Shown here: positions 1 to 64,000 of the stretch, one piece after another
Position numbering within the stretch: the first letter of the stretch is position 1
Layout: every line of letters begins with the position of its first letter
NCBI GenBank assembly: GCA_041496545.1
Contig: JBGQET010000007.1
Coordinates: 5,424 to 69,423, forward strand
Source: Candidatus Binatia bacterium
Lineage (GTDB): Bacteria; Desulfobacterota; Binatia; DP-6
Length of the DNA stretch: 64,000 nucleotides
Direction of reading: 5' to 3'
Translations under genes and position numbers: made by a program
The notes under the pieces: generated by a model
What the model saw: the letters and a program-made list of their open reading frames with translations, nothing else
What the model was told of the DNA's origin: nothing
The model's database searches: none

Positions 1-999
1 AAGCCGGCGAACGTGCCGTGGGCGGTGCTCGAGCGGAATCCGAGCGCCGTCTCGCGCCGGCTCGTCGAGGAGATCCAGGCGACGGGCTACTTCCTCCCGC
101 CGCGGCGCGTGACCGGCTACGCCGACGGCCGCGCCCTACTTCGGAGCCAGCACGCGATCGCGCTTCTCGTCGTGCCCCAGGACTTCCGGCGCGACGTCGA
201 GCGCGGCCGCCCCACCGTGCAGCTCCTCCTCGACGGCAGCGACCCGCTGACGGCCGCGCGCGTCGGCAGCTACATTGGACAGGTGGCCGCGACGCTCGAC
301 CTGCACGGCGGGCCGCCGCCGCCGGGGCCGGGCGACGCGCGCTCGCGTCTGCCGGGAGCCATCGACGTCCGCCAGCGCTTCTGGTTCAACCCGACGCTCG
401 CCGACCGCGTCTTCTTCCTCTCCGCGCTCGCCGGCATGCTGCTCACCAACCTCTGCCTCTCGGTCACCAGCCAGGGCCTGGTGGGCGAGCGCGAGCGCGG
501 CACCTACGAGCAGATGCTGGCGCTGCCGACGACGGTGCTGGAGATCGTCCTCGGCAAGATCAGCCCGTACGTCGTGGTCGCGTACGCGATCCTGATCGGG
601 TCGACGCTTGCGACCGGGATCGTCTTCGGCATCTGGCCGCGCGGGAGCTGGCTCGCGCTCCTCGTCGTCACGCTGCCGTTCGTGCTCGCCTCGCTCGCGA
701 TCGGCGTCTTCGTCTCGGTCCTCGCGCACCGGACGGCGCAGGCGGTGTTCATCACGGTGTTCTTCATCCTGCCGTCGTTCGTGCTGTCGGGCGTGATGTA
801 CCCCTATCAGCTCATGCCCCACGGGGTGCGCGAGGTGGGGGCGCTCTTGCCACTTCGCTGGTACCAGATCGCGCTCCGGCGAATCATCGAGCGCGGCGCG
901 GGATTGGCGGACGTCGTGGTGCCGATGCTGGCGCTGGCGGCGCTCTTCGCGGGGCTGCTCGGGCTGATCCGCTGGCGCATGCGGCCGCGGCTCGGGTGA
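1..999 (+). CDS. ABC-2 family transporter permease, C-terminal part; the 5' end lies outside the window
   Basis: The ORF 13..999 runs off the left edge. It encodes six or more hydrophobic helices with the character of an ABC-2 permease (…FFLSALAGMLLTNL…, …LPSFVLSGVMYP…). Confidence 0.7.
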   Translation, partial: KPANVPWAVLERNPSAVSRRLVEEIQATGYFLPPRRVTGYADGRALLRSQHAIALLVVPQDFRRDVERGRPTVQLLLDGSDPLTAARVGSYIGQVAATLDLHGGPPPPGPGDARSRLPGAIDVRQRFWFNPTLADRVFFLSALAGMLLTNLCLSVTSQGLVGERERGTYEQMLALPTTVLEIVLGKISPYVVVAYAILIGSTLATGIVFGIWPRGSWLALLVVTLPFVLASLAIGVFVSVLAHRTAQAVFITVFFILPSFVLSGVMYPYQLMPHGVREVGALLPLRWYQIALRRIIERGAGLADVVVPMLALAALFAGLLGLIRWRMRPRLG

Positions 1000-1297
1000 A
1001 CGCGCGGACCTGGAGTCGCGGCGTTCGTGGACGGGGCGCGGGGCGGCGGGGGTGGCGTCGCTGCTTCGGTTCGGCGCCGGGTCGACGGGCGTGGGATCGC
1101 GCGTCGGCCCTGCCTTGCAAGGTGGGGGATGAAGGACGATGACGCCGGCCTGCCTCTTGCACCTCTGGCTCGGCGAAGCGGAGGGCCTGGTGACGCACGT
1201 GAGTGTCATCGGCGAGCGCCCGGTGGTGACCGTCTTCGACGACGGGCGGTGGATCGAGCGGCCCGTCGTTCCGGAGGGGTTCCACCCCCGCGCGTAG

Positions 1298-2599
1298 CTA
1301 CGCGGCGCGCAGCGTCGCCAGCACGCCGTCGCGCGGGCGCAGCGTCACGAGCGGCTGCGCGACGACCGGGTGGCCGGGCACGAGGTCGAACCGATAGCGC
1401 TGCGCGATCGTGGCTACCACGAGTTGCGCCTCGAGCAGCGCGAAGTCCTCGCCGATGCAGCGGTGCGGGCCGCCGCCGAAGGGGAAGTACGCGTAGCGAG
1501 GGCGGCTGTTCGTACGCTCGGGCGCGAAGCGGTCGGGGTCGAAGGCCTCGGGGTTCTCCCAGAGCGCCGGGTGGCGGTGCGTGACGTAGGGGCTGAAGCC
1601 GACGAGCGTGCCGGCGGGGATTCGGAAGCCGTCGATCGTGTCCTCGGCGACCGCCTGGCGGCCGTTGCCCCACGCGGGCGGGTAGAGGCGCATGGCCTCC
1701 TCGATCACCTGACGGGTGTACGGCAGCGCCGGGAGGTCCTCGAGCGCCGGCACGCGGCCGGCGAGCACGCGGCGCAGCTCGTCGGCGAGCCGGCCGGCGA
1801 TCTCGGGATGTCGCGACAGCAGGTACCACGTCCACGAGAGCGCCACCGCGGTCGTCTCGTGCCCGGCGAAGAGGAACGTCATGACCTCGTCGCGGAGCTG
1901 GCGGTCGCTCATGGCCTCGCCGGTCTCCTCGTCGCGGGTGGCGAGCAGCATGGAGAGGAGGTCGCCCGTGTCGCGGCCGCTGGCGCGCCGCTCGGCGATG
2001 ATCCCGTAGACGATGCGATCGAGGGCACGGCGCGAGCGCCGGAAGCGGAGCGCGGCCGGCGTGGGCATGGGCACGAACATGGGGAGCGGGAGGATCTGGT
2101 GCATGCGGCGGTTCACGAACTCGAGGCCGATGGTGACGTCGCGGCTGACGCGGTCTGCTTCATCGGAGAGGTCGATGCCGAAGAGCGCGCGGCCCGCGAT
2201 CGCGAGCGTGAGGCGCTTCATCTCGTCGGCGATGTCGAGGGGCGCCCCGGAGGCGGCGTGCGGCGCCCAGCGCGCGAGCAGCGTCTCGGTGGCCTCGGTC
2301 ATCAGGGTCGCCAGCGCGCCGATGCGGGCGCGGTGGAAGGCGGGCTGGGCCAGGCGGCGCTGGCGGCGCCAGAACTCACCCTCGGTGGTGATGAGCCCGT
2401 CGCCGGCGAGGACCTTCACGCGGCCGAAGATGACGCCGCGCACATAGTTGTGGTTGTTGTCCTGGAGAATGTGCTTCACGTGCTCGGGATGCACCACCAG
2501 GGTGAAGCTCCATCGTGGTGTGGGCCCGTAGCGGAAGGTGACGACGTCGCCGTAGCAGCGCGCGGCGTCCATCAGCATGGCGATCGGGTCTCGGCGCAT
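1298..2599 (-). CDS. Cytochrome P450 monooxygenase
   Basis: It has the FPFGGGPHRCIG heme-thiolate loop, an ETTA I-helix motif and ExxR. The start could be the ATG at 2599 or lie upstream, because an in-frame PAPGP hinge-like motif sits before that Met. Confidence 0.85.
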   Translation of the reverse strand: MRRDPIAMLMDAARCYGDVVTFRYGPTPRWSFTLVVHPEHVKHILQDNNHNYVRGVIFGRVKVLAGDGLITTEGEFWRRQRRLAQPAFHRARIGALATLMTEATETLLARWAPHAASGAPLDIADEMKRLTLAIAGRALFGIDLSDEADRVSRDVTIGLEFVNRRMHQILPLPMFVPMPTPAALRFRRSRRALDRIVYGIIAERRASGRDTGDLLSMLLATRDEETGEAMSDRQLRDEVMTFLFAGHETTAVALSWTWYLLSRHPEIAGRLADELRRVLAGRVPALEDLPALPYTRQVIEEAMRLYPPAWGNGRQAVAEDTIDGFRIPAGTLVGFSPYVTHRHPALWENPEAFDPDRFAPERTNSRPRYAYFPFGGGPHRCIGEDFALLEAQLVVATIAQRYRFDLVPGHPVVAQPLVTLRPRDGVLATLRAA

Positions 2600-2716
2600 C
2601 GTGCGCAGGAAGCCCACCGGCGTTCGGTGGCGCGGGCCCGGGGCGGGTTCGGGTTCGCCGCGCCGGAGTTCGACGAGTACCCGTGGGTTTTCGACGCCCC
2701 GCGCCGCTACCAGAGC

Positions 2717-4375
2717 GTGCGGGTCTTCCGGCGGGGTGTGCTGCGCCGCCTCGTCGTCGACTGCACGCTCGCGCCGGCGGGCGGCGGCACCCGCGTCGAG
2801 TACGTGACGCGCGCCGAGCTGATCGGCGGTCCCGTCGGCGCCGTCGCGCGCTGGCAGTTTCGCCGCCGCGTCGGGCGCGGCCTGGTGGCGGTGCGCGCGC
2901 TGCTCGAAGCGCGCGCCGGCGGGAGCGACATCGCGTGGGTCTTCCGTTATCCGCGCGAAGACGAGGTTCGGGCGCGTGCCCGGCCGCTCGTCGACGCGCT
3001 GGTCGGCGCGCACCCCGCCGACGCGCCGCTCTACGCGCGACTCGTCGACACCATCGCCATCGCGCCCGACGCGGACGTCGCGCGCATGCGGCCCTACGAG
3101 TTGGCCGTGCGCTGGGGGCTCGCGCGCCGCGACGTGCTCGCCGCGTGCCTCCGTGCGACGAAGGGCGGGCTGCTCCGTCTCTCGTGGGACATCGTCTGCC
3201 CTTCGTGCGAGCAGCCGCCGGCGACCGCCACACGTCTCGCCGACGTGCCGACCGGCGGCCACTGCCCGATGTGCGACGTCGACTTCGCGGTCAGCTTCGA
3301 GCGCGGCGTCGAGGCGACGTTCGCGCCCTCGCCCGCGCTGCGCGACGCGGAGCGCCTCGTCTTCTGCCACGGCTCGCCGATGCGGACGCCGCACTGGGTG
3401 GCGCAGTTCCCGGTCGAGGGCGGTGCGGTGCGCACGATCGCCACCCAGCTGGGTGCCGGGCGCTACCGCGTGCAAGCCTCGGGCGCCGACGGCCGCGCCC
3501 TCTTCGACGTCGATCCCGACGACGGCGGCGCTCGCCTGGGCGTCACCATCCCGGGGCCCGCGGTGGGGACGCGGCCGGCCGTCGTGCTCGACACGCCCAT
3601 CGTGCGCGCCGGCGCGCTCGAGCTGGTGGTGCGGAACGACGACACCACGCCCCACCGCGTGCAGGTGGTCCACCGCGACTACGAGTCGCAGGCCGCCACG
3701 GCGGCCGACGTGACGGCGCTCGGCGTCTTCCGCGACCTCTTCGCCGAGGACGTGCTCAGCCCCGAGCAGCACGTCGGGGTCGGCCGCACGGTGATCCTCT
3801 TCACCGACCTCGTCGGCTCGACGGCGCTCTACGAGCGGGTCGGCGACGCGGCGGCGTACGGCCTCGTCCGCCGCCACTTCCGTCTCCTCTTCGACGCCGT
3901 GGAGCGTCATCGCGGCGCGGTCGTGAAGACGGTGGGCGACTGCGTGATGGCGTCGTTCGCGCGGCCGCTCGACGGCGCGCGCGCGGGACGGGCGGCGATC
4001 GAGGCGCTCGCGGGCTTGACCGACCGCGATGGGAACGCCCCGGGGTTGGCGCTCAGGGTCGGCGTGCACGTCGGGCCGTGCCTCGCCATCGAGGCCAACC
4101 GCGTCGCCGACTACTTCGGGCGGACGGTGAACCTCGCGGCGCGCGTCGAAGCGCAAGCCGGGCCGAACGAGATGGTGCTCTCGGCGAGCATGCGCGACGA
4201 CCCGGAGGTCGCGGCCTGGCTCGCCGCCGCGCCCGCGGACGGCGTCGCCGTCCGTGCCGACCGCTGCGTGGTGAAAGGGGTCGCGGGAGAGCTGGAGGTC
4301 GTGCGCGTGGGCGTTCCCGTCAGCCCGGCGGCGGGCGGAGGAGCGCGAACTCCGGATTCGCGTACGCGCGCGTGA
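2717..4375 (+). CDS. Class III adenylate/guanylate cyclase with an N-terminal uncharacterised domain
   Basis: The C-terminal cyclase homology domain is clear (ILFTDLVGSTALYE…TVGDCVMASF…RVGVHVGPC…FGRTVNLAARVE). GTG start candidates are at 2717 and 2738. It is divergent from the P450 gene. Confidence 0.8.
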   Translation: MRVFRRGVLRRLVVDCTLAPAGGGTRVEYVTRAELIGGPVGAVARWQFRRRVGRGLVAVRALLEARAGGSDIAWVFRYPREDEVRARARPLVDALVGAHPADAPLYARLVDTIAIAPDADVARMRPYELAVRWGLARRDVLAACLRATKGGLLRLSWDIVCPSCEQPPATATRLADVPTGGHCPMCDVDFAVSFERGVEATFAPSPALRDAERLVFCHGSPMRTPHWVAQFPVEGGAVRTIATQLGAGRYRVQASGADGRALFDVDPDDGGARLGVTIPGPAVGTRPAVVLDTPIVRAGALELVVRNDDTTPHRVQVVHRDYESQAATAADVTALGVFRDLFAEDVLSPEQHVGVGRTVILFTDLVGSTALYERVGDAAAYGLVRRHFRLLFDAVERHRGAVVKTVGDCVMASFARPLDGARAGRAAIEALAGLTDRDGNAPGLALRVGVHVGPCLAIEANRVADYFGRTVNLAARVEAQAGPNEMVLSASMRDDPEVAAWLAAAPADGVAVRADRCVVKGVAGELEVVRVGVPVSPAAGGGARTPDSRTRA

Positions 4376-5698
4376 AGCCGAGACGCTCGAGCGCCGCTGC
4401 ATCCTCGCGGTGCGCGAGCACGACGGGCGCGTGCGGGACGCGGTCCGGGGCGGCGGTCGAGCGCAGGTCCCGGTCGAGATAGAAGAGGCAAGCGGCGCGG
4501 AGGTTCGGGCTGTCGGTGCGGAAGCCTGCGAGCGGGCTCCGGTCGCCGGGGGCGAGCACCTCGAGGGCCGGACCGAGCGCTTTCAAGTGCGTTGCGGCGT
4601 GCGTGTGGACGCGGATGGGGAGCACGAGGAGCGCCAGCCCGAGCGCGGCGAACAAGCGCGTCGCGACCTGGGGCACGCGCGCGCGCCAGCCGTCGGGCAG
4701 GACGCGGTCGAGGCCGAGCGCGGTCAGGATGGCGGCGGGCGGGTAGAACTGGTGCAGGTAGCGCGCGCGGCGGCCCTGCGAGAGGTAGAGGAGTGCCAAG
4801 TACCCGCCCGCCCAGCAGAGCACGTAGAGGAGGTTGCGGTCGCGGGCGCGCGCCGCGCGCACGGCGGCGACGACGCCGACGGCGAGGAACGCGACCCACG
4901 GCCAGTCGTCCTTCACGAGGACGCTCAGGTACGACGCCGTCGGCCCGCGCCAGAGCCGTCCCGCGAGCCGGTCGACGACCTGGGTGTGGAAGTAGGTGTT
5001 CAGGAAGGGCTCCCCCCAGTGCACCACCTCGTAGACGTGCCAGGGCAGGCAGACCGCCGCGCCGAGCGCGACCGAGGCGAGAAAGCGCCAGGAGAGGAGG
5101 AGTCCGAGCCGTCGCTCGACGGCGCACCAGATGAGGAACAGGTAGGGGCCCGTCAGCCCGAAGACGCCCTTCGTCATGACCCCGAGACCCCACGCGACGC
5201 CGGCGAGCGCGAAGCCGCGCCCGCCCGCCGCCGCCCCGCGCACGTAGAGCCAGAGCGAGAGGAGGGTGAAGAACGTCACGCCCGAGTCGAGGCGGAAGGT
5301 GGCCGAGTTCCGCACGAAGCGTGGCGTGGTGGCGAGCACCAGCGCCGCGGTCAGCGCGAGCCGCTCGTCCACGAAGCGCCGCGCGAGCTGGAAGAGCACG
5401 ACGCAGGAGAGGACGCCGAAGAGCGCCGAGAAGAGCTTCGCCGCGAACACCGACGGGCCGAGGACGCGGTAGCTGGCGGCCGCGAGCCAGAACATGAGCG
5501 GGGGCTTGTTCCAGTAGTGCGTGTCGCCCAGCCAGAGGTTGAGCCAGTCCCCCGACCTGACGATGCCCTTCGCAACCGCGGCGTAGAGCACCTCGTCGCG
5601 GAAGAGGTCGCCCTCCCAGAGGCGCGCCATCATCGTGACCGCGGCGGCGAAGAGGACGAGCAGCAGGCCGCGGCGGCCGAGGGCGGGCTCGCTCACGG
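4320..5698 (-). CDS. Glycosyltransferase family 39 (ArnT/PMT-like, dolichyl- or undecaprenyl-phosphate sugar transferase)
   Basis: It is polytopic and shows GT39 features (…GDTHYWNKPPLMFWL…). A GTG start at 5698 overlaps the upstream cytochrome c stop by about 4 nt. Confidence 0.75.
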
Positions 5699-6556
5699 CG
5701 CGGAGAGGCTCGGCGCCCGGTACACCGGCGGGACGCGGAACACGTCGTGCGGATGGTCGCCGATGAAGCCGTCGAAGTCCTGCCCGAGCGTCTGCACGCC
5801 GGGGTCGTCGAGGAAGCGGCGGAGGGTGTCGTCGTCGCGGAAGGCGAACAGCGTGGTGAGGACGGTCTGCGGGCGGCGGCGGTCGACGAAGGTGTCGATG
5901 CCGAGGAGCCCGTTCCAGGTGAGGAAGCGGGGCCGGCCGGTGGCGGCGAACCACTGCTCGAAGTCGGCGAGCCGTCCCTCGCGCACGTCGTAGGTCTGGA
6001 CGAGGAAGCTCTTGGCCTCGCTGGGTGGCGGCGCGGGGAGGGCGGCGAGCGCCGGCGGGGTGGTGTGGACCGCGTGCGGGTTCGCGGGATCCACCTGCGC
6101 GGTGAGGTACGCGACCAGGTCGGCGAGCTGCGCCAGCGTCATGTCCGGGTAGGCGGGCATCACCGAGTGGCCGTCGGGGTCGAGGTAGCCCGGGCCGGCG
6201 ATCAGCACGGCGTCGGGGTTCAGGATCGACTCGACGAAGTACTCGGGCGGGTGATGGCTCCCCATGCCGGAGAGATCGGGCCCCGCACCCGCGGTGGGCG
6301 AGCCCTTCTCGCCCGCGATCGCGTGACACGCGGGGCAGCCGAGGTCGACGAACGCCCGTCGCCCGGCGACCGGGTCGCCCGGCGGCGGCGTCAGGCGCCA
6401 GCCGGGCGGCACGCCGCCGGCGCGGTGGAGCGCGTCCATCGAGATGCGGACGCCGGGTTCGCCGCGGCGGACCGCGCGCCCGCCGCCACCCCGCTCACCG
6501 CACGCGCCCGCGAGCAGCGCCGCGAGCCCGAGGGCGACCACCGACCTCCTGGGCAC
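5693..6556 (-). CDS. Mono-heme cytochrome c lipoprotein
   Basis: It has a lipoprotein signal peptide (LAALLAGACG) and a single CPACH heme-binding motif. Confidence 0.75.
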   Translation of the reverse strand: MPRRSVVALGLAALLAGACGERGGGGRAVRRGEPGVRISMDALHRAGGVPPGWRLTPPPGDPVAGRRAFVDLGCPACHAIAGEKGSPTAGAGPDLSGMGSHHPPEYFVESILNPDAVLIAGPGYLDPDGHSVMPAYPDMTLAQLADLVAYLTAQVDPANPHAVHTTPPALAALPAPPPSEAKSFLVQTYDVREGRLADFEQWFAATGRPRFLTWNGLLGIDTFVDRRRPQTVLTTLFAFRDDDTLRRFLDDPGVQTLGQDFDGFIGDHPHDVFRVPPVYRAPSLSAP

Positions 6557-7856
6557 CGAGGCCCTCTGTCACAAGCGGTCGGGCGTGCGCAAGCGACGAG
6601 GCGTCGCAACTCGAGCCGCTCGCTCCGGGGAGCGCGTCGAAGTAGAAGCCGGTGAGCGCGCACGCCTCGTCGTCCGGTGTCGCGCCGCCGACCGCGTTGG
6701 CGACGACGCACGCACCCGTGAAGCTGCGGCCTGGATAGGCCGGGTCGGCGGACGGGCAGGCGAGCGGATTCTGCACCTCGGTGCACGGCCTGGCCGGGCC
6801 CCCGCCGGGCAGACCGCGCGGCGTTCCGGGCGGCTCTCCCGCGCGCTCCTCGCAGCCGAGGCGCGTCGGGGTCGACACCCCGTTCTCGGTCCAGCACTCG
6901 TAGCGGAGCATCTGCCCGGCGCGCAGCAGCAAGGGCGGCTGGAGCGACCGCGTCCCCGGGTCGGTGTAGTCGACGGCGCCGAAGAAGTGCCGCCGCCCCG
7001 GCTCGAACGGGTTCGCCACCGCGTCGCCGCCGGCGAGGACGTTTCCACCCGCATCGACGACGTCGACGCCGAGGAAGCGTCCCCGCTCGTGCATGCGTCC
7101 GGTGATCGCGAGCACGCACACGTCCCCGGCGGGGCCGCCCCCGACGCCCGGTTCCCACACGTCGCGTACGGGTGGCTGGTCCGGGAGCAACGCGTTCAGC
7201 GCGGCCGTGGAGGCTTCCGTCGAGCGCAGCGCCGACGGCGGGACCAGCAGACCCAGCTCCGCCGACGCGGCCTCGAGCGGCAGCGCGATGCGCGGGGACC
7301 GATTGCGCGGCGCGCGCCGCAGCGTCGCCGACGCCGACCCGACCCGCGGCCGGTCCGCCCCGTTCACCCAGTTGATGTCGAGGAGGAAGCCGATGCCGCC
7401 CGGGCCCTCACCCGGGGCGCGCGGCGTCGGAGCGAGACGGAGCGCGACCCCCGGGGGCAGGGCCCGCCGGGCGCGGACGGCGAAGCCGCTCGCCACGAGT
7501 TGGCGACGATCGCGGTCGGACGGACCCAGAGCGAGGCAGGCGCGGCTCGACACCACTCGCCCCGCGTCGGCCGCGAACTCCGCGAACCGCTCGCCTCGGT
7601 ACAGGTAGACGAGGAAGTGCGCGATGCCGAAGGCGCCGCGTGCCCCCTGGACGCGCAGGTCCCAGCTTTCGAGATCGAAGGGCGTCGTCGCGCGCAGGGG
7701 GACGAAGACGCAGAGCTCCGGCCTGGTCCCCGCCGCGACGCTGACGTGCGGGAAGCGGAGCTTGACGGTGCGCGGCTCGCGCGCCGGCGCCGGGCGGCTG
7801 GCGAGCACGAGCAGCGCGACGAAGAAGCCGGCTCCACGCAGCGGCGTGCGGATCAT
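6495..7856 (-). CDS. Secreted PHM/DBH-like protein, a paralogue of the 52641..53825 protein with the copper ligands lost
   Basis: It has a signal peptide and aligns along its length with the 52641 protein (ELCVF/EVCEAL; LGCEE/LGCEAT; …DDEAC/…DDDMC). The HH, H, HxH and M positions are mostly substituted. Confidence 0.65.
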   Translation of the reverse strand: MIRTPLRGAGFFVALLVLASRPAPAREPRTVKLRFPHVSVAAGTRPELCVFVPLRATTPFDLESWDLRVQGARGAFGIAHFLVYLYRGERFAEFAADAGRVVSSRACLALGPSDRDRRQLVASGFAVRARRALPPGVALRLAPTPRAPGEGPGGIGFLLDINWVNGADRPRVGSASATLRRAPRNRSPRIALPLEAASAELGLLVPPSALRSTEASTAALNALLPDQPPVRDVWEPGVGGGPAGDVCVLAITGRMHERGRFLGVDVVDAGGNVLAGGDAVANPFEPGRRHFFGAVDYTDPGTRSLQPPLLLRAGQMLRYECWTENGVSTPTRLGCEERAGEPPGTPRGLPGGGPARPCTEVQNPLACPSADPAYPGRSFTGACVVANAVGGATPDDEACALTGFYFDALPGASGSSCDASSLAHARPLVTEGLGAQEVGGRPRARGAARGRVR

Positions 7857-7875
7857 CGGCCCCAGCGAGCAGCGA

Positions 7876-8925
7876 TCACGGGAAGGCGAGGCGCTTGCCG
7901 TGAGCCTTCACGCGAAAGTTGTCCGTCGAGCGCCCGAGCAGGCCGCCCGCGGCGTAGCTCGTCTGCACCGCGACGGGCGTGCCGGCGGGCGCGGGCAGCA
8001 CCGGGGCACGGAGCTTCACGGCGAGGAGGTAGTTGTCGATCTGGAAGCGACGGCGCACGAACCGCACGCCCATCGACAGGAGCCGATCGTCGCTGCTCGC
8101 CACGAACAGACGGCGGCCGCGCTGGCGGAGCCCGCCCAGCACCGCGCCGGCGCCGATCGTGACCCCGCCGGTGCTGGCGCGGAAGATCGCCGGCTTGCCG
8201 GGAAAGTCGAGGACTTCGTCGGGGTTCGGCGCGAAGAGCACCCTCATGGTCAAGGTTTTCGAGGTCACGCCCGCCGACACGACGACGGAGTCGGTGCTGC
8301 GACGGAACTGGTCCTTGTCGGGGACGGGTGTGGCCTGGCAGCTCGCGCGCACCACCAGCACGCCGCCGAGCGGCGACGGGAGCCCGCTCTGCTGGACGAC
8401 GCCGACGAGCGTGTAGCGGCCGTTGGCGTCCCGCGGCGAGCCCTCGAGGACGAGACCCGGCACCGCCGTGAGCCCCGTGGTGAGCGTCATCGGTAGGGTG
8501 AGCGCCGCGCCGCCGACCGTGAAGCCGAGCGGGAGGTCGGGGACGATGAACTCGCCGGTGCTGCCGCTGCGCGCGCCGGTGCTGCGCAAGAGCGCCACGA
8601 AGAAGCTCGGCAGCTCGAGCATGCTCGCGGTCCCGCCGGCGACGAACGGGCGCGCCGCGTCGGACTGCAGCGTGAACTGCGCGGTCTGATCCTGCATGTC
8701 GTAGGTGGTGTGCACGCCGTCGGGCGCGTTGGAGGGCGGGGCGGTCGCCGCGACGCCGCTGGCCGGGGCGTCGACCTCGAGGGGGTCGAAGGCGCACGTG
8801 CTGGGGAGCACGGGGACGTTGTGCGCCCCGGCCGCGCGTGCCGAGAGGAGCGCGGCCAGGACGAGGATCGAGCGCCGGAGCGCCATGATGGAGGTGAAGC
8901 TAGAAGCGCGCCGCGTACGACGCAA
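7876..8925 (-). CDS. Secreted hypothetical protein
   Basis: A signal peptide (MALRRSILVLAALLSARAAGA) is present from the alternative start at 8886. The gene sits first in the minus-strand operon 8925 to 4320. Confidence 0.6.
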   Translation of the reverse strand: MRRTRRASSFTSIMALRRSILVLAALLSARAAGAHNVPVLPSTCAFDPLEVDAPASGVAATAPPSNAPDGVHTTYDMQDQTAQFTLQSDAARPFVAGGTASMLELPSFFVALLRSTGARSGSTGEFIVPDLPLGFTVGGAALTLPMTLTTGLTAVPGLVLEGSPRDANGRYTLVGVVQQSGLPSPLGGVLVVRASCQATPVPDKDQFRRSTDSVVVSAGVTSKTLTMRVLFAPNPDEVLDFPGKPAIFRASTGGVTIGAGAVLGGLRQRGRRLFVASSDDRLLSMGVRFVRRRFQIDNYLLAVKLRAPVLPAPAGTPVAVQTSYAAGGLLGRSTDNFRVKAHGKRLAFP

Positions 8926-8981
8926 GCCCTCATGGGCGCGGCTTGAGAGCGCGCCGCCTTCGGGCTATTGACGGGCCGTCC

Positions 8982-9359
8982 ATGCGTTCCGCCGTGCTGC
9001 GCCGTCTCGGCGCCTCGCTGCTCGCCGTCGCCGTGCTGGCGGCGGGGCTCGCTGGCGAGACCCGGACGTGCCGGCAGTGCGCGCCGAGCTGCCCCATGCA
9101 CGCCAAGAAGCCCGGCTGTCACCACGGCGCGCGACCGTCGTGCCACCGCGAGGGCGGGCCGATGGGATTCCGCGCGGCGTGCGGGCACCGCGCCGATCCC
9201 GCGCTCCAGGCCGTCGCCATGCGGGCGCTCTTCTGCTCTCCCGCTGCCTCGGGTCGCGCCGTCGTCGCGCGACGCGTCGCTGTGCCCGAGCGCGAGCCGG
9301 ATCTCGGCGTCGCCCCCGAGCCGCCCACCGAGCCGCCGCGCGCCCCCGCCGTCGGTTGA
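8982..9359 (+). CDS. Small Cys/His/Met-rich exported protein, putative metal-binding
   Basis: A signal-like N-terminus is followed by CRQCAPSCPMH…GCHHG…SCH…ACGH. It lies directly upstream of the copCD cluster. Confidence 0.4.
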   Translation: MRSAVLRRLGASLLAVAVLAAGLAGETRTCRQCAPSCPMHAKKPGCHHGARPSCHREGGPMGFRAACGHRADPALQAVAMRALFCSPAASGRAVVARRVAVPEREPDLGVAPEPPTEPPRAPAVG

Positions 9360-9407
9360 GCCGACCGACTCCCGGATTGCCGCGCGCGCGCGGCGGAAGG
9401 GGCGCTC

Positions 9408-10334
9408 ATGCGAAATCGGATGGGCGCCGCGGGTGTGCTCGTCGTCTGCCTCGGGGCAGCGACGGCGCACGCTCACGGCGTCGTTGGAGAGCGATCGTTC
9501 ATCGAGCCATTCATCACCGAGGACGTGAACCCGAAGAACGAGTTCGTGATCGCACGACCGGAGTTCGATCATTCCCGCGACGGGAAGGAATTCTCGCTCG
9601 GCTTCGGCCTGGAGAAGAAGATATCGGATCGCTTCAGCCTCACGCTCGACTCGTCGTGGAACGACATCACCCCGAAGGCGGCGGACGAGCCGCACGCCAG
9701 CGGCTTCGGCAACCTCGGCCTCACCCTCAAGTACGCGTTCTTCATCAACCCGGCGCACGAGGCCATCGCCTCGTTCGCGATCGAGTCGACGGCGCCGACC
9801 GGCACCGCCGACGTCGGCGCGGAGCAGCGCGCGTCGTTCAAGCCCTTCGTGCTCTACGGCAAGGGCGCCGGCGACCTGCCGTCGTGCCTCAAGTACCTCC
9901 GCCCGCTCGCCGTGCAGGGCGACGCGGGCTTCGAGATCTCCCTCGACAACGACCGCACCACGACCCTCGTGCACAACGTCGCGATCCAGTACAGCATCCC
10001 GTACCTCCAGTCCGTCGTGCGCGACTTCGGCCTGCGCTGGCCGCTCAACAAACTGCTCCCCGTCGCCGAGTTCAACTTCGAGCACGGCGTGAACGGCGCG
10101 GAGCACGCCGTCCACAAGGTGACCACTACCCCGGGCATCGTCTACATGGACCGCTGGGTCGAGATCGGGATCGCGGGACGCTTCCCGCTCAACACCTCCG
10201 CGCACCGCGACCTCGACTGGGGCGTGATCGGCATCATCGACCTCTTCATCGACGACATCTTCCCGTGGTCCCGGTGGCAACCGATCGGTGGCATGGGGCT
10301 GCCGACGCCACCCGCCAACGAGCCAAAGTCGTGA
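9408..10334 (+). CDS. Secreted or outer-membrane protein, possibly an outer-membrane channel of the phenol-degradation (MetA-pathway) family
   Basis: It has a GGAAGGGG RBS and a signal peptide. Its stop overlaps the copC GTG start (GTGA). Confidence 0.6.
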   Translation: MRNRMGAAGVLVVCLGAATAHAHGVVGERSFIEPFITEDVNPKNEFVIARPEFDHSRDGKEFSLGFGLEKKISDRFSLTLDSSWNDITPKAADEPHASGFGNLGLTLKYAFFINPAHEAIASFAIESTAPTGTADVGAEQRASFKPFVLYGKGAGDLPSCLKYLRPLAVQGDAGFEISLDNDRTTTLVHNVAIQYSIPYLQSVVRDFGLRWPLNKLLPVAEFNFEHGVNGAEHAVHKVTTTPGIVYMDRWVEIGIAGRFPLNTSAHRDLDWGVIGIIDLFIDDIFPWSRWQPIGGMGLPTPPANEPKS

Positions 10335-10693
10335 AGCGCGGCGTCGCGGCGTTCGGTTTTCTCGTGGGTCTGCTCGCGCTCCGGCCGCCCCCGGCCGGAG
10401 CGCACGCCTTCCTCGACCACGCGGAGCCGCGGGTGGGGTCGAGCGTCGCGGCGCCTCCCACCCTGACGCTCGTCTTCACCGAGCCGGTCGAAGCCGGCTT
10501 CTCTCACCTCGCCCTCCGTGCGCCGGACGGCAAGCCGGTCGAGACGCCGGCGCTCGAGCAGCCGGCGCCGAACACGCTGCGTGTTGCGCTGCCGGCGCTC
10601 GCGCCGGGCGAGTACACCGTCGAGTGGGGCGTGGTCTCGGTCGACACGCATCCGACCGACGGCCGCTTCAACTTCTCCGTGAAGAAACCGTGA
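10331..10693 (+). CDS. copC: Copper resistance protein CopC (periplasmic copper chaperone)
   Basis: It has a signal peptide followed by the mature N-terminus HAFLDHAEP and a CopC-like beta-sandwich sequence. It is translationally coupled to both neighbours. Confidence 0.75.
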   Translation: MKRGVAAFGFLVGLLALRPPPAGAHAFLDHAEPRVGSSVAAPPTLTLVFTEPVEAGFSHLALRAPDGKPVETPALEQPAPNTLRVALPALAPGEYTVEWGVVSVDTHPTDGRFNFSVKKP

Positions 10694-11514
10694 ACGCGGC
10701 CTTCACGGTCACCGGCTGGCTCGACCTGGTGGCGACGGTGCTCCTCGCCGGCGGCCTCGTGTTCGCCGCGGCGGTCGCGACGCCCGCGGAAGCCGGCCGG
10801 CGGACGATGCGCGTGGCTGCCGACGCCCTCGCGCCGGTCCTCGTCGCGAGCTTCGCGCTGGTCGGCATCCGGATGCACGAGGTGGCGGGTGGCGAGGGCG
10901 TCGGATTCGTCGGCCGGCTCCTCGCCATGCACTGGGGGCGCTACTGGATCGGCCGCGCCGCCGGCCTCGTCGTGCTGCGCGTCGGGCTCGCGGCGGCGCG
11001 CCCGCGCTGGACCCTCCTCGCCGTCTTCGCCGTGCCGTGGCTCCTCCTGCGGAGCTCCCAGGGGCATGCGGGGGCGCACGGCACGGTGCCCGCGCTCGTC
11101 GACTGGGCGCACCTCGCGGGCGCCGCGGCGTGGCTCGGCGGTCTCGCGCAGATGGCGCTCCTCGCCGACGACGTGCCGGCCGCGGCGCGCCTGCGGCGCC
11201 TCGCGACGGCGGCGCTGGCGCTCGTCGTGCCCGCCGGCGTGTACGCGGCCTTCCTGCACGTCCCGAGCCTCGACCGGCTGCTGCACACGCCCTACGGGCA
11301 GACGCTCCTCGCGAAGCTCGCCCTGGTCGCCGTCCTCTTGACGCTCGGGGCCGCGAACCACTTCCGTCACGTGCCGGCGCTGGTCGCGGGGGACGCCGTT
11401 GCCGCCGTGCGGCTCCGGCGCACGGTGCGGATGGAGCTGGTGCTCGCCGCCGTGATCCTGCTGCTCAGCGCGCTCCTCGGCGTGCTGCCGATGCCGCACG
11501 AGCCGCCCTCGTGA
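10690..11514 (+). CDS. copD: Copper resistance protein CopD (inner-membrane copper transporter)
   Basis: It has eight predicted transmembrane helices with CopD family character. The GTG start overlaps the copC stop. Confidence 0.75.
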   Translation: MNAAFTVTGWLDLVATVLLAGGLVFAAAVATPAEAGRRTMRVAADALAPVLVASFALVGIRMHEVAGGEGVGFVGRLLAMHWGRYWIGRAAGLVVLRVGLAAARPRWTLLAVFAVPWLLLRSSQGHAGAHGTVPALVDWAHLAGAAAWLGGLAQMALLADDVPAAARLRRLATAALALVVPAGVYAAFLHVPSLDRLLHTPYGQTLLAKLALVAVLLTLGAANHFRHVPALVAGDAVAAVRLRRTVRMELVLAAVILLLSALLGVLPMPHEPPS

Positions 11515-11789
11515 GGCGACGCGCGCTTGCCGTCGTCCTGCTCGCGCTCGTCGCCTGCGGGCGCGACGTCGAGTACGTCGGCGCGGGCGAGGTGGTGTCC
11601 GTCGACGAGCCGCGGCTGCACGTGACGATCCGGCACGAGGACATTCCGGGGCTCATGGGCGCGATGACGATGCGCTTCGCGGTCGGCTCGCCCGACGTCC
11701 TGGCCGGCGTCGAGCCGGGGGCGCACGTCCGCTTCCGGTTGCGGCCCGCGGGCGGCGACTACGTCGTGACGCGGGTCGAGGCCCGCTGA
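11511..11789 (+). CDS. CusF-like periplasmic copper-binding lipoprotein
   Basis: It has a lipobox (LALVACG) and an H…M.M.F motif (IRHEDIPGLMGAMTMRF). The GTG start overlaps the copD stop. Confidence 0.65.
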   Translation: MRRRALAVVLLALVACGRDVEYVGAGEVVSVDEPRLHVTIRHEDIPGLMGAMTMRFAVGSPDVLAGVEPGAHVRFRLRPAGGDYVVTRVEAR

Positions 11790-11790
11790 G

Positions 11791-12492
11791 TCAGCGGCGG
11801 CGCAGCGAGTCGATGTACGCCACCAGGTCCCAGAGCTGCGGCGGCTCGAGGGCGTCGGCGTACGACGGCATGGGCGTGCCGTCGAGGCCGGTCACCAGCG
11901 AGCGGTAGACGTCGGCGGGCGCGCCGCCGTTCTTGAAGCGGGTGGGGAGGCGGAGGTCGGCGGGCAGGATGCGGAGCCCCGTCTCGTCCTTGAGCTGCTT
12001 CGCCGAGCCGCCGTCGCCGCGGCCGCGGTCGCCGTGGCAGGACGGGCAGCCGGCGCTCTCGTAGAGGTCGCGGCCGCGCGACGCCGCCGCGGCGTCGAGC
12101 GGCGGCGCCTCGGGGAGGGCGATGGGCGTGGGCGTCGCGCTCGCGAAGCCGGGGTAGAAGCGCTTCACGGCGGTGATCGCGAGGCGGCGCTCGCCCGCCG
12201 TGAGCCCGATGAAGGACGGCATGTAGCCCGGGATGCCGCGCTCGAGGGTGCGCAGGATATCCGCGTCGGTCGGCAATTGCCCGCTCGGCGTCGAGCGGAG
12301 CTTGAAGCGGCCGCGGGTGAAGTCGCGCGGGCGCGGCGACAGGTACTTGTTGATCGAGAAGTACGCGGGCCCGTCGCCGCGCCCGTCCTTGCCGTGGCAC
12401 CACGCGCAGGCGTGGTTGTAGACGGCGGTCGCGTCGTCGGCCGCGACGGCCGGGGCGGCGAGCGCGAGGACGAGGAGGACGGCCGTTCGCAT
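11791..12492 (-). CDS. Di-heme cytochrome c
   Basis: It has a signal peptide and two CxxCH motifs (CAWCH, CPSCH). Confidence 0.8.
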   Translation of the reverse strand: MRTAVLLVLALAAPAVAADDATAVYNHACAWCHGKDGRGDGPAYFSINKYLSPRPRDFTRGRFKLRSTPSGQLPTDADILRTLERGIPGYMPSFIGLTAGERRLAITAVKRFYPGFASATPTPIALPEAPPLDAAAASRGRDLYESAGCPSCHGDRGRGDGGSAKQLKDETGLRILPADLRLPTRFKNGGAPADVYRSLVTGLDGTPMPSYADALEPPQLWDLVAYIDSLRRR

Positions 12493-12494
12493 CG

Positions 12495-14123
12495 TCAGAG
12501 CGCGAAGTCGAAGCCGAGGAAGAGACCGTTCCGCCAGTTGCCGAAGGGGTGGCTGCCGCCCGGCGTGAGGTTGACGCTGTCGCGCAGCGAGAGGCTCAGG
12601 AGGGCGGGGATCGGGACCCTAGCCAGATTGTCGCCCTCGAAGACGTACCAGCGCATCTGGAGGTGCAGCACCTGCGACTGCCGCGGGCCCGGCTCGAAGA
12701 CGACGTCGCTCTTGAAGCCGCCGGCGCTCATCCAGTCGTAGCGCACCGACGGCACGAGCGAGTGCGTGAGGCGGTAGTCCACCTCCGCGGTGAGCCCGTC
12801 GGCGCGTCGCTTGAAGCGCCCGGCGAGGCGCGACGGGACGTTGAAGACCTGGTCGTGCATGTAGGCGCCGTAGGTGTCCCACGGGCCGCGGCGCAGGTTC
12901 CAGCCGACGCCCTGGCGGGAGACATCGAGGTCGCGTTGGTTCGTGATCGTGCCGACGCCGAGCGGCGGTGGCGGGCGGTGCTGCGTGACGGGGCCGCCGA
13001 AGTCGCCGAGCGGGATCGACGGCAGCGGCGCCGGCGAGAGGTAGAACACGCGGTACGCCTCCCAGCCGTAGTTGCCGAGCACGGAGACCGAGCCGGTCAG
13101 GCCGTCGCGGTCGCCGAAGTCCCAGCGCAGCATGCCGTACGGCACGGCGGTGTGCAGCCCGTCGGTGAACTCGGGTGCCGCGCCGGTCGTCGTGCCGAGC
13201 TGGTAGAGGAGGTGGGAGGCGAAGAGGCGGCCGTGGAGGTCGAGGCCGGGCGCGGCCTCGGCGTGGTAGAGGGTCGGCTCGGTGGCGAGGAGCGTGTGGT
13301 CGCCGCGCTTGAAGATGCCGAAGAACTTGGCGCCGAAGGCGTAGGGGTTGAGCGGCATGCGGAGGAGGAAGCCGGACTCCGAGGTATCGGCCGGCACGTC
13401 GTGGAAGAGCTGGCGGTCGACGGCGTAGGAGAAGTTGGTCGAGGGGTCGATGCGACCGAACATGATCATGGGGCCGTGACCGACGAGGCCGTCGCCCATG
13501 GTCGCCATGCCGTGCCCGCCGTGGTCCATGTCTCCCATGTCGTGGCCCATCTGCTCGTGGTCCATGTGGGCCATGTCGTGTCCGCCGTGGCCGTGGAGGC
13601 CGAGCAGCATGGGGACGTCGACCATGACGAACGCCTTCTGCATGCCGCCCGTGTTGCTGTTCACGAAGTCGCCGCGCTTGTTGATGTCGGTCTCGTGGAC
13701 GGTGTGCTCGAGCTCGATGAAGAGGCTCGTCGAGGGCGTGAGCGGACCCGCGATGTAGACGCTCGTGTGCTCGGGGACGGCGAAGCCGCCCCGCGAGCCC
13801 GGCGCGTCGTCGAACTGCGAGCGCTCGAACCACTCGCCCCGCGTCCAGATCGCCATGCCCTTGGTGAGCGCGTCCTTCCACGTCGACGGGAACGGCGTCC
13901 ACATCGTGCCCGGCGGCTTGAAGCCGTTCATGTGGAACTCCTCGCCGTAGGCGTTGAGGCGCGGAACGGCGGAGTGGCAGACCCCGCAGGCGAGGTTGTA
14001 GCGACGGGCGAAGGCGGGTAGCGCCGCCGCCGAACGCGCCGTGACGAGGAGAGCGACAAGAGCGAGCAGGCGGCGCGCGAGCATCGGTCGCGCCCGTATA
14101 CCGGCCCGTGCCCCCGGGCTCAA
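12495..14123 (-). CDS. Secreted CxxCH-containing protein with a Met/His-rich copper-binding-like region and a beta-barrel-like C-terminus
   Basis: It has a signal peptide, a CGVCH motif and the tract HGHGGHDMAHMDHEQMGHDMGDMDHGGHGM. The C-terminus is rich in aromatic/Gly strands. Confidence 0.7.
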   Translation of the reverse strand: MSPGARAGIRARPMLARRLLALVALLVTARSAAALPAFARRYNLACGVCHSAVPRLNAYGEEFHMNGFKPPGTMWTPFPSTWKDALTKGMAIWTRGEWFERSQFDDAPGSRGGFAVPEHTSVYIAGPLTPSTSLFIELEHTVHETDINKRGDFVNSNTGGMQKAFVMVDVPMLLGLHGHGGHDMAHMDHEQMGHDMGDMDHGGHGMATMGDGLVGHGPMIMFGRIDPSTNFSYAVDRQLFHDVPADTSESGFLLRMPLNPYAFGAKFFGIFKRGDHTLLATEPTLYHAEAAPGLDLHGRLFASHLLYQLGTTTGAAPEFTDGLHTAVPYGMLRWDFGDRDGLTGSVSVLGNYGWEAYRVFYLSPAPLPSIPLGDFGGPVTQHRPPPPLGVGTITNQRDLDVSRQGVGWNLRRGPWDTYGAYMHDQVFNVPSRLAGRFKRRADGLTAEVDYRLTHSLVPSVRYDWMSAGGFKSDVVFEPGPRQSQVLHLQMRWYVFEGDNLARVPIPALLSLSLRDSVNLTPGGSHPFGNWRNGLFLGFDFAL

Positions 14124-14238
14124 TCCTCAGAGCCGCCGGCCGGGGAGCCCGTGCCCGACCATCACCGCCGATCGGCTCGGTCGTGCGGAGCGGCCGTCCG
14201 CTGTCAGCGCGACGCGCGAGTACGCTAGACTCCGTCGC

Positions 14239-14898
14239 GTGGAGGCGACCTTCTGCTTCGTCGATCTCGCCGGCTTCACGGCCCTGACGGAAGCGCACGG
14301 GGATCAGGCGGCGGCGGACCTCGCGCTCGCCTTCGGCAGGCTCGTCGAGCAGGCGCTCCAGGGAGCGGGCCAGGTCGTCGACACCGTCGGAGACGCCGTG
14401 TTCGTGGTGGCCGAGCGGCCGGCGGAAGCGGTGCGGTTCGTCGGCCGGCTCTTCGACCGAGCAGCGACGGAGCCCGATTTCCCCGCCCTCCGTGTCGGCC
14501 TGCACCACGGCGAGGCGGTGGTGCGGAACGACCGGTACTTCGGCACCTCGGTGAACCTTGCGGCACGCGTCGCGTCGCAGGCCGGCGGGGACGAGATCCT
14601 CGCCACCCGCGGGGTCGCGGAGGCGGCACGAGCGGTCGGGATCGACGCCACGTCCCGCGGCACCGTCGCGCTCCGGAACATCCTCGAGCCCGTCGAGCTC
14701 TTCGTCCTGGCGATCGGACGGTTCCCCGAAACCGTGATCGACCCGGTCTGCCGCATGCGCGTGGAGCGGAACGGGGCCGCCGGCCGCCTGCGCTTCCAGG
14801 GCACGGAGTACTTCTTCTGCTCGCTCGACTGCACGGCGCGCTTCGCCGCCCGCCCCGCGGCGTACGCGGCGGGCGAGGCGCCGGCCTCCAGGTCTTGA
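14239..14898 (+). CDS. Nucleotidyl cyclase (class III cyclase homology domain) fused to a C-terminal YHS/TRASH metal-binding domain
   Basis: The cyclase part reads FCFVDLAGFTALTE…TVGDAVFVV…GLHHGEAV…FGTSVNLAARV. The C-terminus reads DPVCRMRV…YFFCSLDC. The start is uncertain, and the GTG at 14239 is the best candidate. Confidence 0.65.
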   Translation: MEATFCFVDLAGFTALTEAHGDQAAADLALAFGRLVEQALQGAGQVVDTVGDAVFVVAERPAEAVRFVGRLFDRAATEPDFPALRVGLHHGEAVVRNDRYFGTSVNLAARVASQAGGDEILATRGVAEAARAVGIDATSRGTVALRNILEPVELFVLAIGRFPETVIDPVCRMRVERNGAAGRLRFQGTEYFFCSLDCTARFAARPAAYAAGEAPASRS

Positions 14899-14971
14899 CG
14901 TCGAGCGCGTCCTCCGCGAGATACGGGCACGGTTATTGGATGCCCAGCTAGCAAGCCAAGGAGGGGAACGC

Positions 14972-15334
14972 ATGACGAGGAGAAAGATCAGGACGCTCGC
15001 GCTGGTCGCCGTGATGGCGACCGGCTTGGCCCTGCCCAACTTCCGGGCAGCCGTTGCCGATGAAATGAACATCGAGCAGCGAATCTCCACCGCGAAGACG
15101 GCCGCGGATCACGAAGCCATCGCCGCGTACTACGAGGAGCAGGCGAAGGCGGCGCGCGCGAAGGGCGAGGAGCACAAGCGGATGTCGGCCGATTACAGGA
15201 AGGCCGGCGGTTCCATGGCGAAGAGCCAGCTGCCCGAGCATTGCAACGGTCTGGCGGTGATCTACAGCGGTGCCGCGAAGCAGTACGACGCCCTCGCTGC
15301 GATGCATCGTAAGATGGCCAAAGCGGCGAAGTAG
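14972..15334 (+). CDS. Small secreted hypothetical protein
   Basis: An AAGGAGGGG RBS precedes the start, and a signal peptide is present (RTLALVAVMATGLALP). Confidence 0.55.
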   Translation: MTRRKIRTLALVAVMATGLALPNFRAAVADEMNIEQRISTAKTAADHEAIAAYYEEQAKAARAKGEEHKRMSADYRKAGGSMAKSQLPEHCNGLAVIYSGAAKQYDALAAMHRKMAKAAK

Positions 15335-15521
15335 GCGCGGCACTGCCGAGGTCGCGGGCCGTGAGGCGGCGACCCCGGACGGGATACCCCCGGGGTCCGT
15401 TCGCTCGGTCGCCCGTGGGAACCGGTCTGCGTCTGCCTTCTCAGTAATGGGAACGCCGGCTGCGGAGACGCACTCTTTGCCTCGGGCACGGTTTGTGCCA
15501 AATGGGCGAAGCGAGGATTGC

Positions 15522-15944
15522 ATGTCCGCGCTCACTCGGATGTTCCGCCGCTCGCGCACCTTGGTGGCGCTCCTCCTCGGCGTCTTGGTGCCGTACGTGT
15601 CGACTCGCTGCCTCCCCGGCTGCACGGTCGTGCACGGCGCCGCCGCGCATCATCATGCAGCGGTGACGCACGAGCGAGGCGGGGTGCATCGGCATGCGGC
15701 CCACGATGCCGAGCGTCCCGCGGATGCGGGGCATGACCACGACCAGCCGAGCTGCTGCCAAGTCACCGGAAAGCTCGCCGTCACGGTCCCGTCTCCCGCC
15801 GCAGGCATGGCGGGCCCGCTGCTGCGACCGGCCCTCCGGGTCGCGCCGACAGGACGTCTCTCAGCCGGCCGCACGCTCCCCCCGCCAGAATTCCTCGCGC
15901 ACGGTCCACCCGTCTACCTCCTCCACGCGACTCTCGTGATCTGA
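15522..15944 (+). CDS. His-rich exported protein upstream of the efflux operon, putative metal-binding
   Basis: It has a signal peptide and then AAHHHAAVTHERGGVHRHAAHDAERPADAGHDHD…CC. Confidence 0.5.
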   Translation: MSALTRMFRRSRTLVALLLGVLVPYVSTRCLPGCTVVHGAAAHHHAAVTHERGGVHRHAAHDAERPADAGHDHDQPSCCQVTGKLAVTVPSPAAGMAGPLLRPALRVAPTGRLSAGRTLPPPEFLAHGPPVYLLHATLVI

Positions 15945-16085
15945 TCCCCCGCCGCGCCCACCCGTGGAACGAGGTGGCGATGCGCCTGCGAGCCACCGGC
16001 GCTCCTCGGGGAGGGTCGTCGCGCCGGCGCCCATGCGGGCGTCTGCCCCCGACCGTGCGAACGGCAGGCGAGGGATGGGAGAGAC

Positions 16086-17426
16086 ATGAGGGCCAGGAGA
16101 TCGGAGACACGCGAGGTGCCGGCGAGCCGGCTCCGCCCGCTCCACGTCGGCAAGCGGCCGGCGCTCGTCGTCTGTGCGCTCGCGTGCATGACCGCGAGCG
16201 CGACGCGCCTCGCGCGCGCGGAGGAGGGGCGCCCGACGCTCGCGTCGCTGCTCGAGACCGCGCGGGTCCAGAACGCCGAGATCCGGGCGGCGGAGGCGCG
16301 CTACCAGGCGATGCGCCAGCGTCCCGTCCAGGAGCGCACGCTGCCCGACCCGACCATCGGCGCCCGGTATCACAACGAGAAGACGGACCGCCTCACGCTC
16401 GGTGAGTCCGACTTCTCGTTCCTCGAGTTCTCCGCCGAGCAGGAGGTGCCGTTCCCCGGCAAGCTCGGGCTCCGCGGCGACGTCGCGGCGCGCGAGGCCG
16501 ATCGTGAACGGGCGATGCGTGACGAGACCGTCCTCATGGTCCTCGCCAAGGTCGCGGGCGGCTACGCCGACCTGGCGGCCGTGGACCGCACCAGGACCGC
16601 ACTCGAGCAGAGCGCCGCTACCCTCGACCTCATGGTGCGGCAGGCGGGCGAGAGCTACGGCGTCGGCACGGTGGCGCAGGCCGACGTCCTCCGCGCGACG
16701 CTCGAACGCGCCGCGATCGAGGAGCGGCTCACCATGCTCACCCAGAAGCGGGTCGCCGCCGAAGCGACGCTGAACGTGCTGCTGGCGCGCCCGGCGGCCG
16801 AGCGCGTCGGGCCCGTCGCGCTGCCGGCGACGGTGCCGCCCCTCGAGACGCTGGAGGCCTGGGGGCGGCGCGTTCAGGACGAGGCGCCCGCCGTGCGGGC
16901 GGCACGCGAGGACGTGCTCCGGGCCGGCGCCGCGCTGAAGCTCGCCGAGCGCGAGTACTTTCCCGACTTCGCGCTGATGGGCGGATACACCGATAAGAGT
17001 CGGCTCTTGCCGGAGTGGGAATTCGGCGTTCGCGTGCGTGTTCCGCTCTACTTCTGGCGGCGCCAGGGCCCGGCGGTCGCCGAAGCCGTCCACAACCGGA
17101 CGGCGGCCGAGGAGACGCGCCGGAACACCGCGCTCACGCTCGACGGCCGCCTCCGCGAGCTGCACGCCATGGCCGAGTCCGGGCAGCGGCTCGTCGCGCT
17201 CTACCGCGACACGCTCATCCCGCAGGCGTCGCTCACGCTCGAGTCGACGCGCGCCTCCTACGTAGTCGGCCGCGTCGATTTCCTGACCATGCTGACCGCG
17301 TTCACGAGCCTCCTCGAGTACCGCATTCGGTACGCGGAGACGATGGGGAGCCTCTACCGCGCCCGCGCCGAGATCGGGCCGCTCGTCGGCGAGAGCCCAC
17401 TCGACTGGTGGAAGGAGTCGCCGTGA
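16086..17426 (+). CDS. cusC: TolC-family outer-membrane efflux protein (CusC-like)
   Basis: It has outer-membrane factor coiled-coil repeats. Its stop overlaps the start of the next gene. Confidence 0.8.
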   Translation: MRARRSETREVPASRLRPLHVGKRPALVVCALACMTASATRLARAEEGRPTLASLLETARVQNAEIRAAEARYQAMRQRPVQERTLPDPTIGARYHNEKTDRLTLGESDFSFLEFSAEQEVPFPGKLGLRGDVAAREADRERAMRDETVLMVLAKVAGGYADLAAVDRTRTALEQSAATLDLMVRQAGESYGVGTVAQADVLRATLERAAIEERLTMLTQKRVAAEATLNVLLARPAAERVGPVALPATVPPLETLEAWGRRVQDEAPAVRAAREDVLRAGAALKLAEREYFPDFALMGGYTDKSRLLPEWEFGVRVRVPLYFWRRQGPAVAEAVHNRTAAEETRRNTALTLDGRLRELHAMAESGQRLVALYRDTLIPQASLTLESTRASYVVGRVDFLTMLTAFTSLLEYRIRYAETMGSLYRARAEIGPLVGESPLDWWKESP

Positions 17427-18544
17427 TGCGCACGCTCGCGACGGTGATTCTGGCCGGCGCCGTCACGTGCGCGGCCGCGGCGGAGATCCCGTCGCACGGG
17501 GCGCACGCGGCGCACGAGGGCGCGCAGGTGGCGGTCCCCGGGATGGCCGAGGTCGAGGTGCCCGTCGAGCGCCGGCAGGCGATCGGGGTGCGGACGGCGG
17601 AGGTTGCCCGGCGCACGCTCACGCAGGGCGTTCGCACCGTGGGTCTCGTCGCCGCGGACGAGCGCCGCGTGCGCCGCATCCAGACGAAGGTCTCCGGATG
17701 GGTCGACGAGCTGCTCGTCGCCTACACCGGCGCGCTCGTGAAGGCGGGCGAGCCCATCCTCTCGATCTACAGCCCGGAGCTGGTCGCCGCGCAGCGTGAG
17801 TATCTCCTCGCCCGCCGGGCGGGTGGAGCCGCCGGGGGCTCGAGCGGCCTGCTCGTGCAGTCGGCGCGGATGCGGCTCAGGAACTGGGACCTGACCGACG
17901 CGCAGATCGAGGCGCTCGGGAGGAGCGGGGAGCCGAGGCGCTCGGTCGTCCTCCACTCGCCCATCGCCGGCTACGTGACGCTCAAGCCGGTGACGCAGGG
18001 CATGTACGTGACGCCCGAGATGGAGCTCTACCGCATCACCGACCTCGACGCCGTCTGGATCTGGGCCGATCTCTACGAGAGCGAGATCGAGCTCGTGGCG
18101 ATCGGGCAGACGGCGGCGATCTCGCTCGCGTCGGCTCCCGGACGCACCTTCACCGCCGTGGTGGCGTACGTGAGCCCCACGATGGAGCCCGCCACCCGCA
18201 CGCTCCGCGTGCGCTTCGACATCGACAACCGTGGCCACCCCCTCAAGCCGGGCATGTACGCGACCGTCGTCCTCGAAGCGCCGCTCGGCGAGGTGCTCGC
18301 GCTCCCGGAAGAAGCCGTCATCGACACGGGCGAGCGTCGCGTGGTCTTCGTCGAGACGGCGCCGGGCCGCTTCCAGCCACGCGAGGTCGAGCTCGGCCGC
18401 ACGGGCGAGGGCCACTACGAGGTGCTCGGCGGCCTCGAGGCGGGCGAGCGGGTGGTGGTGAGCGCGCAGTTCCTGCTCGACTCCGAGAGCCGGCTCCGCG
18501 CCGCCGGCCGCGGCCCGGCGCACGCGGGGCACGGAGGCCAGTGA
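17426..18544 (+). CDS. cusB: RND efflux membrane fusion protein (CusB-like)
   Basis: It has the periplasmic adaptor architecture (beta-barrel and lipoyl-like regions). Confidence 0.8.
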   Translation: MRTLATVILAGAVTCAAAAEIPSHGAHAAHEGAQVAVPGMAEVEVPVERRQAIGVRTAEVARRTLTQGVRTVGLVAADERRVRRIQTKVSGWVDELLVAYTGALVKAGEPILSIYSPELVAAQREYLLARRAGGAAGGSSGLLVQSARMRLRNWDLTDAQIEALGRSGEPRRSVVLHSPIAGYVTLKPVTQGMYVTPEMELYRITDLDAVWIWADLYESEIELVAIGQTAAISLASAPGRTFTAVVAYVSPTMEPATRTLRVRFDIDNRGHPLKPGMYATVVLEAPLGEVLALPEEAVIDTGERRVVFVETAPGRFQPREVELGRTGEGHYEVLGGLEAGERVVVSAQFLLDSESRLRAAGRGPAHAGHGGQ

Positions 18545-18548
18545 GGCG

Positions 18549-21500
18549 ATGGAACGGCTGATCGAGTTCTGCGGCCGCCGGCGCGCGCTCGTCTTCCTGG
18601 CGACGGGCCTCTTCGTAGCGTGGGGCGTCTGGGCCATTCGGCGGACGCCCGTCGACGCCCTGCCCGACCTCTCCGACACGCAGGTCATCGTCTTCACCGA
18701 GTGGATGGGCCGCAGCCCGAACCTCGTCGAGGACCAGATCACTTACCCGATCGTCACCACCTTCCTCGCCGCGCCCCACGTGAAGGTCGTCCGCGGCTTC
18801 ACGATGTTCGGCATGTCCTTCGTCTACATCGTCTTCGAGGACGGGACGGACATCTACTGGGCGCGGAGCCGAACGCTCGAGTACCTCGTGAAGCTCCAGG
18901 GACGCCTCCCGCCCGGCGTCACGCCCCAGATCGGGCCCGATGCGACCGGCCTCGGCTGGGTCTTCGAGTACGCGCTGGTCGACGACACCGGCCAGCACGA
19001 CCTCCAGCAGCTCCGGAGCTTCCAGGACTGGTACCTCCGGTACTGGCTCTCCTCCGTCCCGGGCGTCGCCGAGGTCGCCGGCGTCGGCGGGTACGAGAAG
19101 GAATACCAGATCGAGCTCGACCCGGTGCGGCTCCAGGCCTTCAACGTGTCGATCGGCGACATCGTGCAGGCCGTGCGGATGTCGAACGGCGACGTCGGCG
19201 GGCGGGTGATCGAGCTGGCGGAGCACGAGTACGCCGTGCGCGGCCGCGGCTACATCCAGTCCCGCGACGACCTGGCGAGCATCGCGGTCACGACGAACGC
19301 GGCCGGCACGCCGGTCCGGCTCGGCGACCTGGCGCGGATCCAGGTCGGCGGGGCGATCCGCCGCGGTTTCGCCGAGCTGGACGGACTCGGCGAGACGGTG
19401 GGCGGGATCGTCGTCATGCGCTTCGGCGAGAACGCGCTCGACGTGATCGAGCGGGTGAAGGCGAAGCTCGAGGAGATGAAGGCCGCCTTCCCGCCGGGCG
19501 TCCGGATCGTCACCACGTACGACCGCTCGGATCTCATCCGCGCCTCGGTGGCGACGCTCCGCGACAACCTCGTGCAGGTCATGGTCGTCGTGTGTCTCAC
19601 CGTCGTCGTCTTCCTCTTCCACGTGCGCTCCGCGCTCGTCCCGGCGATCACGCTGCCGGTCGCCGTCGTCCTCTCGTTCATCCCGATGGCCTACATGGGC
19701 CTCACCACCAACATCATGTCGCTGGCGGGGATCATCATCGCGGTCGGCGACATGGTCGACGCGGCCGTCGTGCTGGTGGAGAACGCCCACAAACGCCTCG
19801 AGCACGCGGGCCCCGACGCCGACCGCACGGCGGTCGTGATCGGCGCCGCCAAGGAGCTCGGCCCGCCGATCTTCGGGTCGCTCCTCGTCATCACGATTGC
19901 CTTCCTCCCGGTCTTCACGCTCCAGGCGCAGGAGGGCCGGCTCTTCAAGCCGCTCGCGTACACGAAGACCTTCTCGATGGCGTTCGCCTCCGTGCTCTCG
20001 GTGACGCTCGTCCCCGCGCTCATGGTGACCTTCGTGCGCGGCCGCATCCGCCCGGAGCGGGAGAACCCCGTGAACCGGGCCGTCATGGCCGCCTATCGGC
20101 CCGTGCTGCGCTTCTGCCTCGAGCGGCGGCGGCTCCTGATCGCGGCCGTCGTGCTCGCGCTCGGCGTCACGGTGGTGCCGTTCTTTCGGCTGGGCTCGGA
20201 GTTCATGCCGCCGCTCTACGAGGGTTCGCTTCTGTTCATGCCGATCACCGTCCCGGGCATCTCGATCGAGGAGGCGAAGCGCCTCGTCCAGGAGCAGGAC
20301 CGCCGGCTGAAGGAGTTCCCGGAGGTGGAGACGGTCTTCGGCAAGGCAGGCCGCGCCGAGACGCCGACCGACCCGGCGCCGCTCTCGATGATCGAGACCG
20401 TGGTGGCGTTGAAGCCGCGCACGGCGTGGCGGCCGGGCATGACGTGGGAGCGGCTCGTCCGCGAGATGGACGCCGCCGTCGCCATGCCGGGGCTCCAGGC
20501 GGCGTGGACGATGCCGATCAAGGCGCGGGTCGACATGCTGACGACCGGCATCCGCACGCCCGTCGGCGTCAAGGTCTTCGGCCCCGACCTCGAGGAGATC
20601 GCCCGCGTCGGCGAGTCGCTCGAGAACATCCTGCGCGACGTGCCCGGCACGCGATCGGTGTACGCGGAGCGGGAGCTCGGCGGCTTCTTCATCGACTTCG
20701 TCCCGGACCGGGCCGCGATCGCGCGCTACGGGCTTCGCCTGATGGACGTCATGAACGTCGTCGAGACGGCGATCGGAGGGCTCGACATCGACACCACCAT
20801 CGAGGGCCGCGAGCGCTACCGGGTGAATGTCCGCTACCCGCGCGAGCTGCGCGACACGCCCGAGGAGCTGGCGCGCGTGCTCGTGCCCATTCCCGCGCAG
20901 TCGGGCGGGCTCGGGCCCGCGAACGAAGGTCCCATGGACGGGACGCCGCGTCCCGGCGCCGACGCCATGAGCGGGGGACGCGTCGCGCACGTCCGCCTCG
21001 GGCAGCTCGGCCGGATCACCGCCGCCATGGGCCCCCCGATGATCAAGGACGAGGGCGGGTCGCTCACCGGCTGGGTCTACGTGGACACGTCGCGCAGCGA
21101 CCTCGGCGGCTACGTCGCGGAGGCGAAGCGCGCCGTCGCGCGTGAGCTCCGGCTGAAGCCCGGCTACTACCTCCGCTGGACGGGCACCTACGAGTTCCTC
21201 GAGCGGATGCAGGCGCGGATGCGGATCGTGATCCCGCTCACGGTGGGGATCATCCTGGCGATCCTCTTCGTGAACTTCGGCGGGCTCGCGCAGGCGCTGC
21301 TCGTGCTGTTCTCGGTGCCCTGCGCGGCGATGGGCTCGATCTGGCTCCTGTGGCTCCTTGGCTTCAATACGTCGGTGGCCGTGTGGGTCGGCATGATCGC
21401 GCTCCTCGGCGTTGCGGCCGAGACCGCCTCGATCATGGTGATCTACCTCGACGAGGGCTACGCGCGCTGGCAGGCCGACGGCCGCATCCACACCACGCGC

Positions 21501-21752
21501 GACCTGATCGAGATGGCGATGGAGTCCGCGGTGCTCCGCGTCCGTCCGCTCCTCATGACCGTCGCGATGAACATCTTCGGGCTCATCCCGGTCATGTTCG
21601 ACACCGGCATCGGCTCCGACGTCGCGAAGCGGATCGCCGCGCCGCTCTGGGGTGGCCTCGTCTCGCTCACGCTGCTGACGCTCGCCGTGATCCCGGCCCT
21701 GTACGTGATTTGGCGCGAGCGGCAGCTCCGCCACGCGGAGGCACGGCCGTGA
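18549..21752 (+). CDS. cusA: Heavy-metal efflux RND transporter, CusA/CzcA family
   Basis: It is 1067 aa. The N-terminal 400 aa are collinear with and very similar to E. coli CusA (…PVDALPDLSD.QVI…GPDATG.GW.FEYALVD…). Confidence 0.9.
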   Translation: MERLIEFCGRRRALVFLATGLFVAWGVWAIRRTPVDALPDLSDTQVIVFTEWMGRSPNLVEDQITYPIVTTFLAAPHVKVVRGFTMFGMSFVYIVFEDGTDIYWARSRTLEYLVKLQGRLPPGVTPQIGPDATGLGWVFEYALVDDTGQHDLQQLRSFQDWYLRYWLSSVPGVAEVAGVGGYEKEYQIELDPVRLQAFNVSIGDIVQAVRMSNGDVGGRVIELAEHEYAVRGRGYIQSRDDLASIAVTTNAAGTPVRLGDLARIQVGGAIRRGFAELDGLGETVGGIVVMRFGENALDVIERVKAKLEEMKAAFPPGVRIVTTYDRSDLIRASVATLRDNLVQVMVVVCLTVVVFLFHVRSALVPAITLPVAVVLSFIPMAYMGLTTNIMSLAGIIIAVGDMVDAAVVLVENAHKRLEHAGPDADRTAVVIGAAKELGPPIFGSLLVITIAFLPVFTLQAQEGRLFKPLAYTKTFSMAFASVLSVTLVPALMVTFVRGRIRPERENPVNRAVMAAYRPVLRFCLERRRLLIAAVVLALGVTVVPFFRLGSEFMPPLYEGSLLFMPITVPGISIEEAKRLVQEQDRRLKEFPEVETVFGKAGRAETPTDPAPLSMIETVVALKPRTAWRPGMTWERLVREMDAAVAMPGLQAAWTMPIKARVDMLTTGIRTPVGVKVFGPDLEEIARVGESLENILRDVPGTRSVYAERELGGFFIDFVPDRAAIARYGLRLMDVMNVVETAIGGLDIDTTIEGRERYRVNVRYPRELRDTPEELARVLVPIPAQSGGLGPANEGPMDGTPRPGADAMSGGRVAHVRLGQLGRITAAMGPPMIKDEGGSLTGWVYVDTSRSDLGGYVAEAKRAVARELRLKPGYYLRWTGTYEFLERMQARMRIVIPLTVGIILAILFVNFGGLAQALLVLFSVPCAAMGSIWLLWLLGFNTSVAVWVGMIALLGVAAETASIMVIYLDEGYARWQADGRIHTTRDLIEMAMESAVLRVRPLLMTVAMNIFGLIPVMFDTGIGSDVAKRIAAPLWGGLVSLTLLTLAVIPALYVIWRERQLRHAEARP

Positions 21753-24484
21753 CGACCGACACGCGCTGGCACGCGAAGGTCCCCGCCGACATCGCGCGCG
21801 AGCTTGGCACCGACCTCGTGCGCGGTCTCGACCCGGCGGAAGCGGCGGGCCGCCTCGCGCGCGACGGCCGCAACGAGCTCGAGCGCGGCGAGGCCGCCTC
21901 GCCGTGGTCGAGCTTCGTGGGGCAGTTCAAGAGCCTCGTCATCTGGGTCCTCATCGGGGCGGCCGTCATCTCGGGGCTGCTCGGTGAAGCCGTCGACGCG
22001 GGGGCGATCCTCGCCATCGTGGTGCTGAACGCGCTCATCGGCTTCGCCCAAGAGTACCGCGCCGAGCGCGCCGTCGCCGCGCTCGCGCGGCTGGCGGCGC
22101 CGCGGGCGCGCGTGCTTCGGGGCGGGCACGCGGCCGTCGTTCCCGCCGCCGAGATCGTGCGCGGCGACGTCCTCGTCCTCGACGCTGGCGATCTCGTGGG
22201 CGCGGATGCACGCCTCTTCGACGCCTCGGCGCTTCGCACGACGGAGGCGCCGCTCACCGGTGAGTCCGAGCCGGTGGACAAGCAGACCACTCCATGCCCT
22301 CCCGGGACCGCGCTCGCCGATCGGCGGAACATGGTCTTCCTCGGCACGAGCGTGGCGGGCGGCTCCGGCCGTGCGGTGGTGGTGGCGACGGGGATGGCGA
22401 CCGAAGTCGGACGCATCGCCTCGCTGCTCGAGACCGCGTCGAGCGGGGAGACGCCGCTCCAGCGCAAGCTCGACCAGGTCGGCCGGCGCCTGCTGTGGGC
22501 CTGCCTCGGCATCGTCGTGGTCGTCTTCCTGCTGGGGGCGCTGCGCGGCATCGCCCTCGGGGAGATGTTTCTCGGCGCGGTGAGCCTCGCCGTGGCCGCC
22601 ATCCCCGAGGGCCTGCCTGCCGTGGTGACGATCGCGCTCGCCGTCGGCGTGTCACGCATGGCCCGTCGCAACGCGCTCGTCCGCCGGCTGCCGTCGGTCG
22701 AGACGCTCGGCTGCGCGCAGGTGATCTGCACGGACAAGACGGGGACCCTGACCGTGGGCGAGATGACCGTCCGGCGGATCGTGACGGCCGAGCGGGTGGT
22801 CGCGGTCACGGGGGAGGGCTACGCGACCGAGGGGGGTTTCTTCCAGGACGGTGTCGCGATCGACCCGACCGGCGCGGCCGTGACGCGCGCGCTCCTGGAG
22901 GCCGCCGCAGCGTGTAACGATGCGGAGCTCGTGCGGCGCGACGGCCGCGTCGGCATCGTCGGCGACCCGACCGAGGCCGCGCTCCTGGTCGCGGCGGCGA
23001 AGGCCGGCATTGGCCGCGACAGCATCGAGACGGCGATGCCGAGGTTGGGCTCGATCCCCTTCGACTCCGACCGGAAGCGGATGACGGTGATCCGTCGCCG
23101 GGACGGCGTGCCGTGGGCGTTCGTCAAGGGCGCGCCCGAGGTGCTCCTCGAGCGCTGCACCGCCGTGCGGACGGAGCAGGGCGCGGAATCGTTGCGCGAG
23201 GTGGACCGGGCGCGCATGACCGAGGCGGCGGCGCTCATGGCGAACGAGGCCCTCCGCGTCCTCGCGCTTGCCGAGCGGCGGCTTCCCGGCGAGCCTCGTG
23301 CGGGCGCCGCCGACGAGGTTGAGCGCGACCTGGTCCTCCTCGGCCTGGTCGGTCTGCAGGACCCGCCGCGTGCCGAGGCGCTCGAGGCCGTCCGGAAGTG
23401 CAAGCGCGCGGGCATCCGCACGGTGATGATCACCGGCGACCATCCCGAGACCGCCCGCGCCATCGCACGCGAGCTCGAGATCCTGGAGCGCGGCGACGAG
23501 GCGATCGTCGGCCACGAGCTCGATGAGCTGTCGGACGCGCAGCTCGCCGAGCGCGTCGGTCGCGCTTCGGTGTACGCGCGCGTGACGGCCGAGCACAAGC
23601 TGCGGATCGTGCGTGCATGGAAGGCGAAGGGTGCCGTGGTCGCGATGACGGGCGACGGCGTGAACGACGCGCCGGCGCTGAAGGAGGCCTCGATCGGGAT
23701 CGCCATGGGCATCGCGGGCACCGAGGTCACCAAGGAAGCCGCGGACATGGTGATCACGGACGACAACTTCGCCTCGATCGTCGCCGCCGTCGAGGAGGGC
23801 CGCGGCATCTACGACAACATCGCCAAGACGCTCGCCTACCTGCTCGCCGGGAATGCCGGCGAGCTGCTCGTCACCCTGCTGGCCGTGCTCGTCGGCTGGC
23901 CGTTCCCGCTCCTCCCCATCCAGCTTCTCTGGATCAACCTCGTGACGGACGGCCTGCCGGCGCTCGCTCTCGCGACGGACCCGATCGACCCCGAGGTGCT
24001 GTCCCGGCCGCCACGGCGTCCCGAGGCGCAGCTCATGGACCGGCGCTTCCTCGGGCGGCTCGCCCTCACCGGGATTCTCACCGCCGCCGTCGCACTCGTC
24101 GGCTTCGCCTACGAGTATCGCATCGACCGCAACGTGATGGACGCGAGGAATGCGGCCTTCTCGGTGCTGGTGATCGCGGAGCTCCTGCGCTCCTTCGGCG
24201 CCCGGAGCGAGACCCGGACGGTCTGGGAGCTGGGGCTGCTGTCGAACGCGCGCCTCTTCGCCATCGTGGCCGTGAGCTTCGGCCTGCAGCTGACGATTCA
24301 CCACACGCCCGGGCTCGAAGTCGTGTTCGGGACGGAGCCGATCTCGCTCGGGCAGTGCGTCGCCTGGATCGCGCTCGGCGCGGTGCCGTCGATCCTGCTC
24401 GAGGGAATGAAGATCGTGGGCGCGCGCGGCTGGATCGACCCGGGCGCCGCGACAGCGCTCGGCGGCCGCCAGGGGGCGCGATGA
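21749..24484 (+). CDS. P2-type (SERCA/PMCA-like) cation-transporting P-type ATPase
   Basis: It has ICTDKTGTLT, the PEGLPAVVTIALAVG helix-4 motif (not CPC), TGDGVNDAPAL and MITGD. The GTG start overlaps the cusA stop. Confidence 0.85.
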   Translation: MTTDTRWHAKVPADIARELGTDLVRGLDPAEAAGRLARDGRNELERGEAASPWSSFVGQFKSLVIWVLIGAAVISGLLGEAVDAGAILAIVVLNALIGFAQEYRAERAVAALARLAAPRARVLRGGHAAVVPAAEIVRGDVLVLDAGDLVGADARLFDASALRTTEAPLTGESEPVDKQTTPCPPGTALADRRNMVFLGTSVAGGSGRAVVVATGMATEVGRIASLLETASSGETPLQRKLDQVGRRLLWACLGIVVVVFLLGALRGIALGEMFLGAVSLAVAAIPEGLPAVVTIALAVGVSRMARRNALVRRLPSVETLGCAQVICTDKTGTLTVGEMTVRRIVTAERVVAVTGEGYATEGGFFQDGVAIDPTGAAVTRALLEAAAACNDAELVRRDGRVGIVGDPTEAALLVAAAKAGIGRDSIETAMPRLGSIPFDSDRKRMTVIRRRDGVPWAFVKGAPEVLLERCTAVRTEQGAESLREVDRARMTEAAALMANEALRVLALAERRLPGEPRAGAADEVERDLVLLGLVGLQDPPRAEALEAVRKCKRAGIRTVMITGDHPETARAIARELEILERGDEAIVGHELDELSDAQLAERVGRASVYARVTAEHKLRIVRAWKAKGAVVAMTGDGVNDAPALKEASIGIAMGIAGTEVTKEAADMVITDDNFASIVAAVEEGRGIYDNIAKTLAYLLAGNAGELLVTLLAVLVGWPFPLLPIQLLWINLVTDGLPALALATDPIDPEVLSRPPRRPEAQLMDRRFLGRLALTGILTAAVALVGFAYEYRIDRNVMDARNAAFSVLVIAELLRSFGARSETRTVWELGLLSNARLFAIVAVSFGLQLTIHHTPGLEVVFGTEPISLGQCVAWIALGAVPSILLEGMKIVGARGWIDPGAATALGGRQGAR

Positions 24485-25581
24485 CCACCGACCCCGCGTC
24501 CGAGCCCGCGAGGCGGCCGGCCGGTGCGCTCGGCGCACGCCTCGCCCTCGCGCTGGGCGGCGGCGCCGCGCGGGGCCTCGCCCACATCGGCGTGCTCGAG
24601 GTGCTCGAGCGCGAAGGCATTCGCCCCGACTGCATCGTCGGGAGCAGCATCGGCGGTCTGATCGGAGCGCTCAGCGCGAGCGGCCTGCGCTCGGGGGAGA
24701 TCCGGCGGCTGGCGCGAGGCTTCCACTTCCCGCGCTGGTTCGTTCCCGGGGCCGCGGTGCGGTGGGAGTCCGTCTTCGCCCCTGCGGTCCCGATCCTCTC
24801 CGGCCTGTCGTTCGAGGAGCTGGTGACGCCGCTGGTGGTCACGGCCGTCGACCTCGAGGCCGGCACCCAGGTAATTCTCCGCGCGGGGTCCCTGCTTCCC
24901 GCGGTGCGGGCGACTTGTGCGGTGCCCGGCGTGCTCCCGCCCGAGAAGATCGGGAGCCGCTGGCTCGTGGACGGGGGGCTGGTGAACATTCTGCCCGTGG
25001 ACGTCGCGTGGCTGGTCGAGCCGGACGTGGTGATCGCCGTCAAGGTCGGTGCCACGCGCGCTCGCCATGTCCCCCAGCTCGGCTGGCGCCTCACCGGTCT
25101 CCTCTCGTGGCTGGGTAGCGTGGTGCCGAACCCGGCCACCGCGAAGGTGTCGTTCGAGGTTCTCGTCCGCGCCGCGGAGATCGTCCTCGATCGGCAGACC
25201 GCGCTCGCCACCGCGATGACCGGTCCCGAGGTCCTCGTCGAGCCGGAGCTGCACGACATCGGGCTGCGCGACTTCGATCGGCTCGACGACGCCGTCAAGG
25301 CAGGGCGCCGCGCCGCCGACGAAGTCTTGCCGGAGCTCCTCCGACTGCTCGAAGCACCGCCCAGCTCGGCCGTGCGCAGCCAGCTCGTGTTGACGCTCCG
25401 TTTCGACCCGGTGTGCGCCATGGTGGTCAGCCCCCCTCGTGCCCGCGCGCGGGCGGAGCACGCCGGTACGACGTACTACTTTTGCTCGGCGAATTGCCGC
25501 GATTGCTTCGAGCGCGACCCGGAACGGTTCCTCACCGGCAAGGCGCTCGCGTTTCTCACCAGCCGGGGGGCGCCGCAGTGA
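24481..25581 (+). CDS. Patatin-like phospholipase fused to a C-terminal YHS/TRASH domain
   Basis: It has the GGGAARG oxyanion motif, GSSIGG nucleophile and a DGG motif. The C-terminus reads DPVCAMVV…YYFCSANC. The ATG start overlaps the ATPase stop. Confidence 0.85.
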   Translation: MTTDPASEPARRPAGALGARLALALGGGAARGLAHIGVLEVLEREGIRPDCIVGSSIGGLIGALSASGLRSGEIRRLARGFHFPRWFVPGAAVRWESVFAPAVPILSGLSFEELVTPLVVTAVDLEAGTQVILRAGSLLPAVRATCAVPGVLPPEKIGSRWLVDGGLVNILPVDVAWLVEPDVVIAVKVGATRARHVPQLGWRLTGLLSWLGSVVPNPATAKVSFEVLVRAAEIVLDRQTALATAMTGPEVLVEPELHDIGLRDFDRLDDAVKAGRRAADEVLPELLRLLEAPPSSAVRSQLVLTLRFDPVCAMVVSPPRARARAEHAGTTYYFCSANCRDCFERDPERFLTGKALAFLTSRGAPQ

Positions 25582-25964
25582 CGGGCCATGGGCGAACAGG
25601 CGACGCCGATCTCCGAAGCGGCCGCCGGCCGCGGCTCCCGCGTCATGGCGGGGGTGCAGCGGCACCACGTGACGCTCGGCGCGTTCCCGCCGTCGGCGAC
25701 GGGATTGAGCTTCCGATTCAGTGTGGGCATCCCGACTGCGAATGCCGCGACGCGTGCTGCCGAGTACGCCGGACGACTCGTCGCTGCGTTCCCAGCCTTG
25801 AAGGCTGGGACGGCGTTTCGTCTCATACTTGAGAACGTCGGGGCGGGGGTCCCGCCATGCAGGTGCGTGCCGGGCGGCGGTCCAATTGCAGAAGCACCGA
25901 GGTGGGCCCCTGGCTTTCGAGGATACCCGTGCACGACCGAGGACCAGAACAACCTGCCTCCCGC

Positions 25965-26726
25965 ATGCGATTCAAGGTCGGCGTCATGGGAGGCGCCACC
26001 GGCGTAGCGTCGCGAGAGATACTCGAGAAAGCTCACGCGCTCGGACGCGCGATCGCCAAGACCGGCTGCGTCCTCGTCACCGGCGGATGTCCGGGCCTCC
26101 CGCTCGCCGCCGCCTGCGGGGCGAAGGAGGAGGGAGGCTTCGTGGTCGGCATCTCACCCGGGCTGAGCCTCGACGAGCACGTCTACAAGTACGGCTCTCC
26201 AACCGACTTCCATGACGTCCTGATCTTCACGGGCAGCGGGCTCATGGGACGGGAGGTCGTCAACATCCGCAGCTCCGACATCGTGGTGATCATCGGCGGG
26301 CGCAGCGGCACGCTCGGCGAGCTTGCCATCTCCTACGACGAGGGGAAGCTGATCGGCGTGCTGACCGGCACCGGCGGGATCAGCGACATGGTCGCCGACA
26401 TCCTCGCCGCGTGCGCCAAGGACACCGGCGCGCGGGTCGTCTACGACGCGGATCCGGAGCGCCTGGTCGACCGGCTTCTGCGCCTCTACCGCTCGGAGCA
26501 CCGGCGAAAGCCGTCGTGCTTCTGCGCGGAACGCCGGCCGGACGAGGGAGAGCCCGCCACCCGCGTGTTCCGCGACCCGGTGTGCGGGATGCCGCTCGTC
26601 GCGACCTCCGCGGCCGCGGAGCGTACGGCCGGCGGGGAGCGCCATCTTTTCTGCTCGGTGGCATGTGCCAATCGGTTCGATGCGAATCCGGGTGCCTACA
26701 CCGACGCGAGGGAGCGCCATGCCTGA
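25965..26726 (+). CDS. LOG/TIGR00725-family Rossmann nucleotide-binding protein fused to a C-terminal YHS/TRASH domain
   Basis: It has the GGxGTxxE motif ([12 protein letters not shown]). The C-terminus reads DPVCGMPL…HLFCSVAC. Confidence 0.75.
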
Positions 26727-26899
26727 TCGCACGCTCCACTTCCTCGGCGGCGCAGGTACGGTCACCGGGTCGAAGCATCTCGTCACGGTGGGAGGCCGTC
26801 GGATCCTGCTCGACTGCGGCCTGTTCCAAGGGGCTCAAGGAGCTCCGGCTACTCAACTGGCAAGCGCCTCCATTCGAGCCGCACGCGATCGACGGATGA
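26719..26899 (+). pseudogene. MBL-fold (beta-CASP RNase-like) metallo-hydrolase, N-terminal remnant that is frameshifted and truncated
   Basis: [38 protein letters not shown] reads correctly, then the homology shifts frame ([21 protein letters not shown]) and stops before the HxHxDH motif. Confidence 0.65.
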
Positions 26900-26996
26900 C
26901 AAGCACCCGGCGGGCCACCCGGGAGGGCTCTATTCGATGAAAGGCCGATGCAACGAGCCGCGCGGCCAAAAGCGCGGCGGCAGGAGGAACACGACG

Positions 26997-27407
26997 ATGA
27001 CGCAGAGGAGCTTCACAGTCTGGACGATAGTTGCGCTCGGCATCCTGGGCACGGCGCTGGCGCGAGCCGGGAACGTTTCCGCACCTCCGTCCGGCTACAC
27101 CGGTAAGCTCGACGACCGGCAGATGATCTGCATGACGCAGGACACGGTCCAAGCCAAGCCTGGCCTCGCAGAGGAGTACAAGGGCAAGCGCTACTACCTC
27201 TGCTGCGAGGGGTGCCGCGCCGCCTTCGAGGCGAGCCCGGACCGCTACGCGCGCGCGACCGACCCCGTGAACGGCCAGCAGGTGGACAAGGCCGACGCCC
27301 CAGTCTACGCGTACGGCGGGCGGGCCTACTACTTCAGCTCGGCGGAGACACAGGCGGCGTTCGCGCGGGAGCCGGGGCGCTATCTGAAGGGCTCGCCGGC
27401 GCCGTGA
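26997..27407 (+). CDS. Secreted protein with two tandem YHS/TRASH-like domains
   Basis: It has a signal peptide, then KRYYLCCEGCRAAFEASPDRY and DPVNGQQV…GRAYYFSSAETQAAFAREPGRY. The second domain lacks the Cys residues. Confidence 0.65.
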   Translation: MTQRSFTVWTIVALGILGTALARAGNVSAPPSGYTGKLDDRQMICMTQDTVQAKPGLAEEYKGKRYYLCCEGCRAAFEASPDRYARATDPVNGQQVDKADAPVYAYGGRAYYFSSAETQAAFAREPGRYLKGSPAP

Positions 27408-27425
27408 AGCCGCGCGGTCGGCACC

Positions 27426-28442
27426 ATGGACACCGAGCGAGCCCGAGCCGTGATGCCGGCGGTGCGCGCAATCCTCGCGGGCCTCCTCCTGCTGGCGACC
27501 GCCCGCGCGCGTGGCGCCGAGCCGAGACCCCTCGACGTGGGCACTGGCGAACATTTGGTCGTCGTGGCTCCGCACCCCGATGACGAGACGCTCGGCGCCG
27601 GCGGCCTGATCCAGCGGGTGCTCGAGCGCGGTGGCGCGGTTCGCGTCGTGCTCGTGACGGCCGGCGACGGGTACGTCGAGGCCGTCGTGCACGAGACGGG
27701 TCGGCCCCGGCCGCGTCCAGCCGACTACATCGCATACGGCGAACGCCGGCTTCGCGAGGCGCGTCGGGCCCTTCGCGAGCTCGGCGGCGACGCCATCCGC
27801 GCGGAGCATCTGCTCGGCTTCCCGGACGGCGGTCTGGATTCGCTCTTGACCGCGCACTGGCAGCGGATGTCCCCCGAGCGCTCCGCGACCACCGACGCTT
27901 CCCGGCCGCCCTACCCGGAGGCGGAGCATCCCGAGGCGCACTACGACGGCGACGATCTGCGCGCCGCGCTTCTCCGGTGCTCCCGCGAGATCCGTCCGAC
28001 GCTGATCGCGTTCCCCGACCCGGCCGACCGCCATCCGGATCATCACGCCGCGGGACTCTTCACGCTCCTCGCCGTGGACGACATGGCGCGCGCCAAGGAG
28101 ACACTGCCCCGCCTCGTCGCTTACCTCGTTCACTGGCCGCACTGGCCGCCGGGCTGGGACGCCGCGGCGCCGTCGCCCGACGTCACGGCAGCGCCGCTCG
28201 AGCTGCCGCGGACGCTTCCCGCACGGGGACTCGCGCGCGCCGTTCTCACTCTAAGCGACGGGGAGGTCGTCGCGAAGGGCGCCGCTCTCGCTCGGTACGC
28301 GAGCCAGCAGCGGGAGGTCAGGCCGCTGTTGGCGGCGTTCGTGCGTCGCACGGAGCCGTTCACGGTCTTCACACTTGCGGAGCTGCGGCGGATCGAGGAG
28401 ATGACCGCGCGTTGCGGCCGACCGCGTTCGCGCGATAGGTAG
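27426..28442 (+). CDS. PIG-L/LmbE-family N-acetylglucosaminyl deacetylase
   Basis: It has the VVAPHPDDETLGAGG motif and a possible signal peptide. Confidence 0.75.
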   Translation: MDTERARAVMPAVRAILAGLLLLATARARGAEPRPLDVGTGEHLVVVAPHPDDETLGAGGLIQRVLERGGAVRVVLVTAGDGYVEAVVHETGRPRPRPADYIAYGERRLREARRALRELGGDAIRAEHLLGFPDGGLDSLLTAHWQRMSPERSATTDASRPPYPEAEHPEAHYDGDDLRAALLRCSREIRPTLIAFPDPADRHPDHHAAGLFTLLAVDDMARAKETLPRLVAYLVHWPHWPPGWDAAAPSPDVTAAPLELPRTLPARGLARAVLTLSDGEVVAKGAALARYASQQREVRPLLAAFVRRTEPFTVFTLAELRRIEEMTARCGRPRSRDR

Positions 28443-28446
28443 ACCG

Positions 28447-28791
28447 GTGCTGCGCAATCTCTGTCGGAACCTCCTCCACGAACCCGGCCGCACGGCGCTC
28501 AGCACGCTAGCGGTCGCGGCGGCGATCACGCTCGTCCTCGTATTCGAAGGCTTCCGCGTCGGCCTCTACCATCAGGTCCGCGCCTTCCCCGAAGGGATGC
28601 CGGCCGACCTGATCGCGACGCAGGCCGGCGTGTCGAACATCCTCGGTGCACGGTCGGTTCTCCCGCAGAGCGCCCGTGCCGACGTCCAGGCCGTGCCCGG
28701 GGTGAAGGCAGCGCACCCCCTCGGCGGCACGCCGATCATCTACACGAAGGGGACACGCAGCGCGCCCAAGGAGCCGGAGCGATACGCGTAG
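28447..28791 (+). pseudogene. FtsX/MacB-type ABC permease, N-terminal fragment
   Basis: MLRNLCRNLLHEPGRTALSTLAVAAAITLVLV is a canonical FtsX permease N-terminus. The ORF stops after 114 aa with no transmembrane helices 2–4. Confidence 0.55.
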
Positions 28792-29099
28792 GGCTCGGGA
28801 GGCGGCCGGTGAACGCGCCTCACGCGCGCGACGCGATCGCGGCGACGATCGGGCGCTCCGGCCGCATCCCCGTCGAGATGCGCGCGAGCTGCCGGACGGC
28901 GAATTCGACCTCGCACAGCAGCCCGAGGCTCCGGCGGTTCAGGTGGCAGTTCGCCGCCATCCGCGGCCAGAGCGGCGCCAGCCCATCCCGGAGCCATGCC
29001 CGCCATGACCCATCCGCGCGGACGTGCTCGATGAGAAGAGGCCCGGGGTGGCGCATGCCCCACCCCGGGCCTCCGACCGAATGGCGTCCGTCAAGGAGC

Positions 29100-29738
29100 T
29101 CAACCCGCGGGCTTCATGACCGGGCGTGCGACGCGGGGGTTTTGTCGCGGCTGCGACGGCGTCGGACACCGGCTGCGAAGAGAGTACACGTCATCATAGA
29201 TTGGGCAGTCTGCGATGCAGAAGGTGAAGTTGTTCTGGTAGTCGAGCCCCGCCTCGGCGCACCCGAACAAGCACAGGTGGAAGTTCGCGTCGGCGGTGGT
29301 CAGGCACGCCGCGTCCCCCCCGGCCCAGATGGTGTCGCCATCCGCGATCAGCAGGCACGCCTTCTTGTCCGCCTTGCGGGTCACGATGCACGCCTTGCGG
29401 CAGGCCTTCTCGGTGGCCAGCACTGCAGCCGCGCACGTCGACTGCTTCGTCACGCACGACTTCGCGCATTTCACGCTGGCGGGGGCCGCGAAGCAATTGG
29501 AGAAGGCGGTCTGGAAGTCCGTCAAGCAGGTGGCCGCTCGCGTGATGCGACACATCTTGAACTTGTGCCGCGTCCGACGAACGCAGGCCCCGGTGGCGCG
29601 GCCGTACCGGTGCGGCTGCAGCGTGGTGGTCGTGGTGCTGGTGGTCGTGGTGGTCGTCACTTGCGCGTGCGCGGTGCCCCGGAGCAGCACGGCACCCGCC
29701 ACGATCCCGGCTGCTACGCCTTTCGATACTCGAAACAT
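29100..29738 (-). CDS. Secreted Cys-rich protein with a poly-Thr linker
   Basis: It has a signal peptide, a T-rich tract (TTTTTTSTTTTT) and about 20 Cys in the mature part. Local GC is lower. Confidence 0.65.
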   Translation of the reverse strand: MFRVSKGVAAGIVAGAVLLRGTAHAQVTTTTTTSTTTTTLQPHRYGRATGACVRRTRHKFKMCRITRAATCLTDFQTAFSNCFAAPASVKCAKSCVTKQSTCAAAVLATEKACRKACIVTRKADKKACLLIADGDTIWAGGDAACLTTADANFHLCLFGCAEAGLDYQNNFTFCIADCPIYDDVYSLRSRCPTPSQPRQNPRVARPVMKPAG

Positions 29739-29780
29739 GCCAAGTCTCCCTCTGCGAGCCGCCGGTCCTCTCCGGTCGGG

Positions 29781-31244
29781 CTAGAACTTCACCAGCGCGT
29801 CGAGCTGGAAGCGCGAGAGCGTCGGGTTGCTCGTTCCGGCCGGGCGGTTGATGAAGTTCGAGAAGTAGCCCCGGGCGCTGATCGTGAGCGGGTTCAGGAG
29901 CTGGTAGTCGATGCCCACGCCGGGGCCCGCCTGGTTCGTCCCGCCGTTCGGGCCGAAGTCGCTCGCCGTGAAGGCCGAGATCGTCGCCTCCTGGCCGAGG
30001 TGCTCGTAGAAGCCCCAGAGCGACCAGTCGCCCTTGCTCTTCGTCTGACCGAGCCGGACGCCGGCCTGCCAGCCGTGGGCGTCGTCGGTCGCCGCCAGCC
30101 AGTTGTAGACGTAGTCGATCCAGAGGCGCAGTGGCTGCGCCGCGACCACGTTCGGGATGTTCGCCGCGAGCAGGAAGTTCGACTGGTTGAAGCCGCTCTG
30201 GTAGCCCGTGATCGCCTGGAACGCGGCTGGCCGCTTCCCGCCCTTCGCCGTCGGCGGCTGGATGGTCTGCGTCACGAGCAGGTTCTGGTTCGAGGCCGCG
30301 ATCACGGTGTTCAGGTTCGAGTTCGCGACCGGCGCACCCGACGCCGTGAACGCCGTCGTGTTCCGGCTCTGCGCCTGGGCGATCTGGTCCGCGTTGAGCC
30401 ACCAGTACTGCCCGAGGCCCGCCTCGAGCCCGACGGAGCCGATGTGGGTGGTCGGGTTCACCTGGCCCCCGAACATCCACCCGTCCTCCTTGTTCGCGAT
30501 CTCGTTGAACGTCCACTGGAGGGCGTGGACCTTCACCTGGTCGAGGGCGCCGAGCGGCTTGTCGAGGAGCTGGAACGTCTCGGAGAGGCCTTCGGGCGAG
30601 AGGTCCTCGTCGAGGAACATCTCGTCGGTGCGGAAGATCGGGTTCGGGAACTTGCCCGCGGTGATGCTCGCCACCCCGGGTCGCATGCCGAAGCTCTTCC
30701 CCGGCGTGAAGGTGAGGAAGGCCCAGTCGAGGTTGAAGTTCTTGCGGTTGAAGTTGCCGGTGAGCGTTTCGTTGGTGGAGATCGGGTCGTTGATGTTGCC
30801 GCTGGCGCCGCGGATGGTCGCCGACAGCTCGTCGCTGAACGCGACGCGCGCGCCGAGGCGGGCGCGGACGCGCTCGCGGTTGCGCGCGGTGGTATCCGCG
30901 TTCTTGACGTGCGGTTGGTGGTAGAAGCCCTCGTGCCGGCCCCGCACGTCGCCGAAGACGGTCGTACGCTTCATCCAGTCCGCGAGATCGACGGCGGGCT
31001 TCTTCGCCACCTCGGCACTCGCCGCCTTGGCTTGCTCCGCCGCGTCCTGCACCTGCTTCTGGGTCGCCTGGCCGATGGCCTTCTGCTGCTCCAACATGGC
31101 CTTCAGCTCTTGCATCTGCTGCTGCGTCCGGCGGAGCTGCTCCTCCAGCGCCCGGATGCGTTTCTCCGCGGGCGTCTCGGCCGCCGCCACGCGCGCGATC
31201 AGCGCCAGCAGCGCCATCGCGATGAGACCAGACTTGGCAGACAT
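29781..31244 (-). CDS. Outer-membrane porin with an N-terminal coiled coil
   Basis: It has a signal peptide, a Q/E-rich coiled coil and alternating beta-strand pattern, and it ends in …LVKF. Confidence 0.7.
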   Translation of the reverse strand: MSAKSGLIAMALLALIARVAAAETPAEKRIRALEEQLRRTQQQMQELKAMLEQQKAIGQATQKQVQDAAEQAKAASAEVAKKPAVDLADWMKRTTVFGDVRGRHEGFYHQPHVKNADTTARNRERVRARLGARVAFSDELSATIRGASGNINDPISTNETLTGNFNRKNFNLDWAFLTFTPGKSFGMRPGVASITAGKFPNPIFRTDEMFLDEDLSPEGLSETFQLLDKPLGALDQVKVHALQWTFNEIANKEDGWMFGGQVNPTTHIGSVGLEAGLGQYWWLNADQIAQAQSRNTTAFTASGAPVANSNLNTVIAASNQNLLVTQTIQPPTAKGGKRPAAFQAITGYQSGFNQSNFLLAANIPNVVAAQPLRLWIDYVYNWLAATDDAHGWQAGVRLGQTKSKGDWSLWGFYEHLGQEATISAFTASDFGPNGGTNQAGPGVGIDYQLLNPLTISARGYFSNFINRPAGTSNPTLSRFQLDALVKF

Positions 31245-31340
31245 GCGATCCTCCGATCGACTGCATGCCCGCCTCCGGTACGTCCGGTCAGCAGTGCGAT
31301 GTTTCTGGGTGGGTGCCTCCCGTTGCCGGGTCGGCAGCGC

Positions 31341-31510
31341 GGCAGCTATCGATCAGACGGCTCAGAACGCGGCAAACGAACCTTCTCCGTGCGGTCCACC
31401 TGGACCACGACCCCGTCCTGGACGATCGCGGTCACGGTCCCGAAGCGGAGCCCGCGGAGTGCGGCCCGGATTCGCTCCAGCGCTTCCACCGTCTCGTCCT
31501 CTTCCATGGC
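31341..31510 (-). CDS. YezD/DUF2292-like small protein; it is shorter than the cutoff of the ORF track
   Basis: A manual minus-strand translation gives MEEDETVEALERIRAALRGLRFGTVTAIVQDGVVVQVDRTEKVRL…. It lies immediately downstream of cysA. Confidence 0.45.
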
Positions 31511-31518
31511 TGCACTCC

Positions 31519-32577
31519 TCAGATCTGGTAGTCGTGGATGAAGACCTTGACGTCCCTGGGTGAGGCGTAGACGGTCTCGTCGATCTTGAGCCGCAGCTCC
31601 TCGTAGCGCTCCCGGTCCACGTTCACGGTCAGCTCGACGCCGAAGTCGACGGCGACCAGCCGCACCTTGACGATGGCCCCGGCCGGGTTGATGTGCAGCA
31701 CCTTCGCCGCCAGGCCGGGGCGCCCGTTCTTCACGCGCAGGATCTCGAGGTCGTGCGAGCGGATGAAGGCCGTCGCCGGCCGCCGCTCGTCGTGCGGGTG
31801 CTGGGGGTAGGAGATGTCGAAGCTGCCCAGCTCGACCTTCCCGCGCTGCACGTGGCCGTGGAAGACGTTCACGTTGCCGAGGAAGTCCATCACGAAGGGG
31901 CTCGCCGGCTGCTCGAAGATCTCCTGCGGCGTGCCGACCTGCTCGACCTGGCCGTGGTTCATGATGACGACGCGGTCGGCCACCTCGAAGGCCTCCTCCT
32001 GGTCGTGCGTCACGAACACGGTCGTGACGTGGATATCATCGTGCAGGCGGCGGAGCCACTGCCGGAGGTCCTGGCGGACCTTGGCGTCGAGCGCGCCGAA
32101 GGGCTCGTCGAGCAGCAACACCTTGGGCTCGGCGGCGAGCGCACGCGCGAGCGCGACGCGCTGGCGCTGCCCGCCGGAGAGCTGCGACGGCCGTGCCTTC
32201 TCGATCCCGTGGAGCTGGATCAAGCGCAGCAGCTCGCGGACGCGCTCGTTCACCTTCGCCTTCGGCCAGTGCCGCACGCGGAGCCCAAAGGCGATGTTCT
32301 CGAACACGCTCATGTGGCGGAAGAGCGCGTAGTGCTGGAAGACGAAGCCGACGTTGCGCTCCCGGACGCTCGCCTCGGTGACGTCCTCGTCGAGGTAGCG
32401 GACGGTGCCCGAGTCGGGCGTCTCGAGCCCGGCGATGACGCGGAGGAGCGTCGTCTTCCCGGAGCCCGACGGCCCGAGGAGCGCGAGCAGCGCGCCGCCG
32501 GGGACCTCGAGGCTCACGTTGTCGAGTGCCAGGAAGTCCCCGAAGCGCTTGGTCACGCGGATGGCGGTGATGCTCAT
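31519..32577 (-). CDS. cysA: Sulfate/thiosulfate ABC transporter ATP-binding protein
   Basis: It has Walker A (GPSGSGKTT), the [15 protein letters not shown] signature and a C-terminal regulatory domain. Confidence 0.9.
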
Positions 32578-33434
32578 GCGGCCTCCCCTTCGCTGTGCAT
32601 GCGGACGGCTTCCGCCAGGTCGCGGCGCGTCTTCCATTCGAGCGCCGTCTTCACGACGAGCGTGACCACGGCGAGGAAGGTGAGCACCGAGGCGACCGCG
32701 AACGCCCCCGGCATGTTGTACTCCTGGAAGAGCTTCTCCACGCGGAGCGGCATGGTGTCGGTCTGCCCGGTGATACGCCCCGACACCACGTACACCGCGC
32801 CGAACTCCCCCATGGCGCGCGCGTTCGCCAGGATGATCCCGTAGAGGAGGCCCCACTTGATGTTGGGGATCGTGATGCGCCGGAAGACCTGCCAGCCCGA
32901 CGCCCCCAGGCTCACCGCCGCGATCTCCTCGTCGGGGCCGATCGCCTCCATGACGGGGATCAGCTCGCGCGCGATGAACGGGAAGGTGACGAAGGTGGTA
33001 GCGAGGACGATGCCCGGCAGCGCGAAGATGACCTTCACGTCGTGCGCGCGGAGCCAGGGACCGAAGTAGCCCTGCAGACCGAAGAGCAGCACGAACACCA
33101 GACCCGCGACGACGGGCGAGACCGAGAACGGCAGGTCGATGAGGGCCGTGAGCAGCGTGCGGCCGGGGAAGCGGAAGCGCGCGATCGTCCACGCCGCCGC
33201 GACGCCGAAGAGCAGGTTCGCGACCACGGCGAGCGGCGCCACGACGAGCGTCAAGCGGACCGCCGACCAGGTGTCGGCGTCGGCGGTGATGCTCCGCCAG
33301 TACGCGCCGGGGCCGTTCGCGAACGCTTCGACGAAGATGTCGACGAGTGGCAGCCCGACGAGCAGGCCCATGACGCCGATGGCGAGCCCGACGAGCGCCC
33401 AGCGGACGGCGGGATGATCCTCGCGGCTATGCAT
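32574..33434 (-). CDS. cysW: Sulfate ABC transporter permease
   Basis: It is an ABC permease carrying the EAA-like loop. Confidence 0.85.
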
Positions 33435-34251
33435 AGATCCGCTTGCTCCAGCGCTCGAGCAGGTTGATCGCGACCAGCGTCAGGAAGGAGAAGACGAGCA
33501 GCACGACCGCGACCGCGGTCGCTTCGCCGTAGGCGAACTCTTCGAGGCGGGACACGATCAGGACCGGCGCGATCTCGGTCTTGAACGGCATGTTGCCCGA
33601 CACGAAGACGACCGAGCCGTACTCCCCGAGCGCGCGCGCGAAGGCGAGCGCGAAGCCGGTGATGGCGGCCGGCACGAGCGGCGCCAGCACGACGCGGCGG
33701 ACGGTCTGCCAGCGCGACGCCCCGAGGCACGCCGCCGCCTCCTCGACGTCGGGCTCGATGCGCTCGAGCACGGGCTCGAGCGTGCGCACGACGAAGGGGA
33801 AGCCGGTGAAGACGAGCACGAGCACGATCGCCGTCCGCGAGTACGCGCCGTGGACGCCGAGCGGGACGAGGAAGCGGCCGATCCAGCCGCGCTCCACGTA
33901 GAGGTTCGAGTAGACGAGCCCGGCGACGGCCGTCGGCAGCGCGAACGGCAGGTCGACGAGCGCGTCCATGAGACGCTTGCCGGGGAACTCGTAGCGGACG
34001 AGCACCCAGGCGACGAGCGTGCCGAGCACCACGTTGATGGCGCCGGCGGCGAGCGAGGCGGCGAAGGTGAGCCGGTACGCCGCCAGCGCTCGCTCCGTCG
34101 AGACGGCCGCCCAGAAGCGGTCCAGCGGCAGCGTCGACGCCTTCACGAAGCAAGCGGCGAGCGGCACCAGGATCAGCACCGTGAGGTAGCTGACCGTGAA
34201 GCCGAGGCTCAGACGGAACCCCGGCAGCACGCGGCGGTTCACGTCGCTCAT
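33427..34251 (-). CDS. cysT: Sulfate ABC transporter permease
   Basis: It is an ABC permease translationally coupled on both sides. Confidence 0.85.
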   Translation of the reverse strand: MSDVNRRVLPGFRLSLGFTVSYLTVLILVPLAACFVKASTLPLDRFWAAVSTERALAAYRLTFAASLAAGAINVVLGTLVAWVLVRYEFPGKRLMDALVDLPFALPTAVAGLVYSNLYVERGWIGRFLVPLGVHGAYSRTAIVLVLVFTGFPFVVRTLEPVLERIEPDVEEAAACLGASRWQTVRRVVLAPLVPAAITGFALAFARALGEYGSVVFVSGNMPFKTEIAPVLIVSRLEEFAYGEATAVAVVLLVFSFLTLVAINLLERWSKRIYA

Positions 34252-35246
34252 GGCTTGTAGATCCCGTCGAAGACCTTGCCCTCGCCGAAGAACTTCTGGA
34301 AGGCGTCGTCCCAGTCCTTGGCGACGGCTGTGACCGGGAAGAGCTTCACGTCGCGGAGCTCGGTGTGTCGCTTCAGCACCGCTTCGTCGACCGGCCGGTA
34401 GTGGTGCTTGGCGATGGTCTCCTGACCCGCGGGCGTCCAGAGGTACTCGAGGTACGCCTTGGCGGCCGCCTCGGTGTGGTGGCGCTTGGCGTTCGCGTCC
34501 ACCACCGCGACGGGCGGCTCGGCCAGGATGCTCGCCGACGGGTAGATGATCTCCAGCTCGCCCTTCGACTCCTCGACCTCGAGGTACGCCTCGTTCTCCC
34601 AGGTGAGGTGCACGTCGCCGATGCCCTTCTGCGCGAAGGTCGTCGTCGAGCCGCGCGCCCCGGAGTCGAGCACCGGCACCTGCTTGTAGAGCTTGGTCAC
34701 GTAGTCGAGCGCCGCCGCGTCCGAGCCGCCGCGCGAGACGACCTGTCCCCAGGCGGCGAGGAACGAGAGCTTCCCGTTGCCCGACGTCTTCGGGCTCGGG
34801 GTGATGATCTGGTTGCCCGGCTTCACGAGGTCCGGCCAGTCCTTGACGCCCTTGGGGTTCCCCTTGCGGACGACGAACACGATCGTCGACCGATACGGGA
34901 TCGAGTTGTTCGGGAGCTCCTTCTGCCACCCTTCGTCGATGAGGCCCGCTTTGCGGACCTGCTCGGTGTCGGGGAGGAGGGCGAGCGTCACGACGTCGGC
35001 TTCGAGCCCGTCGATCACCGCGCGGGCCTGGGCGCTCGAGCCGCCGTGCGACTGCTTGACGTCGACGGTCACGCCGGTCTTCTGCTCGTACTGCCTGGCG
35101 AACTGCTGGTTCAGGTCTTTCCACAGCTCCCGCGTCGGGTCGTACGAGACGTTCAGCAGCTCCAGCGTCGCGGCCCCCCCGACGCCGTGCACGGCGAGGA
35201 GGGCGGTCGTGGTGAGGAGCAGGGTCTTCCAGGGCGTCATTGCCAT
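34248..35246 (-). CDS. sbp: Sulfate/thiosulfate-binding periplasmic protein
   Basis: It has a signal peptide and the Sbp/CysP fold sequence, with a GGAAGGA RBS. Confidence 0.85.
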   Translation of the reverse strand: MAMTPWKTLLLTTTALLAVHGVGGAATLELLNVSYDPTRELWKDLNQQFARQYEQKTGVTVDVKQSHGGSSAQARAVIDGLEADVVTLALLPDTEQVRKAGLIDEGWQKELPNNSIPYRSTIVFVVRKGNPKGVKDWPDLVKPGNQIITPSPKTSGNGKLSFLAAWGQVVSRGGSDAAALDYVTKLYKQVPVLDSGARGSTTTFAQKGIGDVHLTWENEAYLEVEESKGELEIIYPSASILAEPPVAVVDANAKRHHTEAAAKAYLEYLWTPAGQETIAKHHYRPVDEAVLKRHTELRDVKLFPVTAVAKDWDDAFQKFFGEGKVFDGIYKP

Positions 35247-35272
35247 TCCTTCCGATATTTTCGACTCGAAAC

Positions 35273-35312
35273 CAAAAAAAAGGCCCGGGGGCGTGAGCCT
35301 CCCGGGCCTTTT
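35273..35312 (-). terminator. GC-rich hairpin flanked by A8 and T4, with U8 on the minus strand: an intrinsic terminator or attenuator
   Basis: The stem is ggcccggg…cccgggcc. On the minus strand it is followed by TTTTTTTT, and the sbp RBS and ATG come 27 nt later. Confidence 0.6.
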
Positions 35313-35586
35313 GGTCGGAGCGTTCAGGGGTTCAGATCATGGGCACGCAGAACGCATGGCGACCGCCGGCGTGAGAGGCCGTGACCTCATACAGCAACAA
35401 CACGCGGTCGCGAGGAGAGCGTTCACGCGTCCGGGTATGCCCGAGGTGCGCGACCCGTGTCAAGTACTTTCCCCGACGACGCGACGTTGCCGGCTGCGGC
35501 GGCGAGCGCTTCGGCGAGCGCGGTCTCGTCTTGCTTCACCCCGACTGCCCGTGTAGGCCGCTCAACACAAGAAGGAGGAGGGCCGC

Positions 35587-36204
35587 ATGAAGATATACGA
35601 CTTCGTCGGAGCGCCGAACCCGAAGAAGCTGCGCGTGTACCTGGCCGAGAAGGGGCTCACGATCCCGCTCGAGCAGGTGAACATCGCGGCGGGCGAGAAC
35701 CGCAAGCCCGAGTTCCTGAAGAAGAACCCGGCGGGTGGCCTGCCGGTGCTGGAGCTGGACGACGGCAGCCATCTGCCCGAGTCGCTCGCCATCATCGAGT
35801 ACCTGGAGGAGCTGCACCCCAACCCGCCCATGATCGGCACCACGCCGCTCGAGCGGGCCCGCGTGCGCGCCCTCGAGCGTGTCTGCGAGCTCGGCGTGCT
35901 GTCACGGGTGGCCGCCTACTTCCAGAACTCGCACCCGTTCATGGCCGGGCGAATCAAGCAGTCGGCCGACGCGGCGGAGAACGCCCGCACCGGCCTCGCG
36001 GGGGTGCTCAAGATGCTGGACGCGCACGTCGGCAAGGGGCCGTTCATCGCGGGCCCGCGCCCGACGATCGCCGACTGCACGCTCTACGCGTCGTACGAGT
36101 TCGGGGAGTTCGCCGGCATCCCGCTCGGCGAGGTGGATCCGTCGCTCCGCAACCTGGCCGCCTGGCACGCCGGCTTCCGCGAGCGTCCGAGCGCGCGCAG
36201 CTGA
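35587..36204 (+). CDS. Glutathione S-transferase
   Basis: It has an N-terminal thioredoxin-like GST domain (…GGLPVLELDDG…) and a GAAGGAGGAGG RBS. Confidence 0.85.
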   Translation: MKIYDFVGAPNPKKLRVYLAEKGLTIPLEQVNIAAGENRKPEFLKKNPAGGLPVLELDDGSHLPESLAIIEYLEELHPNPPMIGTTPLERARVRALERVCELGVLSRVAAYFQNSHPFMAGRIKQSADAAENARTGLAGVLKMLDAHVGKGPFIAGPRPTIADCTLYASYEFGEFAGIPLGEVDPSLRNLAAWHAGFRERPSARS

Positions 36205-36223
36205 TCGGGCCGCCGGGGGCTCG

Positions 36224-36631
36224 ATGTTCGCGGTGTCCCCCGACAAGGCGCGGGCGCTCGAGCGCCGCATGGAGGCACTCGGCGTGCGCGCCGCGGACCT
36301 GGAGGAGCACTTCGTCCGCTCCGGCGGCAAGGGCGGACAGAACGTCAACAAGGTCGCGACCTGCGTCGTCCTGCGCCACGTCCCGACCGGCGTCATGGTG
36401 AAGTGTCAGCAGGAGCGCTCGCAGGCGCTCAACCGGTTCCTCGCCCGCCGTCTTCTCCTGGACAAGCTGGAGGCGCGTGCCCGTGGCATCACCGATGCGG
36501 CGGCCCGCGAGCGGGCGCGCATCCGTCGCCAGAAGCGCCGCCGCTCGCGCCGCGCGGACGCGAAGCGGCTCGCGGCCAAGCGGGCGCTGGGCGAGAAAAA
36601 AGCGGCGCGGCGATCTCCGGCGGAGGAGTAG
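36224..36631 (+). CDS. arfB: Peptidyl-tRNA hydrolase ArfB-like (release-factor GGQ domain protein)
   Basis: It has a GGQ motif (SGGKGGQNVNKV) and a basic C-terminal tail, about 135 aa in all. Confidence 0.75.
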   Translation: MFAVSPDKARALERRMEALGVRAADLEEHFVRSGGKGGQNVNKVATCVVLRHVPTGVMVKCQQERSQALNRFLARRLLLDKLEARARGITDAAARERARIRRQKRRRSRRADAKRLAAKRALGEKKAARRSPAEE

Positions 36632-36653
36632 CGGCGGTCGGTCCCTCCCGGTC

Positions 36654-37364
36654 CTACGCCGGGTAGAGCCGCTTCAGTAGGGCCGACAGCTCGCCGAGCG
36701 GCATCTGACCCGGGCCCGTCGGGCGACCGACGGACGCGTACGTCAGCAGCGAACCGGCGGCGGGGAACACGACGCGCGACACGGTGCCGAGGGGACCCAT
36801 CGCGATCGTCACGACGCCGCGGTCGCGGGCGGCGAGCGTCACCTCCAGCAGCGTGCGCACGTCGTCCAGGGTGCGGGCGTGCGCGGCGAGCTTCGTCAAG
36901 TCGGCGCCGAGCGACTCGGCGCGGTCGATGAGGCCGAGCAGGGCCGCGCGCGGGGGCGTCGTGTCGAAGGCGTGGGCGGAGAGGATGACGGTGCGGCCGG
37001 CGGCGCGGGCGCGGGGGACGATCTCCGCCACCACGCCGGCGGCGGCGATCTCGACGTCCACGGCGTCGGCGTGCGGCAGGCCGGCGGCGTAGATCGCCGT
37101 GCGCTGGGCGTCGTCGAGCGCGCTGCCGCCGCCCTCGGCGGCGGAGCGCACGGTCAGGATGACGGGGCGGCCGGCGGCCCGGAGACGGGCGAGCGCAGCG
37201 CCGATCCGGTCGGGCTGCGGGTCCCGGAAGAGGTCGGCGCGCAGCTCGACGAGGTCCGCGCCCTCGGCAGCGGCGAGCGCCTCGAGCTCCTCCTCGCCGC
37301 CGGCGGCGACGACGCGCGGGACGTCCCCGAGCGTCACGCCGCCGATCGTGCGCGCCCGTCCCAT
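36654..37364 (-). CDS. aroD: 3-dehydroquinate dehydratase, type I
   Basis: It has a type I DHQase-like TIM-barrel sequence. Confidence 0.7.
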   Translation of the reverse strand: MGRARTIGGVTLGDVPRVVAAGGEEELEALAAAEGADLVELRADLFRDPQPDRIGAALARLRAAGRPVILTVRSAAEGGGSALDDAQRTAIYAAGLPHADAVDVEIAAAGVVAEIVPRARAAGRTVILSAHAFDTTPPRAALLGLIDRAESLGADLTKLAAHARTLDDVRTLLEVTLAARDRGVVTIAMGPLGTVSRVVFPAAGSLLTYASVGRPTGPGQMPLGELSALLKRLYPA

Positions 37365-37367
37365 GCG

Positions 37368-38183
37368 CTAGGGGGCGGGGACCGAGCGGACGCGGGCGCG
37401 CTGGAGAACCTCCACCGAGTCGCCCACGAAGGCGCCGCTGAAGCGCCCGTTGGTGCCGAGATGGATCTTACCGTTCGGCGCGTAGACCGTGGCGTCGACC
37501 GTGCTCCGCGCCTCGGCGCGGAACGCGGCGCGTCCGCCGCCGCCCTCGACGTTCACGCGGATGGCGCGCGCGTCGAGCCCACCCGGCGCGGTGAGGATCG
37601 ATTCCTCGCGCAGCTGGACCTGGTCGCGCACGTTGAGCGTGCAGAGGGGGGCGAGGCAGAGGATCTGCCCGCCGCGCGTCACGTCGATCGAGCGCACGTC
37701 GTAGGTGCCGCCGGCGAGCGTCAACCGGCTCTTGGTGCCGACCCTGATCTTGCCGTACTCGCCCGCGACCAATCCCTCCTGGCGGGAGCGGGCGGGCAGC
37801 TTCACGTCGAGGACGCCCGGGACGACGCGGACGATCTGCAGGCGGCCGTCGAGCGGCAGCGTCAGGTGGCCGCACGTGACGCTCACGTCGCCCTCGACCA
37901 CGCGACAGAGGAAGCCGGCGGCGTGCGAGTGCGGGCCGAGCTTGACCGTGTCGGCCGCCACCAGCCCGGAGACCCGGGCGCGGTTGCGCAGCCAGACCGA
38001 GCCCAGGTCGAGGTTGCAGCCGACGTCCCCACCGTCCACGCGCGCGAAGGAGCCGATCATCACGTCCGAGATCCCGAAGACGGCGTAGTCGAAGGCTCGC
38101 GTGGGCAGGGTGCCGGCCAGGGCGGTCGCGGCCCACAGGATCGGGGCCGCCGCCAGGGCCGTCCAGGTCGAAGCGCGTCTCAT
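37368..38183 (-). CDS. Secreted hypothetical protein
   Basis: It has a signal peptide (WTALAAAPILWAATALAG) and a repetitive beta-rich sequence. Confidence 0.55.
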   Translation of the reverse strand: MRRASTWTALAAAPILWAATALAGTLPTRAFDYAVFGISDVMIGSFARVDGGDVGCNLDLGSVWLRNRARVSGLVAADTVKLGPHSHAAGFLCRVVEGDVSVTCGHLTLPLDGRLQIVRVVPGVLDVKLPARSRQEGLVAGEYGKIRVGTKSRLTLAGGTYDVRSIDVTRGGQILCLAPLCTLNVRDQVQLREESILTAPGGLDARAIRVNVEGGGGRAAFRAEARSTVDATVYAPNGKIHLGTNGRFSGAFVGDSVEVLQRARVRSVPAP

Positions 38184-38296
38184 GGGGTCACCTCCTCGGA
38201 CGGCTCCAGTATGCCGGTGCGGCGACGAGCGCAAAAGCACTCGGGAGCGAAGGCCCCTGGCTTGCGGCCGGGCGCCTATATTAAGGTGGCGCCCGG

Positions 38297-39694
38297 ATGG
38301 TGGGGCTCGTCCGGATCGGCGCGTACTTTCCGCGCCGGCGCCTCGAGCGGGCGCTGATCGGCAAGGCGTGGGGCGTGCGCCCACCGGCCGGCAGCCGGAC
38401 GGTGGCGGCCATCGACCAGGACGTCGTCACCATGGCCGTCGACGCCGTCCTCGACTGCCTCGGCGACGACGACCCGGCGGCCGTCGACGCGCTCTACTTC
38501 GCCAGCACGACCTCGCCCTGGGGTGAGAAGCAGGCCGCGAGCCTGGTGGCGACGGCGGCCGACCTGCCGCGCACGGTCGCGGTCGCGGACTTCGCGGGCT
38601 CGGTCCGGGCGGGGCTCGGCGCGCTCCGCGCCGCGCTCGACGGCGTCGCGGCGGGGAGCCTCCGCCGGGCGATCGTGGTCGCGGCCGACGCGCGGCTCGC
38701 GGCGCCGGAGTCGGAGCTCGAGGGTCTCCTCGGCGACGGCGCCGCGGCGGTCACGCTCGGGCGCGAGGACGTCGTCGCCGAGCTGGTCGCGTCGGCTTCC
38801 GTGTCGGAGGAGTTCACGTACCTCTGGCGCATGGCGGGCGAGCGCTACGTCGAGGCGAGCGAGCCGCGCTTCGGCGCGACCTACGGCTTCGGCCGCGACG
38901 TCGCCGAAGCGCTCGGCCTGGCGCTGCGCAAGGCGGAGCTGCCGCCGGGGCGCGTCGCTGCGCTGGCGCTCGCCGCGCCCGACGCACGCGCCGCCGCCGA
39001 GGTCGCCAAGCGCGCCGGCTTCGACCCGGGCCGCCAGCTCGTCCCCTCGCTGCTCGCCGACGCCGGCGTGCTCGGCGCGCCCGAGCCGCTCGTGCTCCTC
39101 GCGCGCGCGCTCGAGACGGCCGAGCCAGGCGACTTCCTCGCCGTCGGCGCGTGGGGCGATGGCGCCGACGTCATGATCTTCCGCGCCACCGACCGGCTGC
39201 CGGCGGCGCGCCCGCGTCCGCTCGCCGACCGCCTGGCCCGTGGCCTCCCGCTGCCGTCCTACGAACGCTATCTCCGCGCGCGCGGCGTGCTGCCGGGCGA
39301 GCCCATCATCGACACGGTGACCAGCATCGTCGAGTGGAAGGAGCTCCGCCAGGACATCCGCTTGTACGGCAGCCGGTGCGACGAGTGCGGGCTCGTGCAG
39401 TACCCGCAGACGCGCGTCTGCCTCGGCTGCCGCGCGCGCGACCGTCTGCTGGAGCACAAGCTCGCCAAGCGCGGCGTCGTGTTCACGTTCACCATCGACA
39501 ACCTCTCGCCCGCGCTCGAGCACCCGATGCCGATGGCGGTGATCGACCTCGAGGGCGGCGGTCGCGTGTACCTCCAGATGACCGATTCGGCCGAGGGCGA
39601 GGTGAAGATCGGCACGCCGGTGGAGTTGACGTTCCGCCGTCTGCACGAGGCGGAAGGACACCCCAACTATTTCTGGAAGGCACGGCCCGCATGA
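38297..39694 (+). CDS. HMG-CoA synthase-like thiolase-fold protein fused to a DUF35 OB-fold / Zn-ribbon domain
   Basis: It has an N-terminal KAS-III/HMGCS-like fold and a C-terminal rubredoxin-like Zn ribbon (CDECG…CLGC) plus OB fold. Confidence 0.75.
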   Translation: MVGLVRIGAYFPRRRLERALIGKAWGVRPPAGSRTVAAIDQDVVTMAVDAVLDCLGDDDPAAVDALYFASTTSPWGEKQAASLVATAADLPRTVAVADFAGSVRAGLGALRAALDGVAAGSLRRAIVVAADARLAAPESELEGLLGDGAAAVTLGREDVVAELVASASVSEEFTYLWRMAGERYVEASEPRFGATYGFGRDVAEALGLALRKAELPPGRVAALALAAPDARAAAEVAKRAGFDPGRQLVPSLLADAGVLGAPEPLVLLARALETAEPGDFLAVGAWGDGADVMIFRATDRLPAARPRPLADRLARGLPLPSYERYLRARGVLPGEPIIDTVTSIVEWKELRQDIRLYGSRCDECGLVQYPQTRVCLGCRARDRLLEHKLAKRGVVFTFTIDNLSPALEHPMPMAVIDLEGGGRVYLQMTDSAEGEVKIGTPVELTFRRLHEAEGHPNYFWKARPA

Positions 39695-40836
39695 GAGACC
39701 AGGTGGCGGTAATCGGCGTCGGCTGCACCAAGTTCGGCGACCGCTTCGAGCGCGGCTACGAGGAGCTGATCTGCGACGCCGCCTTCGAGGCCTACGCCGA
39801 CGCCGGGATCGAGCCGTCGCAGATCCAGGCGGCGTACCTCGGCACGTATCTCCCCGGCGCGGGCGGCGGGAAGGCGGCGGTGTCGCTCGCCGACGCGCTC
39901 CGCCTCTACGACCGACCGATCACGCGCGTCGAGAACTACTGCGCGACGGGCACCGACGCCTTCCGGAACGGCTGCATGGCGGTCGCGGCCGGCCTCTACG
40001 ACGTCGTGCTCGTGGTCGGCGCCGAGAAGCTGAAGGACCGCGGCGGGCGCGGTCTCCCGCGCCTTGGCCATCCGCTGCTTGCCAAGGGCAACACCGCGCC
40101 CGGCCTCTTCGCGCTCGCCGCCAACCGCTACATGCACACCTTCGGCCTCGGCCGCGAGACGCTCGCCAAGGTGGCGGTGAAGAACCACAAGAACGGCGCC
40201 AAGAACGAACGAGCCCATCTCCGGATGGAGGTGACCGAGGAGCAGGTGCTGAAGGCGCCGATCATCGCCTGGCCCTTCGGCCTCTTCGACTGCTGCCCCA
40301 CGACCGACGGCGCCGCCGCCGCGATCGTCTGCCGCGCCGACCTCGCGAAGCGCTTCAAGAAGCCACCCATCATGCTGAAGGGTGCCGGCCTCGCGGTCGC
40401 GACGGGCCGTCCCTACTTCGACCCGACGTTCGACTACCTCGGCTTCCGCTCCACGCAGGCCGCGGCACGGCAAGCGTACGCGATGGCGGGTATCACGCCG
40501 CGCGACGTCGACTTCGCGGAGGTCCACGACTGCTTCACCTGGACCGAGATTTCGAACATCGAGGACCTCGGCTTCTGCGAGAAGGGGCACGGCGGCGGGC
40601 TCGTCGAGGAAGGCCGCACCGCGCTCGAGGGCGACATCCCGATCAACCCGAGCGGCGGGCTCAAGTCCTTCGGCCATCCGATCGGGGCGAGCGGCGTCCG
40701 CATGATCACCGAGTGCGTGATGCAGCTCCGCGGCGAGGCGGGCGCCCGCCAGATCCGCGACGCGGAGATCGGCCTCGCGCACAACGTCGGCGGGCCCGGC
40801 TCCGTCGCCTGCGTGGTCGTCCTCGGCCGCTCCTAG
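39691..40836 (+). CDS. Thiolase-like protein (SCP-x/nonspecific lipid-transfer thiolase type)
   Basis: VIGVGCTKFG marks the N-terminal Cys region and GGLKSFGHPIGASG the C-terminus. The ATG start overlaps the upstream stop. Confidence 0.8.
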   Translation: MRDQVAVIGVGCTKFGDRFERGYEELICDAAFEAYADAGIEPSQIQAAYLGTYLPGAGGGKAAVSLADALRLYDRPITRVENYCATGTDAFRNGCMAVAAGLYDVVLVVGAEKLKDRGGRGLPRLGHPLLAKGNTAPGLFALAANRYMHTFGLGRETLAKVAVKNHKNGAKNERAHLRMEVTEEQVLKAPIIAWPFGLFDCCPTTDGAAAAIVCRADLAKRFKKPPIMLKGAGLAVATGRPYFDPTFDYLGFRSTQAAARQAYAMAGITPRDVDFAEVHDCFTWTEISNIEDLGFCEKGHGGGLVEEGRTALEGDIPINPSGGLKSFGHPIGASGVRMITECVMQLRGEAGARQIRDAEIGLAHNVGGPGSVACVVVLGRS

Positions 40837-40846
40837 CGGGGTTCGC

Positions 40847-41392
40847 GTGGCCCGCCGCTGGGGGCTGCTCGCCGCCTACACGGCCCTGATCTACACCACG
40901 CTGCCGCTCGGTCCCGCCGCCGGCCGCGCTCTCATCCGCTCCGCGCCCGGGGCGTGGCTCCTCGGCCCGGGGCTCGTCGCGCTCGTCGTCGGCGGCGCCG
41001 TGGCGCTCGTCGTCGTGCTCGGGCGTCGCGCCGCGCCGGCACGCGCCTACGCCATGCTCGCGCTCACGGCGGCGGGCTATGCGGCGGCGCTCGCCTGGCT
41101 CCACGCGCAGCAGCTCGAGCGCGTCCACCTTCCCGAGTACGGGCTCGCCGGCTGGCTCGCCTGGCGCGCCGTCGCCCCGCTCGTCGCCGGGGAGACGGCC
41201 GGCTACGCGACGGGCGCGCTGGTCGCGTCGGCGATCGGCTGGGGCGACGAGCTCCTCCAGGCGATCGTCCCGGGCCGCGTCTACGATCTCCGCGACGTCG
41301 CCGCCAACGCCCTCGGCGCCGTCCTGGGTCTGCTGCTCGTCGCGACGCTGCGCTGCGGATCGCGGCTCACTCGCCCGGGATCGCGAGCGTGA
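40847..41392 (+). CDS. VanZ-family membrane protein
   Basis: It has four transmembrane helices and a VanZ-like C-terminal motif (…DELLQAIVPGRVYDLRDVAANALGA…). Confidence 0.6.
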   Translation: MARRWGLLAAYTALIYTTLPLGPAAGRALIRSAPGAWLLGPGLVALVVGGAVALVVVLGRRAAPARAYAMLALTAAGYAAALAWLHAQQLERVHLPEYGLAGWLAWRAVAPLVAGETAGYATGALVASAIGWGDELLQAIVPGRVYDLRDVAANALGAVLGLLLVATLRCGSRLTRPGSRA

Positions 41393-41421
41393 GCTTGCGG
41401 TAGTAGTTCTGGCATCCGTCC

Positions 41422-41895
41422 TCAGCGCCGGATGCTGAGCACGAGGATCAGGAACACCATCAGGATCATCGCCGCCAGGAAGAAGCCCGAGAACGTGCGG
41501 AAACCCGACACGTTCGAGTTGACCCCCGCGACGTCGTCCTTGAGCGCGTCGATCTGCTGCTTGACGGTGCTGCTCTCGACGTAGAGGCCCTTCACCTCCT
41601 CGCGGAGCGCTTTCACCTCCTGGTCGGTGGCGAGCTGCTCGTCGTGGCGGGCGGCGAGATCACCGCGCATCGTGTCGAGGGCCTCCTTCGACTGCTGGAT
41701 CTGCTCGCTGAGGCCGCGCTGCGCGTCGGCGAGCTGGCGGAGGAACGAGGCCTCGTCGCGCGCGGAGGCGGCCGGCGTGCGCGCCGTCGCACCCGAACGC
41801 GGGCGACGCGCCGGGGCGGTCTCCTCGTTCTCCTGCGCCGCCGCCGCGCCGCCGAGGACGAGGGCGAGGCAGAGGAGCGTGGCGGGGGCGCGCAT
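41422..41895 (-). CDS. Coiled-coil protein with a signal peptide and a C-terminal transmembrane anchor
   Basis: The N-terminus reads MRAPATLLCLALVLGGAAAA. A coiled coil follows, then the C-terminal helix FFLAAMILMVFLILVL. Confidence 0.55.
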   Translation of the reverse strand: MRAPATLLCLALVLGGAAAAQENEETAPARRPRSGATARTPAASARDEASFLRQLADAQRGLSEQIQQSKEALDTMRGDLAARHDEQLATDQEVKALREEVKGLYVESSTVKQQIDALKDDVAGVNSNVSGFRTFSGFFLAAMILMVFLILVLSIRR

Positions 41896-41936
41896 GGCGG
41901 CACGTCTCATAGTGGCGGGCGGAACCCCGGTCAAGG

Positions 41937-43229
41937 TCAGGGTCGGAGGCGCTCCAGCATGCGGGGGAAGGGGATCGTCTCGCGCACGTGATGGAGGCCG
42001 CAGAGCCATGCGACGCAGCGCTCGACGCCCATGCCGAAGCCGGCGTGCGGCACGGTGCCGTAGCGGCGGAGGTCGAGGTACCAGCCGAAGGCGTCGAGCG
42101 GCAGCCCGTGGGCACGGATCTTCGCCTCCAGGACCGCGGCGTCGTCCTCGCGTTGCCCGCCGCCGATGATCTCGCCGTAGCCTTCGGGCGCGAGCACGTC
42201 GACGCAGAGCGCGAGCCGCGGCTCGGCCGGGTCGGCCTTCATGTAGAAGGCCTTCGCCTCGGCGGGATAGCGGTGCACCATCACCGGACGGTCGAACTCT
42301 TGCGACAGCGCCGTCTCCTCGTCGCCGCCGAAGTCCGCGCCCCACTCGACGGGGAAGCCCTTGCGCCGGAGGACCTCGATGGCCTCGCCGTAGCTGATGC
42401 GCGGGAAGGGCTTCTCGACGCGCGCGAGCGGCGCCGGGTCTCTCCCGAGGACGGCGAGCTCGGCGGCTCGGCGCTCGCGGACGGCGCGTACGACGTGCAC
42501 CAGGAAGTCCTCGGCGAGGTCCATGTCCTCGTCGAGGCCGGCGAACGCCATCTCCGGCTCCACCATCCAGAACTCCGTCAGGTGCCGCCGCGTCTTCGAC
42601 TTCTCGGCGCGGAACGTGGGCCCGAAGCAGTACACCTTGCCGAAGGCGAGCGCGCCCGCTTCGAGATAGAGCTGCCCGCTCTGCGTGAGATACGCGGTTT
42701 CGCCGAAGTACTCGACGGGGAAGAGCGTCGTCGTGCCCTCGCACGCGGCCGGGGTGAGGATCGGCGCGTCGAAGGCGGTGAAGCCGTGGCCGTCCAGGTA
42801 CTCGCGGCACGCGCGCTCGACCTCGGCCCGCACGCGCAGGAGCGCGTGCTGCCGCGACGACCGCACCCAGAGGTGGCGGTGGTCGAGCAGGAAGGCGGGT
42901 CCGTGCTCCTTCGGCGTGATCGGGTAGTCCGCGCTCTGGCTGACGACCCGGAGATCCGTCACGCCCAGCTCGAAGCCGATCGGTGCCCGCGCGTCGGCGC
43001 GCACCGTGCCCGTCACCTCGAGCGCCGACTCCTGCGGCAGGTGGTCGGCGGCGGCGAACGTCTCGGCGGGCACCTCCGCCTTCACCATGACGCACTGGAT
43101 GGTGCCCGTGCCGTCGCGCACCTGGAGGAAGTGGATCTTCCCGCTCGAGCGCCGCGCCGTGAGCCAGCCGCGGAGCGTGACCGTCTGCCCCGCGAACTCG
43201 CTGATGCGCTCGACGGTCGCGACCGGCAT
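41937..43229 (-). CDS. asnS: Asparagine--tRNA ligase
   Basis: It has an N-terminal OB fold and class II aaRS motifs (…FRAE.S.T.RHL.EF.M.E.E…GGG.RE…). Confidence 0.85.
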
Positions 43230-43339
43230 GCCCCGCTGCCATAGCAGATGGCGGCGTCGAGGCAAGCCGCGACGCCGAGCCGGGCAACTTGTCGGCACCG
43301 CGAGCGCCCGGCTAGAGTCGCCGCCCGGAAGGAGATGCC

Positions 43340-44479
43340 ATGCTCGGCTTTCGCCTGAACGAGGAGCAGGAGAGCTTTCGCGCGGCCGTCCGCGGCTTCG
43401 CCGAGAAGGAGCTCGCGCCGCGCGTCGAGGAGCTGGAGCGGACGGAGACGTTCCCGGTGGACCTCTTCCGCCAGCTCGGACGCCTCGGCTATCTCGGGGT
43501 CGGCATCTCCGAGGAGTACGGCGGCAGCGGCGGCGACATGGTGATGCGCTGCCTCCTCATCGAGGAGATCGCGCGCATCAACTGCGGCTTCGCGGCGGCG
43601 CTGCTCGCGCACGTCGGTCTCGCCACCATCCCGCTCATCAAGTTCGGCACCGAGGCGCAGAAGCAGGAGTACCTCGGCCCCGCGCTGCGCGGCGAGAAGC
43701 TCGGCGCCTTCGGGCTCTCGGAGCCCAACTCCGGCTCCGACGCCGCCTCCATCCGCACCACCGCCGAGCGGCGCGGCGACCAGTACGTCATCAACGGCAG
43801 CAAGATGTTCATCACCAACGGGAACATCGCCGACTACTGCATGGTGGCCGCCTACACCGACCGCACGCGGCGCGGCGCGGGCATCTCGATGTTCATCGTC
43901 GACACCGAGACACCCGGCTTCTCCGTGTCGCGAAAGCTCAAGAAGACCGGGCATCACACCTCGGAGACGGCCGCGCTCACTTTCGAGGACATGCACGTGC
44001 CGGCGTCGGCGCTCTTGGGCGGCGTCGAGGGCGGCTTCAAGCAGGTGACGGGCACGCTCGAGGGCGGGCGCATCACGCACGCGGCGCGCTCCGTCGGCGT
44101 CAGCCAGGCGGCGCTCGAGGCGGCGCTCCAGTACGCGCAGGAGCGCGAGCAGTTCGGGCAGAAGATCGCCAAGTTCCAGGCCATCAAGTTCAAGCTCGCC
44201 CGCATGGCGATGGAGGTCGAGACCGCACGCACGATGATGTGGCGGGCGGCATGGCTCTTCGACCAGGGCCCCTGCATGCGCGAAGCGGCGATGGCGAAGC
44301 TCTTCGCCTCGGAGGTGGCGCAGCGGGTGACGTGGGAAGCCGTCCAGGTCTTCGGCGGCTACGGCTACATCACGGAGTTCCCCGTCGAGCGCTTCTGGCG
44401 CGACGCCCGCCTGATGACCATCACCGAGGGGACCACGGAGATCCAGCTCATCCTGATCGCCCGGGAGCTGGGACTGTGA
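43340..44479 (+). CDS. Acyl-CoA dehydrogenase
   Basis: It has the canonical ACAD N-terminal, middle and C-terminal domains. Confidence 0.9.
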
Positions 44480-44520
44480 GGGGCCTCGCAACTCCGGCCA
44501 GGCGCTGGTATGATCCCATA

Positions 44521-44922
44521 ATGGGGATGGGTCGGATGTGGCGATGGGGACTGGCGAGCGCGCTGCTGGCTGCGCTCGCCGTCAGTTGCGGGCCGACGTC
44601 GAAGAAGTCGCCCTTCCACGACGAGTCGAAGGATGCGCCCGAGCTCTCGGCCGTCCACCTGCGGGACGGCTTCGACGGGGCCTCGGTGGTCGACCTCCTC
44701 GGCCCGCAGGAGAAGGGTGCCGTGGAGCGCTCGGGGATGTCCTTCGGCGCCGATCCGGACGGCCCTCCCGGCGCGCCGCCGCGGAGGAACGTCTCGGCCG
44801 ACGACGACGAGCCGAAGACCGGCTTCGGCCGCGCCATGGACACCGCCGGCAAGGTCGGCGTGACCCTGCTCGGCGTCGGCGTGTCGGTTGGTGCCGTCGT
44901 GGCGCCGTTCTTCCTCTTCTAG
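44521..44922 (+). CDS. Small lipoprotein, hypothetical
   Basis: It has a lipobox (LAALAVSCG) and a hydrophobic C-terminus. Confidence 0.55.
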   Translation: MGMGRMWRWGLASALLAALAVSCGPTSKKSPFHDESKDAPELSAVHLRDGFDGASVVDLLGPQEKGAVERSGMSFGADPDGPPGAPPRRNVSADDDEPKTGFGRAMDTAGKVGVTLLGVGVSVGAVVAPFFLF

Positions 44923-44929
44923 GGCCTTC

Positions 44930-45181
44930 GTGCGCGTCCTCCGCGCGACGGCGGTGGCGGCCGCGGTCGGCGGAATCCTCTGGCTGATGCTCGACTCGCG
45001 CCTCGTCAGCCCGCAAGTCGCGCCCCGCCTGGCGTCGCTCTCGCTCGGCGGCCTCGGCGCGATCTTCGGCCTCGGCGCCTGGGCGACGGCGGTCGGCGGG
45101 CAGCCGGAGCGCGCACCGCTCCTCGCGGGACTCTCGCTCGGTGCAGGCGGCTACGCGCTGCTCCGCCTCATCGCCTTCTGA
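44930..45181 (+). CDS. Small membrane protein, hypothetical
   Basis: It has two predicted transmembrane helices. The start is ambiguous (ATG 44888 or GTG 44930). Confidence 0.35.
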   Translation: MRVLRATAVAAAVGGILWLMLDSRLVSPQVAPRLASLSLGGLGAIFGLGAWATAVGGQPERAPLLAGLSLGAGGYALLRLIAF

Positions 45182-45233
45182 CCCGCGACGCGCCGAGCAG
45201 ACCGCCCGCATCGTGCGCGCCTGCGGAGTCTCC

Positions 45234-45520
45234 ATGCGGGACATCCTCCTCCACCCGACGGGGGGCGTCATCGGGCGGCGGGAAGCGTGCGACGTCGACA
45301 TCGACGCCATCAACGCGGCGGCCAAGGCGACGGGCATCGTGCTCGAGCTCGACGCCTACCCGACCGGCTCGATCTGGAGGACGTGCGCGAGTGGGGCGTC
45401 CCCCCCGGCGCGGCGGGCCTGGGCGACGGCGGCCGACGTGCTCAACAGGCGGCGTGTGTGGAGGCCCTTTTTCGCGGCGTTGAAGGGCGGGGCGCACAGA
45501 ACATAGCGCAAGGCGTGTAG
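45234..45520 (+). pseudogene. PHP-domain (PolX / histidinol-phosphatase-like) C-terminal fragment, frameshifted
   Basis: MRDILLHPTGGVIGRREACDVDIDAINAAAKATGIVLELDAYP reads correctly. The homology then continues in another frame (DRLDLEDVREWGVP…). No upstream part of the gene is present. Confidence 0.55.
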
Positions 45521-45705
45521 CGCTAATCTAAGTAGCCTAATCTAGGGGCAGTCCGGTTGTCGTTCGTTGTCGTTGGCCGAGTTCGTACAGTATTGACCCC
45601 GGAGATGCGCTCGCCGTGCACGCGCCAGATGACGGACTCCGCCGCTCGCTCCCGGATGCTCCGCACAAACGTTCGCAGCGGGCGTACGCCTCCAGCGCGG
45701 GGACA

Positions 45706-46125
45706 ATGGACGAGCCCGTGCCGAAGCGTGCGTCGCCCATGGCGGTCTTTCAGCGTGCCGTGCGCGACGCTTTCACCTTCCTCGAGACCGAGTACGGTTT
45801 TCGACTCACGGTCGCCGACGAAACACACGTGCGATTCGAGTCGGATCGCATCCGTCTCTCGATCTGCCGTGGCCCCGGGCGCAATCAGCTCCGCCTCGAG
45901 ATCGGTCGTCGTGACCTCGAGGGCGACCCGCCAGTCGGCTTGCCCGAGCTGCTCGCCGTCTCCGGCGGCCGGAAGGGCTTCAGGGCGGAGCGCGAAATCC
46001 TCGCCCGCAACGTGCTCGAGGTCGCGAGCGTCGTCCGGACCCTGGGGCACGCCCTGCTCCGCGGCGACCCGGCCGCCTTCCGGCGCGTGCACGGCCGGCG
46101 CGCCCGCGAAGGGAGGCCGGCATAG
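45706..46125 (+). CDS. Hypothetical protein
   Basis: The ORF has typical codon usage. No family was recognised. Confidence 0.45.
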   Translation: MDEPVPKRASPMAVFQRAVRDAFTFLETEYGFRLTVADETHVRFESDRIRLSICRGPGRNQLRLEIGRRDLEGDPPVGLPELLAVSGGRKGFRAEREILARNVLEVASVVRTLGHALLRGDPAAFRRVHGRRAREGRPA

Positions 46126-46146
46126 CGTGGGCGCAGCGAAGGGACG

Positions 46147-47955
46147 ATGGAGCGCCTGACTCGTAACACCGCGCTCGGCATCGCCGAAGGCGAGGATCGC
46201 GGGGCGTCGGCCGGCGACCGGTCGCCGGCCGCGGCGCCCTTCGTCGGCAGGCGCGACGATCGTCGCATGCTCGACGCGGCGCTCCGCGCCGCGATCGGCG
46301 GCGAGGGCCAGGCCGTGCTCGTGGCCGGAGAGCCGGGAAGCGGGAAGAGCCGCCTGCTGGCCTGGCTCGGGGACCGGGCGAGCGGTCTCGGCGCGCGTGT
46401 CCTGAGCGCCCAGTGCCTCGGCGGCCCGGCCGAACCGCCCTACTGGCCCTGGATCGAGATACTGCGGACCTACGCGCGCCAGGTGCCGCCCGATGCCGTC
46501 CGATCGGTCTTCCGCGGCGCTGCCGGGCGGCTCGCCCCGCTCGTGCCCGAGCTCGCCCAGCTCCCCTCGGACCCGAGCGACGCCTGGGGCGACGGCGAGG
46601 GCCTCTTTTGGCGGCTCGACGCCTTCGGCGGCTCGCTCCGTCAGGTGGCGCTCGCAGACCCCCTCGTCATTCTCATCGAAGACCTCCACCTCGCCGACAC
46701 CCCCTCGCTCCTGGTCTTCGAGTGGGTGGCCCGGGAGATCGGCGACGAGCGCTTGCTTCTGGTCGCGACCTACCGCGACTGCGACGTCGGCCCGCAACAC
46801 CCGCTGTCGGACACGCTGACCGAGCTCGTCCGGCTGCCGCGATTCGATCGCCTGGTGCTGTCGCCGCTCACACGCGAGGACGTCGGCGACTATCTCGCGC
46901 TTCTGACGGGCACGAGCCCCGCGGCCGCCGCGGTGGATGCGATCTACGCCTACACCGCGGGCAATGCGATGTTCGTGAGCGAGGTCGCCCGCCAATCGGT
47001 ACGGGAGCGGCTCCCGCTCGGCGCCCAGGACTGCGCCTCGCGTGCCGTGCCGCTCGCGATCCGCGATTTCGTCCGTGGACGGATCGGGCGGCTGCGGACG
47101 TATTGCACGCGCGTGCTCACGGCGGCAGCCGTGATCGGCCGGCAATTTCCGCTCACCCTGCTCTGCGAAGTCCTCGCCCAGCCCGAAGACGACGTCATCG
47201 AATCGCTCGAGGAGGGGCTCGCCCTGCAGCTCGTCGCGCGCGACGCCTCAGCCCCGGGCCACTATCATTTTGCCGCCCCCGTCCTGCACGCCGCCATCCT
47301 GGGCATGATCCCCCCGAGCCAGCGCGCCCGGCTCGAGCGGCGCTGCGCCCGACTGGTCGCGACTCCCGACGATGCGACGAGCCCGGCGCCGTGCGACCCT
47401 CAAGCCGCCGTCATGCGCCGCGACGGCGAATTCTGGACCATCGTGTTCGCGGACACCGTCATGCGACTGCGCGACTCGACCGGCCTGCGGTGCCTGTCGC
47501 ATCTGCTGCGTCACCCGGGCCGCGATCTCCTGGCGCTCGACGTGGCGGTGCTGGCGAGCGGGAACGGCACCGAGGCGGTCGCGGAGCGCGCGGGCGGAAC
47601 GGTGATCGATGCCCGCGCGCGCGATACGTACAAACAGCGGATCCGGGAGCTCGAAGCCGAAGCCGGCGAAGCCGAGCGCTGCAACGATTTCGACCGCGTG
47701 CGCCGGGTCCGAACGGAGCTCGATTTCCTCCTCCGAGAGCTCGCACACGGGCTCGGCCTCGGCAACCGGATGCGCACCCACGTGGGTCCGGCCGAGCGCG
47801 CACGGATCAACGTGACGCGCACCATCAAGACGGCGATCAAGAAGATCACCGCCGCCGACCCCCGGCTCGGCCGCCACCTCACCGCCACGGTCCATACGGG
47901 CGTCTACTGCTCGTACAACCCGGATCCGCGACTGCCGATCGCCTGGACCTCCTGA
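46147..47955 (+). CDS. AAA_16-type P-loop ATPase (STAND/MalT-like N-terminus) with no recognisable output domain
   Basis: It has Walker A (GEPGSGKSRLL) and Walker B (LVILIEDLHLAD). The C-terminal 300 aa could not be assigned. Confidence 0.75.
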   Translation: MERLTRNTALGIAEGEDRGASAGDRSPAAAPFVGRRDDRRMLDAALRAAIGGEGQAVLVAGEPGSGKSRLLAWLGDRASGLGARVLSAQCLGGPAEPPYWPWIEILRTYARQVPPDAVRSVFRGAAGRLAPLVPELAQLPSDPSDAWGDGEGLFWRLDAFGGSLRQVALADPLVILIEDLHLADTPSLLVFEWVAREIGDERLLLVATYRDCDVGPQHPLSDTLTELVRLPRFDRLVLSPLTREDVGDYLALLTGTSPAAAAVDAIYAYTAGNAMFVSEVARQSVRERLPLGAQDCASRAVPLAIRDFVRGRIGRLRTYCTRVLTAAAVIGRQFPLTLLCEVLAQPEDDVIESLEEGLALQLVARDASAPGHYHFAAPVLHAAILGMIPPSQRARLERRCARLVATPDDATSPAPCDPQAAVMRRDGEFWTIVFADTVMRLRDSTGLRCLSHLLRHPGRDLLALDVAVLASGNGTEAVAERAGGTVIDARARDTYKQRIRELEAEAGEAERCNDFDRVRRVRTELDFLLRELAHGLGLGNRMRTHVGPAERARINVTRTIKTAIKKITAADPRLGRHLTATVHTGVYCSYNPDPRLPIAWTS

Positions 47956-48189
47956 CGCGAGGGTCTGGGTACCTAGAACCCTCTCCGGTGGAACGTCCGT
48001 CCGCCGCCCGGCCGCGGCACCGCGCGGCCACGGCGATTTCCTGGGCCTCCTGACGCCCTACGGCAGCGCGCGGGTACGTACGAGCGGGATCCCGGCGAAC
48101 ATCCGTTCCTTCCGGGCGAACTCCAGCAGGGTGACAGGGATCTCACTGGTGGGACCCGGGCTGGGCCCAAGGGCCCGAAGGATAAAGCG

Positions 48190-49074
48190 ATGAACCGCAT
48201 CCGATACACTATCGCGGCCATGGTCGGGTTCCTGGTGACCGCGCCCATGGCGACCGTCTACACGGCGGGTCCGCCGACGGTGAGCAATTTCTCTATCGCG
48301 GACGTCACCAACGGCGGTGTCCTGACGGAGGTGGACGGAAGCCACGGGGTGCCGGGCGACGTCGTGCGAGTCGGCTACGTGCAGCGGAACTTCAACGAGG
48401 GCGTCCCCGGCGCCGCGACCGACCCGTTTGCGTGGTGCGCCTGGAAGAACGGTGGGAACGAGATCACCCTCGGCTGGGCGACCGTCAACCAGTTCGGCGA
48501 CTTTGCGCTCCCGAATCTGTCGACACAGGTCTATCCGACCAACCCCACCGACGTGTGCGCCTCCGGCTTGATGACACAGATCATCACTCACTCGAATTTC
48601 GGCCCGTCCACGGTGCCCGTCCTGCACTGGCTGAACATTGGCAAGCCCGCGAACGGCATACGGACCGTTGCCGGCTCCATCCAGTACGCCACTCAGGTCG
48701 CGGCGATGGTCGCCGACGGCCCGAAGGACGTCGACGGCGGCGAGAACCACGCGGACCTGAGCACCGACGGCATCGGCGCCGGGCGGCAGGTGAGCTGGAA
48801 GGGGAACGGCGGCACGTTCCAGTCGCCGACCTGCAACGTGGTCGATGAAACGAACATCGGGTCTCCGACGCAGGAGTTCCCCTTCATCGTCGGCAAGCTC
48901 GTCGGCCACGCGCCCGGCGGCTCGGTGCTGGCGATCGCCAAGGGAACTCGACCGGCACTGCGGAATCCGCAGACGATCTACGTCAAGGTGAACATCAAGG
49001 GTCTCCCGGGATGCGGCGGGGGCGGGTTCGGCAGCGGCGCCGGCCTCCTCGGCAGCATCTTCAAGTTCCTCTAG
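48190..49074 (+). CDS. Secreted hypothetical protein
   Basis: It has a signal peptide and lower GC, and it ends Gly-rich (GCGGGGFGSGAGLLGSIFKFL). Confidence 0.6.
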   Translation: MNRIRYTIAAMVGFLVTAPMATVYTAGPPTVSNFSIADVTNGGVLTEVDGSHGVPGDVVRVGYVQRNFNEGVPGAATDPFAWCAWKNGGNEITLGWATVNQFGDFALPNLSTQVYPTNPTDVCASGLMTQIITHSNFGPSTVPVLHWLNIGKPANGIRTVAGSIQYATQVAAMVADGPKDVDGGENHADLSTDGIGAGRQVSWKGNGGTFQSPTCNVVDETNIGSPTQEFPFIVGKLVGHAPGGSVLAIAKGTRPALRNPQTIYVKVNIKGLPGCGGGGFGSGAGLLGSIFKFL

Positions 49075-49136
49075 CCGTCGCGCGGGAACCGGCGTCCATG
49101 TGGCCGCCGGTTCCCGCCCTACTGGAGAGCCATCCC

Positions 49137-50993
49137 ATGTATCCTCACTTCCCCGTGATTCAGCTACACGCGATCGGCACGCTGGTCCGCATCGAGTCCT
49201 ACCCGGCGGCCCACGTCATCGGGCTTCTGGTCCTCGTCGTGATGACGCTCCGCCTCTACGCACGCGACGTCCGCCCGACAGCCACGCTACTCGATCCGTT
49301 CCTCTTCGGCGTCCCGGCCGCGATGCTGGGTGCGAGCGTCCTGGGGTCGCTCACGGCGGGGACATGGCTCCCCGAGCACCTCTCGCTCGCCCCGTCGGTT
49401 CTGTGGACGGGCCACCGGTCCGCGTACGGCGGGTTGCTTGCGGGCGTGGCCGTGGCGGCGCTCGTCGCACGACTCCGACGGATCGACGTCTTGTGCTTCC
49501 TCGATGCGGGCGCGCCTGGCCTGGCCTTCGCGACCTGCTGCGCCCGCATCGGCTGCTTTCTCGGCGGCTGCTGCTACGGCCTTCCTACCGCGTCGGTGCT
49601 GGGCGTGCGCTTTCCCGACGGCCACCCGGGGATGGCAAAGCTCCTGCCCGGTGATCCACGCGGCCTCCATCCGACGCAGCTCTATCTGGCTGCCGCCGCG
49701 CTGGCGATCGGGCTCGTCCTGCTTGCGCTCCGTCGCCGGCAGTGGGGCCGACCCGGACATCGCTTCGCGCTCGGCGCCGCGCTCTACGCCGCTACGACGT
49801 TCGCCGTCGAGCTCCTGCGGGACGACCCGGGCCGCTGGTTCGCCCTCGGCCTCTCCCACACGCAGTGGATCAGCATCGCGATCGTGCTGGCGACGGCCGT
49901 GGTTCTCGGGCGCTCGCCGCGCTTCGCCCGCCGCCGGACGCCCGCGGTCGCCGTCGGTCTTCTGCTGGTCCTCGCCACGACTCCGGCGCGCGCCCAGAGC
50001 GCCGACGACGCGTTCAACGCCATCGCGGAAGGCCTCGTCACCCGTAACCCGACCGCTTCCGTCCTCGTCGCCCAGCTCCTCGAGCTGGGCGGCGGCGGCC
50101 CGCTCACCACTTGGGCGCGGATCGCCAAAGGCGCCGACGGGCTGCTCCAGGGCGACCTCGGGGGCGCGATCGCGCAATGGCAAGCGGCGGCCGCCGCGGA
50201 CCCCGGCACGGCGTGGAGCGCCCAGGCCGACCTCGCGCTCGGCCTGGGGTACATGATGGCCGGCGCCCGCGGCGGGGCCGCGGATGCGCTGGCGGCCGCC
50301 GCCGAGCACGGCGAAGGTGACACGGTCGCGTACGCGGAGGTGTCACTCGGCCGGCTGCAAGCCGTGGCGGGGGACTACGCCGGCGCCGAGCGAAGCTTCC
50401 GACGCGTGTTCGAGGACTACTCCGCCGTCGGAGTTGCCGACGACGCCGCCCTCGGCCTCGCCAAGAGCCTCGTCGCCCAGGACCGACGCGCGGAGGCGCG
50501 CGAGGTGCTCGCCGTTGCGCACGGGCGCTACTGGCATCGCGGGGCGTACATGGTCGCGCGGCGCAACCGGCCGCTTCCGTTCGACCAGGTGGGCAGCCTC
50601 ACGCCCGCGCAGCTCGGGGAGGCGCTCAGGGCGCGCGCCGCCGGCGCGGCCACCCGCGGCGTCTTGCCGATCTACGCCGTGCTCGCGGCGCTGACCGATC
50701 ACTACTCCGGCCCGGACCTCGAGCGGCTCCGTCACCAGATCGCCCGCGCGCCCGGGGCGACGTCCGACCGACCGGCGGCGGCTGCCGTGGTCCAGGCTCG
50801 AGCGGTCGAGCCGGGCGCCGCATCGCAAGCGAGCTCACGCGGGCACTCCACGCCGCGACCACTCGCAGCCGGTCACCGGCAAGGGTTCGGCCGCGTGGCG
50901 GTCGCGTTGCTCGCCCTCGTCGCCACGACCGTAGCGTGGCTGCGCCGGGCCCGCCGGGGTGGACAACCGGGGCGCGGCGCGGTCTACCGATAA
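49137..50993 (+). CDS. Prolipoprotein diacylglyceryl transferase (Lgt)-like membrane domain fused to a C-terminal TPR-like domain
   Basis: Lgt signatures are present (ARIGCFLGGCCYG, HPTQLY). An Ala-rich TPR-like tail ends in a transmembrane segment. Confidence 0.7.
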   Translation: MYPHFPVIQLHAIGTLVRIESYPAAHVIGLLVLVVMTLRLYARDVRPTATLLDPFLFGVPAAMLGASVLGSLTAGTWLPEHLSLAPSVLWTGHRSAYGGLLAGVAVAALVARLRRIDVLCFLDAGAPGLAFATCCARIGCFLGGCCYGLPTASVLGVRFPDGHPGMAKLLPGDPRGLHPTQLYLAAAALAIGLVLLALRRRQWGRPGHRFALGAALYAATTFAVELLRDDPGRWFALGLSHTQWISIAIVLATAVVLGRSPRFARRRTPAVAVGLLLVLATTPARAQSADDAFNAIAEGLVTRNPTASVLVAQLLELGGGGPLTTWARIAKGADGLLQGDLGGAIAQWQAAAAADPGTAWSAQADLALGLGYMMAGARGGAADALAAAAEHGEGDTVAYAEVSLGRLQAVAGDYAGAERSFRRVFEDYSAVGVADDAALGLAKSLVAQDRRAEAREVLAVAHGRYWHRGAYMVARRNRPLPFDQVGSLTPAQLGEALRARAAGAATRGVLPIYAVLAALTDHYSGPDLERLRHQIARAPGATSDRPAAAAVVQARAVEPGAASQASSRGHSTPRPLAAGHRQGFGRVAVALLALVATTVAWLRRARRGGQPGRGAVYR

Positions 50994-51035
50994 AAATTGC
51001 TCGGCGCGCCGAGGATCGCTAGGCACCGGTACCTC

Positions 51036-52589
51036 ATGCGGATCCTGCTCATCGCTCCCCGCAATCCCGAGTCCTTCTGGACCTGGGACCGCATCCTGCC
51101 GACGATCGGCACGCGGTGCTTCTTCCCCAACCTCTCGCTGCCGACGGTGGCCGCGCTCACGCCGCCCGAGCACGAGGTCGTCTGCTGCGACGAGAACGTC
51201 GAGCCGATCGACTTCGACGCCGAAGCCGACATCGTGGGCGTGACCGGCTACGTCGTGCACCTGCGGCGCGTCCTGGAGATCGTGGACGAGCTCAAGCGCC
51301 GCGGGCGCTTCGTCGTCGTCGGCGGCCCGGTCGCCTCGCTCTGCCCGGAGCGCTTTCGCGACCGCGCCGACGTCGTGTTCATCGACGAAGCCGAGGAGAC
51401 CTGGCCGCGCTTCCTCCGCGACCGGGCCGAGGGCCGGTGGCAGCACGAGTACCGCATGGAGGAGAAGCCGAGCCTGGAGAACGCGCCGCTCCCGCGCTTC
51501 GACCTGCTCAAGCTCGACCGCTACCGGACGATGACCGTACAGTTCGCGCGCGGCTGTCCCTACAGTTGCGAGTTCTGCGACATCATCGCGATGTACGGGC
51601 GGCGGCCGCGCAGCAAGACGGTCGAGCAGTTGATGCGGGAGGTCGCCGAGCTGGCGCGCCTCGGGGTGCGCAACGTCTTCATCGTCGACGACAACTTCAT
51701 CGGGGACAAGAAGAAGGCCAAGGCGCTGCTCCGCACGCTCGCCGCCTGGCAAGCGGAGCACGGCTACCCGCTCGAGTTCTTCACGGAGCTCTCGCTCAAC
51801 GTGGCGCAGGACGCCGAGCTGCTCGAGCTGCTCCGGGCGGCGCGCTTCACGACCGTCTTCATCGGCATCGAGTCACCGCGCGCGGCAAGCCTCCAGGAGA
51901 CGAAGAAGACGCAGAACCTCCGCGAGGACATGGTGGCGGCCGTGCACCGCGTGCAGGAGGCCGGCATCGAGGTGATGGCCGGCATGATCGTCGGCTTCGA
52001 CCACGACGACGCGGAGATCTTCGACGAGCACCTCCGCTTCATCGAGGAAGCCCGCCTCCCGGTGGCGATGACCGTCATGCTGAACGCCATGCCGCGGACG
52101 CCCCTCTACGAACGGGTGAAGCGCGAGGGCCGCCTGCTCGCCGAGTCGGTGGGCGACTGCTTCACGCTCACGAACATCGTGCCGCAGAGGATGTCGCTGC
52201 TCGCGCTGTACGAGGGCTACCAGCGCCTCCTGCGCACGCTCTACGACTACGACACGTATCGGCGCCGCGCGATGGCGCTCGTCCTCGCCAAGGGGCGCGA
52301 CGTCCGCACGCGGTCGCTCGCGGGCTGGCGCGACCTCCCGCTCTTCTTCCGCCTCCTCTGGACGTGCGTGCTCGGCGCCTCGCGCGACTACCGGCGCATG
52401 ACGCTCGCCATGATGGGCGAGACCGCCCGGCGCCGTCCCGAGCATCTCCGTCTCGCGGCCGCGCTCGCCCTCAAACACAAGCACCTGCACGGCTACGTGC
52501 AAGACGTCTCGGCGCAGCTCGACGGCGCCATCGCGGAGCTGCGTCGGGCGTCCGAAGGGGCGGGGGCACTGCGGCAGGCCGTGTCCTGA
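51036..52589 (+). CDS. B12-binding domain radical SAM protein (class B rSAM, DUF4070-type C-terminus)
   Basis: It has an N-terminal cobalamin-binding domain and the CPYSCEFCD rSAM cluster motif. Confidence 0.85.
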   Translation: MRILLIAPRNPESFWTWDRILPTIGTRCFFPNLSLPTVAALTPPEHEVVCCDENVEPIDFDAEADIVGVTGYVVHLRRVLEIVDELKRRGRFVVVGGPVASLCPERFRDRADVVFIDEAEETWPRFLRDRAEGRWQHEYRMEEKPSLENAPLPRFDLLKLDRYRTMTVQFARGCPYSCEFCDIIAMYGRRPRSKTVEQLMREVAELARLGVRNVFIVDDNFIGDKKKAKALLRTLAAWQAEHGYPLEFFTELSLNVAQDAELLELLRAARFTTVFIGIESPRAASLQETKKTQNLREDMVAAVHRVQEAGIEVMAGMIVGFDHDDAEIFDEHLRFIEEARLPVAMTVMLNAMPRTPLYERVKREGRLLAESVGDCFTLTNIVPQRMSLLALYEGYQRLLRTLYDYDTYRRRAMALVLAKGRDVRTRSLAGWRDLPLFFRLLWTCVLGASRDYRRMTLAMMGETARRRPEHLRLAAALALKHKHLHGYVQDVSAQLDGAIAELRRASEGAGALRQAVS

Positions 52590-52640
52590 AGGGCTGGACG
52601 TCCCGGGCCGCCCCGGTCTAGAGAAGGAGCCGAGGCGGCC

Positions 52641-53825
52641 ATGCGACGCATCGTGATCGGGCTCGTGCTCGCCTGTTTGGCGGCGCCCGCCATCGCCCAC
52701 GAGCGGGTCGTGCACCTGAAGGTCGGCCCGTTCTGGGTCCCCGCCAAGCGCGACCGCGAGGTGTGCGAGGCGCTGCGCATCCCGCGCGTGGCCGGGATGG
52801 ACGTCGTCAGCTTCGAAGCCCGCTCGCGCACCGGCAACGGCGTCGGCTCGCACCACTTCGTCGCCTACGCCTACCGGGGCGCGAACAGCGCCGCCTTCCC
52901 GAAGGGCATCGTCGACGACCCGGGCTGCAACGGCTTCGGACCCTCCGACTTCTTCACCACCCGCGGCTTCATCGCCGGCTCGGGCGGCGAGTACCAGCGC
53001 GGGCGCTGGCTCATCACGCGCGGCGGCTTCCCGGACGGGCTCGCGCTGCGCATGTCCGGCCCCGCCGACGCGCCGCGCGACACCTACGTCGTCCTCAACT
53101 CGCACTACTTCAACGACAACCCGACCCGGCCGGGCCGCGCGCTCGTGCGTCTCACGCTGCGTCTCGCGCCCGCCGACCCGCGAAAGCGCGTGCTCCGCAT
53201 GCTGACCGAGGTGACCGCCAGCCGCGACATCTTCGTCCCCCCGGGCGGGACGGCGACCGTCGAGGCGACCTGGCAGGCCGACGGGCGGCCGAACCCGGGC
53301 ACCGAGGGCGCCGCCAACCCGGCCCGCGACGTCTGCCTTCTCTACCTCGGCGCCCACATGCACAAGCGCGGCCGGCGCTTCCTCCTCACCTACGAGGAGG
53401 ACGGCAAGCCGCCCCAGGAGATCCTCGACGTGCGCGACTATCTCCATCCCGGCATCGCGTACTTCGGCCGCGGCCGCTTGCTGCACGCGTACACGGCGGA
53501 GAACGGGCACCCGCGGTTCCGCTACGCTTGCACGCACGAGAACGGCGCCGAGGGCGTGCCCCTCAAGCTCGGCTGCGAAGCGACGCCCGGCGTCGTTCCC
53601 GGGCTCAAGTGGACGGACGCCGAGGCGCGCGGCATCTCGCCGCTCGACGCCCACGCGCGCCCGTGCGGCGCGGGCGGCGTGAACTGCGCCGGCGAGCCCT
53701 GCGTCGCGGCCAACCTCGTCTTCGGCCCGCTCTCCGACGACGACATGTGCGTGCTGCCCGGCGCACTCTACGACCCGCTGCCCGGCGTGCCGCCCGAGCA
53801 AGCGTGCAACCCCTTCGGCTTCTGA
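52641..53825 (+). CDS. Secreted copper type II ascorbate-dependent monooxygenase homologue (PHM/DBH-like) with all ligand positions intact
   Basis: It has a signal peptide. The copper-ligand motifs align with PHM (see the corresponding finding). Confidence 0.75.
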   Translation: MRRIVIGLVLACLAAPAIAHERVVHLKVGPFWVPAKRDREVCEALRIPRVAGMDVVSFEARSRTGNGVGSHHFVAYAYRGANSAAFPKGIVDDPGCNGFGPSDFFTTRGFIAGSGGEYQRGRWLITRGGFPDGLALRMSGPADAPRDTYVVLNSHYFNDNPTRPGRALVRLTLRLAPADPRKRVLRMLTEVTASRDIFVPPGGTATVEATWQADGRPNPGTEGAANPARDVCLLYLGAHMHKRGRRFLLTYEEDGKPPQEILDVRDYLHPGIAYFGRGRLLHAYTAENGHPRFRYACTHENGAEGVPLKLGCEATPGVVPGLKWTDAEARGISPLDAHARPCGAGGVNCAGEPCVAANLVFGPLSDDDMCVLPGALYDPLPGVPPEQACNPFGF

Positions 53826-53839
53826 CGAGGAGCGCGACC

Positions 53840-54364
53840 ATGCAGCGCCGGATCCGTCTCGCCTGTCTCTCGGCCGTCGCCCTGCCGGCGCTCGCCTTCG
53901 CCGGCGGCTTCAACAAGACGTACCTCGTGCCCGCGTTCCTCGGCTGCGCCGGGCCCGCCACCTGCGCACCGCAGCGCGAGTCGCTCTACCGCTTCGACTC
54001 CGCCGTCCTGCGCAACTCCGCGTCGCGCTTCCTCGTCCCGGGCAAGGTTGCCTTCATGTTCGAGATCAAGGGCGTGCGTGACGGGGGCGGAAACCTCGTC
54101 ACCACCAACACGGCCGACCGCAGTGACGACTTCAAGCTCGTCTCGATCCCGGGCCAGATCACGATCACGGGCCTCGGCACGTTCCCCGCCGACGCCATTC
54201 CCGAGGTCGTCCTGCCGCTCGACCTGAAGAACGGCGCCGGCAAGCTCTCGTTCAAGACCCCCGAGGCGACGCCGCCCGGCCTCGTCTCCGACGGCGGCGG
54301 CATCGTCGTCCTCGACAACCAGGGCAAGCGGCTGGCGGTCGTCGGCGCGATGTCGAAGCCGTAG
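53840..54364 (+). CDS. Secreted hypothetical protein
   Basis: It has a signal peptide (LACLSAVALPALAFAG) and lies 15 nt downstream of the monooxygenase-like gene. Confidence 0.6.
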   Translation: MQRRIRLACLSAVALPALAFAGGFNKTYLVPAFLGCAGPATCAPQRESLYRFDSAVLRNSASRFLVPGKVAFMFEIKGVRDGGGNLVTTNTADRSDDFKLVSIPGQITITGLGTFPADAIPEVVLPLDLKNGAGKLSFKTPEATPPGLVSDGGGIVVLDNQGKRLAVVGAMSKP

Positions 54365-54374
54365 CGGTCGGCCG

Positions 54375-55868
54375 CTACTCGGCGAACGCGCCCCCGGAGC
54401 GGCCGGCGACGCCGCTCGCCTTCAGCTCGCGGGCGAGCGTCTCGGCGAGCGTGCTGTGGTACCGGCCGTAGGAGAAGTAGAGGACGAGCCCGACCGCGAG
54501 CCAGACGAGCAAGCGGAGCCAGTTCTCGGGGCCGAGGTAGCACATCAAGCCGAAGTTGCTCAGGATGCCCAGGATGGGGACGAGCGGGACGAGCGGCGTG
54601 CGGAAGGGTCGGGGCAGCTCGGGGTGCGTGCGTCGCATCACCAGGACCGCGAAGCACACGATGACGAACGCCATCAGCGTGCCGATGTTTACCAGCTGGG
54701 CGAGGATCGTGAGCGGGAAGAGCGCGGCGACGGTGGCCACCAGGACCCCGGTGAGCGCGGTCGCCTTGTGCGGCGTCCGGAAGCGCTCGTGGACGGCGGC
54801 GAAGAAGCTGCGCGGGATGAGGCCGTCGCGCGCCATGGCGAGCAGGATGCGGGCCTGGCTCAGCAGCAGCACGAGGAGCACGCTGGTGAGGCCGATCACC
54901 GCGCCGGCCGAGATCAGGTACTTGGCGACGTTCAAGCCGCGATCGCCGAAGGCGTGCGCCACCGGCGCGTCGAGGTTGATCTGGTGGTACGGCACCATGC
55001 CGGTCAGCACCGCGGCGACGAGGATGTAGAGGACCGTGCAGAGCCCCAGCGAGGCGAGGATGCCGATCGGCACGTCGCGCTGCGGGTTGCGTGCCTCCTC
55101 GGCGTGGGTGGAGACCGAGTCGAAGCCGATGTAGGCGAAGAAGATGTACGCTGCACCCTTGAAGACGCCCGAGTAGCCGTAGGGCAGGAACGGGTGCCAG
55201 TTCTCCGGCCGGATGTAGCGCCAGCCGACGAAGATCACGAACAGCACGACGACGAGCTTCAAGACCACCATGGCGGCGTTGAAGGTCGCGCTCTCGCGGA
55301 TGCCGACGACGAGGATCACCGACACCGCGAGCACGACGAGCGCCGCCGGCAGGTTGCAGTAGGCGCCGGTCACCTCGAGGGCGTGGGTCGCGGGGTTGAA
55401 GTCGATCGGGTTCCCGATCCAGCGCGCGGGAAGCTGGATCCCGAAGAGCTCGAGGAGCGCGATCAGGTAGTGCGACCAGCCGTGCGCCACCGCGCTCGAC
55501 GCGACGGCGTACTCGAGGATCAGGTCCCAGCCGATGATCCAGGCGAACAGCTCGCCGAGCGTCGCGTAGGCGTAGGTGTAGGCACTGCCGGCGACGGGAA
55601 CCATCGACGCGAACTCGGCGTAGCAGAGCCCCGCGAACGCGCAGGCGCTGCCCGCGACGATGAACGACAGCACGAGCCCCGGCCCGGCGTACTGGTTGGC
55701 GGCGAGCCCGGTCAGCACGAAGATGCCGGCGCCGATGATGGCGCCGACGCCGAGGGCCGTCAGCGTGATCGGGCCGAGGACGCGCCGCAGCCGGTGCTCG
55801 CCGGCGAGCTCCGCCAGCAGGACCTCCACCGGCTTGACCGCGAAGAGCCCACTCGGCGCCGCCATCAC
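54375..55868 (-). CDS. APC-family amino acid permease (cationic amino acid transporter type)
   Basis: It has 12–14 transmembrane helices and an APC signature region. Confidence 0.85.
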   Translation of the reverse strand: MMAAPSGLFAVKPVEVLLAELAGEHRLRRVLGPITLTALGVGAIIGAGIFVLTGLAANQYAGPGLVLSFIVAGSACAFAGLCYAEFASMVPVAGSAYTYAYATLGELFAWIIGWDLILEYAVASSAVAHGWSHYLIALLELFGIQLPARWIGNPIDFNPATHALEVTGAYCNLPAALVVLAVSVILVVGIRESATFNAAMVVLKLVVVLFVIFVGWRYIRPENWHPFLPYGYSGVFKGAAYIFFAYIGFDSVSTHAEEARNPQRDVPIGILASLGLCTVLYILVAAVLTGMVPYHQINLDAPVAHAFGDRGLNVAKYLISAGAVIGLTSVLLVLLLSQARILLAMARDGLIPRSFFAAVHERFRTPHKATALTGVLVATVAALFPLTILAQLVNIGTLMAFVIVCFAVLVMRRTHPELPRPFRTPLVPLVPILGILSNFGLMCYLGPENWLRLLVWLAVGLVLYFSYGRYHSTLAETLARELKASGVAGRSGGAFAE

Positions 55869-55932
55869 CCACCTCCCCGCGTCATGCGCCGCGCCTAACA
55901 GGTTTGCCGCGGGCCCGCAACGCGCCCGGCGC

Positions 55933-57228
55933 CTACTGCGCCTCCAGCTCGGCTAGCCGGGCGCTCAGCGCGGCGAGCAGCGCGGCGTGGCCCGGGTCGA
56001 AGGCGAGGTTGACCAGCTCGTAGGGGTCGCCTTGCAGGTCGTACAGCTCGTCGGCGATGCCGAAGGTCGTCTCGGTGTGGATGTACTTCCAGCGATCGGT
56101 GCGCACGGCGGAGGACGGCAGGATCAGGAAGGTGACGAAGTTCTCGAACAGGAGATCCGTCCGCCAGCCGGCGGCGCTTCCGTCGAGGAGCGGCACGAGG
56201 CTCGCTCCGTCGACCGGCCCGGGCACCGTCGCGCCGGCGACGGCGGCGATCGTCGGCGCGAGGTCGATGTTGGCGACCAGCTCGTCGGCCCGCCGGCCGA
56301 GGGGCACGAGCGCGGGGTAGCGGATCGCGAACGGAACGCGGATCGCCTCCTCGTAGAGCGTCTCCTTGAACGTCCACCAGTGCTCGAGGAGGTGGAGGCC
56401 GTTGTCGGAGAGGAAGATCACCATGGTGTCGTCGGCGAGGCCGAGCTGCTCGAGCCGGGCGAGCAAGGCGGCGACCGCTTCGTCGACGGCGAGCAGCGAC
56501 TCCAGCATGCCGATCCGGAGCTGGTCCGTCTGAACGCTCCGGTCCGCTTGCGTGATCGCCTTCTGGAACTGCACCCAGACGGGCTTGAGGGACACGTCGG
56601 GCTCTTCCCAGTTGGGCGGCCGCCAGGGCGGCACGCCGGCGAAGCGGCCGACGTGGCGGGGCGCCGGGATCGCCGGGTCGTGGGGGGCGAAGGGGGCGAA
56701 GAGGGCGAAGAACGGTCGCCGGGCGTTCTGCTCGATGAAGGCGAGCGTGCGGTCGCGCATCACGTCCGTCGAGTAGTCTTCCTCCTGGTGTCCGTGCTTG
56801 ACGGCGACGCCGTTCTCGCTGACCGTGTAGTCGAAGTAGAGCGGCCCGTCCTGGACGAACGCCTGCCAGGCGTCCCAGCCGGGGGGCACGCCGGGGGCGA
56901 TGAGGTAGTACGCGTTCATGTACTTCCCGAAGAGCCCAGTCTGATAGCCCGCGGCGTGGAGCCAGACGGGGAGCGCGAAGGTCGGATCGAACAGCGGCGC
57001 GCCGCCGCGAGGCGGCGCGTTGGTGAGCACGCCGTGGTTGTGCGCGTAGCGCCCCGTCAAGATGCTGGCGCGGCTCGGACAGCAGAGGGAGGTGGTGACG
57101 AAGCCGTTCTGGAACTCCACGCCTCGCTTCACGATCTCGTGCTGCACGACCGGCATCACGTCCACCTGGTCCCAGCGCTGATCGTCACCGGGACGCCCCG
57201 CGAATCCCGTGCGGGCGGGACGGCGCAA
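55933..57228 (-). CDS. Sulfatase (formylglycine-dependent); the N-terminus is anomalous
   Basis: It has the CCPSRASILTGRY CxPxR motif. There is no signal peptide, and the start overlaps the 3' end of the upstream gene. Confidence 0.75.
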   Translation of the reverse strand: MRRPARTGFAGRPGDDQRWDQVDVMPVVQHEIVKRGVEFQNGFVTTSLCCPSRASILTGRYAHNHGVLTNAPPRGGAPLFDPTFALPVWLHAAGYQTGLFGKYMNAYYLIAPGVPPGWDAWQAFVQDGPLYFDYTVSENGVAVKHGHQEEDYSTDVMRDRTLAFIEQNARRPFFALFAPFAPHDPAIPAPRHVGRFAGVPPWRPPNWEEPDVSLKPVWVQFQKAITQADRSVQTDQLRIGMLESLLAVDEAVAALLARLEQLGLADDTMVIFLSDNGLHLLEHWWTFKETLYEEAIRVPFAIRYPALVPLGRRADELVANIDLAPTIAAVAGATVPGPVDGASLVPLLDGSAAGWRTDLLFENFVTFLILPSSAVRTDRWKYIHTETTFGIADELYDLQGDPYELVNLAFDPGHAALLAALSARLAELEAQ

Positions 57229-57632
57229 CGCGAGAGGACGCGATCGAAGGCCCCCGCCGACCGGAGCTGCTGTCGCTCCCCGGCCCGACGCTCCGCGACG
57301 CGGTCGGTGAGGAAGCGGCCGGCCGACCGGAAGACCGCGCGCTGGCAGCGCACCTGTTCGCCCACCGAGGTGGCGTCGAGCGGGGGAAGCGCCGGCGACC
57401 CGGAGAACAGCTCGACCATGCTCGCGACCGCCGTGCCCGCGCAGGGGGGCGGAGGAGGCGAGGAGCAGCGCGGGCCGGAGCCGGCGACGAATCGCCGGGA
57501 CGCGCAGCCCAGTGCCGCGCGCGCCGCCCGCCGCACGATCTCGACCTCGGACTGCGTGGTGCAGCGGGCGCGCGCCGCGCCCGGCAGCGTCGCCGCCAGC
57601 GAGAGGGCGAGGAGGAAGCGGCCCGCCGTCAT
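57156..57632 (-). CDS. Small secreted Cys-containing hypothetical protein
   Basis: It has a signal peptide (RFLLALSLAATLPGAARA). Its stop shares 1 nt with the internal Met codon of the sulfatase. Confidence 0.45.
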   Translation of the reverse strand: MTAGRFLLALSLAATLPGAARARCTTQSEVEIVRRAARAALGCASRRFVAGSGPRCSSPPPPPCAGTAVASMVELFSGSPALPPLDATSVGEQVRCQRAVFRSAGRFLTDRVAERRAGERQQLRSAGAFDRVLSRCAVPPARDSRGVPVTISAGTRWT

Positions 57633-57669
57633 CCTTGCCCGTGACCCTACGACCGGGCGCGCGCCGCGG

Positions 57670-58530
57670 TCAACCGCCAAGCGTCGCCGCGACGTGCGCC
57701 GCGTAGCGCGCCTGGAGGAGCCGCGTGACCGCGCCCGGGCGGCCGGCGGCGAGCGGGTGCCCGTCGAGCCGGACGACGGGGAGAATCTCGACCGTCGACG
57801 CGGTGAGGAACGCCTCGGCGGCGGCGCGGAGCCGCGCCGGCGTCACGGGCTCCTCGCGCACCGCGAGGCCGGCGCGCCGGGCGAGCCGGATGACGAGCGC
57901 GCGCGTCACGCCCGGCAAGAGGCCGGCGGAGAGCGGCGGGGTCACCAGCGCGCCGCGCTCGAGGAGGAAGAGGTTCGTCGTCGTCCCCTCCGTGACCTCG
58001 CGGGCCGCGTTCACGTAGAGGCCCTCGTCGGCACGCCGGCGCGCGATCACGAGCCGCCCGACGACGGCGCTCGCGTTGCCGATGAGCTTCATGCCGGCCC
58101 ACGGCGGCGCCACCTCGCGCGGGAACGGCAGCAGCACGACGGCGACGCCGTCGCGCTGCCGCCGCGCCAGGTCGGGCGGCAGGCGCCGGACGGTCAGGAG
58201 GCGCGTCGGCGAGACGCGGCGCGTGGGGTAGAGCGCGTCGCCGGCGGCGCCGCGCGTGACGGTCAGCCGAACCGCCGCGTCGGCGAGGGCGTTGCGCGAG
58301 ACGAGGAGACGCGTCGCACGCTCCCAGCGCGCGGGCGGCCCGGGCGGCGGGAGGCGGAGCGCGCGCGCCGCGGCCGCCATGCGGCGGAGGTGCGCCGCCA
58401 CCGCGAACGGGCGCCCGCCGTAGGTGCGCCACGTCTCGTAGACGCCGTCACCGTGGAGGAGTCCCCGGTCGAGCGCGGAGACGCGGGCGGCGGCGGCGGG
58501 AACGAGCCGCCCGTTCAGCCAGACGAGCAC
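57670..58530 (-). CDS. pabC: Aminotransferase class IV (aminodeoxychorismate lyase-like)
   Basis: It has the fold-type IV PLP enzyme sequence. The GTG start overlaps the pabB 3' end. Confidence 0.7.
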   Translation of the reverse strand: MLVWLNGRLVPAAAARVSALDRGLLHGDGVYETWRTYGGRPFAVAAHLRRMAAAARALRLPPPGPPARWERATRLLVSRNALADAAVRLTVTRGAAGDALYPTRRVSPTRLLTVRRLPPDLARRQRDGVAVVLLPFPREVAPPWAGMKLIGNASAVVGRLVIARRRADEGLYVNAAREVTEGTTTNLFLLERGALVTPPLSAGLLPGVTRALVIRLARRAGLAVREEPVTPARLRAAAEAFLTASTVEILPVVRLDGHPLAAGRPGAVTRLLQARYAAHVAATLGG

Positions 58531-59876
58531 CGCTCGAGCAACGGCGCGTCGGCGCCGAGGGCGAGGCGGAGAGCCGCCGTCTTGAGCCACGCCTCGTCGA
58601 GCTCGCGCTCGGGATCGGAGTCGGCGACGACACCGCCGCCGGCGTGCCACGCCAGCACGCCGCCCTGCACGACCGCGGTGCGGATCGCGAGCCCGAGCTC
58701 GAGGTCGCCCCCCGGGTGAAGCAGCCCGAAGGCGCCGGTGTACGCCCCGCGCGGCGCGGCCTCCAGCTCCGCGATGATCTGCATGGCGCGGATCTTGGGC
58801 GCGCCGGTGATCGAGCCGCCCGGGAAGGTGGCGCCGAGGAGTCGCGCCAGGCCGACGTCGGGCGCGAGCCGCGCCGACACCGTCGAGACGAGATGATGGA
58901 CGCTCGGATGCGTTTCGATCCGTGCGTAGTCTTCCACCGCCACCGACCCGACCTCGGCGACCCGCCCGAGGTCGTTCCGCTCGAGGTCGACGATCATCAC
59001 GTGCTCGGCGCGCTCCTTGGGGTCGTGGGCGAGCTCGGCGGCGAGCGCCGCGTCGGCCGCGGGCGAGGCGCCGCGCGGCCGCGTGCCCTTGATCGGCCGC
59101 GTCTCGACGCGGCGCCCGCGGCGGCGGAGGAACAGCTCGGGCGAGTTGGCGACGAGACGGGCGTCGCCCAGGTCGAGGTAGGCGCCGTACGCCATCGGGT
59201 GACGGCGGGTGAGCGCGGCGTAAAGCGCCCACGCCGGCGCGGCGAGCGGCGCCCGGAAGGGCTGCGTCAGGTTCACCTGGTAGACATCGCCCGCGGCGAG
59301 ATAGGCGAGGATGCGGCGGACGGCGTCGCGGTAGGCGCCCGGCGTTCGCGCCGCGGCGAGCGGCGCGGCGACGAGCGGTCCTTCCCACGCCGGCGCCGGC
59401 GCGGCGAGCCGTTCCAGCCACGGGGCGCGCGCGCTCGCCGGGTCGGCCGAGACGAGGGCGTACTGCCCGCGCGCGCGCTCGTAGACGACGAGCGGGTCGT
59501 AGCGGGCCAGCACGGCGAGCGGCAGCGCGGGCGCGGGGAGCGGGCCCGCGGCGGGCTCGGTCAGGTGGCCGAGCTCGTAGGCGAAGCAGCCGACGACGCC
59601 GCCGGCGAGCGGGAAGGGGAGGGCGGGATCGACGGGTGTTGCGGCGACGAAGCGCTCGATCGCCGCCAGCGGGTCGTCGCGCGGCACGTCGTCGTCGCCC
59701 TCGCACGCCACGCGGCCGTCGGCGAGGACGCGGAGCACGGCGCGCGGCGCGCAGCCGAGCAGCGTGACCGGGTGCGCCGGGTCGGGAACGTCGAGCAGGA
59801 AGGCGCCGCGCTCGCCGGCGAGGCTCGCCAGCACGTCGAGCGGGTCGCGCCGCAGCGCGAGCGGGACGAGCGCCAT
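58515..59876 (-). CDS. pabB: Aminodeoxychorismate / anthranilate synthase component I
   Basis: It has the chorismate-binding domain (…PIKGT.PRG…FPGGSITGAPK…). Confidence 0.8.
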   Translation of the reverse strand: MALVPLALRRDPLDVLASLAGERGAFLLDVPDPAHPVTLLGCAPRAVLRVLADGRVACEGDDDVPRDDPLAAIERFVAATPVDPALPFPLAGGVVGCFAYELGHLTEPAAGPLPAPALPLAVLARYDPLVVYERARGQYALVSADPASARAPWLERLAAPAPAWEGPLVAAPLAAARTPGAYRDAVRRILAYLAAGDVYQVNLTQPFRAPLAAPAWALYAALTRRHPMAYGAYLDLGDARLVANSPELFLRRRGRRVETRPIKGTRPRGASPAADAALAAELAHDPKERAEHVMIVDLERNDLGRVAEVGSVAVEDYARIETHPSVHHLVSTVSARLAPDVGLARLLGATFPGGSITGAPKIRAMQIIAELEAAPRGAYTGAFGLLHPGGDLELGLAIRTAVVQGGVLAWHAGGGVVADSDPERELDEAWLKTAALRLALGADAPLLERCSSG

Positions 59877-59996
59877 CGCGGCGGATCGTAGGGGCCGCTC
59901 GGCGGTGCGTCAAGCCGACTCGCCGTCTCGAACCGGGCCTTGCGTCCCGCCGGGGCACCGTCTAGCGTGCGCGCCGTGAACGCCGCCGTGAGCCTG

Positions 59997-60872
59997 ATGG
60001 AGCGGGTGCTGCCGGCCGTGGTCCACGTCCGTGCAGACATCCCGGAGACGCATCCGTCGTCGCGGCTGCTCGGCACCGAACGCATGGGCTCCGGCGCGGT
60101 GGTTGACGCAGACGGCCTCGTCCTCACCGTGAACTACGTCGTGCTCGGCGCAGAGCAGGTGAAGGTGACGCTGCTCGATCAGCGCGTCTTCGTGGCCGAC
60201 GTCGTGCGGCACGACTTCGTCTCGGGCCTGGCACTGCTCCGCCTCGCCGGGCAGCGCCTCCCCACCATCCCGCTCGCGCGCACCGACGAGCTCGCGCTCG
60301 GCGACGATATCTTCATCGTGGCGAGCGTTGGCGAGGGCGCGGCGCGCGTCTCGAACGGCGCCGTCAGCTACCTGGGACCCTTCGACGCCAACTGGGAGTA
60401 CGTCCTCGAGCGCGGCGTCATGACGACGGCCATGAACCCCGGCCTGGGCGGCGGCCCGCTCTGCGACACGCGCGGCCGCATGGTGGGCGTCGTGTCCCTC
60501 AACCTGAACGAGATCGGGCGTTTCTCGCTCGCCATCCCGGCCGACTACTACCTCGACGCGCGCGACGCCTTCGTCGCCGGCCGGCGCCCCGCCGATGGCA
60601 CGCGGGCCTGGCTCGGCATCTTCTGCTACGCCCTCCAGGAGCGCGTCGTGATCGCCGGCCTGCTGCCCGACGGCCCGGGCGAGCGCGCGGGGCTCAAAGC
60701 GGGCGACGTCATCGTCGCGGTCGACGGGCACGACGTCGCCGACCGGCGTTCGCTCTACCGGCTCCTCTGGACGCACCGGCCCGGCGAGCAGGTCACGCTC
60801 CGCATCGTCCGTGGCAAGGACGAGCGCACCGTCACCGTCGCCTCGGGCGACGCCGAGGAGTTCTTCGCCTAG
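59997..60872 (+). CDS. Trypsin-like serine protease with a C-terminal PDZ domain (HtrA-like, no signal peptide)
   Basis: It has the His, Asp and Ser regions (GSGAVVD…LTVNYV; GLGGGPL) and a PDZ domain (GLKAGDVIVAVDG). Confidence 0.75.
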   Translation: MERVLPAVVHVRADIPETHPSSRLLGTERMGSGAVVDADGLVLTVNYVVLGAEQVKVTLLDQRVFVADVVRHDFVSGLALLRLAGQRLPTIPLARTDELALGDDIFIVASVGEGAARVSNGAVSYLGPFDANWEYVLERGVMTTAMNPGLGGGPLCDTRGRMVGVVSLNLNEIGRFSLAIPADYYLDARDAFVAGRRPADGTRAWLGIFCYALQERVVIAGLLPDGPGERAGLKAGDVIVAVDGHDVADRRSLYRLLWTHRPGEQVTLRIVRGKDERTVTVASGDAEEFFA

Positions 60873-60892
60873 GCCCCGGGGTGCGCGCCACC

Positions 60893-62548
60893 ATGCCCCT
60901 CGGCGACTTCCTGGTCGCCTACCTCCGGAAGATCGGCGTCACCCATCTCTTCGGCATCCCGGGCGACCTGGTGCTTCGGCTCTTCGTCCGCTTCGGGCGC
61001 CCGCATGGGCTCCAGATCGTGACCCTGTCGCACGAGCCGGGCGTCGGCTTCGCCGCCGACGGCTACGCGCGCGCGACGGGACGGATCGGCGTCGCGTGCG
61101 TGACGTACGGCGCCGGCGGGCACAACATGGTGAACCCGGTCGCGGGCTCGTTCTCCGAGCGCGTGCCCGTGCTGGTGATCAGCGGCGGTCCCGGCGAGGA
61201 GGAGCGGCGGCTCGGCACGCTCATCCACCACCAGGCGAAGGAGATCGAGTCTCAGCTCCGCATCTACCAGGAGGTCACCTGCGCGGCTCGCGTGCTCGAC
61301 GACCCCGCGACCGCCGCCGAGGCCGTGCACGACGTCGTCCGCCGCGTGTGGCGCGAGCAGCAGCCCGGCTACCTCGAGATCCACCGCGACATGGTGGAGC
61401 GTCGCATCCCCGTGCCGCCGGCCATCCAGGAGTTCGACGGCGTGCTCCACTTCTCGCGTTCGGACGATCGGAAAGTCACCGAGGCGGTGCGCGACACCGC
61501 CGAGCGCTGGAACGCCGCGCGCCGGCCGCTCGTCATGGTCGGCATCGAGACGTGGCGGTTCCGGGTGCAGCGCGAAGTCCGTGCGCTGGCCGAGAAGATG
61601 GGCGCGCCGGTCACGACCAGCGTGCTCGCCAAGGGCGCCTTCCCGATGGACCACCCGCTCTTCATGGGCGTCGACATCGGGCGCATCTCGCCCCCGCCGA
61701 TCCGCCGCCGCGTGCTGCGCGCCGACCTGGTGCTCTCGCTCGGCACGCTGCTCACCGACATGGACCTCGGCGGGCGCCCGCCGCAGATCATCCGCAGCCG
61801 CTCGATCTGGGCCGTCAACAACCGCGTCAACGTCAGCTACCATACCTATACCGACGTCAACATCCGCGACTTCGTCCGCGGGCTCCTGCGCGCGCGCCTC
61901 CGGCGGCACCGGGAGCGCGTCGAGTACGTCGACAACCTCCCACCCGAGCCGGCGCGCGTCGCGCCGCGGCTCCGCGTCACGGACCTGCTGCACGAGGTGA
62001 ACCGCTTCCTCCGCGGGCGGCGCGGCTACGGCGTCGTCGCGGAGTCGGGCGACATGCTGTTCGCCGGCCTCGACGTGAAGGTCGAGCGCGGGGGCGGGTA
62101 TCTCGCGCAGGCCTTCTACGCCTCGATGGGGTTCGGCGTGCCGGGCGCGCTCGGCGCGCAGCTCGGTGCCGGCTTCCGGCCGCTCGTGCTGTGCGGCGAC
62201 GGCGCGTTCCAGATGACGGGTCCCGAGATCGCGCAAGCGCCGCGCTACGGGTTGAACCCCATCGTGGTGGTCGTGAACAACGGCGGCTGGCAGATCTTCC
62301 GTCCCGTGGTCGCGCGCCCCGACCTGCTCGCGGTCCCGAATTGGCCCTACGCCGCGCTCGCGCAGCAGTGGGGCGGGCACGGCTTCGTCGTGTCGCGCGC
62401 CGACGAGCTGCGCGCGGCGCTCGCCGAGGCGGCGCGCGTCCCGTCGTTCGTCGTGATCGAGGCGCGCGTCGCGCCCGACGACCACTCGCCGGTGTCGCGC
62501 AAGTACATCCAGGCCTCCGCGCGCCGCGGCGGCAAGGCGGCCGCGTGA
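60893..62548 (+). CDS. Thiamine-diphosphate-dependent 2-keto-acid decarboxylase (indolepyruvate/pyruvate decarboxylase family)
   Basis: It has the N-terminal Pyr domain (GIPGD…), a central domain and a C-terminal PP domain (GDGAFQMT…NNGG). Confidence 0.85.
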   Translation: MPLGDFLVAYLRKIGVTHLFGIPGDLVLRLFVRFGRPHGLQIVTLSHEPGVGFAADGYARATGRIGVACVTYGAGGHNMVNPVAGSFSERVPVLVISGGPGEEERRLGTLIHHQAKEIESQLRIYQEVTCAARVLDDPATAAEAVHDVVRRVWREQQPGYLEIHRDMVERRIPVPPAIQEFDGVLHFSRSDDRKVTEAVRDTAERWNAARRPLVMVGIETWRFRVQREVRALAEKMGAPVTTSVLAKGAFPMDHPLFMGVDIGRISPPPIRRRVLRADLVLSLGTLLTDMDLGGRPPQIIRSRSIWAVNNRVNVSYHTYTDVNIRDFVRGLLRARLRRHRERVEYVDNLPPEPARVAPRLRVTDLLHEVNRFLRGRRGYGVVAESGDMLFAGLDVKVERGGGYLAQAFYASMGFGVPGALGAQLGAGFRPLVLCGDGAFQMTGPEIAQAPRYGLNPIVVVVNNGGWQIFRPVVARPDLLAVPNWPYAALAQQWGGHGFVVSRADELRAALAEAARVPSFVVIEARVAPDDHSPVSRKYIQASARRGGKAAA

Positions 62549-64000
62549 TCGCCCCGCGGCGCCTCTACGACCCGCTCGTCGCGGGGTTCCGCTGGCAGGT
62601 GCCGGAGGAGTTCAACTTCGGCGCGCTCGTCGACGCCTGGGCGACCGACCGCAGCCGCGTCGCCCTCTACTGGGAGGACGAAGCCGGCCGCGGCGAGCGC
62701 CACACCTTCTGGGACGTGAAGCAGGCCTCCAACCGCGTGATGAACGCGCTCGCCGGCCTCGGCGTTCGCCGCGGCGACCCGGTGCTCGTCATGCTGCCGC
62801 GCGTCCCGGCGTGGCAGGCGGCGGTGATCGGCGGCTTGAAGCTCGGGGCGCTCGTCATCCCGTGCACGGCGTCGCTGCGCGCCAAGGACATCGCGTACCG
62901 CGCCCGCCACAGCGGCGCGCGCGCCATCGTGACGACGGTCGAGCAGGCGTCCGAGGTCGACGCCGCCGAGGCGCCCGATCTGACGGTTCGCCTCGCGCTC
63001 GGCGGCGCGCCCGCCGGCTGGCACGACCTCGACGCGGTCCTCGCCCGCGCCTCGACCGGCGGCGTGCCGGCGCGGACGCGCAGCGACGAGCCCGCGCTCT
63101 GCTTCTACACCTCGGGGACGACCAAGGACCCGAAGGCCGTGCTGCACGCGCACGCCTACACCTTCGCGCACCGCTACACGGGTGAGTACTGGCTCGACCT
63201 CCAGCGGAGCGACCTCCACTGGACGACGTCGGACACCGGCTGGGCGAAGGCCGCGTACGGCGTCCTCTTCGGCCCCTGGATGAACGGCGTGCCGGTCTTC
63301 ATGTACCAGGGCCGCTTCGACCCCGAGCGCGAGCTCGACCTCCTCGAGGAGAAGGAGATCTCGGTCTTCTGCGCGCCGCCGACCGAGTACCGCCTGCTCG
63401 TGAAGCAGGACCTGAAGCGCCGTCGCTTGCCGCGGCTCCGGCACTGCGCGGGCGCGGGCGAGCCGCTCAACCCGGAGGTGATCCACGCCTGGCACGACGC
63501 CTTCGGCCTCCTCGTCCACGACGGCTACGGCCAGACCGAGACCGGGCTCCTGGCCGCCAACCTCCCCGGCCTTCCCATCCGCCCCGGCTCGATGGGGAAG
63601 CCCTTCCCCGGCCACGAGGTGCGCGTGATCGGCGAGGGCGACGCCGAGCTGCCCCCCGACGAGATCGGCGAGCTCGCCGTCCGCGGCCAGCCGCCCACCC
63701 TCTTCAAGGAGTACTGGAAGGACCCCGCGGAGACCGCCGCCCGCCGCCGGGGCGAGTGGTATCTCACCGGCGACCGCGCCCGCCGCGACGCCGACGGCTA
63801 TCTCTGGTTCGTCGGCCGCGCCGACGACCTCATCATCTCCGCCGGCTACCGCATCGGCCCCTTCGAGGTGGAGAGCGCGCTGCTCGAGCACCCGGCGGTG
63901 CTGGAGTCCGCCGTCGTCGCCAGCCCCGATCCGACGCGCGGCGAGGTCGTGAAGGCGTTCGTCGTGCTGCGCACGGGGCACGCGCCCGGCGACGCGCTCG
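62545..64000 (+). CDS. AMP-forming acyl-CoA synthetase; the 3' end lies outside the window
   Basis: It has YTSGTTKDPKAV and GYGQTETG motifs. The GTG start overlaps the upstream stop, and there is no stop before the window end. Confidence 0.8.
   Translation, partial: MIAPRRLYDPLVAGFRWQVPEEFNFGALVDAWATDRSRVALYWEDEAGRGERHTFWDVKQASNRVMNALAGLGVRRGDPVLVMLPRVPAWQAAVIGGLKLGALVIPCTASLRAKDIAYRARHSGARAIVTTVEQASEVDAAEAPDLTVRLALGGAPAGWHDLDAVLARASTGGVPARTRSDEPALCFYTSGTTKDPKAVLHAHAYTFAHRYTGEYWLDLQRSDLHWTTSDTGWAKAAYGVLFGPWMNGVPVFMYQGRFDPERELDLLEEKEISVFCAPPTEYRLLVKQDLKRRRLPRLRHCAGAGEPLNPEVIHAWHDAFGLLVHDGYGQTETGLLAANLPGLPIRPGSMGKPFPGHEVRVIGEGDAELPPDEIGELAVRGQPPTLFKEYWKDPAETAARRRGEWYLTGDRARRDADGYLWFVGRADDLIISAGYRIGPFEVESALLEHPAVLESAVVASPDPTRGEVVKAFVVLRTGHAPGDAL

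Follow-up and report, generated by a model that had tools for sequence, protein, structure and literature searches.

A degenerate PHM-fold protein gene beside a cytochrome c–glycosyltransferase pair in a copper-handling island of a Candidatus Binatia bacterium

Introduction

Peptidylglycine alpha-hydroxylating monooxygenase (PHM) and dopamine beta-hydroxylase (DBH), textbook copper enzymes of eukaryotes, share a two-domain beta-sandwich fold (PDB 1PHM, 1SDW, 6AY0 and 4ZEL). In PHM, the methionine of the CuM site is essential. Our literature searches on bacterial relatives of PHM and DBH, and on Binatia and copper, returned nothing relevant. In other copper proteins, namely CopC, YcnI (a mono-histidine brace protein) and the LPMOs, the metal is bound at a histidine with which the mature chain begins. 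Class I cytochromes c of the SoxX/TsdA type (PDB 7ZS0 and 1H31) have a CxxCH motif with an MP motif downstream. Finally, the PMT and ArnT families of glycosyltransferases modify envelope proteins and lipid A, ArnT (PDB 5EZM) being the lipid A 4-amino-4-deoxy-L-arabinose transferase.

Proteins which recall these systems, by sequence, by predicted fold or by the nature of a single residue, are encoded together in Candidatus Binatia bacterium, an uncultured soil bacterium. Four tightly packed and co-directional genes, hereafter A, B, C and D, are located inside a copper-handling island within the 64,000-nucleotide stretch of DNA analysed here (the window).

Organization of the Locus

The features considered in this study are the following:

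4320..5696, minus strand: gene D, 458-aa GT-C membrane glycosyltransferase, PMT_2, ArnT-like, with a short C-terminal soluble domain (Pfam)
5693..5696, minus strand: four-base overlap, GTGA, shared by the C stop and the D start (same GTGA in a genome of the same genus)
5693..6556, minus strand: gene C, lipoprotein of 287 aa that combines a monohaem class I cytochrome c domain with a C-terminal domain of ~125 aa (PF00034)
6495..6575, minus strand: C-terminal tail of B, ~27 aa, which makes the overlap with C (homologue ends and pLDDT)
6495..7856, minus strand: gene B, 453-aa exported protein with a signal peptide and a predicted PHM/DBH fold (model pLDDT 85.6, Foldseek)
7876..8886, minus strand: gene A, 336-aa secreted protein (GC3 frame and candidate starts; longest open reading frame from TTG 8925)
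8887..8981: intergenic region of 95 nt between A and the small ORF heading the copCD operon (sequence)
8982..11789, plus strand: divergent copper operon (Pfam CopD and CusF; NCBIfam CopD)
8982-9359, plus strand: small Cys/His-rich exported ORF at the head of this operon
9408-10334, plus strand: gene E, mature N-terminus His (translation)
10331-10693, plus strand: CopC (sequence; PF04234 label on the orthologous gene in a related locus)
10690-11514, plus strand: CopD (Pfam, NCBIfam)
11511-11789, plus strand: CusF (Pfam)
52641..53825, plus strand: paralogue of B with ligand motifs SHHF, NSHY, HMH and DDMC and neither A nor F as neighbour (ligand table)

GC3 periodicity delineates four successive coding frames on the minus strand (4320-5696, 5693-6556, 6495-7856 and 7876-8886/8925), in agreement with the four co-directional genes proposed by the first-pass annotation. 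The gene identities proposed there hold as well: B has a predicted PHM fold, C a PF00034 domain with a CPACH motif and D a PMT_2 domain (PF13231), and signal peptides are present in A and B. Besides CopC, CopD and CusF, the window encodes CusCBA and a YHS cyclase, and the A–D cluster lies beside cusCBA.

The junctions between the four genes differ in nature. A and B are separated by a 19-nt gap. Between C and D, the TGA of the cytochrome c gene (5695-5693) and the GTG start of the glycosyltransferase gene (5696-5694) share four bases, a GTGA arrangement typical of translational coupling; the overlap had thus been correctly spotted, its span being 5693-5696 and not 5693-5698. Since bacterial operons commonly contain four-base overlaps, the packing of A–D is not in itself beyond expectation. 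The stop of B is at 6495 and the start of C at GTG 6556 yields a PROSITE-type lipoprotein signal (MPRRSVVALGLAALLAGAC), so that B and C overlap by 62 nt; with the alternative start at GTG 6541, the overlap is 47 nt, and the earlier estimate of about 45–60 nt was close to both values. This overlap had been viewed as a nested design, which is not borne out as a conserved one. B homologues terminate ~8–11 residues past the last cysteine and residues 428–453 of B have a pLDDT <50 in the predicted model; the overlap therefore arises as a by-product of a non-conserved and predicted disordered tail. The possibility that it hides a frameshifted fusion between B and the cytochrome was rejected, as this tail is not conserved and the two genes are separate in relatives.

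A scan for consensus sites picked up no site resembling a promoter and two resembling terminators, for 1.2 expected by chance, and was uninformative. Transcription of the cluster probably starts in the 95-nt region which it has in common with the divergent copC-copD-cusF operon. This region, presumed to be a bidirectional promoter region, contains no sigma-70 consensus according to the consensus scan.

A PHM-Fold Protein Which Has Lost Four Copper Ligands

B was identified through structure prediction alone: it has no match among Pfam, NCBIfam or PDB sequences, and no Pfam family is retrieved at E <= 0.01, including Cu2_monooxygen and Cu2_monoox_C. The top 24 Foldseek matches of its model in the PDB are all PHM and DBH structures, with E-values from 4.9e-10 to 3e-8, a probability of 1.0 and a TM-score of ~0.6 on the target. 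Similarly to these enzymes, B is predicted to adopt a two-domain beta-sandwich fold and is exported and disulfide-rich, with 10 invariant cysteine residues. Motif regions of the VHHMLLFG and SDEMC types can be recognized, the HH and DEMC motifs aligning weakly to PHM chains.

The metal sites differ markedly. At the CuH site, A79-H80 is found at the position of PHM H107-H108 and N162 at that of H172, while at the CuM site R254-x-H256 corresponds to H242-x-H244 and A398 to M314. H107, H172, H242 and M314 are thus replaced, and two of the six copper ligands, the equivalents of H108 and H244, are retained. Because of the loss of the other four, B cannot run the canonical two-copper chemistry, and "pseudo-PHM", the name given to it in the first-pass annotation, appears well suited to this predicted PHM-fold protein. 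The same ligand pattern (x-H; N, E or D; variable; H; V, A, I, T or R) recurs at all 13 degenerate loci and in 85 of 87 database homologues, four of these 85 having an arginine at the H244 position. These proteins form a subfamily with 45–67% identity, restricted to one Binatia family. Compared with PHM and DBH, B is bacterial and periplasmic, is paired with the partner genes A and F, and contains extra Cys-rich loops and a subfamily-specific insert of 15 aa (NPFEPGRRH) with a new conserved histidine, His290. Metal could be bound by B through H80, H256 and His290.

Such a rebuilt site, possibly completed by the N-terminal histidine of A, could make B an active copper oxygenase with C as its dedicated electron donor. 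The H108 equivalent is kept in every aligned homologue and that of H244 in nearly all of them; the conserved histidine of the insert, the high conservation of the subfamily and the recurrence of C beside B in many arrangements (see below) are also consistent with this proposal. However, the equivalents of H107, H172 and M314 are replaced in every member, while that of H242 is replaced in B and varies among subfamily members; no member keeps the CuM methionine; and the two retained histidine residues belong, in PHM, to different sites ~11 A apart. We thus consider that an active oxygenase is rather unlikely.

The same genome provides a direct comparison, as it encodes four stand-alone paralogues of B with all six ligands, one in the window (52641-53825) and the others on contigs C51, C80 and C123. 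These canonical paralogues belong to the same family as B (30–38% identity) and share its cysteine framework and its DREVC-type N-terminal strand. Unlike B, they have all six ligands (HH, H, HxH and M), lack the insert and are never adjacent to A or F; the nine canonical loci all read HHH-HH-M. A or F is adjacent at 12 of the 13 degenerate loci versus none of these nine, a contrast with a hypergeometric probability of ~2e-5 (calculated by hand, with loci treated as independent and phylogeny ignored).

The Partners A and F

Gene A encodes a protein whose signal peptide ends in AAGA, the predicted mature N-terminus, from the inferred cleavage site, being His22. The A-x-A motif followed by a histidine is invariant in the family alignment and is found in practically all full-length members with a complete N-terminus. 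Cys31 of the protein, which pairs with Cys183, is invariant as well, and a PDxDQF motif is present. Its predicted model (pLDDT 85.5) consists of two beta-sandwich domains. A has no match among Pfam, NCBIfam or PDB sequences, and Foldseek retrieved no meaningful match of the model among known folds (TM ~0.2), including CopC, YcnI and LPMOs. A word-index homology search gave a single relative and a full HMMER search was needed, which retrieved 129 cluster representatives among 1.84 billion proteins. The family is found in 20 of 25 genomes of one Binatia family and in none of 16 outside it.

The predicted mature histidine following an A-x-A site is reminiscent of CopC, YcnI and LPMOs, and the CopC encoded beside A in the copper island likewise starts with a mature histidine. 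In contrast to these proteins, A shows neither sequence nor fold similarity to them and comprises two domains and 315 mature residues; its family alignment contains no second invariant histidine, the invariant D190 and D192 being candidates only. Copper binding by A is therefore proposed from a single residue and from the gene context. A second A paralogue is located on contig C71 (20440-21465), ~1.3 kb from another PMT_2 gene which adjoins an RND pump.

F, a protein of ~200 aa with no Pfam match at E <= 0.1, is absent from the A–D locus and is located on contig C15 in this genome. In relatives, the usual order is B, A and F, while here A precedes B. The C15 site looks like the ancestral one, with F left behind. 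The presence or absence of A and B track each other across genomes; in the second genome of the genus (G001), A is present and the B orthologue absent, and in three other genomes A is kilobases away from B or on other contigs.

A Lipoprotein Cytochrome c and Its Copper Neighbourhood

The haem domain of C, with its C74-P-A-C-H78 motif, matches PF00034 with 41.9 bits (cut-off 21.3), and an SVM133PAY motif lies in the region where, by sequence position, the distal Met axial ligand is expected. Like the SoxX/TsdA-type cytochromes, which match this domain with E-values of 1.6e-10 and 2e-5, C has CxxCH and downstream MP motifs. Unlike them, it is a lipoprotein with an unclassified C-terminal domain of ~125 aa, and it scores under the SoxX cut-off. 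Searched alone, this C-terminal domain has no Pfam match at E <= 0.1; one JGI record labels it HmoA/ABM-like. At least 399 homologues of C were found, mostly in Binatia records. C is common in Binatia, often beside sulfate-transporter and FG-GAP genes instead of B.

The neighbourhood of B and C varies widely. The two genes overlap here, are convergent in three other genomes and divergent at a further locus. CopCD or CusF adjoins B at six loci; at one of these, C lies near B and immediately follows copCD on the same strand, apparently as part of the copCD operon. Many loci with B, A and F have no copper genes nearby (nine examples). The analysis supports a recurring association of B (together with A and F) with cytochrome C and with genes for copper homeostasis.

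Each genus examined has its own gene order, and the copper island itself is reshuffled between the two genomes of the genus (G000 and G001). The A-B-C-D order is not conserved in relatives, where only C-D is kept, within the limits of the genus. The four genes could thus be mere neighbours after rearrangements in a plastic island, with accidental overlaps and no shared function beyond possible co-transcription. The non-conserved, disordered tail which creates the B/C overlap and the position of F on C15 would fit such a scenario. However, B stays near C and copCD/cusF through at least five arrangements, which argues for selection on linkage, and the A/B/F linkage is strong, with A and B tracking each other across genomes. 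This makes simple coincidence quite unlikely.

An ArnT-Like Glycosyltransferase

D matches PF13231 with 82.2 bits (cut-off 26.1, E 6e-23) and PF02366 with 44.2 bits (cut-off 22.7, E 2e-11), in line with its PMT_2 and PMT relationship to bacterial PMT-family GT-C enzymes. A simple hydropathy count under-called its membrane helices and was left out of the evidence. D aligns with residues 55–392 of ArnT (PDB 5EZM, E 1e-17), a stretch which takes in the DE motif in the first periplasmic loop, where an RDE sequence in D aligns with ArnT D55-E56. Compared with ArnT, D is ~100 residues shorter, its C-terminal domain being reduced, and it lies outside any arn operon, coupled to a cytochrome c gene. 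Its identification as a true ArnT was rejected on this context and on its score against the ArnT equivalog NF009784 (120.8 bits for a cut-off of 567). D belongs with the GT-C enzymes of the PMT_2 family (GT39/GT83 group), and the label "GT39" initially given to it is approximate, its closest solved relative being ArnT, a member of CAZy GT83.

The C-D pair, with an identical GTGA in both genomes of the genus, does not occur outside it; in G001, the pair stands alone, with neither A nor B upstream. D orthologues with 47–50% identity occur in two further genomes in unrelated gene contexts. Unlike C, D does not recur near B, and no GT-C gene was found beside B at ~20 loci outside this genome. A functional coupling between the glycosyltransferase and the copper-enzyme-like protein, as suggested by the first-pass annotation, is thus unsupported by comparative genomics. 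That the four genes form one pathway, in which D would glycosylate A, B, C or lipid A within a B/C copper/redox system, is distinctly improbable given these neighbourhoods, despite the tight co-directional packing, the GTGA coupling kept in the sister genome, the PMT_2 gene close to the second A paralogue and the known activity of PMT/ArnT families on envelope proteins and lipid A.

Discussion

The explanation that we favour, mechanism included, with a little better than an even chance of being right, is that two older modules have been brought together in a lineage-specific manner, inside a copper-homeostasis island, to give the present cluster. The first would consist of the degenerate PHM-fold periplasmic protein B and its usual neighbour A; the second, of the membrane-anchored lipoprotein cytochrome c and the ArnT-like polyprenyl-phosphate-sugar transferase, with the start of D translationally coupled to the stop of C. 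Under copper stress, A would take periplasmic copper at its N-terminal histidine and B, as a non-catalytic or re-purposed PHM-fold partner, would bind copper or a ligand. C, on the outer side of the inner membrane, would move electrons to or from the A/B system, and D may add a sugar to an envelope lipid or protein, a link limited to this genus. The broader reading of A, B and C as a copper-associated periplasmic module, to which the glycosyltransferase has been attached only in this genus, is partly supported.

Beyond this two-module explanation, B, A and F, often with C, might constitute a hitherto undescribed periplasmic copper system of Binatia, in which a PHM-fold protein without its own copper sites works with an N-terminal-histidine protein. 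A could then provide a histidine-brace-type centre, leading to a split or re-invented oxygenase fed by the cytochrome c, or A and B could form a copper-sensing or copper-sequestering pair derived from an enzyme. We regard this proposal as unlikely on present evidence.

One genome thus offers a natural comparison between four six-ligand paralogues and a subfamily which lost four ligands long ago and is still highly conserved. This degenerate subfamily has gained an N-terminal-histidine partner and recurs beside copCD/cusF and one particular cytochrome c, while the glycosyltransferase link is local to one genus and probably of less importance. Once worked out, the function of the degenerate pair would show how a copper-enzyme fold has been re-used and could reveal a further component of copper handling in the bacterial periplasm.

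Gene organization of the cluster

The G+C content of the window (~74%) generates long spurious ORFs in every frame. By third-position GC periodicity, four consecutive minus-strand genes occupy 4320-8886:

4320-5696, minus strand: D, ArnT-like GT-C glycosyltransferase
5693-6556, minus strand: C, lipoprotein cytochrome c
6495-7856, minus strand: B, PHM-fold protein
7876-8886, minus strand: A, secreted protein (the longest ORF reaches TTG 8925)

C terminates and D begins, with GTG as its start codon, within a shared GTGA at 5693-5696, a 4-nt overlap. GTG 6556 is the sole start giving C a proper lipoprotein signal (MPRRSVVALGLAALLAGAC); from this codon, the overlap with B, which stops at 6495, spans 62 nt (47 nt if GTG 6541 is used), and A and B are separated by 19 nt. 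The gene set, direction and overlaps described in the first-pass annotation are thus borne out. A consensus scan found no promoter-like sites; its two weak terminator-like hairpins are close to the 1.2 expected by chance. Judging only from gene spacing, A-D would be co-transcribed. The 3' end of D also overlaps convergently, by 56 nt (4320-4375), a plus-strand DUF5939/adenylate-cyclase gene (2627-4375).

B is a ligand-degenerate PHM-fold protein

Sequence searches of Pfam, NCBIfam and PDB returned no match for A or B. The top 24 PDB structure matches of the B AlphaFold model (pLDDT 85.6) are PHM and DBH (best E 4.9e-10, probability 1.0), and profile searches with the B family gave weak but consistent alignments to PHM chains, with the HH of the family aligned to VHHMLLFG of PHM and the D(D/E)MC to SDEMC. 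B has ten invariant cysteines. At the PHM ligand positions, window B reads A-H / N / R-x-H / A. This degenerate pattern (x-H / N,E,D / variable / H / V,A,I,T,R) is found at 13 loci and in 85 of 87 database homologues, so that one His per copper site is kept almost everywhere while the catalytic Met is always lost; Arg occupies the H244 position (PHM numbering) in 4 of those 85. The degenerate subfamily is further marked by an insert of 15 residues (NPFEPGRxH) that includes a conserved His. B is thus a PHM-fold protein with degenerate copper ligands, and its earlier designation as a pseudo-PHM stands.

The full pattern SHHF / NSH(W/Y) / HMH / D-D-M-C is kept in four paralogues encoded in the same genome, which lack a Pfam match and retain the complete set of six PHM ligands to copper (HH, H, HxH, M):

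52641-53825 of the window, plus strand: canonical B paralogue
19100-20308 of contig C51: canonical B paralogue
6210-7427 of contig C80: canonical B paralogue
9748-10956 of contig C123: canonical B paralogue

These stand-alone proteins look like genuine bacterial PHM-type copper monooxygenases.

Partners of B and their copper context

The unit conserved among relatives runs B->A->F. F encodes a ~200-aa exported protein that matches no Pfam family and has the conserved motifs FHG, GDDD and, at the C-terminus, WPW. A or F adjoins degenerate B at 12 of 13 loci, versus 0 of 9 for the canonical paralogues (hypergeometric probability ~2e-5, calculated by hand with loci counted as independent and shared ancestry ignored). 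F genes are located as follows:

23523-24029 of contig C15: F, split from A and B in the source genome
9245-9841 of locus L013: F
6404-6973 of locus L014: F
13112-13723 of locus L020: F

In the window, A-D are divergent to an operon encoding a small Cys/His ORF, E, CopC, CopD and CusF, and a dihaem cytochrome, a YHS cyclase, cusCBA and a P-type ATPase lie nearby. copCD or cusF genes adjoin B at the L013, L020, L023, L029, P0071 and P0023 loci; many B-A-F loci have no copper genes close by. E (9408-10334, plus strand), the first large gene of the copCD operon, has no Pfam match, is kept beside CopC in relatives (68-72% identity) and encodes a mature chain beginning with His (AHA followed by HGVVGERSFIEPF). 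The exported Cys/His-rich ORF heading this operon (8982-9359, plus strand) is probably a real gene, since it is conserved in the same position in L029 and in the same-genus genome G001 (35-45% identity). A minus-strand pair at 11791-13931, encoding a 478-aa protein without Pfam match and a dihaem cytochrome c, is kept in genomes G016 and G001 (76-87% identity), where the longer ORF begins with a CxxCH motif.

The A family comprises 129 cluster representatives among 1.84 billion proteins and is present in 20 of 25 genomes of the source's Binatia family and in 0 of 16 outside. Nearly all complete members have a signal peptide ending in A-x-A, then His, then x-x-P-x-x-P-x-x-C, and this first mature-chain His is the sole invariant His of the family. 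The A model (pLDDT 85.5) has two beta-sandwich domains, for which a structure search found no fold match. CopC, YcnI and LPMOs bind copper through a His at the first residue. The predicted mature chain of A likewise begins with His, as do CopC and E of the same island, from which copper binding by A can reasonably be inferred by analogy.

The genome encodes a further A paralogue, at 44% identity and with an N-terminal His, next to an FG-GAP lipoprotein in C71:13477-21465 (locus L044). On a metagenome contig (L050:8074-9438), a B-A unit is followed downstream by a NicO transporter and by a protein with a lysyl-oxidase domain, a further family of copper enzymes.

Cytochrome C and the origin of the B/C overlap

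C is a monohaem class I cytochrome c (CPACH; PF00034, 41.9 bits; SoxX/TsdA-like similarity) with an unclassified C-terminal domain of ~125 aa. It lies near B in several arrangements. The two genes overlap in the window; C follows F convergently in G016, G021 and G009, and is divergent in L050; at the P0071 locus, it comes directly after copCD in the same orientation and is apparently part of that operon. That the linkage has survived these rearrangements suggests that C and B are functionally tied, and the association of a cytochrome c with the PHM-like protein proposed earlier is retained. C is, however, abundant in Binatia and also occurs beside sulfate-transport and FG-GAP genes. In other genera, a divergent sulfate ABC transporter operon precedes C and an FG-GAP-repeat lipoprotein follows it (L034:8205-9470; L037:8381-9733); the same lipoprotein family is found beside the A paralogue at C71:19200-20390.

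B homologues stop 8-11 residues beyond the last cysteine, and window B runs 36 beyond, with a tail of pLDDT below 50; a stop at the usual place would give a ~15-nt spacer ahead of C. On this basis, the nested overlap is an artefact of the junction created when a rearrangement put A-B before C-D. The sole F gene of the source genome stands alone on C15, beside spermine-synthase-like, TetR and RoxA-like genes. In other genomes, these genes border intact B-A-F units, which suggests a relocation of A and B to the copper island, F being left behind.

Glycosyltransferase D

D belongs to the PMT_2/PMT family of GT-C glycosyltransferases (Pfam). Its nearest match is Cupriavidus ArnT (5EZM; E 1e-17, with the DE motif aligned); its score is far below the NCBI ArnT cut-off and it is ~100 residues shorter. 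C-D adjacency is found only in the source genome and G001, with an identical GTGA junction. In G001, neither A nor B accompanies C-D, which lies directly divergent to the cop operon; A is located at another position in the island. More distant D orthologues have unrelated gene contexts. On C71, a PMT_2 GT-C gene lies ~1.3 kb from the A paralogue, and their cluster also includes an RND pump and a second GT-C-like gene; this hints weakly at an A/GT-C link and does not amount to a pattern.

A probable copper-associated module

The interpretation offered by the first-pass annotation is supported in part: the pseudo-PHM and its cytochrome link are kept, and the GT-C link does not extend beyond the genus. 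On balance, we lean towards a copper-associated periplasmic A/B/C module to which an ArnT-like enzyme of envelope modification has been joined locally. The possibility of greatest interest, if true, is that the degenerate PHM fold of B and its N-terminal-His partner A may form a new kind of copper centre or a copper-handling pair.

Follow-up and report, generated by a model that had tools for sequence, protein, structure and literature searches.

What does a protein built like a two-copper monooxygenase do once most of its copper ligands have gone? The question is raised by A, one of two paralogous proteins encoded in a 64,000-nucleotide stretch of a Candidatus Binatia bacterium contig (JBGQET010000007.1; this whole stretch is called the window below), the other being the ligand-intact B. 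Peptidylglycine alpha-hydroxylating monooxygenase (PHM) and dopamine beta-hydroxylase (DBH) are non-coupled two-copper monooxygenases, in which CuH is the electron-transfer site and CuM the site of O2 activation. The original prediction for this DNA called A a PHM-like "pseudo-enzyme or differently metallated variant", placed it in an operon with a secreted protein, a cytochrome c, and a glycosyltransferase of the GT39 type, and read these surroundings as a sign of protein or peptide modification, "not simple copper trafficking". The PHM family is widespread in eukaryotes according to a recent survey (PMC8812541), and our search of the literature turned up no account of PHM-like proteins that are bacterial or that lack the ligands.

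The A reading frame, read back from the sequence, runs from ATG to TGA with a GC3 of 0.89, and two assemblies at NCBI and a metagenome contig at JGI carry it unchanged (Table 1). Its product is predicted to be exported, as judged by eye from an N-terminal hydrophobic, Sec-type signal-like segment, and its last ~30 residues form a tail confined to its own lineage. Eight invariant and two nearly invariant cysteines were recognised in the alignment of relatives, and cysteines are among the ~19 residues that are invariant across them. The DNA here is 72% GC, and a promoter and terminator scan was uninformative.

Table 1 Features of the window around A and B, with positions counted from the first letter of the window
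Feature	Position	Strand	Description
GT-C glycosyltransferase	4320..5696	-	PMT/ArnT type ("GT39"); PF13231 E=1.3e-22, PF02366 E=3.8e-11
Mono-haem cytochrome c	5693..6541	-	282 aa; PF00034 E=2.5e-10; uncharacterised C-terminal domain
A	6495..7856	-	Exported (predicted) 453-aa PHM/DBH-fold protein of the ligand-degenerate clade
Ala398 codon	6663..6665	-	Position of the CuM methionine in the D-[DE]-M-C strand
Arg254-Met-His256 codons	7089..7097	-	Position of the HxH of the CuM site
Asn162 codon	7371..7373	-	Position of the third CuH histidine; N, E or D across the clade
Ala79-His80 codons	7617..7622	-	Position of the HH pair of the CuH site; first His lost, second invariant
up336	7876..8886	-	Secreted (predicted) 336-aa protein, conserved genomic partner of A
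c8	8982..9359	+	Small exported (predicted) Cys/His-rich protein, C-x2-C...CPMH...CHH...CH
p308	9408..10334	+	Probable outer-membrane beta-barrel protein; sub-threshold Phenol_MetA_deg and OMP_b-brl matches; synteny
CopC	10331..10693	+	Copper-binding protein; PF04234 recorded for identical gene; synteny with A
CopD	10690..11514	+	Inner-membrane copper protein; PF05425 recorded for identical gene; synteny with A
B	52641..53825	+	Ligand-intact PHM-fold paralogue: H71 H72 H155 H239 H241 M369
dn174	53840..54364	+	Secreted (predicted) 174-aa protein, conserved downstream partner of B

Structurally, the AF2 model of A (mean pLDDT 91) shows the two-domain beta-sandwich of PHM and DBH, with the double jelly-roll catalytic core of copper type II monooxygenases. 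When the model was compared with the PDB by Foldseek, the best 28 hits were all PHM or DBH structures and covered both domains; the M314I structure of PHM (1YI9) was among the matches, and PNGase F was not the closest structural neighbour. By sequence, neither A nor B matched a Pfam family at E<=0.1 or any NCBIfam model directly, and the link to PHM is transitive. A joint profile of A and B retrieved 995 cluster representatives at E<=0.001, including P0302 (E=1e-26) and P0308 (E=1e-24), both of which exceed the gathering score of PF03712 (Cu2_monoox_C) with 35.4 and 26.7 bits (cut-off 23); only two of ten distant members tested passed the Pfam threshold. Searched against PDB sequences, the A profile found only PHM chains, at the D-E-M-C strand and below threshold (E ~0.55), B alone gave a chance hit only (E=1.2), and the B profile gave nothing. 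The label "PHM-like" is thus correct, by fold and by transitive sequence homology.

Like the ascorbate-dependent copper type II monooxygenases PHM, DBH, and tyramine beta-monooxygenase (TBM; PF01082 + PF03712), A is cysteine-rich and predicted to be exported, and its conserved D-[DE]-x-C strand and N-terminal strand align with those of PHM. Unlike these enzymes, it is bacterial (Binatia) and predicted to be periplasmic, has no direct Pfam match, keeps one of three CuH and one of three CuM ligands, with the methionine gone clade-wide, and is encoded in a context of copper trafficking, not of peptide or catecholamine processing. It also carries insertions that are missing from B, namely an S-T-E-x-S-T helix, a P-G-R-x-H loop, and a C-P-x2-D-P-A-Y-P-G-R-x-F-T-G segment.

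As proposed, A and B are collinear (BLASTP, 30% identity, residues 16-411 versus 8-382), at an E-value of 3e-26 where one above 0.01 would have spoken against the relationship. Compared with B, the first CuH histidine is replaced by Ala79 and His80 is kept (GIAHFL versus GSHHF), the third is Asn162 (LDINWVN versus LNSHYFN), the first histidine of the HxH pair is Arg254 and His256 is kept (GRMHER versus AHMHKR), and the CuM methionine is Ala398 (DDEACA versus DDDMCV). All four substitutions named in the original prediction were therefore read back from the sequence: where the canonical CuH site has HH ... H, A has A79-H80 ... N162, and where CuM has HxH and Met, it has R254-M-H256 ... A398, so that four of the six canonical ligands are gone and a single one of three is left at each site. 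No corrected frame is needed to account for this, A being alignable end to end with 85 relatives and confidently modelled.

The loss had been described for this one paralogue, and it proved to be clade-wide and ancient. The first histidine, the third histidine, and the methionine are missing in 87 of 89 A-type proteins and at ~90 A loci, where the six positions read x-H-[NED]-[HQKR]-H-[VAIL], and relatives at the A locus hence do not carry the intact set that might have been looked for there. The methionine position holds V, A, I or L at 90 A loci and never Met, and the first position of HxH holds H, Q, K or R next to a nearly invariant second histidine. B-type proteins, by comparison, read HHHHHM in 120 of 120 cases, and the examined superfamily members outside the A clade kept the full ligand set. 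The residues that persist in the A clade are one former ligand per site, His80 in 100% and His256 in ~95% of members, and the complete HxH pair is kept in ~59%; given this conservation, a residual or new metal site may exist in A.

In the tree, the degenerate clade, which was seen only in Binatia, is monophyletic (100 of 100 bootstraps) and nested among intact clades, the nearest being P0212/P0222/P0224; A and B are not sister copies and are separated by several clades with intact ligands. Only H79, N160, H162, F390, S394, and M398 are conserved in both intact clades and lost in A, and these make up the two copper sites, i.e., ligands and their neighbours, while R105, D116, R181, E214, R288, H290, and W322 are conserved specifically in the A clade. 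The intact bacterial clades (B; P0088, P0089, P0211-P0224) share the fold, length, and signal sequence of A, and the nearest of them (P0212, P0222, P0224) also shares its specific insertions; they differ in keeping HH/H/HxH/M without exception, which A lost along with N160, F390, and S394, and in their partner genes, that of B (~170 aa) being unrelated to up336. This phylogeny shows the A clade to derive from ligand-intact ancestors, with the first and third CuH histidines and the CuM methionine lost once and early, and one HxH histidine lost later in many lineages, including that of A. The median dN/dS within the clade was 0.31 (IQR 0.21-0.36, 81 pairs), calculated by NG86, which is biased upward at a GC3 of ~0.9. 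Because the clade has been kept under purifying selection, A is a repurposed family member and not a decaying gene, and it fits the operational definition of a pseudoenzyme (catalytic residues lost, fold retained, and gene under purifying selection). "Pseudo-enzyme or differently metallated variant" was hence the right class of explanation, and recent decay of A, which the original prediction had suggested testing, is contradicted by the monophyly of the clade and its dN/dS.

The proposed operon fared less evenly. The minus-strand gene order and two overlaps are as described: the cytochrome c gene starts inside the A tail, with AGGAGG before its GTG at 6541 and a 47-nt overlap, and it overlaps the glycosyltransferase gene by 4 nt. 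Between up336 and A, however, there is a 19-nt gap, and the arrangement is not shared by other lineages. The GT39 gene lies beside A only in its own genome and in 0 of the 26 other lineages for which 3 kb or more of flank was available, and cytochrome c homologues were found near A in four lineages, always convergent on the opposite strand. A conserved A-cytochrome c-GT39 operon is ruled out by these neighbourhoods, and the redox partner and glycosyltransferase stressed in the original prediction appear to be lineage-specific additions to the A transcription unit, not members of a functional unit with it.

The partner that does recur is up336: of the 32 lineages whose flanks are long enough, 19 have it immediately downstream of A, and 23 have it close by. 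In 26 sequences taken from these loci (a protein search with the up336 profile returned four proteins), His22 is invariant and is the sole conserved histidine, and it follows an A-x-A signal-peptidase site with Ala at -1 in 24 of the 26; with cleavage judged by eye at this site, mature up336 is predicted to start with histidine. Conserved acidic residues are D34, D56, D190, and D192. Cu(II) sites of the histidine-brace and monohistidine-brace types are characterised by a histidine at the N-terminus of the mature protein, and since up336 has no second conserved histidine, it does not have a canonical histidine brace. In YcnI, which has a genetic link to CopC/CopD, an N-terminal His and a Glu coordinate Cu(II) (PMC8424229, PMC12362106), and metal binding has already been predicted from an N-terminal histidine behind a signal peptide (PMC12537917). 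Like YcnI (DUF1775, ycnKJI/CopCD), up336 is (by prediction) secreted, with a conserved (predicted) mature N-terminal His, no second conserved His, conserved acidic residues, and linkage to CopC/CopD; it differs in size (336 aa), has no sequence similarity to YcnI, and its copper role would be putative. Scans of Pfam and NCBIfam and a profile search of the PDB gave no match for up336, and BLASTP and hhalign detected no homology between up336 and a ~200-aa family found at other A loci (c2).

In about one third of lineages, the A-up336 pair heads a string of Cys/His-rich, OMP-like, CopC, and CopD genes; among the 26 other lineages whose flank covers 3 kb or more, 8 have p308/CopC/CopD near A. In the window, adjacent CopC (PF04234) and CopD (PF05425) genes are likewise present, and the c8-p308-CopC-CopD string lies immediately beside the A-up336 pair on the other strand. 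Elsewhere in Binatia, c8 is located between up336 and the OMP-like gene, and p308, which is highly conserved (69-79% identity, dN/dS 0.17), comes after up336/c8. Against a general link to copper, the Cop genes are limited to this third of lineages, and elsewhere the neighbours of A are unrelated envelope genes, i.e., those for an OMP-like protein (c6), a two-component system, a RoxA-like cytochrome, and a ~200-aa secreted protein. Genes in these loci were called by GC3, shadow ORFs (clusters c1 and c5) were discarded, and Pfam and NCBIfam scans of c2, c6, c7, and c8 gave no families. The dismissal of simple copper trafficking in the original prediction is therefore not borne out, as the conserved neighbourhood of A, an N-terminal-His protein and often CopC/CopD, points towards copper handling.

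As for B, the radical-SAM and Lgt-like genes that had been taken as its context do not flank it at the two further loci examined, and the only neighbour shared is the ~170-aa downstream partner, so these genes were rejected as associates of B. The observation that each paralogue has a small secreted protein beside it, up336 at A and dn174 at B, still stands; the two partners have no detectable homology to each other by BLASTP or hhalign, and dn174 gave no family in Pfam and NCBIfam scans.

We favour, with a probability of about 0.45 and from sequence evidence, the reading that A is a PHM-fold protein turned to a new, probably non-catalytic role in periplasmic copper handling, in which it works with up336. 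We infer that canonical two-copper hydroxylation would be beyond A, and that it is most likely non-catalytic. In concert with up336, the N-terminal-His protein, it would serve as a module for binding or docking, following a logic like that of the SOD1-like domain of CCS, i.e., an enzyme-derived fold retained without the enzyme's catalytic metals. Domain II of the copper chaperone CCS has a SOD1-like enzyme fold, has lost the metal ligands, and works in copper delivery. The likeness is an analogy of logic only, in that the metal ligands of an enzyme-derived fold are lost in both; the CCS fold is unrelated to that of A, and docking of A to an intact paralogue would be an extension of the analogy.

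Of the other explanations, the one that survives best, though we regard it as unlikely, is that A has remained a redox enzyme and uses a non-canonical site, i.e., a single metal at His256 reduced directly by cytochrome c. His254, which is present in most relatives, and possibly His80 or Glu162 would then be extra ligands, the CuH site would be dispensable, and the substrate would be up336 or a small molecule. The presence of His80 and His256 in nearly all members and of the full HxH in ~59% is consistent with such a site. So is the cytochrome c, since one with the same two domains is encoded close to A both in the window and in four further lineages. Further, the long ligand-intact homologues P0228, P0232, and P0234 have an N-terminal cytochrome-like domain (PSCyt1, sub-threshold at 20.8 bits versus a cut-off of 22), which suggests that bacterial members of the family may receive their electrons from cytochromes. 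However, the CuM methionine is missing clade-wide, and substitution of this methionine in PHM (M314I) inactivates the enzyme. The window copy keeps only one residue per former site, and residues change freely where ligands used to be (H/Q/K/R; N/E/D; L/R/Q/A and others), which is not the behaviour of metal ligands. Outside the window, moreover, the cytochrome gene is missing from most lineages, and where present it is convergent with A and so not co-transcribed.

Two further possibilities, both improbable in our view, give up336 or the intact enzymes a more direct part. A and up336 might form a two-polypeptide copper centre, with His1 of up336 placed in the depleted interdomain cleft near His80/His256; if this were true, it would be either a new split copper oxygenase or a metallochaperone that loads the ligand-intact PHM-like enzymes of Binatia. 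At similarly long odds, A might be a maturation factor that docks on intact PHM-like enzymes (B and its relatives) and, with up336 and CopC, loads or regulates them. The presence of A together with an intact paralogue in the window and its position next to copper-trafficking genes would fit, and ligand loss in an enzyme-derived fold would, by analogy, repeat the pattern of CCS domain II; yet A and B, at only 30% identity, do not come from sister clades, they were never adjacent in the loci examined, and PHM is not known to work as a dimer.

Even less probable is that A works without metal, either as a hydrolase or by binding glycans or peptides, on envelope glycoconjugates made by the GT-C enzyme, in the manner of PNGase F, itself a bacterial, metal-free member of the double jelly-roll clan. 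PHM and PNGase F do share this fold (Pfam clan CL0612; PMC8812541), and a glycosyltransferase gene lies in the gene run of A, overlapping that of cytochrome c by 4 nt, but this glycosyltransferase lies beside A in none of 26 other lineages, and no PNGase F-type catalytic residues were identified. Finally, that A is a decaying pseudogene copy of an intact enzyme is hardly credible, since the loss of four of six ligands, the 30-aa C-terminal tail unique to the window copy, and in-frame deletions of the module in some strains are set against a full-length ORF intact in dozens of lineages at 40-67% identity, the ~19 invariant residues, a median dN/dS of 0.31, a confident AF2 model, and changes that are concentrated at the copper sites instead of spread over the protein.

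Thus, Binatia carry a sizeable PHM-fold superfamily, of which Pfam matched neither A nor B, and in which one clade abandoned the two canonical copper sites at an early date, has since been kept by selection, and travels with a predicted N-terminal-His protein and CopC/CopD. If the role we favour for A is true, it would provide a case, in bacteria, of an enzyme fold put to new use as an accessory of copper handling, and an entry to the metal supply of periplasmic cuproenzymes in an uncultured, environmentally abundant lineage.

The exported 453-aa protein A in all likelihood belongs to a repurposed, non-canonical clade of the PHM fold, and for the reading as a whole, in which this description is joined to a mechanism, we put the probability at about 0.45. 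The mechanism itself, under which A would help to handle periplasmic copper as a non-catalytic binding or docking component, is tentative, with the odds against it. The open reading frame is a real gene in a window of 72% G+C, and a protein identical to A was called in GCA_041492335.1, GCA_041485145.1, and a JGI metagenome. BLASTP aligned A (residues 16-411) collinearly with its ligand-intact paralogue B (residues 8-382) at 30% identity and E=3e-26, a significant similarity when set against the limit of E>0.01 named in the original prediction. The four ligand substitutions claimed there proved exact on reading back the sequence, with GIAHFL in A versus GSHHF in B at the first ligand region, LDINWVN versus LNSHYFN at the third histidine, GRMHER versus AHMHKR at HxH, and DDEACA versus DDDMCV at the methionine; no corrected frame is needed to account for them, and 85 relatives align with A over its full length. 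The six ligand positions of this copy read AHNRHA, and it is among the most depleted versions of its clade.

Genes and regions of the window around A and B
Feature	Position	Strand	Description
Cytochrome P450 gene	~1298-2650	minus	after the DUF5939-guanylate cyclase gene
DUF5939-guanylate cyclase gene	ends at 4375	plus	convergent; 3' end overlaps the glycosyltransferase 3' end by 56 nt (4320-4375)
PMT/ArnT-type GT-C glycosyltransferase	4320-5696	minus	after cytochrome c
Mono-haem cytochrome c	5693-6541	minus	after A
A	6495-7856	minus	ATG to TGA, 453 aa, GC3 0.89
C-terminal tail of A	6495-6590	minus	~30 residues, no counterpart in any homologue, low pLDDT; holds the cytochrome c gene's Shine-Dalgarno AGGAGG and start codon
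up336	7876-8886	minus	first in gene run, then A
c8	8982-9359	plus	small exported protein, 125 aa, conserved C-x2-C-x3-CPMH ... CHH ... CH ... C; no Pfam match; in other Binatia between up336 and the OMP-like gene
Cytochrome c, 233 aa	11794-12492		adjoins the ~530-540-aa protein
~530-540-aa protein	12498-14123	minus	N-terminal C-G-V-C-H motif, His/Met-rich tract (HGHGGHDMAHMDHEQMGHDMGDMDHGGHGM); no Pfam match; homologues after CopD in several other loci
B12-radical-SAM (DUF4070), Lgt-TPR, and 294-aa genes	48190-52589	plus	upstream of B; not beside B in two other loci
B	52641-53825	plus	394 aa

Ligand loss extends across the whole A clade. In the B family, H71, H72, H155, H239, H241, and M369 are invariant (84-sequence alignment), and B-type proteins carry HHHHHM in 120 of 120 cases. 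A search with A returned 89 proteins, none with a domain annotation, whose organism-named members are Binatia or 'Deltaproteobacteria' metagenome bins; 87 of them have x-H-[N/E/D]-[H/Q/K/R]-H-[V/A/I/L] as their six ligand positions, and only P0088 and P0089 (34-37% identical) are ligand-intact. The same pattern was found at ~90 A loci taken from JGI metagenomes and from genomes in GTDB; the first histidine, the third histidine, and the methionine are missing from all of them. In a neighbour-joining tree of 43 sequences and 364 columns (100 bootstraps), the degenerate A-type sequences were monophyletic (100/100) and lay within a set of ligand-intact clades. The intact sequences closest to them were P0212, P0222, and P0224, which share insertions characteristic of A, and the B clade was separate (100/100); this topology indicates that A and B stand far apart in a bacterial superfamily that has diversified, and are not sister copies. 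Six positions alone (H79, N160, H162, F390, S394, and M398) are conserved in both intact clades and lost in A; they are the ligands and their immediate neighbours, and the losses look like a targeted dismantling of two copper sites, unlike drift. By these comparisons the loss is ancient, common to the clade, and specific to the copper sites.

Searches of Pfam and NCBIfam gave no match for A or for B. AlphaFold2 models on family alignments reached pLDDT values of 91.0 (A) and 92.3 (B), and in Foldseek searches against the PDB the best 28 matches of A (E from ~4e-11) and the best 25 of B (E from ~6e-12) were all PHM or dopamine beta-hydroxylase (DBH), with both domains covered. Against PDB sequences, the A-family profile found PHM chains only, below significance (E ~0.55), and these matches fall exactly on the D-E-M-C strand bearing the methionine of CuM, PHM's O2-activating copper site. 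A profile of A and B together drew 995 cluster representatives from among 1.84 billion, 319 of them at E<=1e-10, and two distant members of ~300 aa, P0302 and P0308, reach the Pfam gathering score for Cu2_monoox_C. Fold and transitive homology through these two proteins support the 'PHM-like' label originally given to A and B. A has the PHM/DBH fold but neither canonical copper site and lies below Pfam thresholds, and we therefore file it as a ligand-less clade of the superfamily, not as a member of the enzyme family. Double jelly-roll proteins have been surveyed, with PHM widespread in eukaryotes and PNGase F in bacteria (PMC8812541), and in the literature that we searched, bacterial PHM-like proteins lacking the copper ligands are not described.

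In four long homologues of 656-1170 aa (P0228, P0231, P0232, and P0234), three of them confirmed as ligand-intact, the PHM-like core is preceded by an N-terminal stretch that has a C-x4-CH motif, ...IRKWILAGAP, and PSCyt1 and cytochrome c matches short of threshold; C-terminal PD40 beta-propeller repeats are present in some. Such an architecture hints at c-type cytochrome domains as electron donors to bacterial PHM-like enzymes. The sub-threshold cytochrome-like domains of the long ligand-intact proteins, together with the invariance of His80 and His256 in the A clade, leave some room for a residual mononuclear redox site in A, fed by the cytochrome, which we nonetheless consider unlikely. That A acts as a maturation factor for the ligand-intact paralogues is more improbable again.

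In the window, the gene order originally described (secreted protein, A, cytochrome c, GT39) is present, and two of its junctions overlap as stated, namely A-cytochrome c (47 nt, inside A's extra tail, with AGGAGG ahead of the cytochrome's GTG) and cytochrome c-glycosyltransferase (4 nt), whereas up336 and A are separated by a 19-nt gap. Judged from spacing alone, the four genes may be co-transcribed. The tail of A probably arose on placement of the cytochrome gene behind it. As a general context of A, this operon did not hold up: with the other A loci grouped into 50 lineages at 90% identity, none of the 26 lineages whose flank reaches 3 kb has the glycosyltransferase near A, and a same-type cytochrome lies nearby in four lineages in all, always convergent. 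With the glycosyltransferase synteny not conserved, and with structural distances weighing against a likeness to PNGase F, a PNGase F-like, glycan-related role for A alongside the glycosyltransferase is highly improbable.

Substitution of the CuM methionine inactivates PHM, and because of this A would be unable to perform PHM's two-copper, methionine-dependent O2 activation; its Foldseek PDB matches include 1YI9, the M314I structure. The former ligand positions vary freely across the clade (H/Q/K/R, N/E/D, L/R/Q/A), which argues that they no longer bind metal, and among the residues conserved specifically in this clade (R105, D116, R181, E214, R288, H290, R332) arginines and acidic residues predominate, a make-up more suggestive of a binding surface than of a metal site. 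Pairwise Nei-Gojobori dN/dS (pairs with dS 0.05-0.3) had a median of 0.31 for A (IQR 0.21-0.36, 81 pairs), compared with 0.17 for the OMP-like gene and 0.55 for up336, all probably overestimates at GC3 near 0.9. These values put A under purifying selection, and simple decay can be practically dismissed. The earlier label, 'pseudo-enzyme or differently metallated variant', names the right kind of explanation.

The recurrent partner of A is up336, the secreted 336-aa protein. Among the 32 lineages that offer 1 kb or more of downstream sequence, a homologue follows A directly and in the same orientation (gap 15-133 nt) in 19, and lies anywhere near A in 23; of the 26 whose flank reaches 3 kb, 8 have p308 (OMP-like), CopC, or CopD near the pair. 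Loci with flanks of sufficient length show the order A, up336, c8, p308, CopC, CopD, and the His/Met-rich 540-aa protein. The same genes from c8 onwards occupy 8982-14123 in the window, with a CusF/CusB/OEP efflux set beyond them, and here the up336-A pair is on the opposite strand to the Cop string with its internal order swapped. At two loci up336-c8-p308-CopC-CopD forms a single string with A convergent, tying up336 to the Cop genes more tightly than A. The Cys/His-rich c8 is a candidate Cu(I)-binding protein.

Searches of Pfam and the PDB gave no relative for the up336 family. All 26 sequences have a histidine after A-x-A at the end of a signal-like segment (cleavage site read by eye), which is their only conserved histidine, and C31, D56, D190, and D192 are invariant. 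What defines histidine-brace copper sites, known from LPMOs, CopC, and PmoB, is a histidine ligand at the mature N-terminus. YcnI, which is genetically linked to CopC/CopD, has a monohistidine brace in which His1 and a glutamate bind Cu(II) (PMC8424229, PMC12362106), and an N-terminal histidine after a signal peptide has been a successful search handle for new metalloproteins (PMC12537917).

Other recurrent neighbours of A are c2, the OMP-like c6, a 1,240-aa RoxA-like cytochrome, a TetR regulator, and a two-component system. The c2 family (secreted, ~200 aa, no Pfam match) is directly after A or up336 in 19 loci (including L012, L022-L025, L034, L036, L002, L016, and L062) and is absent from the window. 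Beside the RoxA-like cytochrome is c7, an up336 paralogue (hhalign probability 98.8%, E=8e-17) of ~365 aa without the N-terminal histidine; the two occur at L068 (10755-11900 and 11929-15654) and at L013, L014, L016, L049, and L055, often a few kb from A. The c7 paralogues also adjoin the TetR regulator, and the 1,240-aa protein has RoxA-like cytochrome c and lactonase-type matches. Proteins of the up336 family thus seem repeatedly paired with oxidative or redox-type proteins. In some metagenome contigs (L090:3992-5266, L092:1242-2432), an in-frame deletion fuses A 1-220 to up336 106-336, so that A loses its C-terminal domain and keeps only the N-terminal one, and up336 has neither its signal peptide nor His1; a larger deletion (L088:3541-4233) leaves a truncated A beside c8 and p308. 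Unless these deletions are assembly artefacts, some strains can apparently do without the A-up336 module or are losing it.

That each PHM-like paralogue has a secreted partner was borne out, with up336 beside A and a ~170-aa protein downstream of B in 3/3 loci examined (the pair of B and this protein spans 52641-54364, plus strand, in the window); the two partners have no detectable similarity. Of these three B loci, only that of the window's genome has the radical-SAM and Lgt-like genes proposed as the context of B.

The fold, the loss of canonical ligands throughout the clade, the purifying selection, and the synteny are shown. A binding or docking role is favoured for A because of its ligand state, its partner with a predicted N-terminal histidine, and the Cop genes. 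That an enzyme fold has lost its metals, has been conserved all the same, and is tied to copper-trafficking genes is a solid and somewhat surprising finding, with a mechanism that is inferential.

Follow-up and report, generated by a model that had tools for sequence, protein, structure and literature searches.

A gene for a Cyc2-family fused monohaem cytochrome–porin was located at 12495..14084 on the minus strand of the window (the whole 64,000-nucleotide stretch of DNA that was analyzed). The open frame is present over 12495..14123, with a TTG codon at 14123 as its upstream limit, and its codon composition is of the coding type (GC1/2/3 = 0.67/0.48/0.95). The translation start is probably the ATG at 14084 and not the TTG at 14123, because the equivalent MxxRR is where the homologues start and the copy of the protein in the database counts 529 aa; the gene call draws on the ORF list, the homologue N-termini, GC3 and the start sequence. 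About 90 conserved homologues and the strong codon bias speak against a non-functional ORF. Residues 1-21 (MLARRLLALVALLVTARSAAA; 14022..14084, minus strand) form a putative signal peptide, with a charged n-region, a hydrophobic core and AAA ahead of the conserved LPAFAR, a layout and position that are common to all homologues and agree with the signal peptide of Cyc2 proteins. The sequence-only reading had described ORF 12495-14123 as a gene with a haem motif and a Met/His tract, and in this it was right, with export read from the sequence.

Downstream of the signal peptide lies the motif A-L-P-A-F-A-R-R-Y-NLA-CGVCH-SAV-P-R-L (residues 21-43; 13956..14024, minus strand), in which A21, P23, A24, R27, C33, C36, H37, P41 and L43 are invariant among 43 aligned relatives. 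The haem-binding site CGVCH (residues 33-37), to which haem would be covalently attached, is the sole CxxCH in the protein, and its conservation bears out the haem motif noticed earlier. Keffer et al. (2021) defined Cyc2 by AxPxFAR[Q/K][T/Y] upstream of CxxCH and by PxL four residues after it. The target has ALPAFARRY, three further residues and then CGVCH, followed by SAV and PRL, so that only the R at the Q/K position deviates, conservatively. Relatives of the same subfamily vary at this position, with K in Nitrospirota and Q in locus L014, and 14 of the 97 family representatives that bear the motif have R. A single CxxCH was found in all 60 full-length motif-bearing representatives, and the target exceeds the Cyc2 minimum of 365 aa and has a predicted C-terminal 16-strand porin. 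By these published motif and architecture criteria (Keffer et al. 2021 / FeGenie), and by its named Nitrospirota and Troglogloeales relatives, the target is a Cyc2-family outer-membrane protein, in which a monohaem c-type cytochrome domain at the N-terminus is predicted to be joined to a 16-strand porin. The combination of cytochrome and outer-membrane protein had been taken for a novel hybrid; it is instead the defining architecture of Cyc2, whose diagnostic motif the target carries.

The profile search returned 3,940 clusters related to the target, most of the Cyc2 family aligning only with its N-terminal ~130 residues. Comparison of the target with the Pfam and NCBIfam models gave no match at E <= 0.1, nine other family members had no match in NCBIfam either, and neither collection contains a curated Cyc2 model; the target sequence likewise matched no PDB sequence. 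Within the family the target probably belongs to "Cluster 3", as suggested by the literature, which assigns the Nitrospira and Ca. Manganitrophus homologues to this cluster, and by 28-32% identity to proteins from such MAGs.

The C-terminal 450 residues were modeled as a beta-barrel in two AlphaFold2 models (pTM 0.69 and 0.78), both of which matched 16-strand porins in Foldseek searches (E 5e-11 to 1e-10). The predicted barrel (residues 77-528; 12501..13856, minus strand; AlphaFold2 model 2, Foldseek and strand table) ends in GFDFAL, an outer-membrane-type C-terminus with the terminal F present in 87 of 94 relatives. OmpK35 (5e-11), Omp38 and OprP were its top Foldseek matches; OprP (2o4v) stood at rank 3 and OprO (4rjw) at rank 48, and these two porins are the templates reported for Cyc2 (Keffer et al. 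2021). The C-terminal beta strands proposed from the sequence were thereby recovered as a barrel.

Four confident strands lie between the haem domain and the Met/His tract. The long and highly conserved connector of strands 5 and 6 (residues 213-277; 13254..13448, minus strand) sits where the classical porins have the constriction loop L3. It contains no membrane strands, has a mean pLDDT of 78-90 per ten-residue block over residues 231-270 and carries P214, S215, S219, R224, R242, A249, F255 and G256 as invariant residues (43 aligned sequences). Odd-numbered connectors from L3 onward measure 11-65 residues, and the even-numbered ones, besides the turn that bears the tract, 2-5 residues except for the last (T7, 12 residues). 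From strand parity and these connector lengths, in AlphaFold2 models that are unrelaxed and contain no haem, the tract appears to lie on the periplasmic turn T2 of the barrel. A periplasmic turn of 49 residues is unusual in a porin and counts against this orientation.

The tract itself (HGHGG...GHGPM, residues 164-206; 13467..13595, minus strand), characterized by composition, pLDDT and strand parity, lies within the 49-residue connector of strands 4 and 5. Of its 43 residues 17 are Met or His, as against 6.0% elsewhere in the protein (binomial p = 1.4e-10) and a mean of 4.0% over the window ORFs. All ~60 full-length close homologues retain it, with 29-51 aa, 4-10 Met and 5-9 His; its composition is conserved, although both length and sequence differ between homologues. 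It is predicted to be disordered (pLDDT < 50 over residues 167-171 and 173-201), and its DNA contains a degenerate 36-nt repeat (13518-13596). In distant clades a Met/His tract is found at the N-terminus of the dihaem cytochrome partner instead of on the porin, as in locus L023, whose partner shows QEMDHSxM repeats and counts 20 Met over 84 residues. In CopA and CopB of Pseudomonas syringae, copper is bound by repeats of the MDHSxM type. One clade has no tract on either protein, and its modules have TetR/lactonase neighbors and no copper genes. The location of the tract, seemingly on the porin turn T2 in Binatia and on the N-terminus of the dihaem partner in other clades, is a new observation.

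These data bear on two alternative explanations. The protein might be of the PcoB/CopB or MtrB type, or its tract might be noise in a non-functional ORF, readings that have a general resemblance in their favor. Such an origin is extremely improbable: the profile searches found no match at E <= 0.1 in Pfam or NCBIfam, CopB and MtrB_PioB included, and the model shows a 16-strand barrel with the haem domain inside, not 26 strands around a decahaem partner. Together with the homologues and the conservation of the tract, these searches and the barrel model refute it. The tract is thus not low-complexity noise, and its composition does resemble the copper regions of PcoB/CopB/CopA with which it had been compared from sequence, the homology to PcoB/CopB and MtrB/PioB being the part of that comparison that failed. 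Met/His tracts also bind Ag, Ni and Zn, or may serve as a mere metal sponge, which is a point against a dedicated copper role. The second alternative regards the tract as a periplasmic sponge of the PcoE/SilE kind or as a docking arm for a chaperone, the redox substrate being another metal or an organic electron donor. The disorder and the variable length and sequence of the tract agree with this, as do the quite different His/Asp/Glu repeats of other Cyc2-family members; it leaves unexplained, however, why the tract is always on one redox partner and why it correlates with copper genes, and we consider it unlikely.

The partner gene (11791..12492, minus strand; P0002, 233 aa) encodes a dihaem cytochrome c recognized by PF13442/PF00034 twice. 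It is separated from the porin stop codon by a 2-nt spacer and is translationally coupled to the porin gene. In every full-length relative with downstream sequence, the gene directly following the porin gene is an orthologue of it (40-76% identity). These relatives come from five phyla or classes (Binatia, Nitrospirota, Troglogloeales, Tectomicrobia and Chromatiales). The operon link to a di-heme cytochrome c, already noticed from the sequence, therefore holds, and the constancy of this downstream gene across the full-length relatives is a new observation. P0002 aligned over its whole length with chain B of PDB 6H5L (E = 1e-43), a dihaem cytochrome c co-crystallized with the HAO-like octahaem enzyme of Kuenenia stuttgartiensis. 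Both are small soluble two-haem carriers, and that of 6H5L docks on a larger haem enzyme; they differ in partner enzyme and organism, and the Nitrospirota-type homologues of P0002 have an extra Met/His N-terminal arm relative to 6H5L chain B.

The module is situated among copper genes, which is likewise a new observation. Convergent to it lies a copper cluster (9408..11789, plus strand; Pfam CopD and CusF_Ec) comprising genes for an outer-membrane protein (9408-10334), CopC (about 10320-10693), CopD (10690-11514; Pfam CopD) and a CusF-like protein (11511-11789; Pfam CusF_Ec). The set of outer-membrane protein, CopC and CopD accompanies the orthologue in the Binatia loci L003, L009, L011 and L012, in differing orders. 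Further downstream, 'up349' (7876..8925, minus strand) encodes a conserved secreted protein of unknown function with no match in Pfam or PDB, whose synteny was seen by tblastn in L003, L009, L010, L011 and L012; four of the five other Binatia contigs have it directly behind the gene for the dihaem cytochrome, whereas in L003 it comes after that gene at the end of the cluster. On the other side, a divergent copper island (14239..21752, plus strand; Pfam Guanylate_cyc and YHS, and ORF translations) contains genes for a YHS-domain nucleotide cyclase and a small His-rich protein (15522-15944), followed by cusC, cusB and cusA. CusA, CusB and CusC were assigned from ORF translations, and relatives of CusA and CusB were detected by tblastn in loci L027-L031.

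Among 21 distant loci, 11 have copper-type neighbors (CPC-type ATPases with YHS domains, CusA or MerR regulators) and in the other 10 a pump or regulator gene is missing from the nearest 5 kb or so. The commonest non-cytochrome families among their 129 neighbor ORFs are YHS, E1-E2 ATPase, HMBD, MerR and ACR_tran; the ATPases show CPC and DKTGT, and a YHS domain at the N-terminus. A marine relative, P0102, is found near an FTR1-type iron permease and not near copper genes; like the 10 loci, it counts against a copper role. The search for MerR operators upstream of the module revealed in L026 an 8-nt inverted repeat with a 9-nt gap that is not placed between promoter hexamers, no comparable inverted repeat in L021, and only short GC-rich inverted repeats in the window. 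The genome of the window also encodes a second Cyc2 paralogue, whose neighbors are purely respiratory (cytochrome b, FeS flavoprotein and cytochromes c). It has no PF07732 protein anywhere; such proteins are present in five of seven related genomes with the orthologue and in 13 of 18 without it, and the idea of the module as a replacement for multicopper oxidase was rejected, as PF07732 shows no complementary phyletic pattern.

The gene context brings in a further alternative, namely a gate for copper uptake: the porin would admit copper, the haem, fed by the dihaem cytochrome, would reduce Cu(II) to Cu(I), or the tract would select copper, and CopC and CopD would carry it inward for copper enzymes. 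The constant companions in Binatia are CopC and CopD and not pumps, and CopC and CopD, held by many to be importers, fit uptake as well as detoxification. The CopC of the window has, as read from its sequence, an N-terminal His and no Met, and we take it to be of the Cu(II)-only type linked to import; Met motifs, moreover, also mark the Ctr1-type Cu(I) importers. Against uptake, the module of the distant clades lies near genes of export and detoxification, or in one operon with them (CPC-type ATPases, CusCBA and MerR-type regulators), that of the window faces the cusCBA island and a CusF-like gene, and the tract appears to be periplasmic, although a filter for uptake should be at the outer mouth. 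We regard this gate as rather unlikely.

A stronger, if still somewhat unlikely, competitor is an ordinary Cyc2 oxidase of iron (or manganese), in which Fe(II) or Mn(II) would enter the pore and be oxidised at the haem, the dihaem cytochrome c would pass electrons to an oxidase for energy, and the tract and the copper neighbors would be incidental features of a general metal island. All biochemically tested members of the Cyc2 family oxidise Fe(II), the target has relatives in Troglogloeales and Nitrospira, where Cyc2 was proposed to act in Mn or Fe oxidation, and the pairing with a dihaem cytochrome recalls cyc2-cyc1 of the Acidithiobacillus rus operon. However, the association with copper recurs in clades that share only 28-32% identity, Met/His tracts with their soft ligands are unlike Fe(II) or Mn(II) sites, and the tract moves between the partners and is absent where copper genes are absent. 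The genome, besides, already possesses the second paralogue in its respiratory setting, and the literature describes the function of Nitrospira and cluster 3 Cyc2 as unresolved. Activity as an Fe(II) oxidase seems doubtful to us for this subfamily.

This Cyc2 branch thus probably handles copper rather than iron, because it combines a copper-type Met/His loop with a site among copper genes. More specifically, we give an even chance to the reading of the pair as a haem-based module that handles copper in the periplasm and would probably be a Cu(I) oxidase. The porin and its co-translated periplasmic dihaem cytochrome c would then be a two-protein redox module for copper, not for iron. Periplasmic Cu(I) would be supplied by P1B-type pumps from the cytoplasm or by leakage from outside. 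The flexible Met/His tract, at the periplasmic edge of the barrel beside the haem domain or, in other clades, on the N-terminus of the dihaem partner, would capture it. The Cyc2 haem would oxidise the captured Cu(I) to the less toxic Cu(II), the dihaem cytochrome c would take up the electron and hand it to a terminal oxidase, and Cu(II) would exit via the pore or go to the Cu(II)-type CopC. The Cu(II)/Cu(I) couple lies near +0.15 V, below many c-type haems. For the Cyc2 of strain PV-1, +208 mV was reported (Keffer et al. 2021). The earlier suggestion of an outer-membrane copper oxidoreductase or uptake protein gains a conserved copper gene context, while the copper function itself remains a matter of inference. 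A literature search found no link of Cyc2 to copper genes, nor of Cyc2 to Binatia.

The reading of the pair as a Cu(I) oxidase might be extended to the whole dihaem-linked branch, found in Binatia, Nitrospira, relatives of Ca. Manganitrophus, Tectomicrobia, Chromatiales and marine bacteria, whose cytochrome-porins are always paired with a Kustc0457-like dihaem cytochrome c. That this entire branch is a haem-based cuprous oxidase system, and not an iron or manganese oxidase, is a tentative proposal about which we are doubtful.

Cyc2 is widely used as a marker of neutrophilic iron oxidation, e.g., in FeGenie, and the literature acknowledges as open the question of what cluster 3 does in Nitrospira, Ca. 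Manganitrophus and many non-iron-oxidisers, to which the locus offers a testable answer for one large branch. It presents a two-gene module that travels with copper pumps, chaperones and regulators, and a CopA/CopB-like Met/His arm that moves between the partners. If the proposal is true, a haem-dependent Cu(I) oxidase would be added to the known copper defences of bacteria, as a second solution to periplasmic Cu(I) detoxification that does not use a multicopper oxidase, and electrons derived from Cu(I) might feed respiration. The way in which bacteria that lack a multicopper oxidase, as here, cope with Cu(I) would thereby be explained. Matches to cyc2 in metagenomes would then not be a safe marker of iron oxidation, and functions assigned in many metagenomes from soil, groundwater and sand filters would be corrected.

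Among the known systems, MtrCAB/MtoAB/PioAB resemble the module in using an outer-membrane barrel and c-type cytochrome to move electrons across or at the outer membrane. Their barrel has 26 strands and sheathes a separate decahaem protein (Keffer et al. 2021), whereas the target has one haem fused to a predicted 16-strand barrel, a two-haem partner and no MtrB_PioB match. In function, the pair would take the place of the multicopper oxidase and outer-membrane protein (CopA/PcoA and CopB/PcoB) of the cop/pco operons, with which it shares the association with CopC and CopD, the MDHxM-type Met/His/Asp repeats and, as proposed, periplasmic Cu(I) oxidation and the passage of copper across or to the outer membrane. 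It has no sequence or fold relation to these proteins: the target lacks a CopB domain and cupredoxin Cu-oxidase domains, its redox centre would be haem and not copper, and the module and multicopper oxidases do not exclude each other phyletically. The likeness to CueO/CopA/PcoA is functional only, and hypothetical. Within its own family the target was compared with Cyc2 of Acidithiobacillus ferrooxidans, Cyc2PV-1 of Mariprofundus, Cyc2TAG1 of Ghiorsea and Cyt572 of Leptospirillum. Like these, the target has a putative signal peptide, a single CxxCH with AxPxFAR[Q/K/R]Y three residues before the haem site and PxL after it, more than 365 aa, a predicted 16-strand OprP/OmpF-like barrel and an adjoining gene for a periplasmic c-type cytochrome. 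Unlike them, it is long (529 aa versus a family median of about 450), has R at the Q/K position, a 49-residue Met/His-rich turn that appears to be periplasmic and a Pro-rich loop of 30 residues, and is accompanied by an obligatory Kustc0457-like dihaem partner in a copper context, not a respiratory or iron one.

The best-supported reading of the minus-strand ORF 12495-14123, together with the dihaem cytochrome c gene beside it (11791-12492, minus strand), is a haem-based copper-handling module. The ORF is a genuine gene, with a third-position GC of 0.95 in a window of ~72% GC and ~90 homologue clusters in the database. The frame opens with TTG at 14123; ATG 14084 (MLARR...) was taken as the start, and the length of the product as 529 aa, because the homologues and the database copy begin at this position. 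The database copy (P0003), the first sequence in our alignments and models, differs from the window protein at a single residue, 238, which is C in P0003 and G, the family consensus, in the window. The product has one CxxCH motif (CGVCH, residues 33-37) and a Met/His-rich tract, HGHGGHDMAHMDHEQMGHDMGDMDHGGHGMATMGDGLVGHGPM (residues 164-206; window 13467-13595, minus strand), in which 17 of 43 residues are Met or His, against 6.0% elsewhere in the protein (p = 1.4e-10) and 4.0% across the window ORFs. Its stop codon lies 2 nt from the ATG of the dihaem cytochrome gene. The ORF, the haem motif, the tract and the cytochrome neighbour described in the sequence-only reading were all confirmed.

Homology to PcoB/CopB or MtrB-type proteins, which that reading proposed to check, was not found. 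Sequence searches of Pfam, NCBIfam and PDB with the protein returned no matches, which excludes membership of CopB/PcoB or MtrB/PioB as these families are defined by profiles; PcoB/MtrB homology or noise was also discarded as a rival explanation. Close and distant homologues, once aligned, share an N-terminal block that is invariant: A-[LI]-P-A-F-[AS]-R-x-x-x-L-x-C-x-x-C-H-x-x-x-P-x-L-N-x-[FY]-G. The block matches the published signature of Cyc2, a family in which a cytochrome is fused to a porin. This signature has AxPxFAR[Q/K][T/Y] before CxxCH and PxL four residues after it; family members should also have a signal peptide, a single haem motif, 365 aa or more and a 16-strand barrel like that of OprO or OprP (Keffer et al. 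2021, PMC8406198). With the motif ALPAFARRY-NLA-CGVCH-SAV-PRL, the protein is a Cyc2 family member on every criterion checked. Its Q/K position is conservatively occupied by R. Of 97 wider-family representatives with the motif, 14 share this R; other members of its own subfamily have K or Q. The profile search of 1.84 billion representatives gave 3,940 related clusters, mostly of 390-470 aa and alignable only across the first ~130 residues, and only 46 of them reached E <= 1e-30. The protein is thus part of a distinct full-length subfamily within a very large family.

According to named genome records, the close clade (73-77% identity) consists of Candidatus Binatia and 'Deltaproteobacteria' soil MAGs, and the clade at 28-32% identity of Nitrospirota (including Nitrospira), Candidatus Troglogloeales, Tectomicrobia and Chromatiales. 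Orthologues occurred patchily, in 7 of 25 genomes of the window's own taxonomic family, as expected for an accessory island gene. The protein probably belongs to Cyc2 cluster 3, in which published work puts the Nitrospira and Ca. Manganitrophus homologues, treating their function (iron, manganese or otherwise) as unresolved. An ordinary Fe(II)/Mn(II) oxidase would match the known role of the Cyc2 family; we consider it unlikely here. No paper was found that ties any Cyc2 to copper genes or describes a moving Met/His arm.

The AlphaFold2 model built from 19 sequences had a pTM of 0.69; the one from 43 sequences reached 0.78 (mean pLDDT 73.6), with 16 membrane strands between residues 77 and 528. 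Foldseek matched it to 16-strand porins: OmpK35 (5e-11), Omp38, OprP (rank 3) and OprO. Strands 4 and 5 of this better model flank the tract. The segment joining strands 5 and 6 (213-277) is long, conserved and modelled with confidence, and sits where the constriction loop L3 would be in a classical porin. The C-terminus is periplasmic in all porins, and the connectors were numbered on this assumption. The even-numbered connectors T1 and T3-T6 have 2-5 residues and T7 has 12, whereas the odd-numbered L1 and L2 have 6 and 5 and L3-L8 have 11-65, so the modelled lengths fit the usual porin layout, in which turns on the periplasmic side are short and loops on the outside are long. The tract would therefore be an expanded periplasmic turn T2, as far as haem-free models indicate. 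Since the tract and the haem domain are just four confident strands apart, the same haem-free models place the tract and the cytochrome on the same predicted barrel rim, in either absolute orientation. Elsewhere in the wider Cyc2 family (P0218, P0174, P0183 and P0152) the barrel connectors carry other metal-type repeats: HGDEGDE repeats, His/Glu-rich stretches or pure Met-rich ones (MPMAMQMAMPGNLMFMNGLMLM). Through such loops, members of the family may be adapted to different metals.

Tblastn of the window's proteins against the collected loci placed a dihaem cytochrome c orthologue (40-76% identity) directly downstream of every full-length relative with downstream sequence; the marine relative P0102 likewise has a dihaem cytochrome c in this position. 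The window's partner matched chain B of PDB 6H5L (E = 1e-43), an entry of the Kuenenia stuttgartiensis HAO-like enzyme, in which this chain is the small dihaem redox partner. By analogy, the partner would be a soluble periplasmic electron carrier docking on a larger haem protein. The partner cytochromes of Tectomicrobia and of one unclassified MAG (L016 9479-10846 and L014 7499-8758) contain three CxxCH motifs each, and their N-terminal arm, rich in His/Glu/Lys, is much longer (112 residues in L016).

Within the Binatia clade the tract is variable in sequence and 29-51 residues long, always with 4-10 Met and 5-9 His. A degenerate 36-nt repeat in its DNA suggests that it grew and shrank by slippage with its composition under selection. 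The densest 40-residue stretch contains 16 Met+His in our protein and 10 in the runner-up among the wider-family representatives. In the distant clades the equivalent porin connector is shorter (21-34 residues) and mildly Met-rich, and the dihaem partner carries a Met/His/Asp-rich arm directly after its signal peptide: Nitrospirota and the marine relative have 'QEMDHS[TSK]M...' repeats (in locus L023, 84 residues include 20 Met and 3 His), and Chromatiales have His/Asp-rich arms. The Binatia partner has no arm, its mature end being ADDATAVYNHACAWCH. Tracts on porin and partner were inversely related (Spearman -0.49, over a few clades whose points are not independent). A third clade (P0092-94, P0103; 36-40% identity to our protein) lacks the tract on both proteins; on three independent contigs its neighbours are of TetR and lactonase type, and copper genes are absent. 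The tract thus belongs to the two-protein system and not to one protein, and appears to be functional and mobile between the partners. As the dihaem cytochrome is exported in soluble form, the tract would work in the periplasm. Its presence tracks copper context. A module acting on another substrate, with the tract as its sponge or docking arm, is a reading that we find very unlikely.

In the window, the copper-handling module converges on an OMP-CopC-CopD-CusF-like cluster and diverges from an island of YHS-cyclase, small His-rich protein and cusCBA. The other Binatia contigs keep the OMP-CopC-CopD set and a secreted 330-aa protein (window 7876-8925, minus strand) beside it in varied order and orientation. 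The latter, without Pfam or PDB matches, follows the dihaem cytochrome gene in five of five other Binatia contigs and probably adds a third gene to the module; the mature protein would start with His (AAG|AHNVP). CopC (about 10320-10693, plus strand) starts with His once its signal peptide is removed and lacks methionine entirely, which suggests a Cu(II)-only type. Among 129 neighbour ORFs from 21 distant-clade loci scanned against Pfam (gene calling in the MAG loci crudely took the longest ORF), the commonest non-cytochrome families were YHS (6), E1-E2 ATPase (5), HMBD (4), MerR (4) and ACR_tran (3). The ATPases combine CPC, DKTGT and an N-terminal YHS domain, the hallmarks of copper-exporting P1B pumps. 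Tblastn and clustering combined placed a P1B-type pump, YHS protein or CusA within ~5 kb in 11 of the 21 loci. A copper uptake gate supplying CopCD would fit the Binatia neighbour genes and misfits the export genes near the module in other clades; we regard it as quite unlikely.

The genes of locus L026 run merR (divergent), small protein, cyc2-like gene, dihaem c, merR, cytochrome c and copA-type ATPase, all after the first merR on the same strand. The L026 stretch 2629-9687 looks like a single operon, with a His/Cys small protein, a His-tailed cytochrome c next to the second merR and a YHS-CPC ATPase; its divergent intergenic region contains a perfect 8-nt inverted repeat, CTTAAACC-N9-GGTTTAAG. 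The small protein represents a His/Cys-rich, membrane-anchored family of 115-140 aa with a conserved LYxLHAxxLI end and no Pfam match. Nine Nitrospirota loci (L017, L021, L023-L026, L028, L030, L031) encode a member right in front of their cyc2-like gene, and the window encodes a member of this family upstream of cusC (15522-15944, plus strand). Monohaem cytochromes c that are anchored in the membrane and end in long His/Asp/Glu-rich C-terminal tails (e.g. GHSHGDGEDPHNEGGHGDMESDEHHHDE) separate the module from the copper ATPase at L023 11932-12555, L026 6585-7229 and L031 12771-13403.

The multicopper oxidase domain PF07732 was not detected in the genome containing the window (estimated 99.4% complete) and is present in 37 of 61 related genomes. 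Simple replacement of a multicopper oxidase by the module was not supported, since relatives with the orthologue often have the domain as well. The same genome encodes a second, more canonical Cyc2 paralogue of 495 aa (C79, locus L041 1997-3481, minus strand; also in L008) with the motif AVPSYARQT-ALP-CEGCH. It adjoins a divergent cluster of monohaem cytochrome c, FAD/FeS oxidoreductase (FeS flavoprotein), cytochrome b and multihaem cytochrome c, a respiratory context free of copper genes, and is a useful internal contrast.

As a copper-handling module, the pair would act in four steps. The Met/His arm would catch periplasmic Cu(I), the Cyc2 haem would oxidise it, the dihaem cytochrome c would carry the electron away to a terminal oxidase, and Cu(II) would exit through the pore or bind the Met-free CopC with its N-terminal His. 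The oxidation is thermodynamically plausible: the Cu(II)/Cu(I) potential is near +0.15 V, and values reported for Cyc2 lie between -130 mV and +208 mV. It differs from described Cyc2 members in its expanded Met/His turn, predicted to be periplasmic, its obligatory dihaem partner and its copper context. The module would, by analogy, mimic the function of CopA/PcoA and CopB/PcoB, of which CopA and CopB of Pseudomonas syringae carry MDHSxM-type repeats.
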